A DNA stretch of 64,000 nucleotides from an uncultured Spirochaetota bacterium (GCA_963734545.1 CAVTHO010000010.1:96001-160000), one strand, 5' to 3'. Shown: positions 1 through 64,000, counted from the stretch's first letter. Numbers and translations are program-made. Notes: generated from the sequence alone by a model not told the origin.

Positions 1-1
1 A

Positions 2-3000
2 AAGAATGCCGCTCACCATTTCCGTCGCTCCGAGGACCCTGGCCTGCTCCAGGGTGAGCCCGTCGAACCTGGAATAGGTGGATGCGGCCGTGGCCATGGG
101 CACAGCGGCGGGCAATGTCACGGTCATCCTGAACCCGGAGAGGAACCGCAGGTCGAACAGCTTCTTGTAGTGCAGGTGATCCATGATGGCATTCAGGCGT
201 TCGGTATCTGTCAGGTCGCCCCAGCCCTTGTACTGCGTCTCGCCGTCGTCCGTGCCGGAAATCACCCTGTCCACGAGACCGGTATGGAGCTCCGTGTAGG
301 TGTGGGCGGTATAGAGCTGCACGTCCTGCACCGCTGCGGCTCCCTCCACGGTCAACGCCGCGCTCATCGCCCCTCCGCCCATCAGCGACGCGGGCACGTA
401 CAACGGCGGGTTCATGACTCCTCCCGTTGTGCCCGCCTGAGCGTCAAGAACCACGGCGTCGAGCGCGGCCCCCTCCGCCAGCGGACGGCCGAGGTCCAGG
501 ATGAGGCCGGAGTAGTTGATGACCTCCGCTATCGCGTAGAGCAGGGCTTCATCCTCCACCAGGAGCCTGACGCCCGAAACCGGGTCCCGCATGTAGACAC
601 TGTCCGTGTCGGGATGGTACTTGCCCGGCCAGTCCAGGTCTGCCACGTGGAAGTCAATGCCCTCGATGAAGTACTCCCGGAACCGGTTCGATTCCGCGAC
701 GCCCGCCCAGTCTGACCAATACCCATCCTGGACGAGCCGGGTTTCTATGGAGGCGAACTCGCTGCCGACTTTCACGTCGTCAAAGCCCGTCTGCTCCGTC
801 GTGAGGGTGGGGACCCAGTGGACGACCGGGCGCAGGATGTACCCGGCCTCCACCATCCGGTATCCCGTCACCACGTCCTTGTAGACGAGCTCGTAGGTCA
901 CGTAGGGAGGAGCGAAGGAGAGATCTGCATTCATCGTGTCGTCATATGCCAGGAGGGACACGACGCCCGGGGCCTGCAGGGTGATGTTTCCGCTGAGCGT
1001 TCCTGGCCCGTAGCCGGCGGCGATCTTTCCTTCCTGGGAAACCACGATGCTCCCGTCAGCCTCGCTCTCCCCGGCCTGAACGGTCACATCACCCGCCGAA
1101 AGAATTTCACCCTGCACCAGTACATCGCTTCCGGCATGGAGGGTGACGGCGCCCCCCGCTTCCCCGACGGAAATGGTGCCGTACACCCCGATGTTCCGGC
1201 CGGTGAGCGTCACGTCCGCCCCTGCGGCAATCAGCGCGCGGAAGTAGTAGATGAGGCTCCGGGCGATGTAGATGCTGCCTTCCCCTTCTTCCGCACCGGA
1301 AGCTGTCAGGGAGACCGAAGAGCCGGATCCGCGGGCGATGACCACGCTCTCATCCAGCGCCCACACGTTGGTTCCGGTGACGGCAACCGCATGATGGGCG
1401 TTGGCCAGGGCGTCGCCCCTGAAATAGATCTCGGCGTCGCTCTCCAGGATGACGTCCTGCACGTCCACGGCAGGCAGGGACGTGGTCTCGTCCAGGTGCA
1501 CGCGTCCCACCATTCCGAGAAGCTCGAGATCCCCCGCGCCATCGATCGTGATTGTTCCGCCCTGTCCCGTGTTGAGGAGGCCGCCGCTCTTCCGCTCCGG
1601 CAGGCCTGCCACGACAAAGCCGGTTGTGGCCTTTGGCGCGAGGCCCGGCTGCGCGATGCCGTCCTTGAGGCTCCCGTCTTCATTGATGAGGGAGCCATAC
1701 TGGTTGATCCGATTGCCCCCCTGATCGAGGCGCAGACCGTCTTCCCCGATGACAAAGCCGGCTTCATCGAGGAGCTGGCCCGCCGCGTCCACCCGGTAGA
1801 AGCGGCCGCTGGCCTTCTTCTCCATTCTGTGTCCGAGCTTGTCCACGAATTGGAGGGCGTGTGCGCTGTCGTGGGTGATATAGACGGGCGTGGCCCCCAG
1901 GACCGGGTTTCCGCCGGTGCCCTCGACCAGGACAGGCAATCCATCCGCATCGACCACCACCCGGCCCTCCGCGTCGGTGGCGATGAGGAAGCCGGAATCG
2001 TTGATGAGCTGACCGTTGGCGTCAACCGTGAAGTCGCCCCAGGACCCGGCCGTGGTCTGTACCCGCAGGGTCTCCGTCACGTTGAGAAGCTTTGTCAGCA
2101 GCACGCTCACGGGCGATACCGAGCCGGCGTCAGCCCCGGTCAGGTGGAGATTGTGTCCCGCCTCGACGAACCCGCTGATTTCCAGAAGACCATGGCCGGA
2201 GCCGATCGTCACGTCCGAACCAGGATCCAGGGACTGGATGATCCCCTTGATCACGGCGCCGTCTCCGACGGCCAGGGTGACTCCGCTGGGCGAGCCGCCG
2301 GCCAGGACTTCCGTCCTGATAAAGCTCTTCTCGTTCAGGGAGAAGAATGGCGCCGTGCCGCCGGTCACCGTGATGGACACCAGGCCTGTTGCCTGGGCTG
2401 ACCCTCCCCACGCCAGCGCTTCTCCCGCCGCGGCGGCGTCTCCGTTGACCACGTCCAGGTCCGTGGAGGTCACGACCCCGCCAAAAGTAACCAGGTCGGA
2501 AGCGACGATGGTTATTCCGGCGCTGCCGGCGGTCCAGCTCAGGGCAGGCTCTTCTCCCAGATACGTCCTGCCCCGCTCGGCCCCCGCGATAAGCCCGCCC
2601 AGAACATCAACGTAGTCGGCTTCAAGACGAATCACGCCGCCGCCCAGGCGGGTCCTCACTTCGCCGGCCCGGGCCACGAGGATCCCGCCGTTCCCGGCAA
2701 TCAAGGCCACCCCGCTGGACGCGACGATCGAGGCTCCCAGCGGGTATGTCGCCCCGGGAGGAAGTGCCGGATGGCTTTCATCCGCCGTGCCCGTGGCGCC
2801 GGCGACCGTGATGGCGTCCGACAGGATCCGCACGTTCTCCCCGGCAGCGGAGAGGAAGGTCCGGTTCTCCGTCAGGAACTCGAAGGTCTCCACGCCGCCG
2901 GCCTCGATGTTCCCCTGGATAAGGACCCCGGTGGGTGCGGTGATGAGGAGAGAGCCCAGGGCGTCCAGGTCTCCGGTGGCGGAAATGGAAACGGAATCCC

Positions 3001-6000
3001 GGGCAGCAAGGACAACTTCGAAGTTGTCGGCGGTTGGATCACCGGCCGGTTCAGGGGCTGTGACGCCGGCGTTCTTCAGCACACCGGAAATGTCCAGGTT
3101 CTCCGCTGTCAGCACGATCCGGCCGTTGGTCTCGATCCAGCCGGATTCTTCGGTGACCGCGATGTCCGCGTGCAGGGAGGTGATCCGCACGTCGCCGTTC
3201 ATCCGGGGCTCGTCGTTCTGCAGGGAGCCGATGGGGCCGTCGACGATGACGTGATTGTATCCAACAATCTCAATGGCTTGAGAGCTCGACGCCGGTCCCG
3301 TCGTCTTCAGATACCCCGTCGGGTTGAGGACGACGCTGTTCCCGCTCGCGCCGGAACCCGCCGCAAGCCCGGCTTCGATGTGGACATTCCGATCGGCCTT
3401 GATCCGGCCGCTGATGGTCAGGGTGTCATTGGCGGTCAGGATGACGTCGCCCTCAGCACCACCGGCCGTGAGATCTCCCTTCAGCTCCCCGGTGTCCCCG
3501 AAATCGAGGACGATGGGCCCGTCCACCGTCTGGAGGAGGCTCGACCAATCCAGGTCCAGGAACGTCGCCGGCCCCTTCACCATGGAGATCTGGTGGTTCG
3601 ACAGGACAGACCCGGCGATGTACAGGGTGCCCACCGGGTTCTCCGGCGTTCCGAACTGGACCTCGGATCCGGCCGCGGCGGCGATGATGTTGAACGGCCG
3701 CGATGGAACGGCCACGGCTCCGCCTGCCACGGCGTCCAGGCCCAGGAGCTCGGCATGATGGCTCTGGAAGCCTGCCCCGCCGGACGGGTTGGCCGCTGAA
3801 GGCAGCACCTTGAACAGGTACTGGCTGGTCAGCAGGATCTTCCCGTTCTTCAGCTTCACCCTGATCAGGGGATCGGCGGCCCCGCCCGTGGTGACCGGGT
3901 CGTCGGCGAAATACCCCGGCTCCAGGGCGGTCCCGTCGAGAGCGTAGTAGTCGGCGCTGTTGAGCGCGTTCTGGATGTCCATGAGAAGGTCCATGATCCG
4001 GCCGTTGGAGTAGTTGTCAGTCGTCGCGGCCGCGGGAATTGTCACCTGGCCGACGATCTTCCTTTCCCCGAGGCTGATGAAGATGACGAGCGTCACGTCC
4101 TCGGGCAGCACGCCGGTGTTGGACGACCTGTTGGCGAGGATCGTGTCGTTGGGCATGCTCGTGAGGCCCAGGAGGTCTTCATGGACCGAGCTGTACTCGA
4201 TCTTGAACACTTCGCCGGACACGAAGGCTATTGAGCCGCCCATTTCGACCGCGCGGATTTCGGCCGGCATCACGTCGTTTACATCCGCCACCAGGTCGGC
4301 CAGGGTCGAATTGTCCGCGGCTGCCGCCGCCGGCACGGTGACCGTGTACTCGGAGGGGATCGTGCCCAGCACCCGCAGATCGAGGACTACGTCCCCGGCC
4401 AGCCCGCGGCTGGGAGGCAGGACGGCTTCCGCGGCCACGACCTGCAGCGGAACCGAGAGAACCGCGGAGACATCCGTCCCCGGTGCAGCGGCCATGCCCA
4501 GCTGTCCTGCCTCGAGGGAGTCGTCACCGATGACGGAGAAGGCCCGATTGCCCGTGAGCAGCAGCCGGTCGCCGCTGTTCCCCACCACGATGAGCTGGCC
4601 GGCGTAGGAGCCGGTGGGCACTCCGTCGTGGAACACAGGGGCCGCCACGAAAGCGGTCTCGATGTCCAGCAGGAGGTCCGCCCGTCCGGCGTTCGTGGCA
4701 GTGTCGGCCTGCCGGACGATGACAGTGGCCGTGAACCATCCGCCCGCCCCGTCATCCACCGCCAGGGCCAGCGTCACGTCTGCCGTGAGGATACCGGACG
4801 CGGGGAGGTCGGTCGTGCCGGTTATCTCGAAGCCCGGCGTCTCCAATCCTGAAGTCTTGATGCCTGCCGTGAAGCCGAGCTGGTCCAGGTGATCGACGAG
4901 CTCCACGGTCAGATGGAACACGCGCGAGCCGACGAGCACCACGACGCCGCGCCGATCCTGGGCCGTGATGTAGTCCCCGAAGTATTCACCGGAGAGGCCG
5001 GGCACCGGCGTGGCTGCCAGGGCATCGTTCAAGTCGCGCACCAGGTCGGCGATCCCGGCGTTTGCCGTGGTGCCTGACTGGGTCCCGTCCGTGGCCCCCT
5101 GCAGAACGATTACATCGCCGCCGAACGTTCCACCCATGCCGTCGTCGAAAGTGAGCTCCATTGTCAGGTCCGCCGAAAGCCTGCCGTTCACCATGCTGTT
5201 CAACGGGATGATCCTCTGGGTCGGCGGGGGCCGGACGGCCAGTTCTTCCGTCACACCGGCAAGCTCGGTCAGCCCGAGGAGATGACCATTCACCGAATCC
5301 CCGACCAGTGCGAAGGCCCGGGCGCTCGATATCACCAGCGTCCCGGCCTCGTTCAGGGCGGAAATCTCCTTGAACCCGCCGCGGATAAAGGCGAGGTTGA
5401 GATCAGCCACGAGGTCGTCCAGCCCGGCGTTGTCCCGCGTCTCGTCCCGGGAGAGAACCACCCGGCCCGTCGCCACTCCCTGGCGCTCGCCGGTCACGGG
5501 ATCCGCGGCCGGCAGGTCGGGATCCAGGGTCTTCGGGTCATCGTTGGGATCCACATTGGACATGACGATTGAAAGCTCCACGTTGTCCGGCAGGACGCCG
5601 GTCGTGGACAGCGGATCGTGGGGGACAACGTCGAAGATGGACGGATCCCTCACGGACTGCGAAACGCCGCCGGCAGCCGCGAGGGAAAGGCCGAGGAGGT
5701 CCGCGTTCTCCGACAGAGGATTGATCGCGATATCGAGGGTTGCGCTGGCAAGCACGAGGGTTCCGCTCACGTACCTTGCCGTGATGTCCAGGCCGGCAGC
5801 CTGGAGGGCGCGGGTGATGTCGGCTGCCAGGTCATCGAGCCCGGTATTGGCCGTCCCGTTCGTTCCGTCCGTGTCCCGGCGGCTGATTGCCACCAACGAG
5901 GAAATCATCACGTCAGCCGAATCCACGGTGGTGATGCTGAGCGTGACGTCCTGGGCCAGGATGCCTGTCGTGGGAACGGGCCGGGCGCCGACGAGCTCGT

Positions 6001-9000
6001 GGACGGACGGCGCCCTCGCCGAATCGAGCGCCGCGCCGCCCGAGACAGTGGTGAACCCCAGGAGGCCGGCCGAAACGGACGTGTTCTCGATTGTGAAGTC
6101 GTACAGGCTCGAGAACACTATCCTGTTTCCTTCCAGAGTCGCCCGGATATCACCGAAGCCGGCCAGGAGGAGATCTGCGTTGACGTCGAGGAGGAGGTCG
6201 GCAGCCCCGGTACGGGCCCCGTCCGAGGCTATGATGAAGGACCCTGAAGACGACTCGCCCAGCCGGTTGATGGCAAGCGCGAGTGTCACGTCGCCTCCAA
6301 GGATCCCGGTAGCCAGGACCCCCGAGTCCAGCTCGGTGTCGGCGACCACCCGGGCGTCATGGAAGAGCTCCACGGCCTCCAGGTCCTCGCCGGGGGTGAA
6401 GCCCATGAGGGCCACGTTCCGGGAAGCGCGCTTGATCTTGAAGGCGGAATCGCCGGTCAGGACGATCTTCCCGTCACGTATTCCTGCCGACACGTAGTGG
6501 CTGAAATGCAGTCCCTCCGTCTCGTAGCGGGGAATGAGAGTCGAGGCCAGGGCGTCGTTCACGTCCGAAGCCAGCTCGGGCAGCGTGGTATTGTCCGTGG
6601 TTGCCGCGGCCGGAACGACCACGGCGCCCAGGAGCACGTCCTCCAGGTCCGTGGCCTCGATGCGGATCACCAGCGTCACGTCGCGGACGAGCTGTCCCGT
6701 CACGGGCGCCGCGCTTTCAGCTTCCAGGATGGCCTCGTAGCGGGTCTCCGCGGTTTCCCACTCGTAGCGCATGCCCAGGAGATTCACGTTCTGGGAGGTC
6801 TTCTCGATCTCGAACTGGTACCCGAGACTCGTGAACACGAGCTTCCCGGCACGCAGCACGGCGTTGATCGGGGCAAAAGGACCGGCGTCCAGGGCGGCGT
6901 TGACATCGTCCACGAGGTCGTCCAGTCCCGCATTGTCCAGGGTCGAGGCCGCGGTGATGAGCACGGACGGAGCATCGACGACTGTTCCGCCGGCATCTTC
7001 CATGCGAATGTCCAGGGTCACGTCGGCCGCGAGCCGGCCGCCGGTGGGCAGCGGCTCGTCAGCTTCGATCTCCGCCGGCAAATAGTAGATGACCGAGCTC
7101 AGGACCGGCGCCAATCCCAGGAGGTCCAGGTTCCGCGAGCTCGGGAGGATTGCGAAGTCGTACGGAGCGTCAATGAGGATGCTGCGTCCCAGCCAGCTGA
7201 CATCCAGGTCGCCGAAGGATGCGCTGGCGTCCAGGAGACCGTTGATGTGCACGATGATCCCCACATCGGGCGCGACGGGGTATTCCGTCCGCACATCCAT
7301 GCCGGGGATGAGCACCGTTGCCGTGGTTTCGACCCCGTCCACGCGCTTCCACAGATCGAGCGTGACCGGCACCGGCAGGACGCCGCCCAGCAGGAAATCG
7401 CTCTCGCCGACGATTCGGGCCAGGGGACCCTTCACCCAGGTGTCTGGCTCGATTTCATAGAAGTGAGTCGGTGTCAGCACCTTGATGGGATCCGGCCCGC
7501 TCAGGACCACCCGGCCGTTCTCCCCCCAGGTCTCCACGAGGGCGGACCCGTATATCAGGACGCTCACGTTCGTGAAGTTGAAGGGATCCGCGGGGTCCCC
7601 TTCCGCAGGGTCATCACCGCCGGTGAGCTCGATCAATCCGCCCGCCCGGACCACGGTGCCGATCCTGACCTGGTGCCCCGCCGCAATGCGGATGGCCGTG
7701 TGGGAAGCGGCGGTCCCGAAATCGAGCAGCTCGGACCCGATGTAGCCCCCGGTCTCTGAGTCGCGGATATTCCTGACCTCGCCGCCTGCAATCAGGTGAC
7801 CCTCGATTTCGGCGTCGTTCACCGCGACGATCGATATCAGGCTGTAGTCCCGGCGGGTCGTGATCTCGCTTGCGCCCTGGATCCGGACCCCGATTTCTCC
7901 TGCAATGAAGGGATGCGCGGCCGTATCCACGTTTCGAAGCTCGATATTGTCCTTGGCAGTGATGTAGCCGCCCGTGACCAGGATGTCGCCGAAGAGGGAG
8001 TAGAGCGCCTGGATCTCGTAGCGGGAGGAGCCGGGCAGGGTTTCATTGGCCTCCAGCTCCCCGCCTGCCAGCCCAAGAAGATCCTGGTGAACGGAGTCAG
8101 CGGTGATGGCGAAAGGATTCTCGGCCACGAACACCAGCCGGCTGTTGCGGATCTGGATGTCGATGACCCCGCCCGCCATTCCGGACAGGGCAGCAGAAAG
8201 CTGGTCACGCAGCTGCGCGAGTGAGGCGTTGTTTTTCGTCTGCGCCTTGGTGAGAGTGATGGATCCGAGCAGGGTCCCCTCCCCATCCTGGAAGAACAAT
8301 GTCACGTCTTCAGCAAGCTGGACCTGGCTCCTCATGTTCCGGGTCCACCCGCCGATGAACACCTGCCCCGGAGACTCGATCCTGACGTCGCCGCCCACGC
8401 TCGTGTCGAAGTCCACCGACTCCTTGATGAGGTTTCCTTCCGCGTCCAGGAGAAGGGACTTGCTGGCGCCGGAGTAGATGTGCCCCATCATCTCGACGCC
8501 GCTCTCGCCGTAGAGGGAGACCAGGCCGTGGGACCCGTCGGAGGTCCGACCCGCCGAGGTGATCCCGCCCGCCGTATTGATGATGACGCTGACCCGGCCG
8601 CCCTCCGAGCCCAGGCTCACGTCATCCGGCCCGGCAGCTCCGCCCGTCACGGTCACCGAATCGCTGGCCAGGAGCCCGGAATCCAGGTACACCTGCTCGC
8701 CGGCAGCGACCACGATGTCCGAATCCGTCCCGGACCAGATGACGCCGCAGGGGCCGATGGAGCCGCCCGCCACGACCGTGCCGAAGATATCAACGTCTTT
8801 GGCGCCCCAGATATGCACGTCGCTCCCGTTCTGGAATGAGGTGATGACGGCTGTGGCTTCCACCAGGACGCTGCTGACCAGGTCAAGGTCGAGGTCCCGG
8901 GTTTCTCCCCGGCCGTACACGTTGATGCCGTCCTCCACCTCGACAAATGAGGTGGCGAACTTCACCCGCTGGCCGGAATCGATCAGCAGGCCGGCGCCCT

Positions 9001-12000
9001 TCCCGCGAACGAAGATGCTTCCCTCGATGATGATGTCGTCGGGGCCCTCCAGCCGGAGCAGGCTGTTGTCGGCCAGGGACATCAACTGGCCGGTCAGGTG
9101 GATGCTGGCGCTCACCGGGTCGCGGTCGTTCCAGTCCTGGTCCACCGCGCCCCGCAGGTCCATGACGTCGCTGGAGGTGATGGCGCCGTAGATGCGCAGC
9201 TCGTGCGGTGTCCGGATGACCACGTCGGCACCGGGACCGGTCAGGGCCTTGACCCCTCCCTGCCACTCGACGCCGGCCAGGATCTCCCCATTGATGTAGA
9301 CCGCCTCGGGCGCCTCGATGTGGATCAGGCTCTCGGCGTCCCGGGAGGAAATGACCCCGGCGATCTGGACGAGCTCGAAGAAGGTGCCGGGAAGGATCGT
9401 GATCCGGGCGTTCTCGCCGCGCACGATGGTGTGGCCTTCCAGCACCACGGAGTTTTTCGTGATGATCTCGATGACGCCGCCGTCGAGCAAGGTCTCGATC
9501 GTGCCGGCGACGCCCTGGATGACGTTGTTGAGCCTGCGCGTGTCGTCCTCCACGCTGCTCATCATGGGAGAGACGTACGATTCACCGTCGCCCTGGATGT
9601 TGACGTAAATGCTGCCGTTGGTCCTCAGCCATCCGTCGACGATCATGCGGTTGCGGACGCCGTCCAGAACCAGCAGGTCGCCCGTGATCCCCGAATCTGT
9701 GCCGCCCAGGGGGTTGTTGATGTTCTTGGACTTGATGTGGAGCCGGTCGGTGTTGACCTCGAGCGTGACGGGGGGCTGGCCGGGCGTGGCGCAGGCCTGC
9801 ACCTCGCCTTCGATATAGATCCGCCGTGCGTTGAGGATCACGTCGTCCCGGAAGGAGGAATCGCGCACCCGCGGCCGGCCGTCGTACTTGACGACCGCTG
9901 CGTTCATGGCGTCACCGAAGGTCATCCTCTCCGTGGGGTTCAGGGCCAGCGGGTCCGCGTAGTCCTCGCCGATGGTGATGAGGGTGAACCCTTCCTTGAT
10001 GGCGGACAGGTCCCGGGTGGAGAGGTGGACCGTGTTGGCGAAGAGGCTGCCGTCGTTGTTGTATGTGGCCTCCAGTCCCTCGCCGGTGAAATTGCCGCCC
10101 ACGTGCGCGGGGAAGTTCGTGAAGCCGGGATAGGTGTCGTGGATATAGGTCCAGTCGTTCCCCAGCTCGTGCTCGGCAGCAGTCCCGAGGATGAAGTCGG
10201 TAGCCTGCATGGCCTTGAGGAACAGCCGGCCCGTCCCGATCACGCCGCCGCGCGCCCGAGCCGGGTCAGGGTCACGCTCATACGGGGCGCTCAGGAAGTC
10301 GAAATCGTCCGCGGTCAGGGTGATGTCCATCCCCGGCGCCCGGGTGATGATGCTCCCCGTGTGCAGCGTCAGCCGCGCCCCCACGCCGTTCAATGTGACC
10401 GTGATGATCCCGTGGGCGCTGGAAAGCCCCGCAGGGTTGAGCGCCGGGACATCCGCCACGGGCACGCCATAGACAACGAGACTGTCGGTTTCCTCGATGA
10501 CGATCTCGCTGCCGGCAACGGCTCCCTCATCGCGAGTGAACACGGTGATGCCGGCAACCGTCGTGATGATTGTGTTCACGCTGCCGGTCGAATAGTTGAG
10601 GATGTCGTCCGCCGCAATGATGAGGTGCGTGCCCGCGCCCAGGAACCTCATGTTGTTCCGCATATACAGGGAGCCTTCGGCCACCAGCTTGATGGTCCCC
10701 CCGCCCAGGTTGTCCGAGTTGTCTCCCGAACCGGAGGTGATGTCGGCCCGCAGATCGATGTCCGAGGGCAGGGCATTGTTGGCTGTGTGGATATCGAGCC
10801 GGCCGTTGTTGATCGCGTTGATCGGGACCGTGACCACCAGGCCGCTCACCCTGATGATCCAGTCAAGGTCGTGCGCGTCGATGCGGTGCGCGATGGTGCC
10901 CGCGGCGTCCGCGACGCCGTTCACGACCGTGGCGCTCGTGCCGACGCTGTCAGCCGTGATGTCGAAGTCACCCGTGGCGTGGACCGTTCCGTTCAGGATC
11001 ACGTCCTCTACAGCGGTGAACACGAAGCTGTCTCCGTCCAGCCGGGGCTCGACGGTCAGGTTCCGCGCGGTCACCACGAGATCCGTGGCCCCCATCACGA
11101 CCCCGGCAGGGCCGTTGGTGGAAACGATGGTCAGGTCGCGCAGGTGGGTGGTGGTCACGCCTGCCGCATCGATTTCGGACTCCTCCACCGGCAGCGTGAC
11201 CTGCTCCAGGCCGTCGGTGAACTGGATGATCTCGCGGCCGCTCACGATCTCGTGGTCGTTGAACTCGAGAATGTCCGGAAGCGTGTCATTCGGCTGGATC
11301 CCGGGGATGTTCCGCAGTATCAGCTCGTCGAAGGCCGTGTCGTTGTCCAGGAGCCGGATCGTGCCGTCTGCCTTGGTGGAGGTCTGACGGCCGAGCTCGA
11401 AGGTGATGGTCGAGGCTCCGCCTGCGTCCTCGATCTCGATGACCCGCTCCGGCGGCTCCTTGATGGTGACGATGTCGTTTCCCGTTCCCAGGACAATCCG
11501 GGTCACGTTCGAGCGCCCGGCCTTGAGCTCGACCCCGGCGGTTGCGACGGTGATTCCGGTCTTGTTGATCTGGACCGTCAAGCCCGTGGTCACTGCCGAG
11601 AAGTCGAGGACGGTAACGCCCTGGGCGTCGCGGAAGGTGTCCTCCCCGAAATCCGTGGCAAAGACATACGTATCGGCCCCGTCACCGCCGCTCAAGGAGT
11701 CGACGCCGGAGCCTCCGTCCAGGATGTCGTCCCCGCCCAGGCTGGTGAGCCGGTCGTCACCCGCGCCGCCGCTCATGGTGTTGTTCCCGGCTCCTCCGGT
11801 CAACCTGTCGTTGCCGGGACCGCCGTCCAGTGTCATGTCTCCCGTGGTGCCGGCGCCCAGCCCGGCCAGGGTGTCATCCCCGGGGCCGCCGATCAGGATT
11901 CCGCCTGCGTTCCCCGCGGTGAGCTTGTCGCTGCCTTCCCCGCCGTCGAACTCGACCGACACTCCCACCAGGCCAGACGCGTTGAACACGTCGTCACCCG

Positions 12001-15000
12001 CGCCGCCGTCCGCGATGACCTTGGTGAAGCTGCCGGTGCCGCTCTCCGGGAAACGGTGGCTCCATTCGCCGTACTCCACGGTGATGGCACTGGCATCCCC
12101 GGTCACTGTGAACTTCTCGCCGCCGTCCGTGGTATCCAGGTACTCGCGATCACCTGCCCGCTTGCCGGTATGGAGAATCAGGGTCCCGGCCTCCTCATGC
12201 GCCAGCACCGGCTGGACCTTGGGCGCCTTGTATTCCCATTCCGCCAGGGTGATGTCGAAGATCTCCCAGTCCACCACGCGCTTCATGATCTTGCCGACGA
12301 ACGGGATGGACACTCCCACGTCCACGAACACGTAGGCTTCGAAGTACGCGCGGCCGTGCAGGTTGAAGAGGTTCAGGAGCCCTCCGGGGGCGTCGTAGCC
12401 GGTGTAGTTCCACATGGTGATGAGCTCGGACACGCGGATCTTGCCGTCGTCGTTGATGTCCTGGAGGTCCAGGCCCGCCTCGAAGCCGATGTCCCCGCCC
12501 AGGCCCGCCTCCACGACGAGCGCCCAGATGGAGGCCTCCACGCCGATCTCGATGCCGAAGGTGAGCTCGTCCTTTTCCTTGCCCTTGTTGTCGCCGCTCA
12601 GGCTGTAGTCCGATATGAAGAATCCGTCGAAGGCTTCCCAGGCGTTCCCGGTCTGGATGGCGCGCCTGATGCCGTAGGTGTCGTAGCCGAAGCCCAGGTC
12701 TGCCGTGATGCGGAACCCGCCCTTTCCGTACACATTGATCACGACCGGGCCCGCGGTGATGGAAGCGATCTGCTGGAGGAAGCTGAGCTCATATCCGAGA
12801 AGGGGCATCTCGTAGGTCAGGAGCGTCGCGTCCCCGCCCGTCAGGAGCTTCATCCAGTTCCCGATGTCGGTGAGGTAGTCGATGATCTCGAAGCCGCTGC
12901 GCTGCTCCGAGATGGTCCCGCCGCCCGCGCCGGTCTGTATCGTCTCGCCGCCCAGGCTCATGTTCTTGATGTCGTCCAGGAAAGACTTGAAGTCGCTCAC
13001 CAGGGAGTTCTCCGCCTGGACGGCCGAAGGATGGTCGGTGCCGAGGCCGAGGATGTTGCCCAGGAGGATGTCCCCGTTCGTGCCGAGCATCTTGTCCACC
13101 GTGAGGGTGAGGTCGATCATGTTCTGCACTGCGTACAGGAAGGCGGGCGGCATCTCGGGATAGCCGAAGAGCGAGGCGATCTTGTTGATGAGGCCCAGCA
13201 GGCACGGCGGATCGACCAGCACGTCCAGCCCGGGGACAGGCGTCAGAAGGATGTCGACCACGATCCCGACGGGCTCCAGGATGTCGGCGATCTTGTCCAC
13301 GATGGGCTTCAGGATGTCGCTGATGAAGCTTCCCACCTCCAGGCGCAGGTTGTTCAGCCCGATTTCGGGCTCCTGAGCTCCGTCGTCCAGGCTCCAGCCC
13401 CAATTCGCCACGAGGTCGGCCCGCAGGCGCGGGAGGCCCTTTGCGCCCTCGATTTCCAGGATCAGGTCGAGCTTCAATGTCGCGTCCACGCCCAGGTTCA
13501 CGTTGAAGAGATCGTCCATGGGCGTGGAGAGGAGCCGGTTGAAGGTGAGCCGACCGGTGCCCGGCTCGCCCGACACGTCGATGGAGAGGAACCCGAAGAG
13601 GCCGCTGGGCTGGAACCCGTCCTTGGCCGGGTCGCGGTCCGCGTCCCGGGCGGTCACCTTGAAGAACAGCAGCACGCCTTCGGCGACGAACGGAGTGACC
13701 ACGGCGTTGTCCAGGGGCTTGCCGTCCAGGAAGGCGCCGATCTCGACCTCGATTTCAGGGTCGCCGGGATTGTGGGTATCGTTGGTGACGAGATAGAACC
13801 CGTCCGCCAGGCTCAGGCCCATGCCGAAGTCGAAGGTCCATGACATCTGCACCGCGAACCCGCCGTCCACCTGCAGCCCGAAGCCCGGCAGGTCTATGTC
13901 CAGGGGGATGTCCACCCCGGTCCCGAACACGATCCCGCCCAGGGACACCTCGAACTGGATGGCATCCGCGTCGGAGTCGTACCCGTCGCTCTCCTGGGGC
14001 ACCTCGTCGCCCAGGACCCACGCTTTCAGCAGGTTTCCGTTCTCGTCGTACCAGCCGACCATGATGTCGGAGATATCGATCCGCCCGTCTCCGTTCCCGT
14101 CCAGGACGATGTCCAGACCCGAGGGGCCGAATACATCCCAGATCGCGTCGCGAATGTACTGGATGGCCGCCCCGGGCCTTTCCAGCTTGGCCCGCAGCTC
14201 CGCCAGGAACCCGAGGCGCAGATCCCGGATGAAGGTCGCGGCCTGTGCCAGCTTGTTCCCCACGATGGGCAGGTCGACCGCCAGGTTGGAGCCCAGCACG
14301 TCCTGCACCGCGCCCAGGGCAAAGTCCACGCCGTCCAGGATGTAGCCGGGGTCGTTGAGGATGCTCAGAAGCGAGAAGTCGGGCAGCTCGAGATTCGGAA
14401 GCACCACGATGACCGCGTCCACGGTGCCCGTGGGGGATCCGGCGAGCCTGCGGAACACCTCCAGGAGAGCCTGCTCACCGTACCCTGCCGGGCTCGGCGC
14501 GGCGTTGGTGTAGACGTGGACCGGGTCCAGGTCGAAGAGGCCGGGGATTTCGACCGGCAGGAGAATGTCGAACCCGCCCTTCAGGTCGTAGTCGAGATTG
14601 TCGAGGATGCCTTCGTCCAGGAAGTGGAACCGGCCGTCGTCCGCGACAGGGCCCGACCGCTGGTTGATGGACAAGGTGAACGTGGCGAAGTCCACGGCGG
14701 TGACGACCGCGCCCTCCGTGTAGAAGGCGCCCCCGGCCCCGTAGGTGAGCCTCCCCAGATACGCCGAGCCGCCCCGCACGCCGATCCCGAAGGGCTGGAA
14801 CAGCAGCTCGAGGTTTGTCCCCTCCACCTTCAGGCCGATGGTGACTCGCGTTCCCGTGTCGTCGGCGGGGGAAGAGTTGCCCTGATCCTCAAAGTCGAAG
14901 AGGAAGAAGTCCACGTTCCCGTTTTCGATGTCGCCGAAGTCGATCCCCACGTCGACGACCATCTCGACGAAAGCGTCCCAGGAGATGTCGGCCCCGGCAG

Positions 15001-18000
15001 ATACCAGCTCGTCGATGAACCCCCAGCCGGTCCCCGTGCTTCCCGTGAACATGCCGATGATATCGCCCAGGTTGAAGGAGAAGCTGACGTTCATCATGTC
15101 TTCGGAGAGGATGTCCGAGAGGACCTTGTCCCACTCGATGTGCAGCTTGAGGACCGTCATGTCGGCCAGTGACAGGGAGAAGACCTGCTGGTCCGGCGCG
15201 AGGCTGTTGTTGTCGTGAATGCCCAGCGCGTCCTCGATGATCACTTCGACTTCCTGGATGGCTGCCGCGGGGTTCTCCGCCGCCGTCTCGAGCTTGTTCA
15301 GGAGGTTATCGACGAAATTGAAGGCGTCGCTCACCCTGCGGTTGATGATGGGGATTTCCTGCTCGTAGAAAGGAGTTTCCTTCAGCGCCGCCTCGATGAA
15401 CTGCACGCCGGAGCGGATGGCCTCGATGATGTTCTCGAAGCTCAGGTCCTTGAAGCCGAACGAGCTCCCGAAGTCGGGAAGAACGAGGACCACGTGCTTC
15501 GCCGCGATCCACTGATCGAACTGCGCCTGGTTGTACTCGGTGTCGAGGACCGTTTCGATATTCGACCACTCGGTGAGGTCGGGAATGGTGAGGGAGATCT
15601 CCTTGCCGGCCAGGGCGCTCGTGTCGAGGAGAGGAATTTCCGGCTCCACCGCGAGGCCTTTCAGCTTCGCCTGGGCGTAGCCTTCAAAGTCGAAGTCGAG
15701 GGCGTCGATGAGGTCACCGCTCACGAGATCCAGGAGAGAGAAGGTCCGGTCGTTCTCCGTGGCAAGGTTGCCGTCCGCGTCGAGAGTCAGGGTGGCCCGG
15801 GCCAGGAGGTGCACCCCGCTGCCCGTTCCCGGGCCGCCCGCCGTGAGGCTTACGAACCCGAGCCGGGCAAAGAAGGCGAGGTTCTCGAGGTCCAGGGACG
15901 CCCGGCCGGAAACGTGGGCATTGTTGATGAGCACGCTCAGCCCCTCGCTCCCGGTCAGGCCGTCGAAATCCACGATCCATTCGAAACCGCCTTCCACGGT
16001 GACCTTCAGGTCGGCGACGGCGGAGGTGCCCAGCTCCAGCACGTCCCCCAGATCGAACCCGAGGTTCAGCGGGAGGCCCTTGATGTTGAAGAGGTCGACC
16101 TCGAAGGAGGCCACGTCGCTTTGCGTGAGCAGCCCCACGTCCACCAGCTCGTACAGGTCGAATCCGTCGAAGCTCAGTTTCCCGGCCTCCACCAGGTCGA
16201 GGTCGGAGAGGTTGGACCGGCCCAGGAGCCCCGCGCCGATCAGGTCTGCCAGGGTGACGCCGAGGGTATCCGACGCCAGGAGGTCAACGAGGTTTATTGA
16301 CGATTCGGGGATGACACCGGCCCCGATGAGCCCCTTGCCGACAAGGTCGGCCACGGCGAGGCTCACGTTGGTGAACTCGGATCCCCCGATGAAGCTCATG
16401 TCGATGAGGTCGGACAGGCTGTACAGTTTCAGCCCGGTCAGCGCGGTCATGTCCACCCAGTCGGCCTGCTGGAGCTCCGTCGTCAGCGCCAGGCTGCCGT
16501 CGGGTTTGGTCGCGTACAGCGAAACGTGCAGCTTCAGCAGGTCCGCCCCTGTCATGAGACGGGAAGCGATCAGGGCGTCATAGGGGATTTTCAGGCCGGT
16601 CTTCAGGCTCGTCGCGGAAACAAGGTCGGCGTCCAGGAGATCGGTCAGACGGACCTTCACGGCAGTCGAGGAAAGGAGCGCGGACAGGGAGATCGTCGAC
16701 CCGGTCAGCGCGCCGGGGGAAACGAGCTTGAGGCTCTCCAGGGACGAAATCGACAGGGAGGTGGCGGGGGCGAAGGAATCGGCCGTGATCAGGTCCCACT
16801 GTGCCAGATCGCGCAGTTTCACCAGGGGCAGGTTCAAAAGCCCGTCCAGGAGAACGTCCTTGTCAAACTCCTGCGACGGGTTGATGGCGCCAAGCTCGAG
16901 AAGCTTCGCGAAATCCGCCCGGCCCAGGTTGTTCAGGTTCCGAAGGTTGAAGCTGTTCAGGAGGAAGTTGAAATCCACCGGCAGGTGAAGGCTTCGCGTT
17001 GCAGGATCGTAGACGGCGTCAAGGCCGGCAGGCAGGATTCCCGCCCTGGTGAACTCTTCAACAAAGCCCTGGACGGTGTTGATCCTGGCCAGGTCGATCC
17101 TGGAGAATACCTGCTCGTTGAAGGTGGTGGCGAAGTCGAAGATATCGCCCAGGGTCTTGTTGACGATGGGGATTTCGGTGGACATGAAATCCGAACCGCT
17201 CACGGACTCCAGCCAGTCCAGGGTGTTCTGGATCATTGCAATCAGTGAGCCGAGGTTGAAATCGCTGAAATCAAGGAGGGATTCGAGGTTCTCGTGGGTG
17301 AGAGCGAGCGAAGGGCCGCCCGCTTCGGGGAAGAGAGTGCCGCTCAAGCCCACGCGGGGCGGCGCGCGGGGATCACCGAAACTGACGCCGCCAAGGTTCG
17401 CGAAGACGGGAAGGTCCACCTCGATGTAGTTGTTCCGCGTTCCGGCGCTGTTCATGGTCGGGGCAAAATCAATGCCCGCGCTCTCGTGGTAGGAAACGGT
17501 CGCTCCCAGGTCCAGGGACAGATTTCCTTTTTCTCCGTCGGCCTTGCCTATCGAGATGTCCAGGGGCCCGATGGCGGCGCCCAGGACCAGGTCATCAACG
17601 GACGCGTGACCCTGGAAGGTCAGATGGTTTATGGAGAAGGAAGCTTCGTCGGTTTCCCAATTGAAGGAGAAGCTCAAGGACAGATCCATTGCCAGAACGA
17701 GATTCACCTGGGCATCGCCGTCCAGGACCAGGCCGATGGTCTGGGCCGGCTCACCCAGATTGATGCCCATGGTGCGCTGATAGGTCGACGCAGCATCGAA
17801 GGTGACGCTGACCCCGACAATGGCGTCCGAAGCGTTCCGCTGGGGCTCCCAGGCCAGCAGGCCGTTACCCCCGGCCAGGCTGGGGAGCCAGTACTTCTCG
17901 AGGTACGTGAAGAGGCCGCCGATGGTGGGGCCTCCCGCACTGTAGAAATCCTTCTCCGGGTTCCCCGCCTCCTCCTGCCCCAGGGGGATGCTCAGGTCCC

Positions 18001-21000
18001 GCTCGAATGTCCCTGTCGTCAGGTACGGACGCAGGTAGTGCTTGATGTACTGGCCGAGCTGCAGCAGGTTGTCGAGCCCCAGGAGGCCCACGAGCGAGGA
18101 ATCGGTGCCGGGAATGGTCTTGTTGAGGAACGCGTTTCCCTCCGCGACGACGTTTCCCCGGTTGTCGTAGCGCGTGATGAACTGGTCTTTCAGGTCGAGG
18201 ATCTGGTCACCGAGCAGGTCCAGGGCCGCGAAGGCCAGGTCGTTCAGGATCCCGCCGATTTCCCTCAAGTCTGCCGTGAACCCGGGGGAAAGCTCACCGT
18301 CGTAGAGGTCAGTGTCCCCGAATCCGATGCTTCCGAGCGCCACGCCCGTTCCGCCCACCGAGGCGTAGAGGGGCAGGAAAACGAGCACACGGTTCTGGAA
18401 GGCATTGTGGGCCTTGTCCTCCTGGTGGTTGAAGCTGAAGGCCCCGGCGTCAAAGGTTACGCTTCCACCCAGCTCAATCTCCACCCGGCCGGCGTGGTTG
18501 GTGTGCAGGTCGATTGCCTCGTAGCCCAGGCCGATCTCGATGTCGGGGGCACTGAACGATCCTGAGAACTTGAACTCGTCGAAGTTGAACGCGAACTCCC
18601 CGGTAGAGAGATCCACCCCGAAGTCGAACCTCAAGGCCGTGGAGACGGACACTGCGAGGTCGACCTCGGCGTCGAGCGCGAGCCCCACGCCGCCCAGGTT
18701 CTCCGCGATGGCGAGGGTCACAACGTCGGCAAAGGAATAGGCCCCGTTGAAGGAGATTCCCAGGTGGCTGCCGGCCATCGTCACGGTCAGGAAGTCACCG
18801 CCCACGCCGGTCGAAATCCCCGGCAGTGTCGGGACCCAATGGGCGGTCAGGAAGGACGCCAGGCCGTTCCAGATGTCCGCCGGCGTGACATCTCCCGTGG
18901 CCACCGAGCCCGGCCCGATCCAGGACACCGTGTCGAGGTAGGCGAACACATGGGTGTCGATGTCGAGAAGGGCCTCGATCCCATTTCCCGCGCCGAAGAA
19001 GCTGTTCAGGTCACGGTCGATCCCGGGGATCGTCAGGTCGAAGAACCCCGAGCCGAGCAGGTCCTGCTTCAGGCCCCGAATGAGCCCTGCCAGGTCTTCC
19101 AGGAGTCCCCGGATCACGCTGTCCGCCAGGTTGCCGAGGGCGCCGGCGATGTCGGGAGTCGTGATGATCACGGGATCATAGGGGCCCGGGTTGAGGTTCA
19201 CGATGTGCCGGAAGACCTCCTCCAATCCCGTGTTGATGCTCCCCTGATAGAGAGGATTGGTCCGAATGCTCAGATCCGGCGACAGGGGTATCACGGTCCC
19301 GAACACGTCCAGGGTCAGGGGCAGAACGACTTCCAGGCCGCCGTTCACGCCCGCGAACTGGACGTTGTCCAGGAGGTTCTCCGTGGCGAAGTGGAACCTC
19401 CCGTCCGACAACGGATCTGCCGGATCCAGCACGAAGGCAATGGTAACAAAGTCCGACCGGTCGGCGGGATCCGTCGCCTCCGGGTTCGTGGACGCGTCCC
19501 CGTCGGCGTCCATGGTCATCGTTCCCGCTGTTACGCTCAGACCGATGGAATCGAAAATGCTGAACGACAGGTCGAGGTTCTCCGCGAGCAGCTTGAACCC
19601 GGCATCCACGCGCGTGCCCGTCTGCTCGGCGTCGTTCCAGTCGTAGAGGAACTTGTCGGCCGACCCGCCCGATGCCCGGGGCCCAAGGTCAATTCCGGCC
19701 TCGATTCGAACCCGGGCGAATGCGCTCACGCGGACGGTCCCGCTGCCCTCCAGGGCCACCAGGTCGTCGATCCCTTCCAGGCCGGGGAGACTCCCGCCGA
19801 CGAGACCCTTGAACAGACCGAGATCGAAATTGAAGGGCGTGCTTTCCTCCACGTCCTCTTCCAGCTTGAACCGCAGGCGAAGGACTGTGCCCTCCATGAA
19901 GACGGCGAAAACTGCCCCTGCTGTCTCGAAGTTCAGACCCAGCTTGTTCAGGATCAACCCTATCAGTTTCTGGATGTCGTTCTCCGGGTTGTACAGCTCA
20001 CGCTCCACGGCGTTCACGGCATCATTCATCATTCCGATGAAGGCCAGGATCTCGCGCGGGGATTTGTCGATCAGGGGGATCCTGAGGTCCTTGAAGGCAT
20101 CGTAGATCGGGGAGTTGGGATCCGTGACCCAGAAGGGAAGCCGGTCAAAAGCCTTGAACGCGTAATCCCGGGCCCTCAGGATCATGGACAGTATGTCCTC
20201 GATATGGAGGTACTGGTAGAAAGTGAAAGCAGCGGGGAGGTTTGTCAGGTCGAGGGTCATGTAGCCGGGGGCGGTCCGGGCACGGGCCAGATCGCTCACC
20301 ATGAGCGTGACTCCGCCATCGTCCGACGCGGGGATCCCGCCTATGCCCGTGTTCACCTTGATTCCGAGCAGCGTCGCCTGCGCCTCGCCGGTCACAGCGC
20401 CGTGAAGGATGGAAGCGACATCCAGCCCCGAGAGGGACGAGATCAGGAATTGCCGATCGCCGGCGGTCGCAAGGTCACCGTCCTGGTCGGGCACCAGGGT
20501 CTGCGACACGTTCACCCGGACAAGGCTTCCCGGTGCGTATCCCAGTGTCACCCCCACGAATCCGAGCCGACCCGCGGCCTCGAAGTCCGTCACCTCGAAA
20601 GATACCGACCGTGTGAGGGACGCCGCGTCCACGGAGTACGTCAGCTCCCCTTCGGTCGGACCGCCGGTCTCCCCGTCAAAATCCACGACATAGTCGAGCT
20701 GTCCGGACACCTCGACCAGGAGGTCTGCCAGCGCCGTTGTCCTCAGACCCACCAGGTCGAGGCCGTAGTCACCTGAAAGGTCGAGGGCCGCACCGTTCAA
20801 GCCGAAGTATTGCAGGGCGTGGCTGTCCACCTCGGCGTCCCCCACAAGACCCAGGCTCACGAATGACGCCAGGCTGTCCAGGTCGTTCAGGTTCAGGAGG
20901 CCGCGGTCGCCGAGCTCGTTAAGGGAGAAAGACGGGGTCTTGAGATCTGCTGAGACGAGCAACCCATGGGCAGCCAGGCTCCTCAGAGAAACCAGTTCCT

Positions 21001-24000
21001 GATCGAGAAGGGCGTCCTTGTCCACGGTGGCCGAGGCGCCGAGATAGGAGGGATCCACCACGCCCGCCTTGACCAGATCGCTGAACCCGGCAAGTCCGAG
21101 GGAGAGAAGGCTCCCGGCCCCGTTCAAGAGAACCTCGTCGTTTCCGGCGCCCGTGATGACGGCGGCCTCCTGGAGGATTGCCCGGTCGAACATCCGGGAC
21201 GAGGCCACATCGTCCAGCGACCGGGCCGTCACAGACCGGCTCAGGTCGCCGAACCCGACCAACCCGTCCGCAACGAGTCCCTTCAGGGACACGAGTCCGG
21301 ATCCGAGCAGCGCCTGGAGGGACACCATACCGTCCGGTCGGATCAACCCCAGGGCGTTCAAGGCCGCCGTTGTGACCAATCCCGAGCCCGTGAGAGCGGC
21401 AGGGCTCAAGGCCTTGTTATTGAAGCGGCTCTTGCCCACGAGGCCTTGATCCACCAGCTGGGGAAGCTCCGCGCCGTGGCGAATGATCAGATCGCCGGGA
21501 TTCAAGAATCCCCAGTCGATCAGGTCCCCCAGGTAGATCGTCTCCAGGACATCGTAGAGAAACACCTGATGCGCGCTGATGTAGTTGTTGAGGTCCCCGT
21601 TCTCGAACAGGACGGATTCCTCGAGCTTCACGATATCCAGGCCCATGCCGGGGTCAGCCAGGTCGGCGGCATCCACGAAGTCCCGGCGAATCAAGGACAG
21701 GAGCGTCACGCCCTCCAGGTCCAGCGCCACCAGGGTCCGCACGGGCACCGCGGCACCCAGGGTGTCGGGGACATCCACCGCGAAGGCAGTCTCGATGTCG
21801 GCCGCGTTCAAACCGACGTCGACGAAATCATCCAGACCGACAAACTCGTAGCCGACATACTCGGCGAGGGTCAGGTCGTAGAGAATGGAGCTCAGGAGCG
21901 TGCTGAGAGGGACCGTGCCCAGGTGAACGATGCCATCGAACTGACCGTCCGTGAAATGGGCGGATCCCTCCAGGTCGCTTTGCTCGAACACCTTGTTGAC
22001 GAAGTCCTGCCGGGAAAGAAGGCCGCAATCCACCAGGGATGCCAGCGTCACGTGACTGTCGGCAAGAAGGTCCTCGAGGGAAACGAAGCCATCGGTGCCC
22101 ACAAGATCCTGCTCAACGATGTACTTCTTTCCCACCACGCCGGAATCCAGGAGCTTCTCCAGGGGTACATGCCCGTTCGCTGCCAGGTCCCCGGCGTCCA
22201 CGAGCCCCGCGTGCACAAGCTGCCACAGGCTGACGGCGCTCTGCTTGTAGAACTGGGCCGGGTCCACCAGGCCTTTCTCGACAAGGGCGTCAATGGAAAC
22301 CAGGTTTTCAGCGAGGAATGTTTCAAGGTCTATGGGGCCTGAGTCACCGTATCCGAGAGTTGAAAGGGCATTGCGAGCGACGATATCCGAGGTCAGAAGG
22401 TCCGGCAGAGGAAGGGTGGGTACGAGTAGAGGCAGCGCCGAGGGCGGCCCGCGAGCAAGCTCGTGCAGGCTCACCATATCCAGCGCCAGCAGGTCCGACA
22501 CGCGCACATAGTCCGGCGCCCCTCCCTCGCCCTCCTGAACCAGGTTATTCTGCTCGAGCTCCCGGATCGAGACCTTCGCCGCGGCCAGAAGGTCGTCCAC
22601 GGTGATCGTCGCCGCGCTCAGGTCCACGTCGTCGGCCGTCACGAGACCGGCAGAAACCAGGTCCTCCATGGTCAGAAGGCTTCCACTCAAGAGATCGGAG
22701 ACGGCGACAACATCGTTTCCCGCGCTGTCCTGTGTCACCAGCCCGTCCAGGAGGGCCAGCTCGAGGAGGTCCGACTCAAGGAGAGCCTGCCGGTCCAGGC
22801 TGCCCTGCACGAAAAGATCGGCAAGCAGCACTTCGGGCAGGTCATCGTTCAGGTCATTCACGGTGATGAGCCCCACCCGGACCAGGTCTTCCATGGTGAC
22901 GGAGGTGTTGGCCAGCAGCAGGGCCGCGGTGACCCGGTCACCGTGACGAATAAAGCCCAGGCCGTCGAGCTGTTCGGTGATGGTACGGTCAAAACCGAAC
23001 AGGCGCAAATCCGCGGCCGGAAGGTCAGCCAGGCGACCGCGCTCAAGCAGTCCCTGGTCGACCAGGTCTCCCATGGTCAAAGAGCCGGCGGACACGATTT
23101 CGGGTATGGACCTGCGTGTCGTCATGCTCTTGTCGATGACCCGGGAGCTCAGGAGAGCGGCTTTATCCGCTTCACCCAGCGGACGGAGGTTGTCGTGGGT
23201 GAGGATCTGGAAGTATACGAGCTGGCTCAGGGTGATGGGGCTTTGCTCCAGCAGCGCACCGAGGTCGATGATGGAGCCCGGGCCGATCAGCCCGCCGTGC
23301 GCCGTGATCGCGGTGAAAAGGGAAGAGGCCTTGGCCATGATGTCCGAGGTGCGCAGCTTGTCCAGCAGCACCTCGGCCGGCAGGATAAGATTGCTCCGGG
23401 CCAGGTCTCCCAGATCGGCGAGGCCAGAATCGACAAGGGCGCTCAGGTCGATGTCCTCGATGTTCAGCGCGGAGATACCCACGAGCCCCGCGTTCACAAG
23501 ATCGTCGATTCCCGCCAGACCGGAGCCCAGGACAGCCCCCAGGTCGAGGGACTCCGTGGCCAGGGCGGACACGTTGAGCAGGCTTTCGCCGACCAGCTCG
23601 GCCACGTTCGTCAACCCCGATCCAAGAAGGGACGAAAGGGAAAGCTGGCTCAAGGTCAGATTGCCGGCGGAAACAAATCCGGCCCCGATCAGCTCTTCCA
23701 GCGTGATTACCCCGGAAGCGGCCAGCGCGTGCAGGGAAACGCTGCCGGAATTGTTGAGACCCTTGTAGTCCAGCTCGAACTGGGTTGCCAGCCCTGCCGC
23801 AACGAGACTCGCCGTGCTCAAGGTCGCGTCCGCGAAATCAGCGGCCTGGACCAGGTTCTTCTTCACGAGCTCGGTTAAGGTGGCGACCCCGCGGGAGAGG
23901 ATGCCGCTGACGGGCAGGAGGGTTGACGGAGTGAAATCGGAGGCGGCAATCAATCCTTCCCGGACAAGATCATTGAGCTGGACAGCGGCCCCGGAAATCA

Positions 24001-26575
24001 GGTTCTGGATGTTCACGAGGGCCGCTCCGGCAAAATCCCCGGCCTGCAGCAGCCCTTCGCTCACCAGGTCCCCCAGCGCCACCACGCCCGAGGAGAGAAG
24101 CTCGGTCAGCGACAGCTTGTCCAGGCCGATGCTCCCCAGGTTCAGCAGCCCCTGGTCGAAAAGGCTCCCGAGCGAGGTGACTCCGCTGCTCAGGAGATTC
24201 TGCAGGTCCACCAGATCCGTGGTTTCTATCATGCTTGTCAGGTCGATGCCGTAGTCGGCGAGCCTGGCCGCCAGGGCGTTGATGTCGCTGACAAATCCCA
24301 GCTTCGCGATAACACTGTCATAGGTAACGAACCCGGCATCCACCAGGTCCCCGAGGGTGACGAGCCCGGAATCTATGAGCTCATCCATGTCCACCGTGCT
24401 GCCGTAGGAGGCCAGGCTCCGTGTGCCGATGATCCCCGCGTCCGCCAGCGCGTTCAGGTTCAGGCCGCCCCAGTTCGCGACGGATTCAGGAGAGAGCAAC
24501 CCCAGCTCGGCAAGCCGGGAGAGGGTGACGAATCCATGGTCAAGGAGGTCATCCATGTCCACCAGGTCGCTGACCTGGACGAGGCCTTCCTCGACCAGGA
24601 GGTCCACGTTGACCCAGCCCAGGGCGTCCAGATCGCGAAGCCCCAGCTGGTCCAGCTCAACGTCGAAAGCCAGGGGAAGAGTGAGCGCCTGGGCGGCAGG
24701 ATCGTATGTGGCGGCTTCCCCCGACTTGAGGAGACCGGACGCATCCACGGCAGCCACGAAGTCCTGGAGTGTCTCGACGCCCTCGATATCGAGCTTCGAG
24801 AGCATCGCCGCTTCAAAAGCCGCGCCGAGATCAACCACCTCGGACAAGGAGCGGCCCAGGAACGGCACGGCGACGTCGAGCCCGGCGGAGCCGGCAGAGG
24901 CATCCAGCCAATCCAGGAAATCCGCGATGCCGCCAACTGCCGCGGAAAGGTCGAACCTGCCGAGGCTCGCAAGCTGGGCAAAGTCTCCGGAACCTGTGAT
25001 GGCGGGATCAGCCCCGCCGAAGAGCGTCCCGCTCACATGGATGGTCGGCCGCGCGCTCCCGCCGCCCGTGACGTCGGCCTGGTCCGCCAGTGCCGCGTAC
25101 ATCGGGAGGACAACGTCGAGGGTGTTGGCGGTGAGGCCAAAGGGATTCGACGTGACTGCGCTCGGCGTGAATACGAATTGATCTCCGCTCAGCGCAACAT
25201 CACCGCACACGTTCAGGGTCGCTGTTCCCAGGGTGCTGCCGACGCCTCGTCTCCCGACACTCGTCTCCAATGTTCCCACCCGGGCAGCGGAAAGCAGCTC
25301 CGTTGCACTCGCCCCGGAATCAATGTGCAGCCCGGTGAGGATGAACTGCGTCCCGCCGCCGGCCAGGTCCACCTGCAGCGTGAAGTCCACGTCACTGTCT
25401 CCGACAATCGGAACGGCGATTGTTCCTGTCAGGTCCAGCCCCAGTGCCTCGCCATAGCGGCTCAAGTCAAGGACAAGCTCTTCGTTCTTGATGCTCAAGT
25501 CCGTGCCGGTGAAGTGGATGCTGAGCCGGCCGTCGCTGACCCCTACAGTGATTGTCTTCGTGCTGTTGGAGAGGGTCGGGAGCCAGTTCGTTTCCAGATG
25601 GAGCTTCAAGCCGCTCAAGGTGGGCACGCCGCCCGTTGCGATGTAGTCACCGGCCGGAAGGAGACCGGCCGCGGCGCCCTCCCCGGCAGGATGCAGATAA
25701 GGTCTCAGGTAGGATTGAACGTAGTCACCGATGGACAACAGATTGTCCATCTGGGCCAGCTCGCTGAGGGAGAGACCGACCCCCGGGATCTCCCGCGTCA
25801 AAGCCTCGTCGCCGCGCGCATTTACCCCGAGGGCGGTCACGAATTGCCCCAGGGACTCGATGTACGTGGCCATCCTGGTCAGTCCTATCTCAGCCGGCCG
25901 GAACTTGACCACCAGGCTCTCGCCGACAGCCGGAATGACCTTGACGTCCGCGGAAGGCACGGCGCTGCGAACGGACAACGCAAGGGACTCGTCCTTGACC
26001 AGGACCTGGGCTACTGTTGCCCCGCCGGCTCCCCCGCTCAAGGCAGATATGAAGGACGCCTTGACGGCGGCATCGGTTACGCCAATCGTCTGGAATTCCA
26101 CGGTCAGTCCGGGCTGGGACTTGAACCCCGCAAGCTCGTCCCCCGCAGAATCGGTCTGCGCCAGGCTGCTGACTCTCAGTATCGTGGCATGGTACACCGT
26201 CGCTGCTGCTTCGAAGGCGCTGTTCAGCCAGTGCACACCGTATCCCGAAGCGCCGGCGCTCACGGTATGGCCCGACGGCGAGATGGCAACCCAACGGGGA
26301 GCGTTGACGTGGTTGAACCACTCCACGGTCAACAGGGCGTCCAGCGAAAGCCTGTACTGCGAATAGTCGGTGGGGTCAGCGGGGAAATCCAGCTGAATGC
26401 CGATGGCCCGCTGGAACGCGGCAAAAGAGGACGCTGTCAGGTCCTGGAAGATGCCGTCCACCTCGAGGAAGTTCCCCTGGTGGTCCCGGTACCCCAGGTA
26501 GTTGAGCCTTTGCTGGATCTTGGCGACCTGGAGCGGGGTCAACTGAGAGATCTGCTCCGGGCCGTCGATGGCCAT
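2..26575 (-). CDS. Giant secreted/surface repeat protein, main body (at least 8,858 codons, 3' end beyond the window start); RTX and haemagglutinin-like adhesin
   Basis: Manual translation of the minus frame from ATG 26575 (MAIDGPEQISQLTPLQVAKIQQRLNYLGY...) to the window edge (...HLHYKKLFDLRFLSGF...). The ORF track has no minus-strand ORF in this frame anywhere in 1-26.6 kb, as expected if no stop occurs. All long plus-strand shadow ORFs (170, 818, 2771, 6359, 9098, 15215, 17294, 18764, 20966, 22463, 24536) are in register with it. The nearest upstream in-frame stop is TAG at 26648-26650. Confidence 0.93.
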   Translation of the reverse strand, partial: MAIDGPEQISQLTPLQVAKIQQRLNYLGYRDHQGNFLEVDGIFQDLTASSFAAFQRAIGIQLDFPADPTDYSQYRLSLDALLTVEWFNHVNAPRWVAISPSGHTVSAGASGYGVHWLNSAFEAAATVYHATILRVSSLAQTDSAGDELAGFKSQPGLTVEFQTIGVTDAAVKASFISALSGGAGGATVAQVLVKDESLALSVRSAVPSADVKVIPAVGESLVVKFRPAEIGLTRMATYIESLGQFVTALGVNARGDEALTREIPGVGLSLSELAQMDNLLSIGDYVQSYLRPYLHPAGEGAAAGLLPAGDYIATGGVPTLSGLKLHLETNWLPTLSNSTKTITVGVSDGRLSIHFTGTDLSIKNEELVLDLSRYGEALGLDLTGTIAVPIVGDSDVDFTLQVDLAGGGTQFILTGLHIDSGASATELLSAARVGTLETSVGRRGVGSTLGTATLNVCGDVALSGDQFVFTPSAVTSNPFGLTANTLDVVLPMYAALADQADVTGGGSARPTIHVSGTLFGGADPAITGSGDFAQLASLGRFDLSAAVGGIADFLDWLDASAGSAGLDVAVPFLGRSLSEVVDLGAAFEAAMLSKLDIEGVETLQDFVAAVDASGLLKSGEAATYDPAAQALTLPLAFDVELDQLGLRDLDALGWVNVDLLVEEGLVQVSDLVDMDDLLDHGFVTLSRLAELGLLSPESVANWGGLNLNALADAGIIGTRSLASYGSTVDMDELIDSGLVTLGDLVDAGFVTYDSVIAKLGFVSDINALAARLADYGIDLTSMIETTDLVDLQNLLSSGVTSLGSLFDQGLLNLGSIGLDKLSLTELLSSGVVALGDLVSEGLLQAGDFAGAALVNIQNLISGAAVQLNDLVREGLIAASDFTPSTLLPVSGILSRGVATLTELVKKNLVQAADFADATLSTASLVAAGLATQFELDYKGLNNSGSVSLHALAASGVITLEELIGAGFVSAGNLTLSQLSLSSLLGSGLTNVAELVGESLLNVSALATESLDLGAVLGSGLAGIDDLVNAGLVGISALNIEDIDLSALVDSGLADLGDLARSNLILPAEVLLDKLRTSDIMAKASSLFTAITAHGGLIGPGSIIDLGALLEQSPITLSQLVYFQILTHDNLRPLGEADKAALLSSRVIDKSMTTRRSIPEIVSAGSLTMGDLVDQGLLERGRLADLPAADLRLFGFDRTITEQLDGLGFIRHGDRVTAALLLANTSVTMEDLVRVGLITVNDLNDDLPEVLLADLFVQGSLDRQALLESDLLELALLDGLVTQDSAGNDVVAVSDLLSGSLLTMEDLVSAGLVTADDVDLSAATITVDDLLAAAKVSIRELEQNNLVQEGEGGAPDYVRVSDLLALDMVSLHELARGPPSALPLLVPTLPLPDLLTSDIVARNALSTLGYGDSGPIDLETFLAENLVSIDALVEKGLVDPAQFYKQSAVSLWQLVHAGLVDAGDLAANGHVPLEKLLDSGVVGKKYIVEQDLVGTDGFVSLEDLLADSHVTLASLVDCGLLSRQDFVNKVFEQSDLEGSAHFTDGQFDGIVHLGTVPLSTLLSSILYDLTLAEYVGYEFVGLDDFVDVGLNAADIETAFAVDVPDTLGAAVPVRTLVALDLEGVTLLSLIRRDFVDAADLADPGMGLDIVKLEESVLFENGDLNNYISAHQVFLYDVLETIYLGDLIDWGFLNPGDLIIRHGAELPQLVDQGLVGKSRFNNKALSPAALTGSGLVTTAALNALGLIRPDGMVSLQALLGSGLVSLKGLVADGLVGFGDLSRSVTARSLDDVASSRMFDRAILQEAAVITGAGNDEVLLNGAGSLLSLGLAGFSDLVKAGVVDPSYLGASATVDKDALLDQELVSLRSLAAHGLLVSADLKTPSFSLNELGDRGLLNLNDLDSLASFVSLGLVGDAEVDSHALQYFGLNGAALDLSGDYGLDLVGLRTTALADLLVEVSGQLDYVVDFDGETGGPTEGELTYSVDAASLTRSVSFEVTDFEAAGRLGFVGVTLGYAPGSLVRVNVSQTLVPDQDGDLATAGDRQFLISSLSGLDVASILHGAVTGEAQATLLGIKVNTGIGGIPASDDGGVTLMVSDLARARTAPGYMTLDLTNLPAAFTFYQYLHIEDILSMILRARDYAFKAFDRLPFWVTDPNSPIYDAFKDLRIPLIDKSPREILAFIGMMNDAVNAVERELYNPENDIQKLIGLILNKLGLNFETAGAVFAVFMEGTVLRLRFKLEEDVEESTPFNFDLGLFKGLVGGSLPGLEGIDDLVALEGSGTVRVSAFARVRIEAGIDLGPRASGGSADKFLYDWNDAEQTGTRVDAGFKLLAENLDLSFSIFDSIGLSVTAGTMTMDADGDASTNPEATDPADRSDFVTIAFVLDPADPLSDGRFHFATENLLDNVQFAGVNGGLEVVLPLTLDVFGTVIPLSPDLSIRTNPLYQGSINTGLEEVFRHIVNLNPGPYDPVIITTPDIAGALGNLADSVIRGLLEDLAGLIRGLKQDLLGSGFFDLTIPGIDRDLNSFFGAGNGIEALLDIDTHVFAYLDTVSWIGPGSVATGDVTPADIWNGLASFLTAHWVPTLPGISTGVGGDFLTVTMAGSHLGISFNGAYSFADVVTLAIAENLGGVGLALDAEVDLAVSVSTALRFDFGVDLSTGEFAFNFDEFKFSGSFSAPDIEIGLGYEAIDLHTNHAGRVEIELGGSVTFDAGAFSFNHQEDKAHNAFQNRVLVFLPLYASVGGTGVALGSIGFGDTDLYDGELSPGFTADLREIGGILNDLAFAALDLLGDQILDLKDQFITRYDNRGNVVAEGNAFLNKTIPGTDSSLVGLLGLDNLLQLGQYIKHYLRPYLTTGTFERDLSIPLGQEEAGNPEKDFYSAGGPTIGGLFTYLEKYWLPSLAGGNGLLAWEPQRNASDAIVGVSVTFDAASTYQRTMGINLGEPAQTIGLVLDGDAQVNLVLAMDLSLSFSFNWETDEASFSINHLTFQGHASVDDLVLGAAIGPLDISIGKADGEKGNLSLDLGATVSYHESAGIDFAPTMNSAGTRNNYIEVDLPVFANLGGVSFGDPRAPPRVGLSGTLFPEAGGPSLALTHENLESLLDFSDFNLGSLIAMIQNTLDWLESVSGSDFMSTEIPIVNKTLGDIFDFATTFNEQVFSRIDLARINTVQGFVEEFTRAGILPAGLDAVYDPATRSLHLPVDFNFLLNSFNLRNLNNLGRADFAKLLELGAINPSQEFDKDVLLDGLLNLPLVKLRDLAQWDLITADSFAPATSLSISSLESLKLVSPGALTGSTISLSALLSSTAVKVRLTDLLDADLVSATSLKTGLKIPYDALIASRLMTGADLLKLHVSLYATKPDGSLALTTELQQADWVDMTALTGLKLYSLSDLIDMSFIGGSEFTNVSLAVADLVGKGLIGAGVIPESSINLVDLLASDTLGVTLADLIGAGLLGRSNLSDLDLVEAGKLSFDGFDLYELVDVGLLTQSDVASFEVDLFNIKGLPLNLGFDLGDVLELGTSAVADLKVTVEGGFEWIVDFDGLTGSEGLSVLINNAHVSGRASLDLENLAFFARLGFVSLTAGGPGTGSGVHLLARATLTLDADGNLATENDRTFSLLDLVSGDLIDALDFDFEGYAQAKLKGLAVEPEIPLLDTSALAGKEISLTIPDLTEWSNIETVLDTEYNQAQFDQWIAAKHVVLVLPDFGSSFGFKDLSFENIIEAIRSGVQFIEAALKETPFYEQEIPIINRRVSDAFNFVDNLLNKLETAAENPAAAIQEVEVIIEDALGIHDNNSLAPDQQVFSLSLADMTVLKLHIEWDKVLSDILSEDMMNVSFSFNLGDIIGMFTGSTGTGWGFIDELVSAGADISWDAFVEMVVDVGIDFGDIENGNVDFFLFDFEDQGNSSPADDTGTRVTIGLKVEGTNLELLFQPFGIGVRGGSAYLGRLTYGAGGAFYTEGAVVTAVDFATFTLSINQRSGPVADDGRFHFLDEGILDNLDYDLKGGFDILLPVEIPGLFDLDPVHVYTNAAPSPAGYGEQALLEVFRRLAGSPTGTVDAVIVVLPNLELPDFSLLSILNDPGYILDGVDFALGAVQDVLGSNLAVDLPIVGNKLAQAATFIRDLRLGFLAELRAKLERPGAAIQYIRDAIWDVFGPSGLDIVLDGNGDGRIDISDIMVGWYDENGNLLKAWVLGDEVPQESDGYDSDADAIQFEVSLGGIVFGTGVDIPLDIDLPGFGLQVDGGFAVQMSWTFDFGMGLSLADGFYLVTNDTHNPGDPEIEVEIGAFLDGKPLDNAVVTPFVAEGVLLFFKVTARDADRDPAKDGFQPSGLFGFLSIDVSGEPGTGRLTFNRLLSTPMDDLFNVNLGVDATLKLDLILEIEGAKGLPRLRADLVANWGWSLDDGAQEPEIGLNNLRLEVGSFISDILKPIVDKIADILEPVGIVVDILLTPVPGLDVLVDPPCLLGLINKIASLFGYPEMPPAFLYAVQNMIDLTLTVDKMLGTNGDILLGNILGLGTDHPSAVQAENSLVSDFKSFLDDIKNMSLGGETIQTGAGGGTISEQRSGFEIIDYLTDIGNWMKLLTGGDATLLTYEMPLLGYELSFLQQIASITAGPVVINVYGKGGFRITADLGFGYDTYGIRRAIQTGNAWEAFDGFFISDYSLSGDNKGKEKDELTFGIEIGVEASIWALVVEAGLGGDIGFEAGLDLQDINDDGKIRVSELITMWNYTGYDAPGGLLNLFNLHGRAYFEAYVFVDVGVSIPFVGKIMKRVVDWEIFDITLAEWEYKAPKVQPVLAHEEAGTLILHTGKRAGDREYLDTTDGGEKFTVTGDASAITVEYGEWSHRFPESGTGSFTKVIADGGAGDDVFNASGLVGVSVEFDGGEGSDKLTAGNAGGILIGGPGDDTLAGLGAGTTGDMTLDGGPGNDRLTGGAGNNTMSGGAGDDRLTSLGGDDILDGGSGVDSLSGGDGADTYVFATDFGEDTFRDAQGVTVLDFSAVTTGLTVQINKTGITVATAGVELKAGRSNVTRIVLGTGNDIVTIKEPPERVIEIEDAGGASTITFELGRQTSTKADGTIRLLDNDTAFDELILRNIPGIQPNDTLPDILEFNDHEIVSGREIIQFTDGLEQVTLPVEESEIDAAGVTTTHLRDLTIVSTNGPAGVVMGATDLVVTARNLTVEPRLDGDSFVFTAVEDVILNGTVHATGDFDITADSVGTSATVVNGVADAAGTIAHRIDAHDLDWIIRVSGLVVTVPINAINNGRLDIHTANNALPSDIDLRADITSGSGDNSDNLGGGTIKLVAEGSLYMRNNMRFLGAGTHLIIAADDILNYSTGSVNTIITTVAGITVFTRDEGAVAGSEIVIEETDSLVVYGVPVADVPALNPAGLSSAHGIITVTLNGVGARLTLHTGSIITRAPGMDITLTADDFDFLSAPYERDPDPARARGGVIGTGRLFLKAMQATDFILGTAAEHELGNDWTYIHDTYPGFTNFPAHVGGNFTGEGLEATYNNDGSLFANTVHLSTRDLSAIKEGFTLITIGEDYADPLALNPTERMTFGDAMNAAVVKYDGRPRVRDSSFRDDVILNARRIYIEGEVQACATPGQPPVTLEVNTDRLHIKSKNINNPLGGTDSGITGDLLVLDGVRNRMIVDGWLRTNGSIYVNIQGDGESYVSPMMSSVEDDTRRLNNVIQGVAGTIETLLDGGVIEIITKNSVVLEGHTIVRGENARITILPGTFFELVQIAGVISSRDAESLIHIEAPEAVYINGEILAGVEWQGGVKALTGPGADVVIRTPHELRIYGAITSSDVMDLRGAVDQDWNDRDPVSASIHLTGQLMSLADNSLLRLEGPDDIIIEGSIFVRGKGAGLLIDSGQRVKFATSFVEVEDGINVYGRGETRDLDLDLVSSVLVEATAVITSFQNGSDVHIWGAKDVDIFGTVVAGGSIGPCGVIWSGTDSDIVVAAGEQVYLDSGLLASDSVTVTGGAAGPDDVSLGSEGGRVSVIINTAGGITSAGRTSDGSHGLVSLYGESGVEMMGHIYSGASKSLLLDAEGNLIKESVDFDTSVGGDVRIESPGQVFIGGWTRNMRSQVQLAEDVTLFFQDGEGTLLGSITLTKAQTKNNASLAQLRDQLSAALSGMAGGVIDIQIRNSRLVFVAENPFAITADSVHQDLLGLAGGELEANETLPGSSRYEIQALYSLFGDILVTGGYITAKDNIELRNVDTAAHPFIAGEIGVRIQGASEITTRRDYSLISIVAVNDAEIEGHLIAGGEVRNIRDSETGGYIGSELLDFGTAASHTAIRIAAGHQVRIGTVVRAGGLIELTGGDDPAEGDPADPFNFTNVSVLIYGSALVETWGENGRVVLSGPDPIKVLTPTHFYEIEPDTWVKGPLARIVGESDFLLGGVLPVPVTLDLWKRVDGVETTATVLIPGMDVRTEYPVAPDVGIIVHINGLLDASASFGDLDVSWLGRSILIDAPYDFAILPSSRNLDLLGLAPVLSSVIYYLPAEIEADEPLPTGGRLAADVTLDIRMEDAGGTVVDAPSVLITAASTLDNAGLDDLVDDVNAALDAGPFAPINAVLRAGKLVFTSLGYQFEIEKTSQNVNLLGMRYEWETAETRYEAILEAESAAPVTGQLVRDVTLVIRIEATDLEDVLLGAVVVPAAATTDNTTLPELASDVNDALASTLIPRYETEGLHFSHYVSAGIRDGKIVLTGDSAFKIKRASRNVALMGFTPGEDLEAVELFHDARVVADTELDSGVLATGILGGDVTLALAINRLGESSSGSFIIASDGARTGAADLLLDVNADLLLAGFGDIRATLEGNRIVFSSLYDFTIENTSVSAGLLGFTTVSGGAALDSARAPSVHELVGARPVPTTGILAQDVTLSITTVDSADVMISSLVAISRRDTDGTNGTANTGLDDLAADITRALQAAGLDITARYVSGTLVLASATLDIAINPLSENADLLGLSLAAAGGVSQSVRDPSIFDVVPHDPLSTTGVLPDNVELSIVMSNVDPNDDPKTLDPDLPAADPVTGERQGVATGRVVLSRDETRDNAGLDDLVADLNLAFIRGGFKEISALNEAGTLVISSARAFALVGDSVNGHLLGLTELAGVTEELAVRPPPTQRIIPLNSMVNGRLSADLTMELTFDDGMGGTFGGDVIVLQGATDGTQSGTTANAGIADLVRDLNDALAATPVPGLSGEYFGDYITAQDRRGVVVLVGSRVFHLTVELVDHLDQLGFTAGIKTSGLETPGFEITGTTDLPASGILTADVTLALAVDDGAGGWFTATVIVRQADTATNAGRADLLLDIETAFVAAPVFHDGVPTGSYAGQLIVVGNSGDRLLLTGNRAFSVIGDDSLEAGQLGMAAAPGTDVSAVLSVPLQVVAAEAVLPPSRGLAGDVVLDLRVLGTIPSEYTVTVPAAAAADNSTLADLVADVNDVMPAEIRAVEMGGSIAFVSGEVFKIEYSSVHEDLLGLTSMPNDTILANRSSNTGVLPEDVTLVIFISLGERKIVGQVTIPAAATTDNYSNGRIMDLLMDIQNALNSADYYALDGTALEPGYFADDPVTTGGAADPLIRVKLKNGKILLTSQYLFKVLPSAANPSGGAGFQSHHAELLGLDAVAGGAVAVPSRPFNIIAAAAGSEVQFGTPENPVGTLYIAGSVLSNHQISMVKGPATFLDLDWSSLLQTVDGPIVLDFGDTGELKGDLTAGGAEGDVILTANDTLTISGRIKADRNVHIEAGLAAGSGASGNSVVLNPTGYLKTTGPASSSQAIEIVGYNHVIVDGPIGSLQNDEPRMNGDVRITSLHADIAVTEESGWIETNGRIVLTAENLDISGVLKNAGVTAPEPAGDPTADNFEVVLAARDSVSISATGDLDALGSLLITAPTGVLIQGNIEAGGVETFEFLTENRTFLSAAGENVRILSDAITVAGATGTADESHPALPPGATYPLGASIVASSGVALIAGNGGILVARAGEVRTRLGGGVIRLEADYVDVLGGLIAGAERGRTYLGEEPALSWTAGSAGITIVASDLVTFGGVVTSTDLDVVNGDAAAAGEALAWGGSAQATGLVSITVTGGTAPFFSLNEKSFIRTEVLAGGSPSGVTLAVGDGAVIKGIIQSLDPGSDVTIGSGHGLLEISGFVEAGHNLHLTGADAGSVSPVSVLLTKLLNVTETLRVQTTAGSWGDFTVDANGQLINDSGFLIATDAEGRVVVDADGLPVLVEGTGGNPVLGATPVYITHDSAHALQFVDKLGHRMEKKASGRFYRVDAAGQLLDEAGFVIGEDGLRLDQGGNRINQYGSLINEDGSLKDGIAQPGLAPKATTGFVVAGLPERKSGGLLNTGQGGTITIDGAGDLELLGMVGRVHLDETTSLPAVDVQDVILESDAEIYFRGDALANAHHAVAVTGTNVWALDESVVIARGSGSSVSLTASGAEEGEGSIYIARSLIYYFRALIAAGADVTLTGRNIGVYGTISVGEAGGAVTLHAGSDVLVQGEILSAGDVTVQAGESEADGSIVVSQEGKIAAGYGPGTLSGNITLQAPGVVSLLAYDDTMNADLSFAPPYVTYELVYKDVVTGYRMVEAGYILRPVVHWVPTLTTEQTGFDDVKVGSEFASIETRLVQDGYWSDWAGVAESNRFREYFIEGIDFHVADLDWPGKYHPDTDSVYMRDPVSGVRLLVEDEALLYAIAEVINYSGLILDLGRPLAEGAALDAVVLDAQAGTTGGVMNPPLYVPASLMGGGAMSAALTVEGAAAVQDVQLYTAHTYTELHTGLVDRVISGTDDGETQYKGWGDLTDTERLNAIMDHLHYKKLFDLRFLSGFRMTVTLPAAVPMATAASTYSRFDGLTLEQARVLGATEMVSGIL
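3735..8310 (-). repeat. About 11 protein-level repeats of ~100-130 aa in the giant ORF (flagellin hook-IN-like); approximate bounds
   Basis: Recurring pattern GxLxxDVTL...DNxxLxDLxxDxNxAL...GxxVxxS...SxNxxLLG(L/F/M), e.g. GRLAADVTL/DNAGLDDLVDDVNAAL/SQNVNLLGM and GLAGDVVL/DNSTLADLVADVNDVM/SVHEDLLGL. Confidence 0.8.
11670..12010 (-). repeat. RTX Ca-binding nonapeptide repeats (about 8-9) in the giant ORF
   Basis: GGAGDD, GGEGSD, GGPGDD, GGPGND, GGAGNN, GGAGDD, GGSGVD, GGDGAD read in the minus frame. Confidence 0.9.
16100..16950 (-). repeat. Short Leu-rich micro-repeat array B (LxxLxxxGL[V/I/L]); approximate bounds
   Basis: e.g. VADLVGKGLI, TLADLIGAGLL, LYELVDVGLL. Confidence 0.7.
20800..24650 (-). 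repeat. Long Leu-rich micro-repeat array A (dozens of ~11-aa LxxLxxxGL[V/I/L] units); approximate bounds
   Basis: e.g. DMDELIDSGLVTLGDLVDAGFV, SLGSLFDQGLL, ALGDLVSEGLL, TMEDLVRVGLI, SLWQLVHAGLV. Confidence 0.8.
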
Positions 26576-26591
26576 GGCCCCGGTTCTGGAA

Positions 26592-29552
26592 TCAGCCGGA
26601 CAACACGTCGAGGGGGACCCTCGTCTGGCTTTCCCCTGTCCCGTAGACTATCCAGATCCGTCCCTGGAATCCCGGGCTGCTCGCGCAATCGTCTCCGGGC
26701 AAGCCGTCCCGGACGCCGGGAGCCAGATAGAGCATTCCGCTCGTTGCGAAATCCACCGGCAGGTCCCAGTCGTTTCTGTCCGCGAAGATCACGTAGCCGA
26801 AGTTCACCGTTTGAACGGTCGCCGGATCGATCACCGTCAACGTCCAATCTCCGCGGAGCGGGTTTTCGCTCCTGGCAACGGTCACGACTTCTATGCCGCG
26901 CATCACCTCGAATGCGAGCTGCGTCTTGTCAAAGCTCGTCGCGTTCGTGCAATCCGACAGGTCGATCGGGATCATGTCGCCGGTCCGGGGGCCGTTGTCC
27001 GTGACGATCAGGCGGACACCCGGCTCAAGGGGCGCGGCCATTACGGCCAGCTCACAGCTCGCGCCAAGACCCAGCACAACGCCCATCTCGCGCATGACGA
27101 CCGAAAGCAGATCAGGGCGATCCATGGCGTCGGTCCCCTGGCTTGCCCTCAGGGCTGTTCCGAAGGGCTGGAGCGTAAACTCCAGATCGTCAGCCGGGGT
27201 TGGATCGACGAACCAGCCTGTCTGGCCGCCCCAGGGATCCAGCCTCACGCGACGGGCCGCTGCGTCTGTTGATGCAAGATCGTCGCCCAGGGCGGCGATC
27301 TGGAAAGTCACTCCCTCCAACAGCGTCCGAGGATCGGTTCCCGAAGGTCTGAAGGCACTCCACCGGTTGATGGCTTCCGCCACGATGGGGGAAAGCCTTG
27401 CGGCATTGATCGCGAACATGAGCCGCGCACACTGGATCGACGTCCCGGGGAGTTGTACGAGCTCCCCTGCAGCGTCGACTCTCACCACCTCACCCGTGCC
27501 GGGGACCCCGCCGAGGCCGGGCGCTCCGCCGCTGCAGTCGACATTCCCGCTTGTGATCGATCCGCTGTGGCTCGTCAGCGTGACCGCGCCCCCGTTCCCT
27601 CCGTTGATCAGCGGATCAACACCGTCGGTTCCGTTGGCCTGGATGTCGCCCTGGAGGAGCATGTTGCCGGCAGATTCCAGCGACATGTCCCCCGCGTGTG
27701 ACCCGTGTCCGACGCCGACGGTGCTGAGCACGGAACCGGCAGAGAGCGTCAAGGTGGTTCCGGCGTGGATGCCGAGGGTCTTTTCCGGAACCGCTATCGA
27801 AGCCCCGATAACCACGGAGCCCGCCGCGGCAATGTCGACCGAGCCGGTGCTGACGATGACTGCCCCCGTGTTGTCGAATTCCCCGCTCGCAACGGTTATC
27901 CCGCCGTCGGAAATCGTCAGGACCGTGCCGTTCAGATCGATCTTTCCCGATGCATGGAGATCGATATCGTTCTCGACGCTGAGCGCCCCCATGACGACGT
28001 CTCGAGCCGTGGAAACAAGGAGGCCTTCACTCATGATGGCGCTCGCATGGATGTCGTGCGCCGTCGATGAAAGTGACAACTGGCCCATGACAATGGCCGG
28101 CGCGTTCAGGACGATGTCTCCTGCCGCGGCCAGCTCCACACGGGTAAAGCTCGCACCGAGATTCCCCAGACCGCCGTCGAATCGAATCCCTGCGCCGGCG
28201 CTGGCCAGAAAAACGGTGGAATCGTCCGCATCCACGGACATGAACACAGCGCTGCCCTGCGCCTGCACCTGAACGATCCCTTTGACGAGCAGAGGGCTGC
28301 TGATGCTCAGGTCGCCGACGGAAGTCACCGTCAGCCCATCCGGGTCATCGAGAGACAGTCCGCCTCCGGTCACGGGCAGACCGAAGGCGTTTCCCTGGAT
28401 GACGAGCTGATCGGCGCCCGTGCCGGTCTTGATCGTGAGAGACTGCAGGTCCGCGGCAACAAGCCCCGCAGAGCTAATTGTTATCCGGTCATCTCTGTTG
28501 ATCAGAGTGTCATTGAAGCCAGAGTCGATGGTCATGTCGGCGATATTGTAGAAGGTGACGGACTCGAAACTGACACCGTTGATGGTTCCCGAAATGCGGT
28601 TATTGAAGGTGTTGAAATTGCCCGGCACGCCGGCCCCGCCCGGGTTCACGTCGATAATGAGCTCGTCCACGCCGCTGCCGTAGTCCGAGGTGAGAAATAC
28701 ACCAGGGGATTCGCTGATATAGGTGGGTTCAAGGCCTGCCAGAGAAATGGCGCTCGAGCGGGCGCCCTCGCTCAGCAGCATGCGGGCGCCGTCACTGCCC
28801 ATGGGGCTGTAGGAAACAGTTACTGCCGGGTTTCCGTCAAAGGAAAACGAGTCGAAACACCCCACTCCGCCGTCGTAGGAGATCCCGGCCGGCAGCCAGA
28901 AAGGATCCGAGAAGTCCACGGTGAGAAGATCATCCCCATGGTCGCTGCCGATGATCATGACCCCGTCGACTTCCTCCAGAAGGCAGCTCTCCAGGAGCGA
29001 GCCGCTGCGGGTATCGAATAGCCCGAGAGTGCGGGAACCGCTCGTCTCCACACGAAGTGTCAGATCACTTCCGCCATCCGGAGCCGTGTAGGACAGGTAT
29101 GTCAGAGCAGCCAGCGGCGGGGGAGCCGATGCGTGAAGCGCTTCGACCAATTCATCTGCTTTCGTCAGTTGCTCGGGCTCGATCGAAGCGAGCGCGTGCG
29201 ATGTATCCCCGACCACCGTGCCCTGTGACGCAGCGGGCTGCTGCTGCCCGAAGACTTGAGCTTCAGCCGTCAGGTCGCAGTCAACGCCCTGCGCGGGATC
29301 GCTGTCACCGGGCGCCGCAGGCGGACCAGCGGTTTGAGGGGACGGGGCCAGAAGGTCTGGCACGCTCGCTTCCGGGGCATATGAGAAATCGGCGGTCGCG
29401 CCGGCGCGCGTCGTTCCTGCGGTATCAAACACCTGTTCGGCGGCGAGGGCGTCTATCGGGATGGGTCCGGCAGGCTGATCCAGGATGCCGTTGACAGAGA
29501 GGAGGAGTCGAGGCTCCAGGGCCTCCAAAGTAAACTTCCTATCGCTGCCCAT
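26592..29552 (-). CDS. N-terminal part of the giant protein (LEPRxLL motif, 986 aa); probably the same gene as 2..26575, split by a +1 frameshift
   Basis: Starts MGSDRKFTLEALEPRLLLS (LEPRxLL motif at 29496-29519). Gly/Ser-rich beta-helix-like segments and a DLLSVVMREMGVVLG motif. Stops 16 nt before the next frame's ATG, with no clear Shine-Dalgarno there. Confidence 0.88.
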   Translation of the reverse strand: MGSDRKFTLEALEPRLLLSVNGILDQPAGPIPIDALAAEQVFDTAGTTRAGATADFSYAPEASVPDLLAPSPQTAGPPAAPGDSDPAQGVDCDLTAEAQVFGQQQPAASQGTVVGDTSHALASIEPEQLTKADELVEALHASAPPPLAALTYLSYTAPDGGSDLTLRVETSGSRTLGLFDTRSGSLLESCLLEEVDGVMIIGSDHGDDLLTVDFSDPFWLPAGISYDGGVGCFDSFSFDGNPAVTVSYSPMGSDGARMLLSEGARSSAISLAGLEPTYISESPGVFLTSDYGSGVDELIIDVNPGGAGVPGNFNTFNNRISGTINGVSFESVTFYNIADMTIDSGFNDTLINRDDRITISSAGLVAADLQSLTIKTGTGADQLVIQGNAFGLPVTGGGLSLDDPDGLTVTSVGDLSISSPLLVKGIVQVQAQGSAVFMSVDADDSTVFLASAGAGIRFDGGLGNLGASFTRVELAAAGDIVLNAPAIVMGQLSLSSTAHDIHASAIMSEGLLVSTARDVVMGALSVENDIDLHASGKIDLNGTVLTISDGGITVASGEFDNTGAVIVSTGSVDIAAAGSVVIGASIAVPEKTLGIHAGTTLTLSAGSVLSTVGVGHGSHAGDMSLESAGNMLLQGDIQANGTDGVDPLINGGNGGAVTLTSHSGSITSGNVDCSGGAPGLGGVPGTGEVVRVDAAGELVQLPGTSIQCARLMFAINAARLSPIVAEAINRWSAFRPSGTDPRTLLEGVTFQIAALGDDLASTDAAARRVRLDPWGGQTGWFVDPTPADDLEFTLQPFGTALRASQGTDAMDRPDLLSVVMREMGVVLGLGASCELAVMAAPLEPGVRLIVTDNGPRTGDMIPIDLSDCTNATSFDKTQLAFEVMRGIEVVTVARSENPLRGDWTLTVIDPATVQTVNFGYVIFADRNDWDLPVDFATSGMLYLAPGVRDGLPGDDCASSPGFQGRIWIVYGTGESQTRVPLDVLSG

Positions 29553-29586
29553 CTTTCATTCACTTTTGGATTGGCAAACTTGATCT

Positions 29587-29615
29587 ATTAAATCCCCGTG
29601 CCCCGGTCCTGTCAA
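29587..29615 (-). promoter_or_regulatory. Sigma70-type promoter of the giant protein gene
   Basis: Minus-strand TTGACA (29615-29610), 17 bp, TTTAAT (29592-29587) in an AT-rich intergenic stretch, 35 nt upstream of ATG 29552. Confidence 0.7.
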
Positions 29616-29686
29616 TAAAAATGTTTCTTCTATTATAAGCGACGACACGTTGCGGATCGGAAATGCAGGCGCTGGCGGTCAGCGGC

Positions 29687-30640
29687 CTATGGGATGGCGG
29701 CGATCCGACCTGCCTCCTCCGACAGGCTCCTCAGGGCGTCACGCAGCTCCGGCGGCTCCTTCACCACGAAGCGCAGGCTCAAGCCCATGAGGTAGCGTGA
29801 CGCGTAGTCCAGGTCATCGATCGGCCAGTCGAATGCCACGCCCTCCGCAATCTTCGTGAGGATCCCCCAGGAGGAGGGGATCCTCCTGCGCAGCCGGGCA
29901 AGCTCCGTTTCGAAAACCACCCTGATCCGCCACCTGGCCCGCGTGTTTTCCAGGTACTCGATGGCATAGGCGCGGAAATCGAACTTTTCGTTCTTGTGAA
30001 AGCGTTCCTCGAGAGGACGGGTCTTTCTCATCCGGTCCAGCCGAAATGTCCGGTAGTCCTCCCGCAGGCGACAGTATCCGACGAGGTACCATCTGCCCCG
30101 CCTGCCGACGAGACCGTACGGCTCCACGACCCTGTGAGTGAGCTGGTCATTCTCCGAGCGATAGGTGATCTGCACGCATTGCCGTGCCTGGATGCTCTCG
30201 CTCAGGAGGATGAGCAGGGAGGCATCGGGCCGGGGCTCGTCCCGGTAGGGCGAGAGAATCGCCAGGGAGGAAATTCCGTTCACGACCTGTCGCGCCCCCT
30301 GGGGCAGGACCCGGGTGATCTTGGAGAGCGCCGCCTCGACAACTGCCGGGGACTGCCCGATCTCCAGCCATGAGCTTCCCAGCAGCCCGAGCACGATGGC
30401 GGCTGCCTCCTCCTCGCTGAACATGAGCGGCGGCAGCTTGTAGCCTGCCCGCAGCCGGTAGCCGCCATACCGGCCGCGTGTCGCCTCGACCGGTATCCCC
30501 ACGTCCTGCAGCTTGGTGACGTATCGGCGCACGGTGCGCACGTCGGTTTCCAGCCGTGCGGCGAGCTCCGGGCCGGTCAGGTTCGGCCGTGATTGCAGGA
30601 GCTCGAGAACCGTCAGGACCCGGCCTGTCGGATGGTACAT
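29687..30640 (-). CDS. YafY-family HTH-WYL transcriptional regulator
   Basis: N-terminal HTH (ELAARLETDVRTVRRYV...GRYGGYRL), LPPLMFSEEEA, and WYL core VEPYGLV...WYLVGYC...RTFRLDR. Confidence 0.95.
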   Translation of the reverse strand: MYHPTGRVLTVLELLQSRPNLTGPELAARLETDVRTVRRYVTKLQDVGIPVEATRGRYGGYRLRAGYKLPPLMFSEEEAAAIVLGLLGSSWLEIGQSPAVVEAALSKITRVLPQGARQVVNGISSLAILSPYRDEPRPDASLLILLSESIQARQCVQITYRSENDQLTHRVVEPYGLVGRRGRWYLVGYCRLREDYRTFRLDRMRKTRPLEERFHKNEKFDFRAYAIEYLENTRARWRIRVVFETELARLRRRIPSSWGILTKIAEGVAFDWPIDDLDYASRYLMGLSLRFVVKEPPELRDALRSLSEEAGRIAAIP

Positions 30641-30689
30641 GTCAGGCGGCCTCCCGGGCTCTACGGATTCTTTTCATGCCCGATTAATA

Positions 30690-30706
30690 AGGACCGATTC
30701 TGTCCT
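30690..30706. promoter_or_regulatory. Candidate WYL-regulator operator AGGAC-N7-GTCCT
   Basis: Inverted repeat AGGACcgattctGTCCT in the short divergent intergenic region between the WYL gene and the small ORF. Confidence 0.55.
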
Positions 30707-30755
30707 CTTTCAACAGTACACTCTCACCGGATGCCGGTCAAGAAGGGGGATCGCG

Positions 30756-30977
30756 ATGTACCACAACTGGTACGAGGTCTACATGAATGCCAGGCAGAAG
30801 CAGGAGGATCTCTACCGGCGATCGGACGAAGCGCGGCGCGCCGATGAGGCCCGCAGGAGCCGGAAGGAGCAGAGAAAGCAGGCGCGCGCGCGGCGGTTGC
30901 ACTCGCGCACGGCCTCGGCCGCGCGCGAACCGACCATCTTCGACCGCCTCCAGAGTGTGGAAAAGCACATGGAATAG
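30756..30977 (+). CDS. Small Arg-rich helical hypothetical protein (73 aa)
   Basis: AAGGGGGA ribosome-binding site before ATG 30756; MYHNWYEVYMNARQKQEDLYRRSDEARRADEARR...; fills the gap between the WYL and APH genes. Confidence 0.65.
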   Translation: MYHNWYEVYMNARQKQEDLYRRSDEARRADEARRSRKEQRKQARARRLHSRTASAAREPTIFDRLQSVEKHME

Positions 30978-30980
30978 CCG

Positions 30981-31898
30981 CTATGGGGCGCTATCCCATT
31001 GATCTCCAAGGACTTGATCGATTGCGTACCTGGATATGGCGGCAAGCGGGGGGTGAGTGTTCTGGTAGTAGGGCAGCGCAATTGCTCCGATGGACAGCGC
31101 CCAGCCGCGACCACGAGCCCACATTGCCTCATCGACCGCCAATTCCCGGCGAAATGTCCGCCGGGCCCTGGTGGAGAGGAAATTCCACGCTACCGCCAGG
31201 TCGCATGCGGGATCACCCACGCCCAGACAGCCAAAGTCGATGACGGCACAGAGCCGGCCTCTCCGCGCGAGCAGATTGCCGGTTTGCAGGTCTCCATGGA
31301 TCCAGACGGGTGGACCACTCCATGCAGGTGCCTGGAGTGCGGCTTTCCACGCCGTGATCGCCGCGTCGGCATCGAGCGTGCTGCGAAGCGCCTCGATCGC
31401 CGCTCGCGTCGAAGAGTCCCTCGTTCGCAGCGACACTCCGCGGAAAGAGTTGTGAGGACCGGGGACGGGTCCATCGGCGGTATCAATCCGTCGGAGGGCA
31501 GCAATGAACCCTGCCAGGTCCGTCGCGACCTGGCTCGAATTCGCCATGCTCTCGACGGCAGCGTTCTGGCCCTCGAGCCACCTGTAGACGGACCAGCGCC
31601 AGGGGTAGCCCTCGCCCGGTATCCCCTTCCCGAGCGGCACGGGGACAGCAAGAGGCAGGAGCGGGCCGAGCCTCGGAAGCCACTTGAGCTCCTTGTCCAC
31701 CTGCCCCACGGCCGAGGGTATTCGGGGCAGTCGCACTACCTTGTCGTCTCCGAGACGATAAAGCGCATTATCGGTTCCCGCGGATTGCACGGGCTCGATG
31801 GGAAGGTCCGCCCACTGAGGAAACTGCGCCGCAAGCAGACTGCGCACAAGAGATGGATCGGTGTCCTGCTCGTCAACGTGCATCCTGCCGGGAGGCAT
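30981..31898 (-). CDS. Aminoglycoside phosphotransferase (APH)-family kinase
   Basis: SAGTDNALYRLG, VVRLPR, WIHGDLQTGNLL (Brenner motif), VIDFG, GDPACDL. Confidence 0.93.
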   Translation of the reverse strand: MPPGRMHVDEQDTDPSLVRSLLAAQFPQWADLPIEPVQSAGTDNALYRLGDDKVVRLPRIPSAVGQVDKELKWLPRLGPLLPLAVPVPLGKGIPGEGYPWRWSVYRWLEGQNAAVESMANSSQVATDLAGFIAALRRIDTADGPVPGPHNSFRGVSLRTRDSSTRAAIEALRSTLDADAAITAWKAALQAPAWSGPPVWIHGDLQTGNLLARRGRLCAVIDFGCLGVGDPACDLAVAWNFLSTRARRTFRRELAVDEAMWARGRGWALSIGAIALPYYQNTHPPLAAISRYAIDQVLGDQWDSAP

Positions 31899-31916
31899 AG
31901 CGGCCGTCCGTGCCGT

Positions 31917-33278
31917 CTAGGAACCGGCGGTAATCCGCACAGAGATCTCCTTTTCGAAGCGTCCGGTCACCATCAAGACAAGATCATCACCGCGGGTAGC
32001 GCAGGCGATTTCCTCCGGCTGGACTTTCGCGCCGGACACCTGCACGACCGCCTCCGGGCTTTTCCAACCGTTGACGACGAAAACGGGATTGAGCATCGGG
32101 TACTTCGGGGAGGCGGTGAACTCGATCTGCTTCCCCCCCGAGGTGCGCAGGACGTATGCCCTCTCGGAGAATGCGAAACCTTCGTACAGAAGCGGGCCCG
32201 ATGACATCCCGGGGATCGACTTGACGCACTCGTTGCCCGTCAAGACGGTTGCCGGCCGGTACCATGAGTGAGCAAGCTCTCGCAGATGCTCCGTGGGCTT
32301 CTCGGTTGCTCCGACCAGGAAGAGCCACGAAGTCCCGCGGGGAGGCGTCTCAACATGGTACGACGCGGCGATCTTCTGTGACTCCTCGTCCTCCTGCAAG
32401 AGGAAGGGCCGCCAGTCGTAGTTGCAGTCGACAAACGAACTGTGCGTGGCCTGGCGCCCTGCAACGTCGTCTCCCCTTGCGGCGAGGACGAAGTCCTCCG
32501 CGTCCGTGACCGGCCAGTGCTTGTACACATTGCCGATCCCGCTGAAGAGAGTGAAATAGGGATGGTTCCCGCCGCACACTCCGCAGCGGCGGTATGCGAA
32601 GAGCCTCTGGTCCTTGGCAAAAATGACATACGGGCTCGGCCGATCCTTGAAGTTGACTCGCCCGATGTACATGTTCCAGTCCGCAATCTGGGGAAAGGCA
32701 GTGCACAGGGGCTTGAACTCATTGAACTGGATGGGCCAATCGAGGGAAATGCTCTCCCCCTTGTCGTTGGACAGCTCGAACGCCCCCTTGGGGCGCAGCG
32801 TGGAATCCGGCGTCGTCCCTGCCCCGTTGACGATGATCCATTCCAGAACCTGCCACATGTTGGGGTTGCCGCCGTAGCCAGATTCGTCCCCGGGGTATGC
32901 GGTGAGCGTGCGCACGGCCACGCCGTCACGGTACATCAGGTATGTCTCCTCGGCGGTGGTGTTGCCGTGGAAGACCCGGTAGCGCATGTCGGCGCAGGCG
33001 TATTGCCAGCGCACCCTGCCCCGCACGTCGTTGGCCTCGATGATGGAAGCCCGGCTGAACTTGAGCTTCTTGTCCATGATCGGCTCGTAGCAGTGGTTGT
33101 CCTCGGGGCTGTTGGTTTCCAGCCATTCCGGGGTGAACCAGACATCACCGCCCAGGTCGAGGCAGGGCACGTACTGCGCCTTGGACCAGAGGACCAGGCG
33201 GTGCTTCTGGCCGCATTCCACTACTATGGCGTGCCCCGTTGCGCCGGAAAAGCTCAGCTGCGTTTCATAGACTTTCAT
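31917..33278 (-). CDS. Uncharacterised ~450-aa protein, paralogue 4
   Basis: Shares GHAxVVE, FTPEWxExNSP, CYEPIMDK, RVFHGN, GGNPNxWQ, CxxCGxxHP and HWP with the three upstream paralogues. Confidence 0.9.
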   Translation of the reverse strand: MKVYETQLSFSGATGHAIVVECGQKHRLVLWSKAQYVPCLDLGGDVWFTPEWLETNSPEDNHCYEPIMDKKLKFSRASIIEANDVRGRVRWQYACADMRYRVFHGNTTAEETYLMYRDGVAVRTLTAYPGDESGYGGNPNMWQVLEWIIVNGAGTTPDSTLRPKGAFELSNDKGESISLDWPIQFNEFKPLCTAFPQIADWNMYIGRVNFKDRPSPYVIFAKDQRLFAYRRCGVCGGNHPYFTLFSGIGNVYKHWPVTDAEDFVLAARGDDVAGRQATHSSFVDCNYDWRPFLLQEDEESQKIAASYHVETPPRGTSWLFLVGATEKPTEHLRELAHSWYRPATVLTGNECVKSIPGMSSGPLLYEGFAFSERAYVLRTSGGKQIEFTASPKYPMLNPVFVVNGWKSPEAVVQVSGAKVQPEEIACATRGDDLVLMVTGRFEKEISVRITAGS

Positions 33279-33309
33279 GGACGTTCACTCCCTTTCCGTT
33301 GGCGGGTCC

Positions 33310-34005
33310 TCAGCGCTTGGCGAATCGATAGTACCGGGGATAGTCCTTCATCAGGAGGTAGAGCGGCTCCTCGTCCTCCTCGATCGTGGGAAACCTGCCC
33401 ACCTGCTCATGGAAGCGGTTGTCCGTGTTGTCGTCATTGCACACCGACACCTCCCCCACAAGGACTTTCGCCCCGACGCCCCAGAACTTGTGGTACATGC
33501 CCTGGGTGAGGGTGATGCTCTCCCCCGGTTCCAGAACTACCGTCTCCCCGGCAGGGACGGCCCGGCTCACGCCGTCCATGCTGACGGTCACCGGCGTGTG
33601 CGCGAAGTCTCCCGTCGCGCTGCTGTTGTACAACTGGATTGCGAGCTTCCCGCCTCCGCGGTTGATGATGTCTTCCATCTTTTTCCAGTGGAAGTGCATG
33701 GGCGTCACCTGGTTCACGTCGACGATCAGGAGCTTCTCCGCGTAGATCTTGCCCTTGCCGTTCTTCAAGCTCAGGTGGCTTCCGTTGCGGATCGTGAACA
33801 GGAAGAGGCCTCGGCGCTGGAATTCCCCGGAACCCCAGTCCGTGATGTCCCACCCCATGTCCATATCGGAGATTTCGCGAGCCTCCGCCCCTTTTCCGCG
33901 CCAATCCTGCGGCGACCAGTACGCAAACGGCGGAAGGTAGAAGTGATTCGCCCTGGCGAACGCGTCGCCTTCCCGCATTATCCCGTTGATCTCTGATCTC
34001 TTCAT
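33310..34005 (-). CDS. D-lyxose/D-mannose-family sugar isomerase (cupin)
   Basis: MKRSEIN...LPPFAYWSP, GWDITDWG, LFTIRNG, YAEK, QVTPMHFHWKKMEDIINRGGG, PGESITL, GEVSxxNDDxTDNRF. Confidence 0.93.
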   Translation of the reverse strand: MKRSEINGIMREGDAFARANHFYLPPFAYWSPQDWRGKGAEAREISDMDMGWDITDWGSGEFQRRGLFLFTIRNGSHLSLKNGKGKIYAEKLLIVDVNQVTPMHFHWKKMEDIINRGGGKLAIQLYNSSATGDFAHTPVTVSMDGVSRAVPAGETVVLEPGESITLTQGMYHKFWGVGAKVLVGEVSVCNDDNTDNRFHEQVGRFPTIEEDEEPLYLLMKDYPRYYRFAKR

Positions 34006-34062
34006 TCCATCAGCTCCATTCCCGCGGTCACCGGCATCCGTTCGCCCGTTCCCGCATGCAGT

Positions 34063-35412
34063 TCATTTCCCGTAGAAACCGACGCTCGTCCTGCTCGACC
34101 ACGTCCCGTCAATCCACACCACGAGGTCCCGGCCGCTGATCTGCGCCGCGTAGGCGCCCGGGCTCACATCTGTCCCGTTGACCTTCACGCGGATGTCCTC
34201 CGGTGCGGAGGTCCAGTTCATCAGGCGGAAAGCCGGGTTCACGGCCGGGACCGTCGGATCCAGCGAAAACTCGACGCGGTCCTCCTCGTCATGCTGGCGG
34301 AACGCGTAGGCCCGAAGGGAGTAGTCGAACCCCTCGAAGATGACACGGCCTCTGCGCGGGTCTCCCTTTTCCGCGGGGCGGACGATCGTCACGGCGGCCG
34401 GCCGGCGCCAGGACATGGTGAGCCGGTCGAGCTCCGCCGGGTCGGACTTCTCCGGGACGGCTCCCACGAGCATGTACCAGGTGGTTCCCGGAAAGGGAGT
34501 GGGGACGAAATCGTCGTCGCTCGTCCGCCAGGCGTAGTTGCAGTTCATGAAGCAGGTGTGCGTGGTGATCTTGCCCACCTGGTCCAGCGCGAGGGACCCG
34601 AGGATGAAATCCTCCCTCTCTGTCCCCGGCCAGTGGGAGTAGATGGGATCGCCTTCCTGCCGGCCGAACACCTTCATGAACGGGTGATCCTTTCCGCACT
34701 TCGCGCAGCGGATGTAGGGAAACAGCGCCTGGCTTTTCGGGATGATCGTGAACGGACTGGGAGTTCCCCGCAGGCCGACGGTCCCGATATAGTTGCTCCA
34801 TCCGGCCAACTGTGGGAAATGATCGCAGATCGGACCGGGTACAGCGGGAAGCGGCCAGGATACGTTCACCGACTCCCCCTCGCCGCTTCGCAGCATCAAC
34901 GCCTCGGGCGCTCGAATGCAGTCCGTCGGCTTCGTTCCGGCGGCGTTGATGATGATGTATTCCTCGACCTGCCAGAAGTTGGCATTCCCCCCGTGGTTGC
35001 TCGCGGTCCCCGGCCACAGCACCACTTCCCGCACGGCCACCCCGTCCGGGTAGATCGTGTAGATTTCCTCCGCCGTGGTGTTCCCGTGGAAGACCTTGTA
35101 CCGCATGTCGTTCAACGCGTAGCGCCACTTGATCCTGGCGCGCGCCGGCCCGGACTCGAGGATCTCCACGCTGCTCCACCGCAGCCGCTTGTCCATGATC
35201 GGCTCGTAGCATTCCTCATCGTTGGGGCTGTTGACTTCGCACCATTCGGGCGTGAACATCACCCCGTTGCCGAGGTCCACACACCCGACGTACTGCGCCT
35301 TGTCCCAGAAGACGAATCGCCAGGCCTTGCCGAACTCCACCACGACCGCATGTCCCCTGGCGCCGGAAAACTCGAATTGGGTCTCGAACGCCCTCACAAC
35401 AGGTCCGCTCAT
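34063..35412 (-). CDS. Uncharacterised ~450-aa protein, paralogue 3 (449 aa)
   Basis: True start MSGPVVRAFETQ at 35412, overlapping the upstream stop (ATGA); the longer 883-aa track ORF is an out-of-frame extension over paralogue 2; same motifs. Confidence 0.9.
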   Translation of the reverse strand: MSGPVVRAFETQFEFSGARGHAVVVEFGKAWRFVFWDKAQYVGCVDLGNGVMFTPEWCEVNSPNDEECYEPIMDKRLRWSSVEILESGPARARIKWRYALNDMRYKVFHGNTTAEEIYTIYPDGVAVREVVLWPGTASNHGGNANFWQVEEYIIINAAGTKPTDCIRAPEALMLRSGEGESVNVSWPLPAVPGPICDHFPQLAGWSNYIGTVGLRGTPSPFTIIPKSQALFPYIRCAKCGKDHPFMKVFGRQEGDPIYSHWPGTEREDFILGSLALDQVGKITTHTCFMNCNYAWRTSDDDFVPTPFPGTTWYMLVGAVPEKSDPAELDRLTMSWRRPAAVTIVRPAEKGDPRRGRVIFEGFDYSLRAYAFRQHDEEDRVEFSLDPTVPAVNPAFRLMNWTSAPEDIRVKVNGTDVSPGAYAAQISGRDLVVWIDGTWSSRTSVGFYGK

Positions 35413-36803
35413 GTGACGCTCCCTTCTGAGCCGCGCGAGATGATCCCCCGGTCCGCGAGCTCGAGCGTGACCTTCGAGTCGAAGGATCCCGCAAGCCAGA
35501 GAACCAGCTCGTGCCCGCTCACCTGGGCGCAATAGGCGTCCGGCGGCAGCACGTGCCCGTCCCGGCGGACCGCGAGCCGCTCCGCGGGCGTGTGCCACCC
35601 CTCGACGACGACCACCGGATCGAGCACGGCGGCGCCTCCGGGGTGGAAGACCGCCCGCACGCCGTCCTCCGAGCTGTTCTGACGGAACGTGTAGGCGCGC
35701 CGGGGGAAGTCGTACCCCTCGTAGACGAGCCTGCCGCTGCGGGGATCGCCCCGCTCGCCGGGTCCGCGCACGATCTCCACGGCCGCGGGGTTGCGGTAGG
35801 AGCGCACGACCCGGTCCAGCTCCGCCCCGTCGGCGCCCTCGGCCACTGCCCCGACGAGGATGTACCAGGAAGTTCCCGGGTCCGGCGTGGCCACGTAGTC
35901 CTCGTCCTTCCACCGCATGGAGTAGTTGGCGTCGACGAACGAGGTGTGCGTGGCGACTTTGCCGATGGCATCCCCGGCGGCCACCCACTCGAGGAAGTCC
36001 TCCATGTCGGTGACCGGCCAGTGCTGGTAGATGTTGATCAGGTCCTTGCCGGGGAAGAGGGTCATCGGGGGATGGTTCTTCCCGCATGACGTGCAGGGGA
36101 CGAACGGAAACAGCCTCTGGCTCTTGCAGAAAGCGGCGAAGGGGTTCGGCACGCCGGCAAGCTCCACCTTCCCGATGTAGTTCTGCCAGTCCCCGATCTG
36201 CGGAAAGTGCGTGCACAGGGGAGAGAACCAGTCGGGCGGAAGCGGCCAGGGGATCTTGAGCATTCCGCCGTTGCCGTCCCGCATGGTGAAGGCCGATGGA
36301 GTCTTGAGGAAATCCAGCGGGCTCGTCCCTGCCGCGTTGATCAGGATCCATTCCTGCATCTGCCAGAAGTTCGGGTTGCCGCCGTGGGCGTTCTCGGTGC
36401 CCGGCCACAGCGACACCTCCCGCACGGCGATGCCGTCGGGATAGATCGTGTAGATCTCCTCCGCCCGCGAGTTGCCGTGGAAGACGCGGTAACGCATGTC
36501 GGCAAGGGCGTAGCTCCATTTCACCCGGGCCCGGGCCGGTCCTGATTCCAGGATCTGGATTCTGCTCCACCGCAGTTTCTTGTCCATGATGGGCTCGTAG
36601 CAATGGTTGTCGTTGGGGCTGTTGGTCTCGCACCACTCGGGGGTGAACAGCACGCCCTTGCCCAGGTCCACGCAGCCCACATACTGCGCCCCGCTCCAGA
36701 ACACGAACCGCCACGGCTTGTCGAATTCGACGACGACGGCGTGCCCTTTCCTCCCGGAGAACTCGAAATCGGTCTCACGCGCATGCACACTCGGGTAGCT
36801 CAT
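35409..36803 (-). CDS. Uncharacterised ~450-aa protein, paralogue 2 (464 aa)
   Basis: GAGGAGG ribosome-binding site before MSYPSVHARE at 36803; same motifs. Confidence 0.9.
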   Translation of the reverse strand: MSYPSVHARETDFEFSGRKGHAVVVEFDKPWRFVFWSGAQYVGCVDLGKGVLFTPEWCETNSPNDNHCYEPIMDKKLRWSRIQILESGPARARVKWSYALADMRYRVFHGNSRAEEIYTIYPDGIAVREVSLWPGTENAHGGNPNFWQMQEWILINAAGTSPLDFLKTPSAFTMRDGNGGMLKIPWPLPPDWFSPLCTHFPQIGDWQNYIGKVELAGVPNPFAAFCKSQRLFPFVPCTSCGKNHPPMTLFPGKDLINIYQHWPVTDMEDFLEWVAAGDAIGKVATHTSFVDANYSMRWKDEDYVATPDPGTSWYILVGAVAEGADGAELDRVVRSYRNPAAVEIVRGPGERGDPRSGRLVYEGYDFPRRAYTFRQNSSEDGVRAVFHPGGAAVLDPVVVVEGWHTPAERLAVRRDGHVLPPDAYCAQVSGHELVLWLAGSFDSKVTLELADRGIISRGSEGSVT

Positions 36804-36813
36804 ATCCCCCTCC

Positions 36814-38191
36814 TCATCCGTTGAAGCCAAAGGTCGTTGGCCGTCGGAAGGTCCCCTCCATCCACACCACGAGGTCCCTTCCGCAGTTCTGCGCGCGGAA
36901 GGTGTCCGCCGCCCGGGCCTCTCCCCCCACCGTCACCCGCGTGGCCGAGGCCGGGGCGGTCCACCCGTTGACGAGGAACACGGGATTGATCACGGGAATT
37001 CCCTCCATTCGGGCTCAGGGAGACCTCGACACGGTTCTGCCGATCGTTCTGGCGGAATGTGTAGGTCCGGATGGAGTAGTCATAACCTTCCACGACCACC
37101 CGTCCCCGGTGCGGATCCCCCTTGTCCGACGGGTCACGCACCACCACTGCGTCTGCCGGGAACCGGTAGGAGAGCGCCAGCGGATCGAGCTCCGCGCCAT
37201 CCGTTCCGTGGGAAGTGGCCCCGATCAGGAGATACCAGGTGGTGCCGGGGAACGGCTGCTGCACGAAGTCGCTCTCCTTGCGCCGCATGGAAAAGTTGCA
37301 GTCGATGAAGCAGGAATGGGTCGGGACCGTCCCCACTTCCCCGCCGCCGCTGACCCAGCCGATGAAATCCTCCTTCTCGTACGCCGGCCAGTGGACATAG
37401 GAGTTGTGGATCCCGGTCTCGTTGTGATGATCGATTCCCTGGAACAGGGTGAAATAGGGGTGGTTGCCGCCGCACGCGCTGCAGGGCATGAACGGGAAGA
37501 GCTTCTGGCTCTTGCAGATGACGGCGAACGGATTCGGGATGCTCATCATGTTGATCTTGCCGATGAAATTGGGCCAGTCCTTGATCTGCGGGAAACGGTC
37601 GCACAGCGGCCCTGCCTTTTCGGTGGGGATGGGCCAGGGAAAGCTGAACGAGCCGCCGAGGCCGTTCCTCATCGTGAAGGCGGCTTCCCGGTTCAGAACC
37701 TGCGAGGGGGTGGAGCCCTTCGCGTTGATCATGTACCACTCGTGCACCTGCCAGAAGTTCGTGTTGCCGCCGTGGTTGCTGGCGTCCCCCGGCCACAGCA
37801 CGATCTCGCGGACCGCCACCCCGTCGGGGTAGATTGTGTATGTCTCTTCCGCCCGCGAGTTGCCGTGGAACACACGGTATTGGATGTCGGCCAGCGAATA
37901 GCTCCAGCGGATTCGCGCGCGGGCGGGGCCTGATTCCAGGATCTGAATCCGGGCGTAGCGCAGCTGCTTGTCCATCATGGGCTCGTAGCATTCCTCGTCG
38001 TTGGGGCTGTTCTCCTCGCACCACTGGGGCGTGAACATCACCTCGTCGCTCAGCTGCACGGTGCCGGCGTACTGGGACTGCGCCCAGAACACGAACCGCC
38101 ACGGCTTGCCGAACTCGACCACAACCGCGTGATCCTTCTTGCCGGAGAACTCGAACTGCGTCTCATACGCATGAACGGTCGGTACATTCAT
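36814..38191 (-). CDS. Uncharacterised ~450-aa protein, paralogue 1; +1 frameshift near 37001-37003
   Basis: Homology to the other paralogues continues in the 36814..37008 frame (IPVINPVFLVNGW...DLVVWMEGTF). Removing one G from the minus-strand GGG run gives ...SPNGGIPVINP. Confidence 0.85.
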
Positions 38192-38221
38192 CCCCTTCTC
38201 CTTTTCCGCACGAATGCCGTC

Positions 38222-39392
38222 CTACCGATAGCGGCCGTAGGTCTGCGCGACCTCCACCATCTTGAAGATGTTCGCCTCCGGGGTATCCCTCCCGCACTGG
38301 TCTCCCGTCGACAGCACGAACCCTCCCCCATCGGCACAGGCGTCGATCAGCCGCTTGGCCTCCTCTCCGACCTGGTACGGCGTGGCGCGCAGCATGAAGT
38401 CGAAGGTGTTGAGATTGCCCTTGAGACACACCCGGCGGCCGAATCGCTTCTTGAAACCGGCGATGTCCACGTCTCCGCCGGGCTTCCCTTCCAGGGGCTC
38501 GATGACGTTCACGTCCGACTCTTCGGCCACCAGCTCGGCGATAGCCGCTGACTTCCCGCAGACATGGACGTGGGAGATGATGCCGGCCTCCTTGCAGAGG
38601 GCGCTCACCGTTCGAATGAACGGCAAGTCATATTTACGGAAGTACTCCAGGCTGCTCACGCTCAGGCTCGAGGCCGATCCGCCCAGCCACACCTCGTCCG
38701 GCTTCGCCGCGAGGCCGGCCTTCACCTTCCCGACCGCGTACGCGCTGTACCAGTCCATCACCTCCTGGATGTACGCCTCGTCGTCGACGTAATCAAAGAA
38801 GATGGTGTTGTAGTTGCCGTCGCGCTGGCCGAACCACCAGTCCTGGGGAAGCGGAAGGATGAACGCGTACACCCCGAGATCGCCGATGGCGCCGGCGTTC
38901 GAGAACTGGGAGCTCCATCTCCAGGATCCCGGCTCTCCCAGGACGGACCGCAACCGGGGCCAGTCACGCCTCAAGTCCTTGATGGGCTTTTCCAGCTCCC
39001 AGGGGGGCTCGTCCGTGAAATAGCGCGTGGCCTCGGACAACTCGCCCACGGGCGTCTGCACGCGCGAGTGCTTGATCTTCCCGCCCTCCGGGCAGGACGC
39101 TGATTTCGGAGCCCCACGCGGGCCGGTCATCCGGAACCAGCTCCGGCAGCGAGCCGTAGATGTACATCCCGTCGAAGCCGTAGTACCGGACCGCCTCGAC
39201 GTATGCCCGGGCCACGCTCGCGGAGGTGTAGCCGGAATGCGGAAGGCCATCGAGGTACATCTCGTCGAACGGGCGCCCGCTGAGTCGCACCGGCATCATG
39301 TTGGACATGTCCGGGGACACGGCGACGTGGTCCGCTTCCGTGCAGGAATAGGCCGCGAGCATGCGCGTCCGCGCTGTCCACGCTTCCGCCAT
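38222..39392 (-). CDS. Uroporphyrinogen decarboxylase / MtaA-like superfamily protein; +1 frameshift near 39090-39092
   Basis: N-terminus RMLAAY...DHVAVSP; the second frame has TPVGEL, EKPIKD, HVHVCGK, CLKGNL, GGGFVLSTGDQCGRDTPEANI. Removing one C restores ...VLPEGGKIK. Confidence 0.85.
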
Positions 39393-39398
39393 GAATGC

Positions 39399-40235
39399 CT
39401 ACCCTTTCAACGCGCCGGCCATGATTCCCCGGACGAACTGCTTCTGGAAGATGATGTAGGCGATGACCGGCGGAATGGTCGCTGCCGCGAGCCCCGCCAT
39501 CTGCAGGCCCCAGTTCGTTATGTAGCGGCTGTTGAGGAAAAGCACGCCGAGGGGGATCGTGTACATCGACTGCTTCTGCATGTAGACCAGGGGATACATG
39601 AACTCGTTGTAGATCCACATGGTGTAGAAAATGGCGATCGTGGCCATGGAAGGACCGGAGAGCGGCACAAAGAGTTTCCGGAAAACCTGCCAGTGGCTGG
39701 CGCCGTCGATCCGCGCCGCGTCCAGCAGGGACTTCGGGACCGATTCGAAGAAATTCCGCAGAACCAGGACACCGAAGGCAGACCAGCTGAGGTAGGTCAG
39801 GATCAGCGCGGGGTAGCTCGAGAGGAGGTGCAGAGTGGAGATGAGCTGGTAGCCCGAGATGATGAGCGCCTGGGGCGGGACCATGAATCCGAGGAGGACG
39901 AAGATGTAGAGGGCCGTCTTGCCCCGGAAGCGAAGGGTGGCAAAGGCATAGGCCTCCAGGGCGCACAGCCCGAGGAGGCCCGCAACGGACACCGCGGTGA
40001 CGAGGATGCTGTTGAGGAAGTACCTGCCCATGCCGGCTTTCAGAAAGACGATCTGGAAGTTGCCCAGGTACAGCGTCTTGGGAAGGCCGAAGATGCTCGC
40101 GAAGATGTCCGCGCTCGGCTTGAAGGAGCTGTAGACCATCCAGACAACCGGGTACAGGACGATCACCGCGATGATCAGGAGGAAGGGGTAGGTAGCCGCC
40201 GTCAGGAATACTTTGTTCCAGGTCCTGCTGCTCAT
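39399..40235 (-). CDS. Carbohydrate ABC transporter permease (MalG-like)
   Basis: Hydrophobic helices, SSFK, YFLNS, EAA loop VPKSLLDAARIDGAS, FQKQFVRGIMAGALKG. Confidence 0.95.
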   Translation of the reverse strand: MSSRTWNKVFLTAATYPFLLIIAVIVLYPVVWMVYSSFKPSADIFASIFGLPKTLYLGNFQIVFLKAGMGRYFLNSILVTAVSVAGLLGLCALEAYAFATLRFRGKTALYIFVLLGFMVPPQALIISGYQLISTLHLLSSYPALILTYLSWSAFGVLVLRNFFESVPKSLLDAARIDGASHWQVFRKLFVPLSGPSMATIAIFYTMWIYNEFMYPLVYMQKQSMYTIPLGVLFLNSRYITNWGLQMAGLAAATIPPVIAYIIFQKQFVRGIMAGALKG

Positions 40236-40251
40236 GGTCGTCTCCCCCGCC

Positions 40252-41169
40252 TCAGACATCGACCTTGGGCTGATACTTCGTCTGGAGGAAGATGATCAGC
40301 ACCGTGATCAGGAGCTGGATGAGAAGAATGGAGCTGCCATAGCCGACCTTGTTCGCCGTGAACGCCTCGAAATACGCCCAGGTGGAAAGCACCTCGCTGG
40401 CGTGGTTGGGCCCGCCGGTGGTCAGCACATAGACGTTCGCGAACAGCTTGAAGCTCTCGATTGCGCCCAGCAGCGCGACCATCCAGTAGGTGGGGGCCAG
40501 CTGCGGGAAGGTGATGTACCAGATGTCCTGGAGCCGGTTGGCCCCGTCGATGTACGCCGCCTCGTGAAGCTCCTGGCTGATCCCGATCAGCCGGGAAACG
40601 AAGAGGAACATGAACAGCCCGAAGCCTCCCCACGCGTCGATCAGGACCAGGACAATGAGGGCCCGGGACGGGCTGCCCAGGAAATCCCCCGCGAGCGAGC
40701 GCAGCCCGATCGCCTTGAGGAATGGATTGATGAACCCGAGGGTCGGGCTCAGTGCCAGCTTGAACGTCACCCCTATGACCACAAGGGAAAGTACGGTCGG
40801 CAGCAGGTAGACGCCGCGCAGAAAGTTGGCGCCCGGTATCCCCTGGTCCAGGATCAGGGCGAGGAGGAGGGCCAGCCCGATCTTGAGCGTCATGTTGCCG
40901 AGGAAGAAGACGAGGTTGTGGACGAACGACCAGAGGAACACCGGATCGTCCTTCACCATGTGACGGAAGTTCTCGAAGCCGACGAAGCGGATCTGCTGGA
41001 AGCTGAAGCCGTTCCAGTCGGTGAAGGACAGGACGAGGGTGCCGACAAGCGGCAGGACAAGGAAACAGACGTAAAAAAGCAGTCCCGGGAAGAGGAACAG
41101 GAAAGCCGGGAGCCGATCTCCATGCCCGAGCAACTGCCCGTGGGTGGGGCTATTCTTTCTGACGTTCAT
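40252..41169 (-). CDS. Carbohydrate ABC transporter permease (MalF-like)
   Basis: SFTDWNG, FVGFENF, EAA loop ISQELHEAAYIDGAN, TTGGP; start chosen at MNVRK (41169). Confidence 0.93.
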   Translation of the reverse strand: MNVRKNSPTHGQLLGHGDRLPAFLFLFPGLLFYVCFLVLPLVGTLVLSFTDWNGFSFQQIRFVGFENFRHMVKDDPVFLWSFVHNLVFFLGNMTLKIGLALLLALILDQGIPGANFLRGVYLLPTVLSLVVIGVTFKLALSPTLGFINPFLKAIGLRSLAGDFLGSPSRALIVLVLIDAWGGFGLFMFLFVSRLIGISQELHEAAYIDGANRLQDIWYITFPQLAPTYWMVALLGAIESFKLFANVYVLTTGGPNHASEVLSTWAYFEAFTANKVGYGSSILLIQLLITVLIIFLQTKYQPKVDV

Positions 41170-41235
41170 GGGTGGGTTTTCTCGACCTCGCGTTCTCGCT
41201 CCATCTCCTCGCTCGGAGGCGGGGACGATGCAAAG

Positions 41236-41269
41236 GGAAGGGGCCGGATACGCCACCCGGCCCGCTTCC
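41236..41269 (-). terminator. Stem-loop downstream of the solute-binding-protein gene (stabiliser or partial terminator)
   Basis: ggaaggggccgg ... ccggcccgcttcc imperfect inverted repeat; no U-tract. Confidence 0.45.
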
Positions 41270-41277
41270 GGCGATGA

Positions 41278-42540
41278 CTACTTACGGGCCTCCGCGATGG
41301 AAGCCTGCAGATCGTTGAGGAACTTGTCCCGTGTCAGGCTGCCGGCGAGGAGCGCAACCAGACCGTTGTAGATCTTGTCCTCCCCGACAGACGGGGGCGA
41401 CTCGATCTCGAGCCAGGGCACGGACGCCTTGGCATTCGTGTACACGGTCGCCCAGAGCTTCTTGATGCTCGGGGGCGCCACTTCGGCAATGACTCCCTTG
41501 TAGAGCGCGATGTTGCCGTCCTTCGCCCAGATCACGAACGCTTCGCGGGTTCCCAGCCAGGACAGCACCTTGAGGGCTTCGGCCTTGTGCGCCGCCCTCG
41601 AGGGAACGCCGAAGGTGCAGAGACTCGCGCCGGTAACGTCCGTCTTGTTCTTCGCATTCTTGAAGCGCGGGAATTGCGCGATGCCGACCTCGATTGCCGG
41701 AGGTTCCTTTGCCATGTCAGCGGCCATCCAGGTGCCGGTCTGGAAGAACGGGGACTTCTGGGCATAGAACGCGGCCTGCCCGGTTCCGAAGTCGTCGCTC
41801 GTCATCCCTTCGCTGAAGTAGCCCTTGTTCTTCAGGTTCAGGAAATCATCCGTGGCCAGAACGAAATCCGCATCCGTGAACTTCACGCCATTGCGGGCCC
41901 ACAGCGCGTCGAACACCCTCTGCGCGCCGACACGCTGGGCGAGGAATCCCATCCACCAGTGCATGGCGGGCCAACCGTTGCGCGCGCCGAGAGCGATCGG
42001 GTAGATCCCCTTCTGCTTGAATTTCTCGCAGGCAGCGAGGAAATCCTCGAAGGTGGCGGGGACCGCGATCCCGGCATCCTTCAGCATCTTCACGTTGTAG
42101 TAGAACTGGAAGCCGCCGTGATATGCCATGGGGATTCCGTAGATCTTGCCTTTGTACGCGACCGCGCTTTCGGCAATCGGGAACAGATCGAACTTGTCCT
42201 TCAGCTTGGCCCAGATGTCGGGAATTTCCGTCAACTGGCCCGCCGCGGCGAAGTCCCGGGTCTGCTGGTTGCCTTCCCACTGCAGCAGGTCCGGCGGCTC
42301 GTTTCCGGCGAGGCCGGTTCGGATAACGGTGAAGAAGTCTTCGTTCCCGATGGGCCTGTCCTGGATCTGGATGTTCGGGTTGGCCTTGTTCCAGGCCCCG
42401 ATCAGATCGTCCATGCCTGCCTTCTCACCGCCTGCCGTGAACTCGTGCCACCAGCTCAGGGTTACCTTAGCCTGGCCAAAGGTGACAAGAGACACGAGCA
42501 GGAGCACCAGCACCAATACTCCACGTATAGTCTTTCTCAT
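41278..42540 (-). CDS. Carbohydrate ABC transporter solute-binding protein (family 1)
   Basis: Signal peptide, VTLSWWH, PPDL, GKIYGIP, YYNVKML, FQTGTW; GGAGG ribosome-binding site. Confidence 0.95.
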   Translation of the reverse strand: MRKTIRGVLVLVLLLVSLVTFGQAKVTLSWWHEFTAGGEKAGMDDLIGAWNKANPNIQIQDRPIGNEDFFTVIRTGLAGNEPPDLLQWEGNQQTRDFAAAGQLTEIPDIWAKLKDKFDLFPIAESAVAYKGKIYGIPMAYHGGFQFYYNVKMLKDAGIAVPATFEDFLAACEKFKQKGIYPIALGARNGWPAMHWWMGFLAQRVGAQRVFDALWARNGVKFTDADFVLATDDFLNLKNKGYFSEGMTSDDFGTGQAAFYAQKSPFFQTGTWMAADMAKEPPAIEVGIAQFPRFKNAKNKTDVTGASLCTFGVPSRAAHKAEALKVLSWLGTREAFVIWAKDGNIALYKGVIAEVAPPSIKKLWATVYTNAKASVPWLEIESPPSVGEDKIYNGLVALLAGSLTRDKFLNDLQASIAEARK

Positions 42541-42557
42541 GGTGACCTCCTAGACTC

Positions 42558-42590
42558 GCAACGCTATCACGTGTTTTCCTGAGATGTCAA
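42558..42590 (-). promoter_or_regulatory. Promoter of the ABC/paralogue operon with an overlapping LacI-type operator
   Basis: Minus-strand TTGACA at 42590-42585; TGATAGCGTTGC (central CG, LacI-like) over the -10 region. Confidence 0.5.
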
Positions 42591-42678
42591 GAAAAATCGC
42601 GATGTTTTATTACTACATTTTGGAGATATGGTCAGAAATTGTCTTATATTTTTCAGAGAATATTCGCAAAATCCTGAC

Positions 42679-42707
42679 TTGACACCGCTTAAAAACGGTG
42701 CGAAACT
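42679..42707 (+). promoter_or_regulatory. Candidate promoter of the LacI gene
   Basis: TTGACA, 17 bp, GAAACT preceded by TG; ATG follows within a few nt with no Shine-Dalgarno. Confidence 0.45.
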
Positions 42708-42713
42708 GCCACT

Positions 42714-43712
42714 ATGGCATCGGTCACAATGCAACACGTTGCTCGTCTTGCGGGGGTTTCGATCTCAACAGTGTCCAGAGTCCTGAGAAACGATGAATCA
42801 GTCGAACCTGACAACCAGGTCAGGGTGCGAAAAGCCATCAAGGAGTCGGGCTACCGGGTAAAGCCGGCGGCAAGGCGGGATGATTCAGATCATCGTTTCG
42901 TCGCTTTGATAGTCCCCGAGATCACCAACCCCTTCTACGCAAGCATCGTGAAAGGCGTCGAAAGGGTCGCGCGGACACACGACTTCGGCGTGATGGTATA
43001 CAACTCCGAGGAAAGCGTCGAAGTCGAGAACCGTAACCTTGCGTCCGTCGTCAAGCAGGGCACGCGCGGACTCATCTATGTATCCTGCGTCGTAGAGCCG
43101 AACGATCTCGTGGAAGAGCTCATCAAAAGCCAATTCCCCCTCGTGTTCCTGGACCGGATCGCGGAGGAGAAAAACACGAACGTCGTTTTCACGGACAACA
43201 TAGAGGGGGCCTACCAGGCGGTGAAATACCTGCTGCAGCTCGGCCACCGACATATCGTGTACGTCGCCGGAACCAAGACTTCCAGCACCGAGCGTGACCG
43301 CTACCTTGGCTACTGCCAGGCCCTGCGGGACGAAGGGATCGCCGTCGATGAGCGGCTCATCGTGAACGGCGAGTACGACATAGACGTTGCCTATGAAGCA
43401 TTGAACGGGCTCCTCAGCCGGGGGGTCGATTTCTCTGCCGTCTTTTCTTCAAACGACCTGATGGCCTTCGGCGTCAAGCAGGCGCTTGAAGAAAACGGCA
43501 AGAAAGTTCCCGACGATGTCTCCATCGTCGGCTACGACGACATCAGCTTCTCGCACACGATTTCGCTCACCGTCATCTCCCAGCCGATCGTGGAAATGGG
43601 AAAAAGCGCCATGACGCTCCTCCTCGACCTCATCCATAACCGGGTCACGCCCCCGCAGAGGATCGTCCACCGGCCGTCGCTCATCATCCGCAGCTCCTGC
43701 AAGAGACGATAG
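42714..43712 (+). CDS. LacI-family transcriptional regulator
   Basis: VTMQHVARLAGVSISTVSRVL HTH; ITNPFY, LGHRHI, NDLMAFG, VPDDVSIVGYDD, LIIRSS. Confidence 0.96.
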   Translation: MASVTMQHVARLAGVSISTVSRVLRNDESVEPDNQVRVRKAIKESGYRVKPAARRDDSDHRFVALIVPEITNPFYASIVKGVERVARTHDFGVMVYNSEESVEVENRNLASVVKQGTRGLIYVSCVVEPNDLVEELIKSQFPLVFLDRIAEEKNTNVVFTDNIEGAYQAVKYLLQLGHRHIVYVAGTKTSSTERDRYLGYCQALRDEGIAVDERLIVNGEYDIDVAYEALNGLLSRGVDFSAVFSSNDLMAFGVKQALEENGKKVPDDVSIVGYDDISFSHTISLTVISQPIVEMGKSAMTLLLDLIHNRVTPPQRIVHRPSLIIRSSCKRR

Positions 43713-43732
43713 TACTCGCCATCCACGAAGGC

Positions 43733-43759
43733 GCGCCCGCACCGACGCGGTGCGGGCGC
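43733..43759. terminator. Perfect 12-bp GC hairpin after the LacI gene
   Basis: gcgcccgcaccg-acg-cggtgcgggcgc; no U-tract. Confidence 0.5.
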
Positions 43760-43792
43760 CAAAGGTCAGGTTGACAGGGATAAGGAGGAACC

Positions 43793-45634
43793 ATGTACCG
43801 TTGTCTGAATCCGGGAGCGATCGGAATCCGTGCAGGCTGGGAAGAGTGTGCGGCGCTGGCACAAGAGGGTGACTTCGAGGGAATAGACGTGCCGGTCACG
43901 GCCGCGCTCGACGTGCAGAAATGCCTCGATCGACTTGCGGAGTCCGGCCTTCGGCCGGGAGGCACGACGCTTCCCTTTGATTTCCGATCCGAGGCAGCCG
44001 TCTACGCCGACGGGCTGAAGCTCCTGGACGACATCGTTCGGCGCGCCGACAGGATCGGGGAGAGGCGTTTCTACACGTGGATCTGGTCTTTCTCGGATGA
44101 CCGGCCGATGAAAGACAACTTCCGCTTTCATGTGGAACGTCTGCGCCCGATTGCCCAGGCCCTGGACGCACGCGGCTGTGTCCTCGGGCTTGAGTTCCTC
44201 GGCCCGAAAACCCTGCGCCTCGGGCATCGTTACGCCTTCATCCACACCATGGAACACATGCTCGACCTGTGCGAGGCGGTCGGCCCGAACACCGGCCTTC
44301 TTCTCGACGCCTGGCACTGGCATACGTCCCTCGGGACCCTCGAAGATATTCGCAACCTCGCCGCACGCCAGGTCGTCTACGTGCACGTCAACGACGCCCC
44401 TGCCGGAATCCCCGTGGAAATGCAGGTGGACACTGTCCGCGCGCTCCCCGGTGAGACCGGCGTCATCGATCTTCCGGGCTTTCTCGATGCGCTGAGACAC
44501 ATCGGGTACGACGGCCCGATCGTGCCCGAGCCCTTCATGCCGGAGCTGGCAGCACTCGAGCCAATCGACGCGATCCGCCGCGTCGGGGGGGCGCTGCGTC
44601 GTGCCGGGCAGCTCCCGCCGCGCACCCCTCTTCCCACCACCATGAAGGCGATAGCGACAGGCAGCAGGAAAGCTTGGACCGTCGACGTGCCCGTTCCGCG
44701 GGCGCGCGGAAACGAGGTAGTCATCAAGCTCTATGCCAGCCCGATTTGCGGCAGCGTGATGGGAGGCTTTTTCGGAGAGGGAGAATGGATCAATCGCGGC
44801 CACGAGGGGGCGGGCGAGGTGGTCGAAGTGGCGCACAGCACCCGTCTCAAAGTCGGAGATCGCGTGGCAGCCGGAGTTCTGACCGGCTGCGGCACATGCC
44901 CTGATTGCCTTCGCGGAGACGCCATCTTCTGCAGGGAACGGCCCGAGGTCCACGGCACGTTTGCCCAGTTCACACGGGCGGCCGACATCGTGTGCACGCG
45001 TATCCCGGATTCCCTGAGCTACGCCCACGCCTCCCTCATGTGCTGCGGGCTGGGACCGGCCTACGAATCACTCAAGCGCCTGCACCTGCGCCCCTATGAT
45101 ACCATCCTGGTGTCCGGGCTCGGACCTGTCGGCCTCGGGGCAGTTGCCCTGGCCTCCACCCACGGTGCCAGAATCATTGCCGTTGATCCCGTTGCGTATC
45201 GCCGCGAGCTGGCCAGGAAACTCGGCGCCGCGGAAGCCTTCGATCCGTCCGACACCAACTTGTCGGAGATCGTGGTCGGCTTGACGGACGGCAGGGGCAT
45301 TCCCAAAGCCATCGACGCTTCGGGCGATGCATCGATGCAGCGAATGGCAATTGATCTTGCGGGAACACGCGGCGAGATCGCGTTTGTGGGGGAGAACCCG
45401 GGCACCATTCCCCTCTCTCCCAGCAAAGACATGATCCGCAAAGGACTTACCCTGCACGGCTGCTGGCACATGAACATGCTGGATGCCCCGGACCTCATTC
45501 AGTTCCTTCAGCGCTGGCCCGCCAAGGCGGACATGCTGATCACGCACTCCTGCGGATTCGCTGACGTGCAGCAGGCATTCGACACATTCGCGTCGAGACA
45601 GTGCGCGAAAGTGCTGCTCGAGCCCTGGAAGTGA
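43793..45634 (+). CDS. Fusion: sugar phosphate isomerase/epimerase TIM barrel + Zn-dependent (MDR) dehydrogenase
   Basis: N-half GLEF, LLLDAWHW, YVHVND, RALPGETGVID, YDGPIVPE; C-half ICGS, GHEGAG, CGTCPDCLRGDAIFC, GLGPVG; AAGGAGG ribosome-binding site. Confidence 0.9.
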   Translation: MYRCLNPGAIGIRAGWEECAALAQEGDFEGIDVPVTAALDVQKCLDRLAESGLRPGGTTLPFDFRSEAAVYADGLKLLDDIVRRADRIGERRFYTWIWSFSDDRPMKDNFRFHVERLRPIAQALDARGCVLGLEFLGPKTLRLGHRYAFIHTMEHMLDLCEAVGPNTGLLLDAWHWHTSLGTLEDIRNLAARQVVYVHVNDAPAGIPVEMQVDTVRALPGETGVIDLPGFLDALRHIGYDGPIVPEPFMPELAALEPIDAIRRVGGALRRAGQLPPRTPLPTTMKAIATGSRKAWTVDVPVPRARGNEVVIKLYASPICGSVMGGFFGEGEWINRGHEGAGEVVEVAHSTRLKVGDRVAAGVLTGCGTCPDCLRGDAIFCRERPEVHGTFAQFTRAADIVCTRIPDSLSYAHASLMCCGLGPAYESLKRLHLRPYDTILVSGLGPVGLGAVALASTHGARIIAVDPVAYRRELARKLGAAEAFDPSDTNLSEIVVGLTDGRGIPKAIDASGDASMQRMAIDLAGTRGEIAFVGENPGTIPLSPSKDMIRKGLTLHGCWHMNMLDAPDLIQFLQRWPAKADMLITHSCGFADVQQAFDTFASRQCAKVLLEPWK

Positions 45635-45669
45635 GGGGAAGCACCCGCGCGGACTTCGTGGAGACCAGC

Positions 45670-48405
45670 ATGGCACAGAGGAAGCAGCGTGAGCCTGAGG
45701 GGGACTTTGGCATCGTCGAGGCGCTTTGCGAATATCAAAGGAACCCTCTGGGCATCGACGTCACCGCCCCGCGTTTCTCATGGATTCTTCGTCACACCGG
45801 CCGCGGCCAGCGGCAGTCTGCCTACCGGATCAGGGTGGCGTCAACCCTGTCCCGCCTCGAGTCAGGACGGGCCGATCTGTGGGACAGCGGACGAATCCGA
45901 TCGGCGCAGTCGGTCAACGTGCCTTATGGGGGCCGTGCGCTCCGCAGCGGGACCGCGTACCACTGGAACGTCTGCGCATGGGACCGCGGCGGACGTCGCC
46001 GCGCGCAAGGCGAAACGGCCAGCTTCGAAATGGGCCTTCTTCACGCCCGGAACTGGCGCACGGGCTGGTTCGGGTGCAGCGGGGCGACGTCCGGTGAAGG
46101 CGTTCTTTTCCGGCGCGAATTCGCCTTCCCGGGAGAGGTGACACGCGCCAGGGTCTATATCTCAGGTCTTGGCTACTACGAGCTTTCGATCAATGGCAGG
46201 AAAGTGGGCGACCATGTGCTCGATCCCGGGTGGACCGAGTACAGCAAGACCGCTCTCTACGTCACCTACGACATCGCCCCCTACCTGATGCAAGGGACGA
46301 ACGCAGTGGGCGTGATGCTGGGAAGCGGATGGCACGGCGAGCCCCTGCTTCTCCTGCAGATGGACATCGCGCTTGCGGATGGAAGCCACGTCGTCCTCCA
46401 GGATGCTGAAGGGTCCTGGCAGACGACCGGGGCTCCCGTCGTGCGCAACAGCATCTACGGCGGCGAGGTGTACGATGCCCGACTGGAGCTGCCGGGGTGG
46501 GACATGCCGGGATTCCGGACCGATCCCCGCGTCTGGGCCAATGCGCGTCGAGTGGAAGGCCCCGGCGGGAAACTGAAAGCGCAGATGCTCGAGGCAATCA
46601 AGGTGGTCCGCACGGTGAAACCGGTTCGGATCACCCGCCCCCAGCCGGGCGTTCATATCGTGGATTTCGGTCAGAACTTCAGCGGCTGGTGCCGGCTCTC
46701 CGTGCAGGGTCCACGAGGGACCTCTGTCGTCATGAGGCATGCGGAGGTCCTCTCCGCGGACGGCACCGTCAACCAGGAAAACCTCCGCACCGCGCGGGCC
46801 ACGGCTGTGTATGTCCTGAAAGGCGGAGGTGGGGAGACCTACGAGCCGCGCTTCACCTACTTCGGATTCCGCTACGTCGAAGTCACAGGCTTCCCGGGCG
46901 AGCTGACACCCGAAGACCTGACCGGCTGCGTCGTTCGTTCTTCGGTCGACACGTCCGGTGAGTTCTCCTGCTCCAATGCGCTGTTCAACCGGATCCAGAG
47001 CAACATCGTGTGGACGGAAGGGAACAACCTTCACAGCCTGCCCACGGACTGTCCGCAGCGCGACGAGCGCATGGGATGGCTCAACGACATGACGGTCCGG
47101 GCCGAGGAAGCCATCTACAACTTCTCCATGGTGCGGCTGTACACGAAATGGATGCGGGATATCCGGGATGCCCAGGACCCCGTCACGGGGGCGATAGCCG
47201 ACACGGCGCCCTTTCTGTGGGGCGGCCGCCCGGGAGACCCGGTGGACTGCTACCTGTTCGTGGCGTGGTTCCTCTACCTTTACTACGGCGATGCGCGCAT
47301 TCTCGAAGAATACTACGACAGCATGAAGCGGTGGGTGGATTTCCTCGGACGCCAGGCCGATGACCTCATTGTGCCCTACACCCGCTATGGCGACTGGTGC
47401 ACGCCGATCAAAGACTGCCTGCCCGCAGACACGTCCGATATTCCTGAGGAATCCCGGGGCGCAGTTGTCCGTCTCGGGTCCTATCCCCGGGCAACCCCGG
47501 GCGCTCTCATCTCCACTGCCTACTACCATTACAATGCCCTCATCCTGTCGCGAATCGCTGAACGGACGGGGAACGGGCGCGATTCACGCCGCTATGCTGC
47601 GCTGGCACGCCGGATAGCATCAGCGCTCAATAAACGCTTCTTCGACCCTGACACGGGCAACTACGCCACCGGGAGCCAGGGCTCCAACACTCTCCCGCTC
47701 TTCCTGGGGATCGTGCCCCGGCAGCAGCGTCATCTGGTCCTGCGCAACATCGTTCAGGACATCGTCGAGAAGCACGGGGGGCACCTGAACGCGGGCAACC
47801 AATGCACGAAGTACATGTTCGAAGTGCTCACGGAGCTCGGGGCGGGGGACGTCGCCTACGGGATGATGAACCGCACCACGTATCCCAGCTGGGGCTACAT
47901 GATCGAGCACGGTGCCACCACGATCTGGGAACGCTGGGAGGAGTTGACCGGGCCGGGCATGAACTCCCACGACCATCCCATGCTGGGAGCTGTCGGCGCC
48001 TGGTTCTACAAGTACCTGGCCGGGCTGCAGGCAGATCCTCGGTCCCCCGGATGGCAGTCGTTCCAGGTCAGGCCGCATGTCCTTTCTGACCTTGGCTCTG
48101 TCACGGCGACGATTCGAACCGTTCGAGGGAGGATTTCCGTCGCGTGGGAACGAAAGCCCGGCCAGCTTACGCTCGACGTATGCGTTCCTGTCAACAGCTC
48201 AGCCAGGATCCACATCCCCTTGCTGGGAAGCACGCACGCGCAGGTATCAGAGGGCGACACTCCGCTGTGGGACGGGACGAAGGGTTCGGAAGGAATTGCC
48301 GGCTTGAGGCGCGTTCGGCAGGTGGACGGATACCTGGCGGTCGACGCGGGATCCGGCTCCTACCATTTCGCTGTCCGCGCCCACGAGCCGGTCAAGCCGC
48401 AGTGA
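45670..48405 (+). CDS. Alpha-L-rhamnosidase, glycoside hydrolase family 78
   Basis: PRFSW...QSAY, LWDSG, ISGLGYY, DFGQN, PRFTYFGFRY, PTDCPQRDERMGW, GATTIWERW, MNSHDH; start uncertain (GGAG before ATG 45670). Confidence 0.94.
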   Translation: MAQRKQREPEGDFGIVEALCEYQRNPLGIDVTAPRFSWILRHTGRGQRQSAYRIRVASTLSRLESGRADLWDSGRIRSAQSVNVPYGGRALRSGTAYHWNVCAWDRGGRRRAQGETASFEMGLLHARNWRTGWFGCSGATSGEGVLFRREFAFPGEVTRARVYISGLGYYELSINGRKVGDHVLDPGWTEYSKTALYVTYDIAPYLMQGTNAVGVMLGSGWHGEPLLLLQMDIALADGSHVVLQDAEGSWQTTGAPVVRNSIYGGEVYDARLELPGWDMPGFRTDPRVWANARRVEGPGGKLKAQMLEAIKVVRTVKPVRITRPQPGVHIVDFGQNFSGWCRLSVQGPRGTSVVMRHAEVLSADGTVNQENLRTARATAVYVLKGGGGETYEPRFTYFGFRYVEVTGFPGELTPEDLTGCVVRSSVDTSGEFSCSNALFNRIQSNIVWTEGNNLHSLPTDCPQRDERMGWLNDMTVRAEEAIYNFSMVRLYTKWMRDIRDAQDPVTGAIADTAPFLWGGRPGDPVDCYLFVAWFLYLYYGDARILEEYYDSMKRWVDFLGRQADDLIVPYTRYGDWCTPIKDCLPADTSDIPEESRGAVVRLGSYPRATPGALISTAYYHYNALILSRIAERTGNGRDSRRYAALARRIASALNKRFFDPDTGNYATGSQGSNTLPLFLGIVPRQQRHLVLRNIVQDIVEKHGGHLNAGNQCTKYMFEVLTELGAGDVAYGMMNRTTYPSWGYMIEHGATTIWERWEELTGPGMNSHDHPMLGAVGAWFYKYLAGLQADPRSPGWQSFQVRPHVLSDLGSVTATIRTVRGRISVAWERKPGQLTLDVCVPVNSSARIHIPLLGSTHAQVSEGDTPLWDGTKGSEGIAGLRRVRQVDGYLAVDAGSGSYHFAVRAHEPVKPQ

Positions 48406-48428
48406 CGGCAGTGTCGACTCACATGGCA

Positions 48429-48518
48429 AACGAGCAGCATGTCCCGGCCCGGCCCGCCATCGAGAACATCCGCGCCGGGCCCTCCGATCAGGAGATCGTT
48501 TCCGGGACCGCCAAGCAA
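48429..48518 (-). pseudogene. Orphan RTX-repeat fragment (3 nonapeptides)
   Basis: LLGGPGNDLLIGGPGADVLDGGPGRDMLL, with unconvincing flanking translation. Confidence 0.6.
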
Positions 48519-48885
48519 GGCGGTACTTTTCCCTATCGATCCACATTTCACTTCAACTTTTGTGAAGCCGGGCCGACAGGACTCAGCCGACAAAGACCAA
48601 TGCCACACCCGCGCAATGCACCTGTCAATAGAAGCTTCTTCATCGGCCCCATGAGAAGGGCGCCCCTGACGGACCGGATCCCCTCTTCATTTATCCGGCC
48701 CTGCATCAACACGCATGCGGGTGGAGCCTCCCCTGGGAGCGAACTGGCTCCCCAATGCCCGCTTTTTCAGGCTTTTCCCGTCTCGAATGCCTTCGAAGAT
48801 TGACAATGCCTGTGCGAAAAACCACCCTCTCCACGCGAAGGTTGTTGCCCGCAGCTCAACGGGAATGAAAAACAAAGGAGCCTCC

Positions 48886-50421
48886 ATGGACGTGAACAAG
48901 GAGAACGGGTGGTCTGCGATCTGGAAGAAGGATGACTGGCTGTCCGTCTGGATCGGCTTTCTCATCCTTGGCGTCTTCATCGCCGGCTTCGCGCTCAGGC
49001 TCCCTGACTGGAAGTGGATGAGCGGCGCCGAGTTCGACGGGAAGGGTGCAGCCTGGGCGGAGAGAGTCCAGGCGCTCGCGGCGGATGCGGAGGCGAAGAG
49101 AGAGGCCGGCCTCAAGGGATCCCTCGTGGCCCTCTACTCGGCCCTCTCCATGAAGGACCGGCTGAGCGCAGCAGATGCGGCGGCAGCCCTGCAGGATACG
49201 GCAAGAAACGTGCAGGACTCCGACCTGAAGAAAAAGGCGGGCGCGATCGGAGCGGAAATCAGGACCGCCGCGGGCCAGCGCATTGCGCGGGTCATCTCCT
49301 GGACGAACCTTCAGGGGGCGCTCCTGATCCTGGCGGGCTTCTGGTTGCTTGCCGCGATAGCGATCGTTCTCATGGGTGAGAAGCTCGGCAGGTTTCTCAT
49401 TGGATTTCCCGTGGTCTTCGTCCTGGCCGCGGCAGCCTTTTTCATCGCGGGAAACGACACCGTCACCTACTACGGCATCGAGTACGTCATCTGGGCCCTC
49501 CTCATCGGTCTGTTCATCAGCAACGTGCTCGGCGTTCCCGGCTGGCTGAAAGCGGCCGCAAAGACGGAGCTCTACATCAAGATCGGGCTCGTGATGCTCG
49601 GCGCCGAGGTCATCTTCAGCACCATCCTGAAGGCGGGAGCGCTGGCGATGATCCAGGCCGTCGTCGTCATCGGCGCCGTGTGGTACGTCTGCTACTGGCT
49701 GGCCAAGAAGCTCGGCCTCGACAAGGAGTTCGGCGCCATCCTGGCCACGGGAGTCTCGGTCTGCGGAGTCTCCGCCGCTATCGCTGCCGGTGGCGCCCTG
49801 AAGGGCGACCCGAAGAAGGTGAGCCATACGATCTCGCTCGTCCTGCTCGTTGCCATCCCGATGCTGATCCTGCAGCCCCTCATCGCTCGCGCGGTGCAGC
49901 TGCCCCTCAGCGTCGCCGGGGCGTGGATCGGCGGGACCATCGACACCACCGGCGCCGTGGCTGCCGCGGGATCCCTCGTCGGGCCGGTGGCGCTCAACGT
50001 TGCCACGGTCGTGAAGCTGTCCCAGAACGCGCTGATAGGGGTCATCGCGTTCCTGCTCGCTCTCTGGGCCGCGTTCACCCGCAAGGGAGCCGGCGCCGAG
50101 CGGCCGCGCGCAGGGGAGATCTGGGGCAGGTTCCCCAAGTTCGTCCTCGGCTTCATCGTCGCATCGCTCGTCGTCTCCCTTTTCCTGAGCGAGCCGTCAG
50201 CCAAGGCACTCACGAAGCTCACCTCCAGCCTGCGGGGCATCTGGTTCGCCCTCGCCTTCCTCTCCATCGGGCTGGACACGAGGTTCAAGGACCTCATCGC
50301 CATGGGCGGCGGGAAACCGGCGCTCACGTTCGTCCTGGCGCAGGTCTTCAACATCTTCTGGACCCTCCTTGTCGCCTACCTCCTGTTCGGCGGCCTCCTC
50401 TTTCCGGCACCGAGCCTCTGA
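48886..50421 (+). CDS. Putative sulfate exporter (YeiH/PSE) family membrane protein
   Basis: AAGGAG ribosome-binding site; ELYIKIGLVMLGA, GVSVCGVSAAIA, GAWIGGTID, VVKLSQN, RFPKFVLGF. Confidence 0.92.
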   Translation: MDVNKENGWSAIWKKDDWLSVWIGFLILGVFIAGFALRLPDWKWMSGAEFDGKGAAWAERVQALAADAEAKREAGLKGSLVALYSALSMKDRLSAADAAAALQDTARNVQDSDLKKKAGAIGAEIRTAAGQRIARVISWTNLQGALLILAGFWLLAAIAIVLMGEKLGRFLIGFPVVFVLAAAAFFIAGNDTVTYYGIEYVIWALLIGLFISNVLGVPGWLKAAAKTELYIKIGLVMLGAEVIFSTILKAGALAMIQAVVVIGAVWYVCYWLAKKLGLDKEFGAILATGVSVCGVSAAIAAGGALKGDPKKVSHTISLVLLVAIPMLILQPLIARAVQLPLSVAGAWIGGTIDTTGAVAAAGSLVGPVALNVATVVKLSQNALIGVIAFLLALWAAFTRKGAGAERPRAGEIWGRFPKFVLGFIVASLVVSLFLSEPSAKALTKLTSSLRGIWFALAFLSIGLDTRFKDLIAMGGGKPALTFVLAQVFNIFWTLLVAYLLFGGLLFPAPSL

Positions 50422-50513
50422 GCAACGGAGCGGACGCCGCGTCCAGCGGTGCGTGAGAGACGCGGCTTCACGCTTGCTCGAGGGAGATCCAAGCGATAAA
50501 GTGGGAATCTGCA

Positions 50514-50818
50514 ATGGACAACCCAGGCAAAGCCGAAAGCCTTTCGCTCCTCATTGTCGACGACGAGGTGCTCACCCGATCCCTGCTCAGGAACTGCCTC
50601 GACTGGGGGAGCCTCGGCATTCGAATCGTCGGAGAGGCGGCAGATGCGGAGGAGGGCTACACTATCGTCAAGGGCCTTCGCCCCGACATGGTGCTGACCG
50701 ATATCCGGATGGGACGGATCGACGGTATCAATTTCGGAGGCACGGTACGCTGGGCATACTCGAACTCGTCATAGCCCGTGATCACGACTACCCGTGTGCG
50801 CGGGAATTCGGCCTTTAC
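50514..50818 (+). pseudogene. Disrupted YesN-like response-regulator receiver domain (first half on +, second half inverted on -)
   Basis: + strand LLIVDDE...DW...VGEAAD...PDMVLTDIRMGRIDGINF; - strand 50818-50741 reads VKAEFPRTRVVVITGYDEFEYAQRTV. Confidence 0.8.
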
Positions 50819-52332
50819 TCCCTGGCGCGCGCGCCCTGCAGGGGGCTGTACTCGAACCAGTCGAAGTCTGCCGGTGACGAACAGGGCGCTCCGTTCCCGC
50901 TGCTGAACATCGCCAGGTACATCCCGGTAAATCCTCCGGCAACCTCGGTCGCCAGGTAGCGGGTCTCGCCCGCTGCCATCTCCTCAGGTCGGCCGGCGTC
51001 GGACGCTCCGGAGAACCTGTAGGTCTCGCGGTCCGCGTCGACGCGGAGGAGAACCACGCCTGGGTCGACCTCGCGGCACGCCACCTCCGCCGCGAGGCTT
51101 CCGATCCGCCGGCGGACCACGAGGCACCGCTTTCCCCCGCGCAGTGCAAGGAACAGATCGTAGTGGTGCCTCTCGTTCATCCACACAGTCAGCCCGGCCC
51201 ATTCGCGCTCCGAACGGGGCGTGAAGTCCAGTCGGGCCGTCACACGCAAGGCGAAATGCTCCTGACGACGGCCGACCCATGCGGGCGAGCCCGCCTGGTC
51301 CAAAGCAGTCGCCGCTCCGTGCAGACGCAGCCATCCCGGCCGGTCCGCGAGCGACCATGACCAGTCCTCGGGGTTGCGGAGGAAGTTCCATTCCCGGCCC
51401 AGGCTGTTATGCTCGAAGTCGTTCCGCTCAGGCGGAGCAGGCCATGGCTGCGGCGGCGGCAGCGGGCCCGACATCTCGAGGGCCACCCTTCCACCTGTGC
51501 CGATCACCGGCCACCCGTCGGCGTCCCAGGTCACTGGCGCGAGGAAGGTTTCCCGGCCGAGATGATGACAGGGCCAGTGGCCGTTCGGACGTATGCCGAG
51601 GAACACTACCCACCAGTTTCCGCTGCCGTCCTGGACAAAGTCGCCGTGGCCGGTGGCCTGGATGGGGCTGGAGAGACTGCGGTGACTCAGGATCGGGTTG
51701 CGCGGGCAGGGCTCGAACGGGCCCCAGGGAGATGGCGAGCGCGCGATCGTCAGCATGTGCCCGTACTCGGTGCCGCCTTCGGAAATGAGAAGGTAGTACT
51801 GGCCGCGGATCCTGTAGAGGTGCGGCCCTTCGGGGTATTGCCCGCCCGTGCCTTGCCAGATCGACCGCTCCTTTTCGGCGTTCCCCGAGGGGAGATGGAT
51901 TTCTCGCTGGACGATGCCCTCCGAGGAGCAGGAGAAGTAGACCTTCCCGTCGTCGTCAAAGAAGAGCGACGGATCGATCCCTGCCCCCGCGAGCCAGACC
52001 GGCTCCGACCACTCGCCTGCAGGGTCAGAGGCGGTTACGAGAAAATGACCTCCATTGGTAGTATTGGTCGTGATCATGAAGAAGGCGCCCTGGTAGTGAC
52101 GGATAGTCGGCGCGTAGATGCCGCCCGAGCTTCGTGCCCCTCGCAGAGGCAGTTGCGAGGCGCGGGACAGGCAGTGACCGATCTGACGCCAGTGCACGAG
52201 GTCGCGCGAATGAAAGACCGGGACTCCCGGGAAGTATTCGAAGGAACTGGTCACCAGGTAGAAGTCAGTGCCCACCCGGCACACGCTGGGGTCTGGGTGA
52301 AAACCGGGGATCACAGGATTCGTATAGTTCAC
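50815..52332 (-). CDS. Glycoside hydrolase family 43 (beta-xylosidase/arabinofuranosidase)
   Basis: NPVIPGFHPDPSVCR, TSSFEYFPG, YAPTIR, IDPSLF, EGPHLY, EGGT, GHGD, LGRETFL, GGFTG; GTG start after GGGAGG. Confidence 0.95.
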   Translation of the reverse strand: MNYTNPVIPGFHPDPSVCRVGTDFYLVTSSFEYFPGVPVFHSRDLVHWRQIGHCLSRASQLPLRGARSSGGIYAPTIRHYQGAFFMITTNTTNGGHFLVTASDPAGEWSEPVWLAGAGIDPSLFFDDDGKVYFSCSSEGIVQREIHLPSGNAEKERSIWQGTGGQYPEGPHLYRIRGQYYLLISEGGTEYGHMLTIARSPSPWGPFEPCPRNPILSHRSLSSPIQATGHGDFVQDGSGNWWVVFLGIRPNGHWPCHHLGRETFLAPVTWDADGWPVIGTGGRVALEMSGPLPPPQPWPAPPERNDFEHNSLGREWNFLRNPEDWSWSLADRPGWLRLHGAATALDQAGSPAWVGRRQEHFALRVTARLDFTPRSEREWAGLTVWMNERHHYDLFLALRGGKRCLVVRRRIGSLAAEVACREVDPGVVLLRVDADRETYRFSGASDAGRPEEMAAGETRYLATEVAGGFTGMYLAMFSSGNGAPCSSPADFDWFEYSPLQGARARE

Positions 52333-52430
52333 CAAGGTTCCTCCCCGCATTCCTATTCATCTGCCGGATCGCACTCCAGTACATCATATTTCTTGTCCCG
52401 CATCACGGTTTTCTTGACCTGAGCCGCACC

Positions 52431-52459
52431 TTGACGCCGAGGTCCGGGCTTTCCATACT
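52431..52459 (+). promoter_or_regulatory. Sigma70-type promoter of the LuxR-type gene
   Basis: TTGACG, 17 bp, CATACT, ending 5 nt before GTG 52465. Confidence 0.6.
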
Positions 52460-52464
52460 GGCAG

Positions 52465-53415
52465 GTGCCGATGCCCCACCTCCTGGTGCTCTCCTACGTC
52501 GCGGCAACCATGATCGGACTGACGGCGCTGGCAGTCTCGGCGGTCGCGGCGATACGCTCCCGAGACAGGGCGTACTGGCTGCTGATCCTCTTCTACGCCG
52601 CGTTTACCGCGCAGATCGCCACCGTGTTCACTCGTGAGTACCTGTACGTGAACGTCACGGGCTTTTCGCCCCGGGCGGTCCTCGTCACCTACGGGGCCGG
52701 CACGGTACTGGTCATGGTGTACATGGCCGCGATCACTCTCTACTACCACCGGATCTTCGCGGTCCGGTTTCAGAGGCTTCGCGACGGCGTGGTGATAGCG
52801 GCAGCGTTGTTCGTCGTGGCCGCTTTTCTGTGGCCGAATTCAGTCACCATGGATGCCGCCCGAAACCTGTTTGTCCGCAATACGCCCGTGCTCGCGGGTT
52901 CCTGCGTGCACATCCTCGTGTTCGCCTATCTCCTGGTGATCGGAGCGGCAGGTTCCAAGGCGGATCGACCGGCGCGCGAGCTGCTGCTGATCTGGGCCAC
53001 CTATGCGTTCGGGATCATCGGCTTTGCCGAAAGCCTCCTCGGATTGGTCCAGCAGGTGAAGGATCCCCGCGTGATCATGTCCGCCTCCGGCCAGGGGTTC
53101 ATGATCAGCACGGTACCCTATGTGCTGTTCGGAGGCGTTCTTGCATACTACTTCGGGTCCTTCCTGGTTGCCGATGCGGGACCGGCTCGGAAAGTCGGCG
53201 ACGAGTTCGCCAGCCGGTTCCAGATCTCGCCAAGGGAACGCGAAGTAGTCCAGCTGCTGAACGAGGGCCTGGGTAATCGGGAGATCGCCCAGAGGCTGTT
53301 CGTCAGTGTTGCCACCGTGAAGACACACGTGCACAACGTCTACGAAAAGACAGGGGCGAAGAGCCGCTATGAGCTCTATCGTCTCATCGAACCCCTGGAC
53401 CAGAAAGCCACATGA
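52465..53415 (+). CDS. Membrane-anchored LuxR-family regulator (about 7 TM helices + C-terminal HTH)
   Basis: Hydrophobic N-terminal segments; [42 protein letters not shown]. Confidence 0.92.
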
Positions 53416-53443
53416 CGCGAGCCCGCCCGCCTTTTCCCGAGAA

Positions 53444-53489
53444 ATCAATCCGTTGATGGATGCCGGGAACCCCCGATCAATCCGTTGAT
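53444..53489. promoter_or_regulatory. Twin palindromic operator ATCAATCCGTTGAT (2 identical copies)
   Basis: Copies at 53444-53457 and 53476-53489; each is ATCAA-N4-TTGAT; 32-bp period. Confidence 0.75.
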
Positions 53490-53538
53490 CGATGGTTCGG
53501 CCTGCCCCCTTGTGATGAACTTCACCTCGGAGGCTTAT

Positions 53539-55140
53539 ATGAACAAGATTTTCTTTGAACTTCTGATGGCCCTGCTCGCCCTTGGCCTTGTCACCGGCTG
53601 CGCCAGCTCGAGCGGCGGCCAGAAGGTCAACGACCCGCGCGGCCGTTTTTCCTTTCAGGTGGGCCCCGAGCTGACACCGTTGGCGGGCGACGAAACCTTC
53701 TATCATTACCGCCTGGAAGGGCACGGCATCGACGCCTTTGTGACAGCCCAGCCGGCTCGCATCGAAGAGGAGGGAGTCGAGCAGACACTGCGGAGGGTCG
53801 GCGTCGACCCGGCGCTCCTCGTGCTGGATGGCAGCACCTCCTTTGGCGACTGGCAGGCCAGGCGGCTGGTCGGCAGCGGAAAGGACCTCGTGGCAGCAAT
53901 AGCGTTCCAGATGCGCGGCGATGTCGTGTATTCCCTCGTGGTCACCGGTACCGCCGCGTCCCTGCCGGGGGACCCGCCCGCCGGCGTCATGCGCATTTTG
54001 GGGAGCTTCACCTTCACCGAGGCCGCGGGCCGCATTGCGGTTCCTGGCACGCGGGAGGACCTTGAGGCGCTGGTACGCCGTTCTGCCGAGGCGCGCGGCG
54101 GGAGCATATCGCTTGCCGCGATCCGTGACGGCAAGATCATCTACCGATACTCCTCCGGCACGAGTCGGGGGAACGAACAGACCTCGCCCGGCACGGCTTA
54201 CCACTGGGGCTCCATGACAAAGGTGGTAACCGCGGTGGCCGTCATGCAGCTCGTGCAGCGCGGGCTGGTCGACCTGAATGCGCCCATCAGCAGGTACCTG
54301 CCCGTGTTCCCGAAGGAGCTCGGGATCAGGGTGATCGACCTGTTGAACCACAGCTCCGGGCTCCCCGACCGGGAGACCGACCACCTGATCGCCTACGCCA
54401 ATCACCCGCTGCCGCCCCTGGAGGGGATTCTGGCGGAATACCTTGCGCGCGTGGATCGGCTCGACTTCGCGCCGGGCACGCAGTCCCAATACTGCAACTG
54501 GAACTACCTGGCCCTCGGGGTCCTGATCGAGCGCGTGACGGGCAAGCCCTACGCGTCGTACGTGGCCGAATCGATCCTTGGCCCATCCGGGATGGGAAAT
54601 ACAGCGTTCCGCCATGCAGACCTGCCGCTGGGGACCCCGCTGGCCAGCCCCATCATTTCTAGCCGGAGAGAGGCTGCCCTGCTGGCTGTCCTGAACGAAA
54701 ACCTCCCGGAGCATGACGGTGAAGGGGTGATCAGTGCGAGGTCGGGTGACTACACCTTTCTTTCCGACATCGACATCCTCGCCCCCTGGGGCGGGCTGGC
54801 CGGCACTGCTGATGATGTCGCGCGGTTTCTCTGGACGAACATCGACGGCGATGCCGCGAAAGCCCAGTGGGGCCTGTCTCGCGCAGCACTGGAGGCAATG
54901 CAGCACATGCAGAAGTCCGCGGATGGCCGCCCGCTCGGTCGCGGTATCGGGTGGGTTCTCCGGCAGGAGAAGGGGGAAGCCGTCCTGGAGCACGCAGGCG
55001 GCGGGCCCGGCATCAGTACGCTGATGCGGCTGTACCCCAAACGCGGGCTGGGAGTGGTGGTGATGGGGAATATCAACGACTACGGGGCGGCGCGCATCCT
55101 CTCCGCGGCAGCGGATATCCTCTCAGGCCAGGGGCACTAG
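53539..55140 (+). CDS. Lipoprotein serine hydrolase (class C beta-lactamase-like) with an extra N-terminal domain
   Basis: GGAGG ribosome-binding site, lipobox LVTGC, SxxK (GSMTK), LLNHSSGL, YxN (YCN), HAGG. Confidence 0.9.
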   Translation: MNKIFFELLMALLALGLVTGCASSSGGQKVNDPRGRFSFQVGPELTPLAGDETFYHYRLEGHGIDAFVTAQPARIEEEGVEQTLRRVGVDPALLVLDGSTSFGDWQARRLVGSGKDLVAAIAFQMRGDVVYSLVVTGTAASLPGDPPAGVMRILGSFTFTEAAGRIAVPGTREDLEALVRRSAEARGGSISLAAIRDGKIIYRYSSGTSRGNEQTSPGTAYHWGSMTKVVTAVAVMQLVQRGLVDLNAPISRYLPVFPKELGIRVIDLLNHSSGLPDRETDHLIAYANHPLPPLEGILAEYLARVDRLDFAPGTQSQYCNWNYLALGVLIERVTGKPYASYVAESILGPSGMGNTAFRHADLPLGTPLASPIISSRREAALLAVLNENLPEHDGEGVISARSGDYTFLSDIDILAPWGGLAGTADDVARFLWTNIDGDAAKAQWGLSRAALEAMQHMQKSADGRPLGRGIGWVLRQEKGEAVLEHAGGGPGISTLMRLYPKRGLGVVVMGNINDYGAARILSAAADILSGQGH

Positions 55141-55415
55141 GAGCCTGAGGGCGATGGTCCGTCTGATCCGGATAGACGTATCTGCCGTGGGCTCCCGGCG
55201 TTTGCTCCGCAAACGCCTGCCGCCCTACGGATATCGCGCTTCGCGCGATGTGCCCTGGGGCATGACGGCAGGCCGGACAGGTCCACGACGGACCTGGGGG
55301 AGGGGCTCCGGTCCCTCCTCCCCCGCCCCGTCCGTAAAGTACGGTGCCTTCCGTCGACATGCTCGTATTTAAAAAAGTTCTGGAAGTGTCGTGACCAAGC
55401 GATATCATTGAAGTT

Positions 55416-55835
55416 GTGGAGATCTCGCGCTCGCTGGCCATAGTGATGATGCTCGGGGCGGCCTGCCTTCTTGTCGCCTGTACGACAACAGGCACGCCAC
55501 CTCAATCACCGGCTGCCGGCAAAACCCAGGCGGCACACCCTTCCGCAGGGGCCGCCGCTCTCGCTCAGGCGCCCACCTCTTCCTCACAGGCTGCCGGCGC
55601 GCCTCAGGCGACGGCGCGCGCACGTTCGGCAAGCCGAAATGGAACCGCAAGACACTCAGGAGGCGTGGTGTCGGAGATGCTGGGAAAACTGTACGACACC
55701 GTTGCAGGACCAAGAACGGGCCCCGCGGGAGCCATCGAATATGCCGCCGTGGCTGCCATCGTAGTTGCAGTTGGAGCGGCGGCCGTTGCCGTGGGCATCA
55801 GGCGACACCGAAAACCGACACCTCGGGCATCATAG
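55416..55835 (+). CDS. Small hypothetical lipoprotein-like protein with a C-terminal TM anchor
   Basis: Hydrophobic leader with LVAC, Ala/Pro/Gln-rich linker, C-terminal hydrophobic helix followed by RRHRK. Confidence 0.5.
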   Translation: MEISRSLAIVMMLGAACLLVACTTTGTPPQSPAAGKTQAAHPSAGAAALAQAPTSSSQAAGAPQATARARSASRNGTARHSGGVVSEMLGKLYDTVAGPRTGPAGAIEYAAVAAIVVAVGAAAVAVGIRRHRKPTPRAS

Positions 55836-55884
55836 CAAGCTGTCATCTGGCGCGGCAGGCCTCGGCCGACCTCGCCGTCCCTGG

Positions 55885-56382
55885 CTACGCCTGATATGCT
55901 CCGCGGGAGTATGTCAGCTCGTAGCTGTGGCTGTACAGCTCGAACACGTTTCCGAAAGGATCCTCCACGTACACCATGCGGTAGGGCAGCTCGCCGGGGT
56001 AGTACTCCCGGATGGGCATTCTCTGGCGGCCGCCGTTTGCAACGATCTTCTTGACCGTTTCCTCGATTTCAGGGTCCTGGATGCAGAAGTGGAAGATCCC
56101 GCTCTTGCGGAACTCGAGGTTGTTCTTCGGCGTCACGGTATCCGGCCACTCGAACATCTCCACGCCGATCTTGTCCGAAGTCGACATATGTGCAATGCGG
56201 AACTTCCCGAACCCCTTGCCGAACACGTCCTTGCACATCACGCCGATGGCGCTGTCATCCTCCACGACCTCCGTCGGCTTCATGATGAGGTACCAGCCGA
56301 AGCATTTCGTGTAGAAGTCCACTGCCTTGTCGAGGTCAGGGACCGTGATTCCCACATGGGAAAATGCGCGTGCCTGTGTCAT
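55885..56382 (-). CDS. VOC / lactoylglutathione-lyase-family protein
   Basis: GAGGAGG ribosome-binding site; FSHVGITVPDLDKAVDFY, VEMFE, FHFC, YVEDPFGNVFELYSHSYE. Confidence 0.93.
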   Translation of the reverse strand: MTQARAFSHVGITVPDLDKAVDFYTKCFGWYLIMKPTEVVEDDSAIGVMCKDVFGKGFGKFRIAHMSTSDKIGVEMFEWPDTVTPKNNLEFRKSGIFHFCIQDPEIEETVKKIVANGGRQRMPIREYYPGELPYRMVYVEDPFGNVFELYSHSYELTYSRGAYQA

Positions 56383-56395
56383 GTCTCGATCCTCC

Positions 56396-57277
56396 TCATC
56401 GCCGGGCCCGCGCCATGCGCGGACGGCTGCTCCTGGCCGGCTTCCCGTTTGAAGGCTTCCCGTCGGACAACGCCGACGGGCCTCCCGTCTGCCGGTACCC
56501 CATTCTCTGTGATATTTCCTCGGCCGCCCGCAGGACGATGGACTGGTAGCGGGGGATCTCCTTGTCCGGCAGCCTGACGGTCGGGACTGAAACGCTGATG
56601 GCGGCGCACACGCCCCCATGAGTGTCTCTCACCGGCGCCGCGACGCAACGCACGCCGATCTCGTGCTCTTCATTGTCGATGGCAAATCCGTTTTCCCGGA
56701 TGGAGGCGAGCTCCCGGTCCAGGTCGGGCCGCCGCGTGAGGGTACGCGCGGTGAACTTGATGACCCTTTCCCGCTTCAAAATGTCATTGACGCGATCCGC
56801 GGGAAGGTAGGCAAGCAGCGTCTTGCCGAGGCCCGTGCAGTAGGTCGGCGCGCTCTGGCCCACGCGCGACATCATGGAAACCCGGAGCCCCCGGGCGGAT
56901 TCGATCTTTCCCAGGTAGACGAGGCTGTAGTCATCCATGGTGGCCAGGTGGACCGTCTCCCCGGTGACATGGGCGATTTCCTTGAGGATCGGCTGCGCTT
57001 CGCGCCAGAGCTCGAGCCGGTCCAGAACGGACATGCCGATCTCGAAGAGCTTGAGGGTGAGGCTGTACTTTTCGGTCTCGGGGTCCTGGCGGACGAAGCC
57101 CAGCTCCTTCAGCGACGTGAGGAAGCGGTAGACGGTGCTCTTGTTCATGCGGAGGCTGTTCGCCGTGGCCGAAACCCGGTGGGCGAGCTCCGTGATGCCG
57201 AAGCTCGGCTCGTGGGAAAGGCATTCGAGAATCTTCATGGTCTTGACGACTGCCTTGGCAGGGGCGGCTTCGCTCAC
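56396..57277 (-). CDS. IclR-family regulator (KdgR-like)
   Basis: KSTVYRFLTSLKELGFVRQDPETEKYSLTLKLFE, ETVHLA, CTGLGK, DNEEHEIGVRCVAAPV. Confidence 0.94.
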   Translation of the reverse strand: MSEAAPAKAVVKTMKILECLSHEPSFGITELAHRVSATANSLRMNKSTVYRFLTSLKELGFVRQDPETEKYSLTLKLFEIGMSVLDRLELWREAQPILKEIAHVTGETVHLATMDDYSLVYLGKIESARGLRVSMMSRVGQSAPTYCTGLGKTLLAYLPADRVNDILKRERVIKFTARTLTRRPDLDRELASIRENGFAIDNEEHEIGVRCVAAPVRDTHGGVCAAISVSVPTVRLPDKEIPRYQSIVLRAAEEISQRMGYRQTGGPSALSDGKPSNGKPARSSRPRMARARR

Positions 57278-57318
57278 ACGAGGATACTACACAACAACGG
57301 CGCCGGTGTCCAGCATAT

Positions 57319-57368
57319 TTATAAAACGACGTTTTAATATTGACAGCCCCGGGAGCTGGCGCTATCGT
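57319..57368 (+). promoter_or_regulatory. KdgR-like box plus sigma70 promoter of the lactonase gene
   Basis: ATAAAACGACGTTTTAAT (57321-57338) next to TTGACA (57340-57345), 17 bp, TATCGT. Confidence 0.75.
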
Positions 57369-57416
57369 GGCCCGGGGCGCGGAGGGGCGAGCCCGCAACG
57401 CCCGGGGGAGGTGACC

Positions 57417-58286
57417 ATGGACAGGGTGGAAGTGGCTCTGGAAGCCGGGTGCATCCACGCGGAAGGGCCGGTCTGGGACGACCGGGCAGGGCGCCTGTAC
57501 TGGACGGACATCGAGTCCCGCACGCTGTGGAGGCTCGATCCCGTGTCGGGACGGCCGGAGACCTGGGCGATGCCGGAGAAGGTCTGCTCCATCGCCTTCC
57601 GCCGGACCGCCGGCCTGCTCATTGCCTTCGAGACGGGGATCTCCTTCTATGACCTCGATTCCCGCACCGAGAAGCGGATCGTGGACGTGGAGCCCGACAT
57701 TCCGGTCACGAGGCTGAACGACGGCAGGTGCGACCGGCAGGGGCGCTTCATTGTGGGAGGCTTCGACCCGAGCGAAAAAGGCCTCTCGGGGGCCTACCGG
57801 CTGGACGCGGACCTCAGCATTCACCGCCTGTTCGGGGGACTGAGCAGCGCCAACAGCACCTGCTTCAGCCTGGACGGGAAGACGATGTACTACGCGGACT
57901 CGCCCCAGGCGGCGATCTGGGCGTTCGACTACGACATCGACGCGGGGGTACCCTCCCACCGGCGGGTTTTTTGCGATTTCAAGGACCAGCCGGGGATTCC
58001 GGATGGCTCGGCCATCGACGCGGAGGGGTGCCTGTGGAACGCGCAGTGGAACGGTGCCCGCGTGGTGCGCTACCGCCCGGACGGCTCGGTGGAGCGCGTC
58101 ATCGAGGTGCCCTGCAGGAATCCGACCTGCGTGGCCTTCGGCGGCCGGGACCTCGACACGCTGTACATCACCACTTCCCGTCTCACCCTCAGCCCGGAGG
58201 AAGTACGGAAACAGCCCCTTGCCGGGGCCCTCCTGGCGGTCCGCCCGGGAGTGACGGGTCTGCCGGAGGACAGGTTCATAAAATAA
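57417..58286 (+). CDS. SMP-30/gluconolactonase family sugar lactonase
   Basis: EGPVWD, LYWTDI, RLNDGRCD, ANSTCFSLDG, YYADS, PDGSAIDAEG, PTCVAFGG; GGAGG ribosome-binding site. Confidence 0.95.
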   Translation: MDRVEVALEAGCIHAEGPVWDDRAGRLYWTDIESRTLWRLDPVSGRPETWAMPEKVCSIAFRRTAGLLIAFETGISFYDLDSRTEKRIVDVEPDIPVTRLNDGRCDRQGRFIVGGFDPSEKGLSGAYRLDADLSIHRLFGGLSSANSTCFSLDGKTMYYADSPQAAIWAFDYDIDAGVPSHRRVFCDFKDQPGIPDGSAIDAEGCLWNAQWNGARVVRYRPDGSVERVIEVPCRNPTCVAFGGRDLDTLYITTSRLTLSPEEVRKQPLAGALLAVRPGVTGLPEDRFIK

Positions 58287-58332
58287 AACAACGTTCTAAT
58301 CTATTGACAGCGGGCCGCTCCGGCTCTATACT
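58281..58332 (+). promoter_or_regulatory. Second KdgR-like box plus near-consensus sigma70 promoter
   Basis: AAATAAAACAACGTTCTAAT (58281-58300), TTGACA (58304-58309), 17 bp, TATACT (58327-58332). Confidence 0.78.
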
Positions 58333-58341
58333 CGTTCGGGA

Positions 58342-59148
58342 ATGAAACAGTATTTCAGTAATTCCGCTCCGGGCTCACCCGCCTCCCTGGCGGACATGGT
58401 AGCCGCCTTTCGCGAATCCCTGGGCAGACGCGTGGTCCTGGGTCCCTTCTCGAAGTCCAGCGACCCTGCCTTTGTCGAGGTCATGGGCTACGCCGGATTC
58501 GACTTTGTCGTGCTCGATCTCGAGCATGGCCCCAACAACGTGCTCTCCCTCCAGAACCTGATCCGCGCCGCCCAGGTGTCGGGCCTGCTGCCGATCGTGC
58601 GAGTCAAGGACGACGTTCCCTCCCTCATCGGCGAAGTGCTGGACGTGGGGGCGGGCGGGATCCAGGTGCCCAAGATCAGCTCTGCGAAGGACGTGGAGGA
58701 GATCCTGCGGCTGGGCCGCTTCTCCCCGCAGGGCATGCGGGGGGTATGCCGTTTCGTGCGCGCGGCACGCTACTCGGCAACGGAGCGCCACCAGTACTTC
58801 GCCCAGTCGAACGACACGATACTCGTCCTCCAACTGGAAGGCACGGAGGCCATCGAGAACCTGGACGAGATCCTCGCCGTGCGCGGCGTGGATGTCATTT
58901 TCGTCGGTCCGTACGACCTCTCGCAGTCCCTGGGGACGCCCGGGGACGTGGACAACCCCCGGGTGGTGGAGGCGATGCGCGGAATCGTCGAGCGCTGCCT
59001 GAAGCGCAGCGTCACGGTCGGCACGTTCGTGGACACCCTGGAGAACGCCAGGAAGTGGCGGGACGCCGGGGTCCGCTACCTGTGCTACTCGGTGGACGTG
59101 GGGCTGTTCCTGGACAAGTGCACCGAGGTTGTCAGGAGTCTGTTGTGA
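58342..59148 (+). CDS. HpcH/HpaI-family 2-keto-3-deoxy sugar-acid aldolase
   Basis: GFDFVVLDLEHG, IVRV, LDVGAGG, PQGMRG, LQLEG, IFVGPYDLSQSLG. Confidence 0.93.
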   Translation: MKQYFSNSAPGSPASLADMVAAFRESLGRRVVLGPFSKSSDPAFVEVMGYAGFDFVVLDLEHGPNNVLSLQNLIRAAQVSGLLPIVRVKDDVPSLIGEVLDVGAGGIQVPKISSAKDVEEILRLGRFSPQGMRGVCRFVRAARYSATERHQYFAQSNDTILVLQLEGTEAIENLDEILAVRGVDVIFVGPYDLSQSLGTPGDVDNPRVVEAMRGIVERCLKRSVTVGTFVDTLENARKWRDAGVRYLCYSVDVGLFLDKCTEVVRSLL

Positions 59149-59197
59149 GAAGAAGCCAGGTTCTGGCAGAAGAAGAGATCTTCACAGGAGGTAGTCT

Positions 59198-60280
59198 ATG
59201 AAGAGAACGACACAGGTCCTTGCGGTCTTGATTCTCCTTGGCGCAGTGGCGGCGGGCGCGTTCGCCAGCGGAGGGGGGGAAGCCGCGCAGAAGGGCCAGT
59301 TCGCGTACAAGCAGGCCATCAGCTACGCCGCACCCGTCGCCATCAAGGCGCAGTCCAATTTCAGCACGCTGAAGTACGTGAAGGGAAAGGCGCCGGTCAT
59401 CGCCTACATGCCCCCGGCCACCGAGTTCAACTACTATATCGCCATCGGAGAGGGGATCAAGGCCATCGCCAAGGACATGGGAGCCTCGACATTCATGCTG
59501 GCGCCGCAGAGCGGTGCGGACATCAACGGCCAGATGGGGATGCTCCAGGACGTCATGACGAGGGGAGTCGATGCGATCATCCTCTCCACCCATGACGAGC
59601 ACGCGGCCGCGCCGCTCGTGAAGCAGGCGGTCGAAAAGGGCATCGAGATCGTCATCGTCAACTCGGACATCCTCGACTTCCCCACTCCGGTGCACGGCGT
59701 GGTGGGATACAGCCAGCGGCACGGCACCCAGAAGGAAGGCGAGTACGCGAAGACGCTTATGGGGAGCAAGCAGGTGATCGTCGGCATCATCGAGGGCCAG
59801 CCGGGATACCACTCCACGGAGCGCTGCGGCGGCTTCATCGACGTCATCTCCAAGCTCGCGAACTTCAAGATCGTGGCGAGCCTCCCCGGGGACTGGAACG
59901 TCGAAGGAGGCAACCGGGCCGGCATGGACATGCTGCAGGCGCATCCCGACATCCAGCTCATCTTCGCCGCCAACGACTACGAGATCATGGGGGTGCAGAA
60001 AGCGGCGAGCGCACTGGGACGGAACGACCTGGTTCTCCTCGGCAACGACGGCGACACGGCATGCCTGGAGGAGATCAACGTGGGCAATGTCACGGCCACG
60101 GTGAACACGACTCCCTTCGTGATGGGGCAGATCGCCCTGCAGGTGGCGCTGGACGGGCTGCACGGCAACTTCAAGGGCGGGTTCGTGGAGACGCCGACCG
60201 TCATCACGGACAAGGCCAACGTCCTGGGCTTCCTCCAGAAGCCCGAGAACCTCTTCCCGAAGCCGTCGAAGCCGTACTAG
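59198..60280 (+). CDS. Monosaccharide ABC solute-binding protein (RbsB-like)
   Basis: Signal peptide ending AFASGGGE; GVDAII, IEGQPG, ERCGGF, GDWN, IFAAND, GNDG. Confidence 0.93.
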   Translation: MKRTTQVLAVLILLGAVAAGAFASGGGEAAQKGQFAYKQAISYAAPVAIKAQSNFSTLKYVKGKAPVIAYMPPATEFNYYIAIGEGIKAIAKDMGASTFMLAPQSGADINGQMGMLQDVMTRGVDAIILSTHDEHAAAPLVKQAVEKGIEIVIVNSDILDFPTPVHGVVGYSQRHGTQKEGEYAKTLMGSKQVIVGIIEGQPGYHSTERCGGFIDVISKLANFKIVASLPGDWNVEGGNRAGMDMLQAHPDIQLIFAANDYEIMGVQKAASALGRNDLVLLGNDGDTACLEEINVGNVTATVNTTPFVMGQIALQVALDGLHGNFKGGFVETPTVITDKANVLGFLQKPENLFPKPSKPY

Positions 60281-60481
60281 GTCCTGCGGGTAATGGCTCA
60301 ACTGGAGCAAGCGGCTTTCGGATGTTGCTGCCGCGCCTCGCGCGGTGCGGACGAGAGATGAATGGGCGCGGCGCGCGCGTGGGTCCCCCGGGACTCATGC
60401 GCCGCCGGGCCGGCTGAACAGCCGATTCTCTTGAGAAAAGAACCGAAATGCATATAGCAAACTCGGCGGCAGGGGCATACT

Positions 60482-62011
60482 ATGGCAGGTGAGATGCAGC
60501 CCCTCTGGGAGCTGGAGTCGATCCACAAGTACTTCCCCGGCGTGAAGGCGCTTGACGGCGTCGATATCAGGATATTTCCCGGGGAGGTGCACGGTCTGCT
60601 CGGGGAGAACGGCAGCGGCAAATCGACTCTCGTGAAGTGCCTCTCCGGCGTGCACCAGCCCACCGCGGGACGCATCCTTCTGAGGGGCGCACCCACCGTC
60701 ATCCACGACCCGTTCGTCGCCCGGTCCCTCGGAATCGCCACGATCTACCAGGAACTCTCGCTCGTTCCCAACCTCACGGTCGCCGAGAACATCTTTCTCG
60801 GACGGCTGCCTCGGCGGCGCGGCTTCGCCGTCGTCGTGGACTGGCCCCGTGTGTGGGACCGCAGCGCAGCCCTGCTCGAACGCCTGGGGATACGGCTCGA
60901 CCCCGGAGCCGTGGTCTCCGAGCTGTCCGTCTCGGAACAGCAGACCGTGGAGATCGCGAAGGCGCTGTCCCAGGACGCGAGCCTGCTCATCATGGACGAG
61001 CCGACAGCCTCCCTGGGAATGGACGAGGTGGCGCGCCTGCACGAAATCGTCCGCAACCTCGCGCGGCAGGGCTGCGCCGTGATCTACATTTCCCACCGGC
61101 TGGACGAGGTGACCGGGCTCGTGGACTCGGTCACCGTCATGAAGGACGGCAAGGTCGTTGCCGGCGAGCGCATCGGGAACATCGACATGACCCGGATCGT
61201 CAGCCTCATGATCGGCGGAGACTTCCGCTCGCACTACCCGAAGGAGCGAAACCAGACCGACCAGGCGCTCCTGGAGGTGGAGGACATCCGCACGGCGCAC
61301 GGCGTGCGCGGAGCGAGCTTCACTGTCCACCGCGGCGAGGTTGTCGGGCTCGCCGGGCTCATCGGGACGGGACGGACGTCCATCGCCCACGCGCTGTTCG
61401 GCATCGAGCGCCTCACCGGCGGGCGTGTCACGCACTACGGCGGGGCCGGCGCGGGGCGCGACTCCCGCTTCCCGTCCCCCGGCCGCGCAATCGCGGACGG
61501 CGTGGCGCTTCTCACCGAGGACCGCAAGTCGACGGGCCTGTTCATGAACTTCACCGGCGTGCACAACATCTCCATTGCGCGGCTCTCGCAGATCTCCCGG
61601 CGCGGCATCCTGGACCTCGGCAGGGAGCAGAGCCTCGTGCAGGGACACTTCGAGAAGCTGCGCATCAGCCCCTCGGCGCGCGACCGCTCGGTCCAGTATC
61701 TCTCCGGCGGCAACCAGCAGAAGGTCATCATCGCCCGATGGATCTTCTCGGAAGCGGACGTGTTCATCCTGGACGAGCCCACGCAGGGGATCGACGTCGG
61801 GGCCAAGGTGGAGGTCTACAACCTCGTCAACCGCCTCACGCGGGAGGGCAAGGGCGTCATTCTCATCAGCTCGGACCTGGAGGAGCTTCTCGCCATCAGC
61901 GACACGATCTGCGTCGTGGCCGACGGCCGCATCGTGGAATCGCGCCGGGCGGAGGAGATAGACCGGAAGTACCTGATGGAGAAAGTGTTCACGCGCCAAA
62001 AAGACAGTTAG
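60482..62011 (+). CDS. Monosaccharide ABC ATP-binding protein (RbsA-like, tandem NBD)
   Basis: GENGSGKST, MDEPT, YISHRL, LSGGNQQKV, DEPTQGIDVGAK. Confidence 0.96.
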   Translation: MAGEMQPLWELESIHKYFPGVKALDGVDIRIFPGEVHGLLGENGSGKSTLVKCLSGVHQPTAGRILLRGAPTVIHDPFVARSLGIATIYQELSLVPNLTVAENIFLGRLPRRRGFAVVVDWPRVWDRSAALLERLGIRLDPGAVVSELSVSEQQTVEIAKALSQDASLLIMDEPTASLGMDEVARLHEIVRNLARQGCAVIYISHRLDEVTGLVDSVTVMKDGKVVAGERIGNIDMTRIVSLMIGGDFRSHYPKERNQTDQALLEVEDIRTAHGVRGASFTVHRGEVVGLAGLIGTGRTSIAHALFGIERLTGGRVTHYGGAGAGRDSRFPSPGRAIADGVALLTEDRKSTGLFMNFTGVHNISIARLSQISRRGILDLGREQSLVQGHFEKLRISPSARDRSVQYLSGGNQQKVIIARWIFSEADVFILDEPTQGIDVGAKVEVYNLVNRLTREGKGVILISSDLEELLAISDTICVVADGRIVESRRAEEIDRKYLMEKVFTRQKDS

Positions 62012-62040
62012 GCCGGGCAGGCAGGAGAGAAAGGAATTCC

Positions 62041-63051
62041 ATGGCAAGAAGGGTGACCAGTTCGTCGATCGTCGGCCCCGTCATCGCGACGGCGGTCGTC
62101 ACGCTGTTCGTGGGCCTGACGACCGACCGGTTCTTCATGGTGGAGAACCTGCGCAATCTCGCGCTCCAGGTGAGCATCGTGTCCCTCCTGGGGATCGGCT
62201 CGACGCTCGTGATCATCACCGGAGGCATCGATCTGTCTCCCGGGTCCTCGGTCGCCCTGCTGACGATGATGCTGGCGTCCATGCTCAAGTTCATGGGCGC
62301 GCCTCTCGTCGTCGCCATGGGCATGACGGTGGTGATCGGCGCCGGCCTCGGGCTCTGGAATGGCGTTCTCACCGCGTACCTGCGGATCCCGGCGTTCATC
62401 ACGACGTTGGCCTCCCTGAGCATCTTCCGGGGCTTCGCTTTCATGTTCAACATGGGATCGCCGATCTTCTCGATCTCCAACTCCCTCACGAAGGTCTTCT
62501 ACAACACGATCCTGGGAATCCCGTACGTGTTCATCTACGTGGTCATCTTCTTCGCGCTCGCCGCGTTTGTCATGAGCTACACGGAGATGGGCCGCCGCAT
62601 GTACGCCGTGGGCGGCAACGCCAACGCCGCCCGGTTTTCCGGCCTGAACACGAAGGGCGTCGTGATGCTGAGCTTCGTCGTGGCCGGCGTCATGGCCGGA
62701 TTCGGCTCGATCCTCATGGCAGGGCGCCTCAACTCCGGGTCGCCGAACTACGGGGTGGGCATGGAGCTGTCCGCGATCGCCGCCGCGGTCATTGGCGGGG
62801 CGAGCCTGCAGGGGGGCAAGGGCAACGTCATCTCGACGCTTTTCGGCGCGCTCACGATCGTCATCGTTCAGAACGGCCTCAACCTGCACGCCGTGGAAAC
62901 ATCCGTGCAGGGGGTCGTCATCGGTCTCATCATCATGCTGGCGGTTTTCATCGACATGTGGCGCGTGGAGATGTGGTCCGCCCTCTCGCGCCTGGCGCGC
63001 CTCGTGGTGAGGCGGGGGGCCGCGGAGGAAGACCACCGGAGGGGCGCGTGA
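62041..63051 (+). CDS. Monosaccharide ABC permease (RbsC-like)
   Basis: GGIDLS, IPAFITTL, YAVGGN, ELSAIAAAVIGGASLQGGKG; ATG 62041 after AAGGA. Confidence 0.95.
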   Translation: MARRVTSSSIVGPVIATAVVTLFVGLTTDRFFMVENLRNLALQVSIVSLLGIGSTLVIITGGIDLSPGSSVALLTMMLASMLKFMGAPLVVAMGMTVVIGAGLGLWNGVLTAYLRIPAFITTLASLSIFRGFAFMFNMGSPIFSISNSLTKVFYNTILGIPYVFIYVVIFFALAAFVMSYTEMGRRMYAVGGNANAARFSGLNTKGVVMLSFVVAGVMAGFGSILMAGRLNSGSPNYGVGMELSAIAAAVIGGASLQGGKGNVISTLFGALTIVIVQNGLNLHAVETSVQGVVIGLIIMLAVFIDMWRVEMWSALSRLARLVVRRGAAEEDHRRGA

Positions 63052-64000
63052 CGAAAGCGAAGTTCAAGGTCTACATCAGTGACTACGACTACCCGGACAA
63101 CGAGATCGAGAAGTCGATCCTCGAGCCCATCGGAGCCGAGGTGATCGGGCTGCAGTGCAGGACGGGTGAAGGGCTTGCCGATCTGGCGGCCGACGCGAAC
63201 GCCATCCTCCAGCAGTACGCCAGGATCCCGCGCTCCACCATCGAGAAGCTGAAAGTCTGCAAGGCCATCTGCCGCTATGGAACGGGAGTGGACATCGTCG
63301 ACGTGGAGGCGGCCTACGAGCACGGCATGGTCGTGACCAACGTGCCGGATTACGCCATCGACGAGGTTGCCGACCACTCGATCACCCTCGCTCTGATGCT
63401 GATCCGCCGGATCCCCTGGTATGCGGAGGCCACGCGCGCCGGCCGCTGGCACTGGAGCGAGTCGCGGGGGCCGATCCAGAGGCTGCGTGACTCCACCTGG
63501 GGCCTCATCGGGTTCGGCCGCATCGCGCAGAACATCGCCCGCAAGGTGCGGGCGTTCAACTTCTCCCTCATCGCCTCTGATCCCTACGTGTCGGCAGGAT
63601 TCATGGCCACATACGGCGTGGAGAAGGTGGACTTCGAGACCCTCCTCGCCCGTTCCGAGGTCGTGGACGTCATGTGCCCGTACACCCCGGAAACGGAGCA
63701 CCTGATCAACGAGCAGGCCCTGAGGAAGATGAAGAAATCAGCAGTCCTGATCGACTGCTCCCGGGGGAAGATCGTGGACGATCGGGCGCTGTATCGCGCC
63801 CTGTCGGAGGGGTGGATCGCGTCAGCGGGCCTGGACGATACCGAAGAGGAGCCCGCGAAGCTGGATCATTGGGACCCGGCGGACAATCCCCTGTTTTCCC
63901 TGCAGAACTGCATCATCACTCCGCATGTCGCCTACGTGTCGGAGGGATCGCTCCACGAATGCCGTCACGTCGCGGCGGAGAACGCGAAAGCTGTGCTGCT
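63048..64000 (+). CDS. D-isomer-specific 2-hydroxyacid dehydrogenase (3' end beyond the window; absent from the ORF track)
   Basis: GTG overlapping the permease stop; RYGTGVDIVD, NVPDY, EVADH, GLIGFGRIA, SRGKIVD, AGLD, TPHVAY. Confidence 0.93.
   Translation, partial: MTKAKFKVYISDYDYPDNEIEKSILEPIGAEVIGLQCRTGEGLADLAADANAILQQYARIPRSTIEKLKVCKAICRYGTGVDIVDVEAAYEHGMVVTNVPDYAIDEVADHSITLALMLIRRIPWYAEATRAGRWHWSESRGPIQRLRDSTWGLIGFGRIAQNIARKVRAFNFSLIASDPYVSAGFMATYGVEKVDFETLLARSEVVDVMCPYTPETEHLINEQALRKMKKSAVLIDCSRGKIVDDRALYRALSEGWIASAGLDDTEEEPAKLDHWDPADNPLFSLQNCIITPHVAYVSEGSLHECRHVAAENAKAVL

Follow-up and report, generated by a model that had tools for sequence, protein, structure and literature searches.

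The 64,000-nucleotide stretch considered here (the window), originating from an uncultured Spirochaetota bacterium, contains four clustered genes for mutually related proteins, and the question raised by this locus is what these proteins do. The original prediction regarded them as possible new cytoplasmic carbohydrate-active enzymes—either a hetero-oligomer or a specificity panel for related substrates—with a metal site of cysteines and histidine and an active site of conserved E/H/W residues in a β-rich fold. The four paralogues and the genes surrounding them are listed in Table 1.

Table 1 Features at the paralogue locus, in window coordinates; L001 is the MAG locus used for comparison
Feature	Position	Strand	Remarks
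Paralogue 4 (type d)	31917..33278	-	453 aa; most divergent type
D-lyxose/D-mannose isomerase family gene (cupin)	33310..34005	-	PF07385, E 2.1e-100; between paralogues 3 and 4
Paralogue 3 (type c)	34063..35412	-	449 aa; the sequence used for modelling
Paralogue 2 (type b)	35409..36803	-	464 aa from ATG
Paralogue 1 (type a)	36800..38191	-	463 aa ORF as read; residues 1-397 family-like
Paralogue 1, displaced true C-terminus	36814..37005	-	different frame; 63 codons + TGA 36816-36814
UroD-superfamily gene	38222..39392	-	directly upstream of paralogue 1; PF01208, 56.7 bits
ABC permease 2	39399..40259	-	PF00528; 70% identity to L001
ABC permease 1	40252..41256	-	PF00528; 65% identity to L001
Family-1 extracellular solute-binding protein (SBP)	41278..42540	-	PF01547; first gene of the operon
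LacI-family regulator, divergent	42714..43712	+	PF00356 and Peripla_BP domains; 70% identity to L001 LacI
Xylose-isomerase-like TIM barrel/Zn alcohol dehydrogenase fusion	43793..45634	+	613 aa; downstream of LacI

Concerning the relatedness of the four proteins, their pairwise identities lie between 42 and 59% (tblastn E-values from 1e-105 to 1e-174), and no fifth paralogue was found by tblastn within the 64-kb window. The motifs FTP(E/Q)W.E.NSP, CYEP(I/M)MDK, VFHGN..AEE.Y, GGN.N(F/M)WQ, P(L/I)C..FPQ, CxxCG.(N/D)HP (present as CSAC, CTSC, CAKC and CGVC), Y.HWP and TH(S/T)(C/S)F occur in all four, as had been proposed; only the first shared motif has to be corrected to FSG...HA, three residues and not two separating its G and H. 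Paralogue 4 differs by an insertion of approximately 12 residues following the N..R motif. The genes, described originally as four collinear ones, are indeed four paralogues of the same strand, but they are not contiguous, the isomerase gene splitting the third from the fourth. Paralogues 2 and 3 do overlap by ATGA, which had been interpreted as translational coupling (ACATGAGC; ATG 35412-35410, TGA 35411-35409). The N-termini exhibit no hydrophobic stretch, in agreement with the expected lack of signal peptides, and the conserved first strand begins at about residue 7.

With regard to the gene lengths, the values of 464, 449 and 453 aa were reproduced, whereas the 458 aa ascribed to paralogue 1 require frameshift read-through, since this gene carries a 1-base insertion near 37001-37005 (approximately codon 397) when compared with its 88%-identical intact orthologue from L001. 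The last ~66 residues of its open reading frame are consequently out of frame; the displaced C-terminus, by contrast, is 63% identical to L001, colinear with it and free of stops, and it terminates 10 nt short of the start codon of paralogue 2. Programmed frameshifting was considered and dropped, because the L001 orthologue is encoded in a single frame and the difference consists of one extra base. The UroD-like gene is also divided into two frames (38964-39392 and 38222-39250) via a 1-base insertion relative to L001, located at about 39095-39105. As two genes are frameshifted, the window operon may be decaying, or the assembly may contain errors.

The locus L001 harbours all four types and is arranged like the window, i.e. 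SBP, two permeases, the UroD-like gene, types a–c (paralogues 1-3), the lyxose isomerase and type d (paralogue 4), with a LacI gene alongside; the TIM-barrel/Zn alcohol dehydrogenase fusion is there positioned directly after the type d paralogue. Identities to the L001 orthologues are 88% for paralogue 1 (residues 1-397), 79% for paralogue 2, 76% for paralogue 3 and 73% for paralogue 4, each window/L001 pair being supported by 100/100 in the tree, from which the duplications are judged to be older than the split of the window organism and the L001 MAG. The dN/dS ratios against L001 (0.055, 0.077, 0.111 and 0.074 for paralogues 1-4, respectively) are similar to that of the neighbouring isomerase (0.081) and indicate purifying selection on all four copies. 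The four paralogues are ancient, separately maintained copies of an uncharacterised cytoplasmic family of ~450 aa. Two further loci contain a single copy each. The copy in L002 (21.1 kb) follows SBP, two permeases, a DUF455-like gene and a UroD-like gene, with LacI and GH42 genes ~4-5 kb off on the opposite strand, and L003 (13.9 kb) exhibits a LacI gene, the family member, SBP and a permease. The labels carried by family members, taken from record titles and the ESM Atlas, are Planctomycetota, Verrucomicrobiota, Chloroflexia, Spirochaetaceae and Halothermotrichaceae; no match to paralogue 2 was obtained by tblastn among 72,556 plasmid records.

The cysteines C68, C196, C236 and C239 (paralogue 3 numbering; C236-x-x-C239) and the histidines H109, H243, H260 and H285, which include the residues singled out in the original prediction, are invariant in all 10 sequences from four organisms, as are many Trp, Tyr, Asp, Glu, Asn and Arg residues. 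In total, ~90 of the 338 N-domain positions, including many charged and polar ones, are invariant across these four distant organisms, the figures being optimistic as the sample comprises only 10 sequences.

These data bear on whether the four paralogues could be subunits of one obligate hetero-oligomeric enzyme. Their close spacing in one operon, the overlap of paralogues 2 and 3 and the joint retention of the four types in L001 would suit such an assembly; the single copies in L002 and L003, however, suggest that a family member probably functions with no paralogue beside it, and the fact that none of the four types has lost any of the invariant motif residues fits four active enzymes rather than a mixture of catalytic and scaffold subunits. 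Since, in addition, the isomerase gene separates paralogue 4 from the others, an obligate hetero-oligomer appears quite improbable, and the other alternative offered originally, a specificity panel, fits better with the old types, the fully supported orthologue pairs and the purifying selection.

As far as the family assignment is concerned, neither Pfam (E up to 0.01) nor NCBIfam gave a match for any of the four paralogues and nothing credible was found among PDB sequences, so that the statement that no catalytic family could be recognised still holds. When Pfam was searched with eight members at E up to 10, zf-dskA_traR appeared in two of them (best E 0.016, over 13 residues) and DUF7505 in one; both were taken as chance, as were a class C beta-lactamase (59 residues, E 0.0035) and cytochrome oxidase subunit 2 (E 0.71) obtained by comparing PDB sequences with the family profile. 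The named clusters of the ESM Atlas provided no usable match and the unrestricted Atlas search yielded only clusters labelled hypothetical protein, while the single match from the Foldseek viral library (E up to 0.001) had a probability of 0.15 and is not meaningful. Narrow literature word searches on the family and the operon found nothing, although publications on the family may well exist outside the reach of such searches. It should be pointed out here that novelty was judged against Pfam, NCBIfam, PDB sequences and PDB folds; the paralogues may belong to a recent CAZy family absent from Pfam, NCBIfam and PDB.

The AlphaFold2 models of paralogue 3—one of the full-length protein (pLDDT 73.6, pTM 0.83) and one of its N-domain (pLDDT 69.7, pTM 0.79)—both exhibit the β-rich fold that had been anticipated. 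It appears to consist of an N-terminal galactose-mutarotase-like β-supersandwich, a fold class usually binding sugars, and a C-terminal β-sandwich, with strands from residue 7 and four short helices. The conserved motifs are located in loops of the modelled N-domain, and it is these loops (residues 58-75, 103-109, 137-147 and ~245-303) that are of low confidence in both models, the four invariant cysteines sitting in or near them. The Foldseek comparison with PDB revealed a likeness at the level of domains only (TMq not above 0.43, identity not above 12%), the best matches in both searches being the mutarotase-like domains of a GH2 β-galactosidase (6sd0; E 3.5e-7 and 1e-5), GH38 mannosidases and aldose 1-epimerases; the full-length search also matched heparinase II and xanthan lyase. 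A confident full-length match to a characterised family, named beforehand as the outcome that would speak against a new family, was thus found neither in Pfam, NCBIfam and the PDB sequences nor by Foldseek.

The top structural matches, namely the large glycosidases (GH2 domain 5 of 6sd0, 9m0e and LacZ; GH38 7ufs and Ams1), as well as the PL21 heparinase II (3e7j) and the PL8 xanthan lyase (1j0m), are all carbohydrate-active, but in these proteins of 740-1180 aa the match is confined to one accessory domain (TMt 0.12-0.19). The mutarotase-like domain of GH2- and GH38-type enzymes is usually accessory and non-catalytic, catalysis being the role of TIM-barrel or α/α-toroid domains, which have no counterpart in the paralogues. 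The GH2 architecture (TIM barrel with sugar-binding and Ig-like domains, ~1000 aa) is not found in proteins of 449-464 aa that are mostly β (TMt 0.16-0.18), and the N-terminal α/α toroid of PL8 and PL21 is absent from the model, with no Pfam match and TMt of 0.16-0.19.

The mostly non-catalytic role of such domains in the top-matching enzymes, together with the fact that no catalytic motif matched any known enzyme in Pfam, NCBIfam or PDB sequences, might indicate that the paralogues are non-enzymatic cytoplasmic sugar-binding, sensor or accessory proteins, i.e. a carbohydrate-binding β-sandwich with a structural zinc site. The number of invariant N-domain positions is nevertheless larger than is usually needed for mere binding, the copies are under strong selection (dN/dS 0.06-0.11), and the genes occupy positions of a catabolic operon for which the LacI gene already provides the likely sensor; a purely non-enzymatic role is therefore considered improbable.

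Among the fold matches, the aldose 1-epimerases (3imh, 1l7k) resemble the paralogues in being free-standing cytoplasmic proteins, and probably also in their supersandwich fold class; they act on the bound sugar through His and Glu residues. They are presumably the only free-standing enzymes among these matches, and their substrates are monosaccharides. The N-domain matched 3imh, 1l7k and 3ty1 with probabilities of 0.91-1.00, TM values of 0.33-0.39 (TMq and TMt each 0.35-0.39 for epimerases such as 3imh and 1l7k, and both 0.39 for 3imh) and rmsd of ~11 Å, ~20% of the model being of low confidence. The epimerases differ, however, by a structure-alignment identity of only 8-10%, by lacking the C-terminal β-sandwich, the Cys4 set and the paralogue motifs, and by being ~100 residues shorter; the Pfam family Aldose_epim matched none of the four paralogues (E up to 0.01) and none of eight members (E up to 10). 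A similar two-domain plan is known from GH186/OpgG-OpgD (1txk), in which a large supersandwich is followed by a small β-sandwich and, in OpgD, the supersandwich itself is catalytic. The match to 1txk is weak (E 2.3e-3, probability 0.54, TMq 0.23), and the Pfam family MdoG (GH186) has no match in the paralogues; OpgG and OpgD are periplasmic and not known to carry the Cys/His motif, whereas the paralogues have no signal peptide. Finally, the catalytic domain of GH127 and GH146 is an α/α barrel, thus differing from the fold of the paralogues, and no Pfam, NCBIfam or PDB sequence match connects them. A zinc-coordinated cysteine is described as the catalytic nucleophile of these β-L-arabinofuranosidases (PMC10728902), which offers a possible analogy, and no more than that, for the invariant cysteine set.

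The operon context supports the predicted link to carbohydrates in the cytoplasm: the window and L001 both encode an ABC sugar importer, LacI and the lyxose isomerase, and the inspection of neighbourhoods revealed that L002 and L003, too, have a LacI gene and an importer for sugars. The importer of the LacI-linked window operon is of the oligosaccharide type, its SBP having as nearest solved proteins in the PDB sequence comparison 4g68 (E 8.6e-40), the xylo-oligosaccharide-binding protein 3zkk (E 1.7e-29) and the chitin-oligosaccharide-binding protein 7eho. The isomerase matched the D-lyxose isomerase 3kmh (E 2.4e-56) and, below the cutoff of 350 bits, the NCBIfam model NF051472 (257 bits). 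According to Pfam, none of the 10 genes of the window operon matches a recognised glycosidase family. Six have Pfam matches, among them SBP, the two permeases, the UroD-like gene and the isomerase. The remaining four are the paralogues, which for this reason are left as the candidates for the oligosaccharide-splitting step. Promoter and terminator scanning of 29500-44000 gave counts not above those of shuffled sequence, and a tRNA scan of the 64-kb window detected none.

The same context also accommodates a different function, namely that the paralogues modify sugars (as an isomerase, epimerase, dehydratase or by removing a substituent) instead of cleaving glycosidic bonds, possibly in partnership with the UroD-superfamily protein on a modified, e.g. 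methyl-ether or carboxylated, sugar, and with the cysteines perhaps holding an Fe-S cluster. The monosaccharide-acting epimerases point in this direction, and so does the UroD-like gene, which in three of the four loci immediately precedes a family member. Its protein retains SH(V/L)HVCG and GDQCGRDTP in all three, resembling the H-x-C...C zinc motif that characterises methyltransferases of the MtaA type, and four invariant cysteines are the usual count for a [4Fe-4S] site. The UroD superfamily includes O-, S- and halogen-demethylases (bioRxiv 10.1101/2023.07.31.551370). On the other hand, the matches of the UroD-like gene are weak, reaching 49 bits with the MtaA/CmuA models of NCBIfam (cutoff 235) and covering only the C-terminal half with PF01208; no corrinoid-protein gene was seen among the scanned ORFs of the window and L001-L003; and L003 has no UroD-like gene in its 13.9 kb, although the contig ends two genes beyond the family member. 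Moreover, four specialised paralogues suit several linkages better than one modification, and the operon would be left without an enzyme splitting the imported oligosaccharide, so that an exclusively sugar-modifying role seems rather unlikely. The predicted complex of the L001 type a and UroD-like proteins scored 0.00 in two runs without controls, a value that speaks neither for nor against binding.

Based on the above results, the paralogues are best explained, with a probability of about 0.45 and thus tentatively, as cytoplasmic carbohydrate-active enzymes of a new type, forming a panel and possessing a metal site rich in Cys. The paralogy, the conservation, the selection, the fold class and the operon context are established in this picture, whereas the catalysis, the metal, the substrate and the division of labour are inferred. 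The family-1 ABC system would import an oligosaccharide into the cytoplasm, where it—or a substituted sugar—would be dismantled by the paralogues, each of them acting on a separate linkage or substituent, and the four would make up a specificity panel of enzymes that cleave glycosides or modify sugars. A metal may be held by the Cys-rich site, most simply zinc, which could be structural or could present a catalytic cysteine as in GH127/GH146, and the monosaccharides released would pass to the isomerase and the TIM-barrel/dehydrogenase fusion. A more specific version, which we regard as doubtful, would see here a new carbohydrate-active family that relies for catalysis on the galactose-mutarotase-like domain itself, free-standing and equipped with a Cys4/His metal centre (possibly a zinc-presented cysteine, GH127-like on an unrelated fold); its isoenzymes would each serve a linkage or substituent of one imported oligosaccharide, and the UroD-superfamily partner would remove a sugar substituent without a corrinoid protein.

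Should the paralogues be only binding or accessory proteins, they would represent a routine "conserved hypothetical" of a sugar operon. Enzymatic paralogues, on the other hand, would establish a new family that degrades an imported oligosaccharide of plant or algal type in the cytoplasm, and sugar chemistry assisted by a metal or a cysteine would then be known from a second, unrelated scaffold. For the question of specificity, the locus with four paralogues and the single-copy loci together offer a ready comparison.

The original prediction of four related genes, the paralogues 1–4 (types a–d) of a ~450-aa Cys/His-motif protein, is borne out, all of them being located on the minus strand of the window, with pairwise identities of 42–59% and tblastn E-values from 1e-105 to 1e-174; a fifth copy was not found by tblastn within the 64-kb window. 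Every motif listed for them recurs in all four proteins, only the spacing between FSG and HA having to be corrected from two residues to three; the ATGA overlap of paralogues 2 and 3 is real, and the proposed lack of signal peptides agrees with the absence of an N-terminal hydrophobic stretch in all four. The cluster as first drawn, however, missed a D-lyxose isomerase gene (PF07385, E 2.1e-100; PDB 3kmh, E 2.4e-56) interposed between paralogues 3 and 4.

Features of the window and of the related loci L001 and L002 (own numbering)
Feature	Coordinates	Strand	Remark
Giant ORF	2-26575	-	extends past window end
986-aa ORF	26592-29552	-
HTH-WYL-WCX regulator	29687-30640	-
APH-family phosphotransferase	30981-31898	-
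Paralogue 4	31917-33278	-	ORF
D-lyxose isomerase	33310-34005	-
Paralogue 3	34063-35412	-	ORF
Paralogue 2	35409-36803	-	ORF, counted from ATG
Paralogue 1	36800-38191	-	ORF
UroD-like gene	38222-39392	-	two overlapping frames
SBP	41278-42540	-	first in minus-strand gene order
TIM-barrel/Zn-dehydrogenase fusion	43793-45634	+	613 aa
GH78 alpha-L-rhamnosidase	45601-48405
GH43 beta-xylosidase-like gene	50815-52350	-
SMP-30/gluconolactonase-like gene	57135-58286
HpcH/HpaI aldolase	58342-59148
Monosaccharide-type ABC system	59198-63051
L001 beta-helix protein	2180-4390		736 aa
L001 fusion	15893-18175
L002 DUF455-like gene	7402-8799		465 aa
L002 ZIP-like and P-type ATPase genes	11453-14655		opposite strand

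Concerning paralogue 1, the length of 458 aa given for it corresponds to a frameshift read-through, the actual ORF having 463 aa. Compared with its intact, 88% identical orthologue from L001 (a MAG titled Spirochaetaceae), it carries one extra base near 37001-37005, the true C-terminus being displaced to another frame as 63 codons without a stop until the TGA at 36816-36814, 63% identical to L001. The UroD-like gene, a UroD-superfamily member upstream of paralogue 1, also has a 1-base insertion with regard to its intact 390-aa L001 orthologue, so that two single-base frameshifts occur within about 2.1 kb of one operon. They may reflect recent gene decay or a local assembly error; a generally error-rich assembly seems unlikely, because the giant ORF runs uninterrupted for 26.5 kb (>8858 aa). 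The latter appears to encode a giant protein, secreted or located at the surface, its first and last 2000 residues giving a weak Pfam match to PG_binding_1 near the N-terminus and one further weak match taken as chance; it is preceded by the 986-aa ORF without Pfam match.

Scanning of genome contigs yielded 56 matching stretches, four of which encode a relative, in three loci: L001 with intact genes of all four types, arranged as in the window; L002, a Chloroflexia MAG, with one copy exhibiting frame breaks near the C-terminus; and L003, a Halothermotrichaceae MAG, with one intact copy. In the maximum-likelihood tree of 10 sequences, each paralogue of the window groups with a single L001 gene (support 100/100), and the duplications are therefore older than the split of the two organisms; the single-copy forms are positioned nearest type b. 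These single-copy loci argue against the obligate hetero-oligomer, one of the two functional ideas proposed originally, which is improbable, whereas the other, a specificity panel, survives. The dN/dS ratios between the window and L001 orthologues, approximate as dS exceeds 1.4 and is near saturation, are 0.055 (a), 0.077 (b), 0.111 (c) and 0.074 (d), near the value of 0.081 for the neighbouring isomerase; all four copies have been maintained as working genes.

The residues C68, C196, C236 and C239 as well as H109, H243, H260 and H285 (paralogue 3 numbering), among them the Cys and His residues singled out originally, are invariant in 10/10 sequences, as are many aromatic and polar ones. Both members of every orthologous pair agree at a further 26 positions at which three or more of the four types differ, some of these positions adjoining invariant motifs, e.g. 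inside GGN-x-N and after WQ; at the level of sequence, this pattern hints weakly at diverged specificities.

In agreement with the original failure to recognise a catalytic family, none of the four paralogues matched Pfam or NCBIfam, a Pfam scan of eight members at E up to 10 produced no more than chance-level matches, and PDB sequences offered no credible match. The matching ESM Atlas clusters are all annotated as 'hypothetical protein'. The leading three, which have 53, 53 and 64 members and scores of 0.96–0.98, lack a Pfam family; Verrucomicrobiota and Planctomycetota are the commonest phyla.

The AlphaFold2 model of paralogue 3 (8-row alignment; mean pLDDT 73.6, pTM 0.83) consists mostly of beta strands with four short helices, in line with the anticipated beta-rich fold, and contains a confident second beta-sandwich at residues ~340 to 449 (pLDDT about 90); residues 1–338 were modelled separately (10 rows; pLDDT 69.7, pTM 0.79). 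The best Foldseek PDB matches of both the full-length protein and the N-domain are galactose-mutarotase-like supersandwich domains, including GH2 beta-galactosidases (6sd0, E 3.5e-7 and 1e-5; 9m0e), GH38 mannosidases and aldose 1-epimerases, together with LacZ (GH2) in the N-domain search and heparinase II, xanthan lyase and, weakly, OpgG in the full-length one. It should be noted that these matches are modest (TMq at most 0.43, identity 7–12%) and assign a fold class, not family membership. Sequence or domain architecture separates the paralogues from aldose 1-epimerase, GH2, PL8/PL21, GH186 and GH127, the nearest known systems having at most the fold class in common with them. The zinc-coordinated catalytic cysteine of GH127/GH146, as described in PMC10728902, is comparable with their Cys set by analogy only; since the invariant motifs are located in low-confidence loops of both models, the metal site stays a predicted one. 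Narrow literature word searches found no paper on the family, which is no proof that it is unpublished.

As regards the neighbourhood, sugar-importer genes and a LacI gene accompany the family gene in 4/4 loci, and in three of them it directly follows a UroD-like gene. The minus-strand order in the window is the family-1 solute-binding protein (SBP), two permeases, the UroD-like gene, paralogues 1–3, the isomerase and paralogue 4, spaced from an 8-nt overlap up to 57 nt, with the LacI regulator, the fusion and the GH78 rhamnosidase on the divergent side. L001 presents the LacI gene, SBP, permeases, UroD-like gene, types a–c, isomerase, type d and then the fusion; L002 the SBP, two permeases, DUF455-like and UroD-like genes and the single copy, with LacI and GH42 genes about 4–5 kb away on the opposite strand; and L003 the LacI gene, the single copy, SBP, a permease and then the contig end. 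The nearest solved relatives of the SBP are oligosaccharide binders, namely 4g68 (E 8.6e-40), 3zkk (xylo-oligosaccharides, E 1.7e-29) and 7eho (chitin oligosaccharides), and 0/10 importer-operon genes matched a recognised glycosidase family.

Several further neighbours were observed. The fusion joins a xylose-isomerase-like AP_endonuc_2 barrel to a Zn alcohol dehydrogenase; its window and L001 versions share 76% identity, the former adjoining the LacI gene and the latter directly following type d. The start of the APH-family gene lies 18 nt beyond paralogue 4, and the HTH-WYL-WCX regulator comes next, L001 counterparts of both not being found by tblastn with ten L001 proteins; nor did tblastn reveal a window counterpart of the right-handed beta-helix protein (weak GH141 insertion-domain match) upstream of the L001 operon. 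In L002, the DUF455-like gene (ferritin-like, sub-threshold), between permease and UroD-like gene, and the weak ZIP zinc-transporter match and heavy-metal P-type ATPase just past the family member may be coincidence. The flank 45601-63998, containing also a 2-hydroxyacid dehydrogenase gene, looks rhamnose- or pentose-related, and its genes, taken together, might make up a non-phosphorylative deoxy-sugar pathway.

Only the C-terminal half of the UroD-like protein matches PF01208 (56.7 bits), and the protein falls far under the cutoffs of the MtaA/CmuA models. It retains in 3/3 loci SH(V/L)HVCG and GDQCGRDTP, which resemble the zinc motif of MtaA-type methyltransferases. No corrinoid-protein gene was seen among the scanned ORFs of the window and the three loci. 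Decarboxylases as well as O-, S- and halogen-demethylases belong to the UroD superfamily (bioRxiv 10.1101/2023.07.31.551370). That the paralogues are sugar-modifying, non-glycosidic enzymes which act jointly with the UroD-like protein and perhaps contain an Fe-S centre is conceivable, if rather unlikely.

The placement with importer, LacI and UroD-like genes, a fold class that binds sugars and the high density of invariant polar residues argue for carbohydrate-active enzymes; non-catalytic binding or accessory proteins are improbable. With a probability of roughly 45%, the paralogues would be cytoplasmic carbohydrate-active enzymes of a new family, expanded here into a specificity panel of four that contain a Cys-rich metal site, their substrate, chemistry and metal being putative. 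Based on 10 sequences and on Pfam, NCBIfam, PDB sequence and PDB fold comparisons, the family would be a new one among the mutarotase-fold proteins of sugar catabolism, a kind already known.
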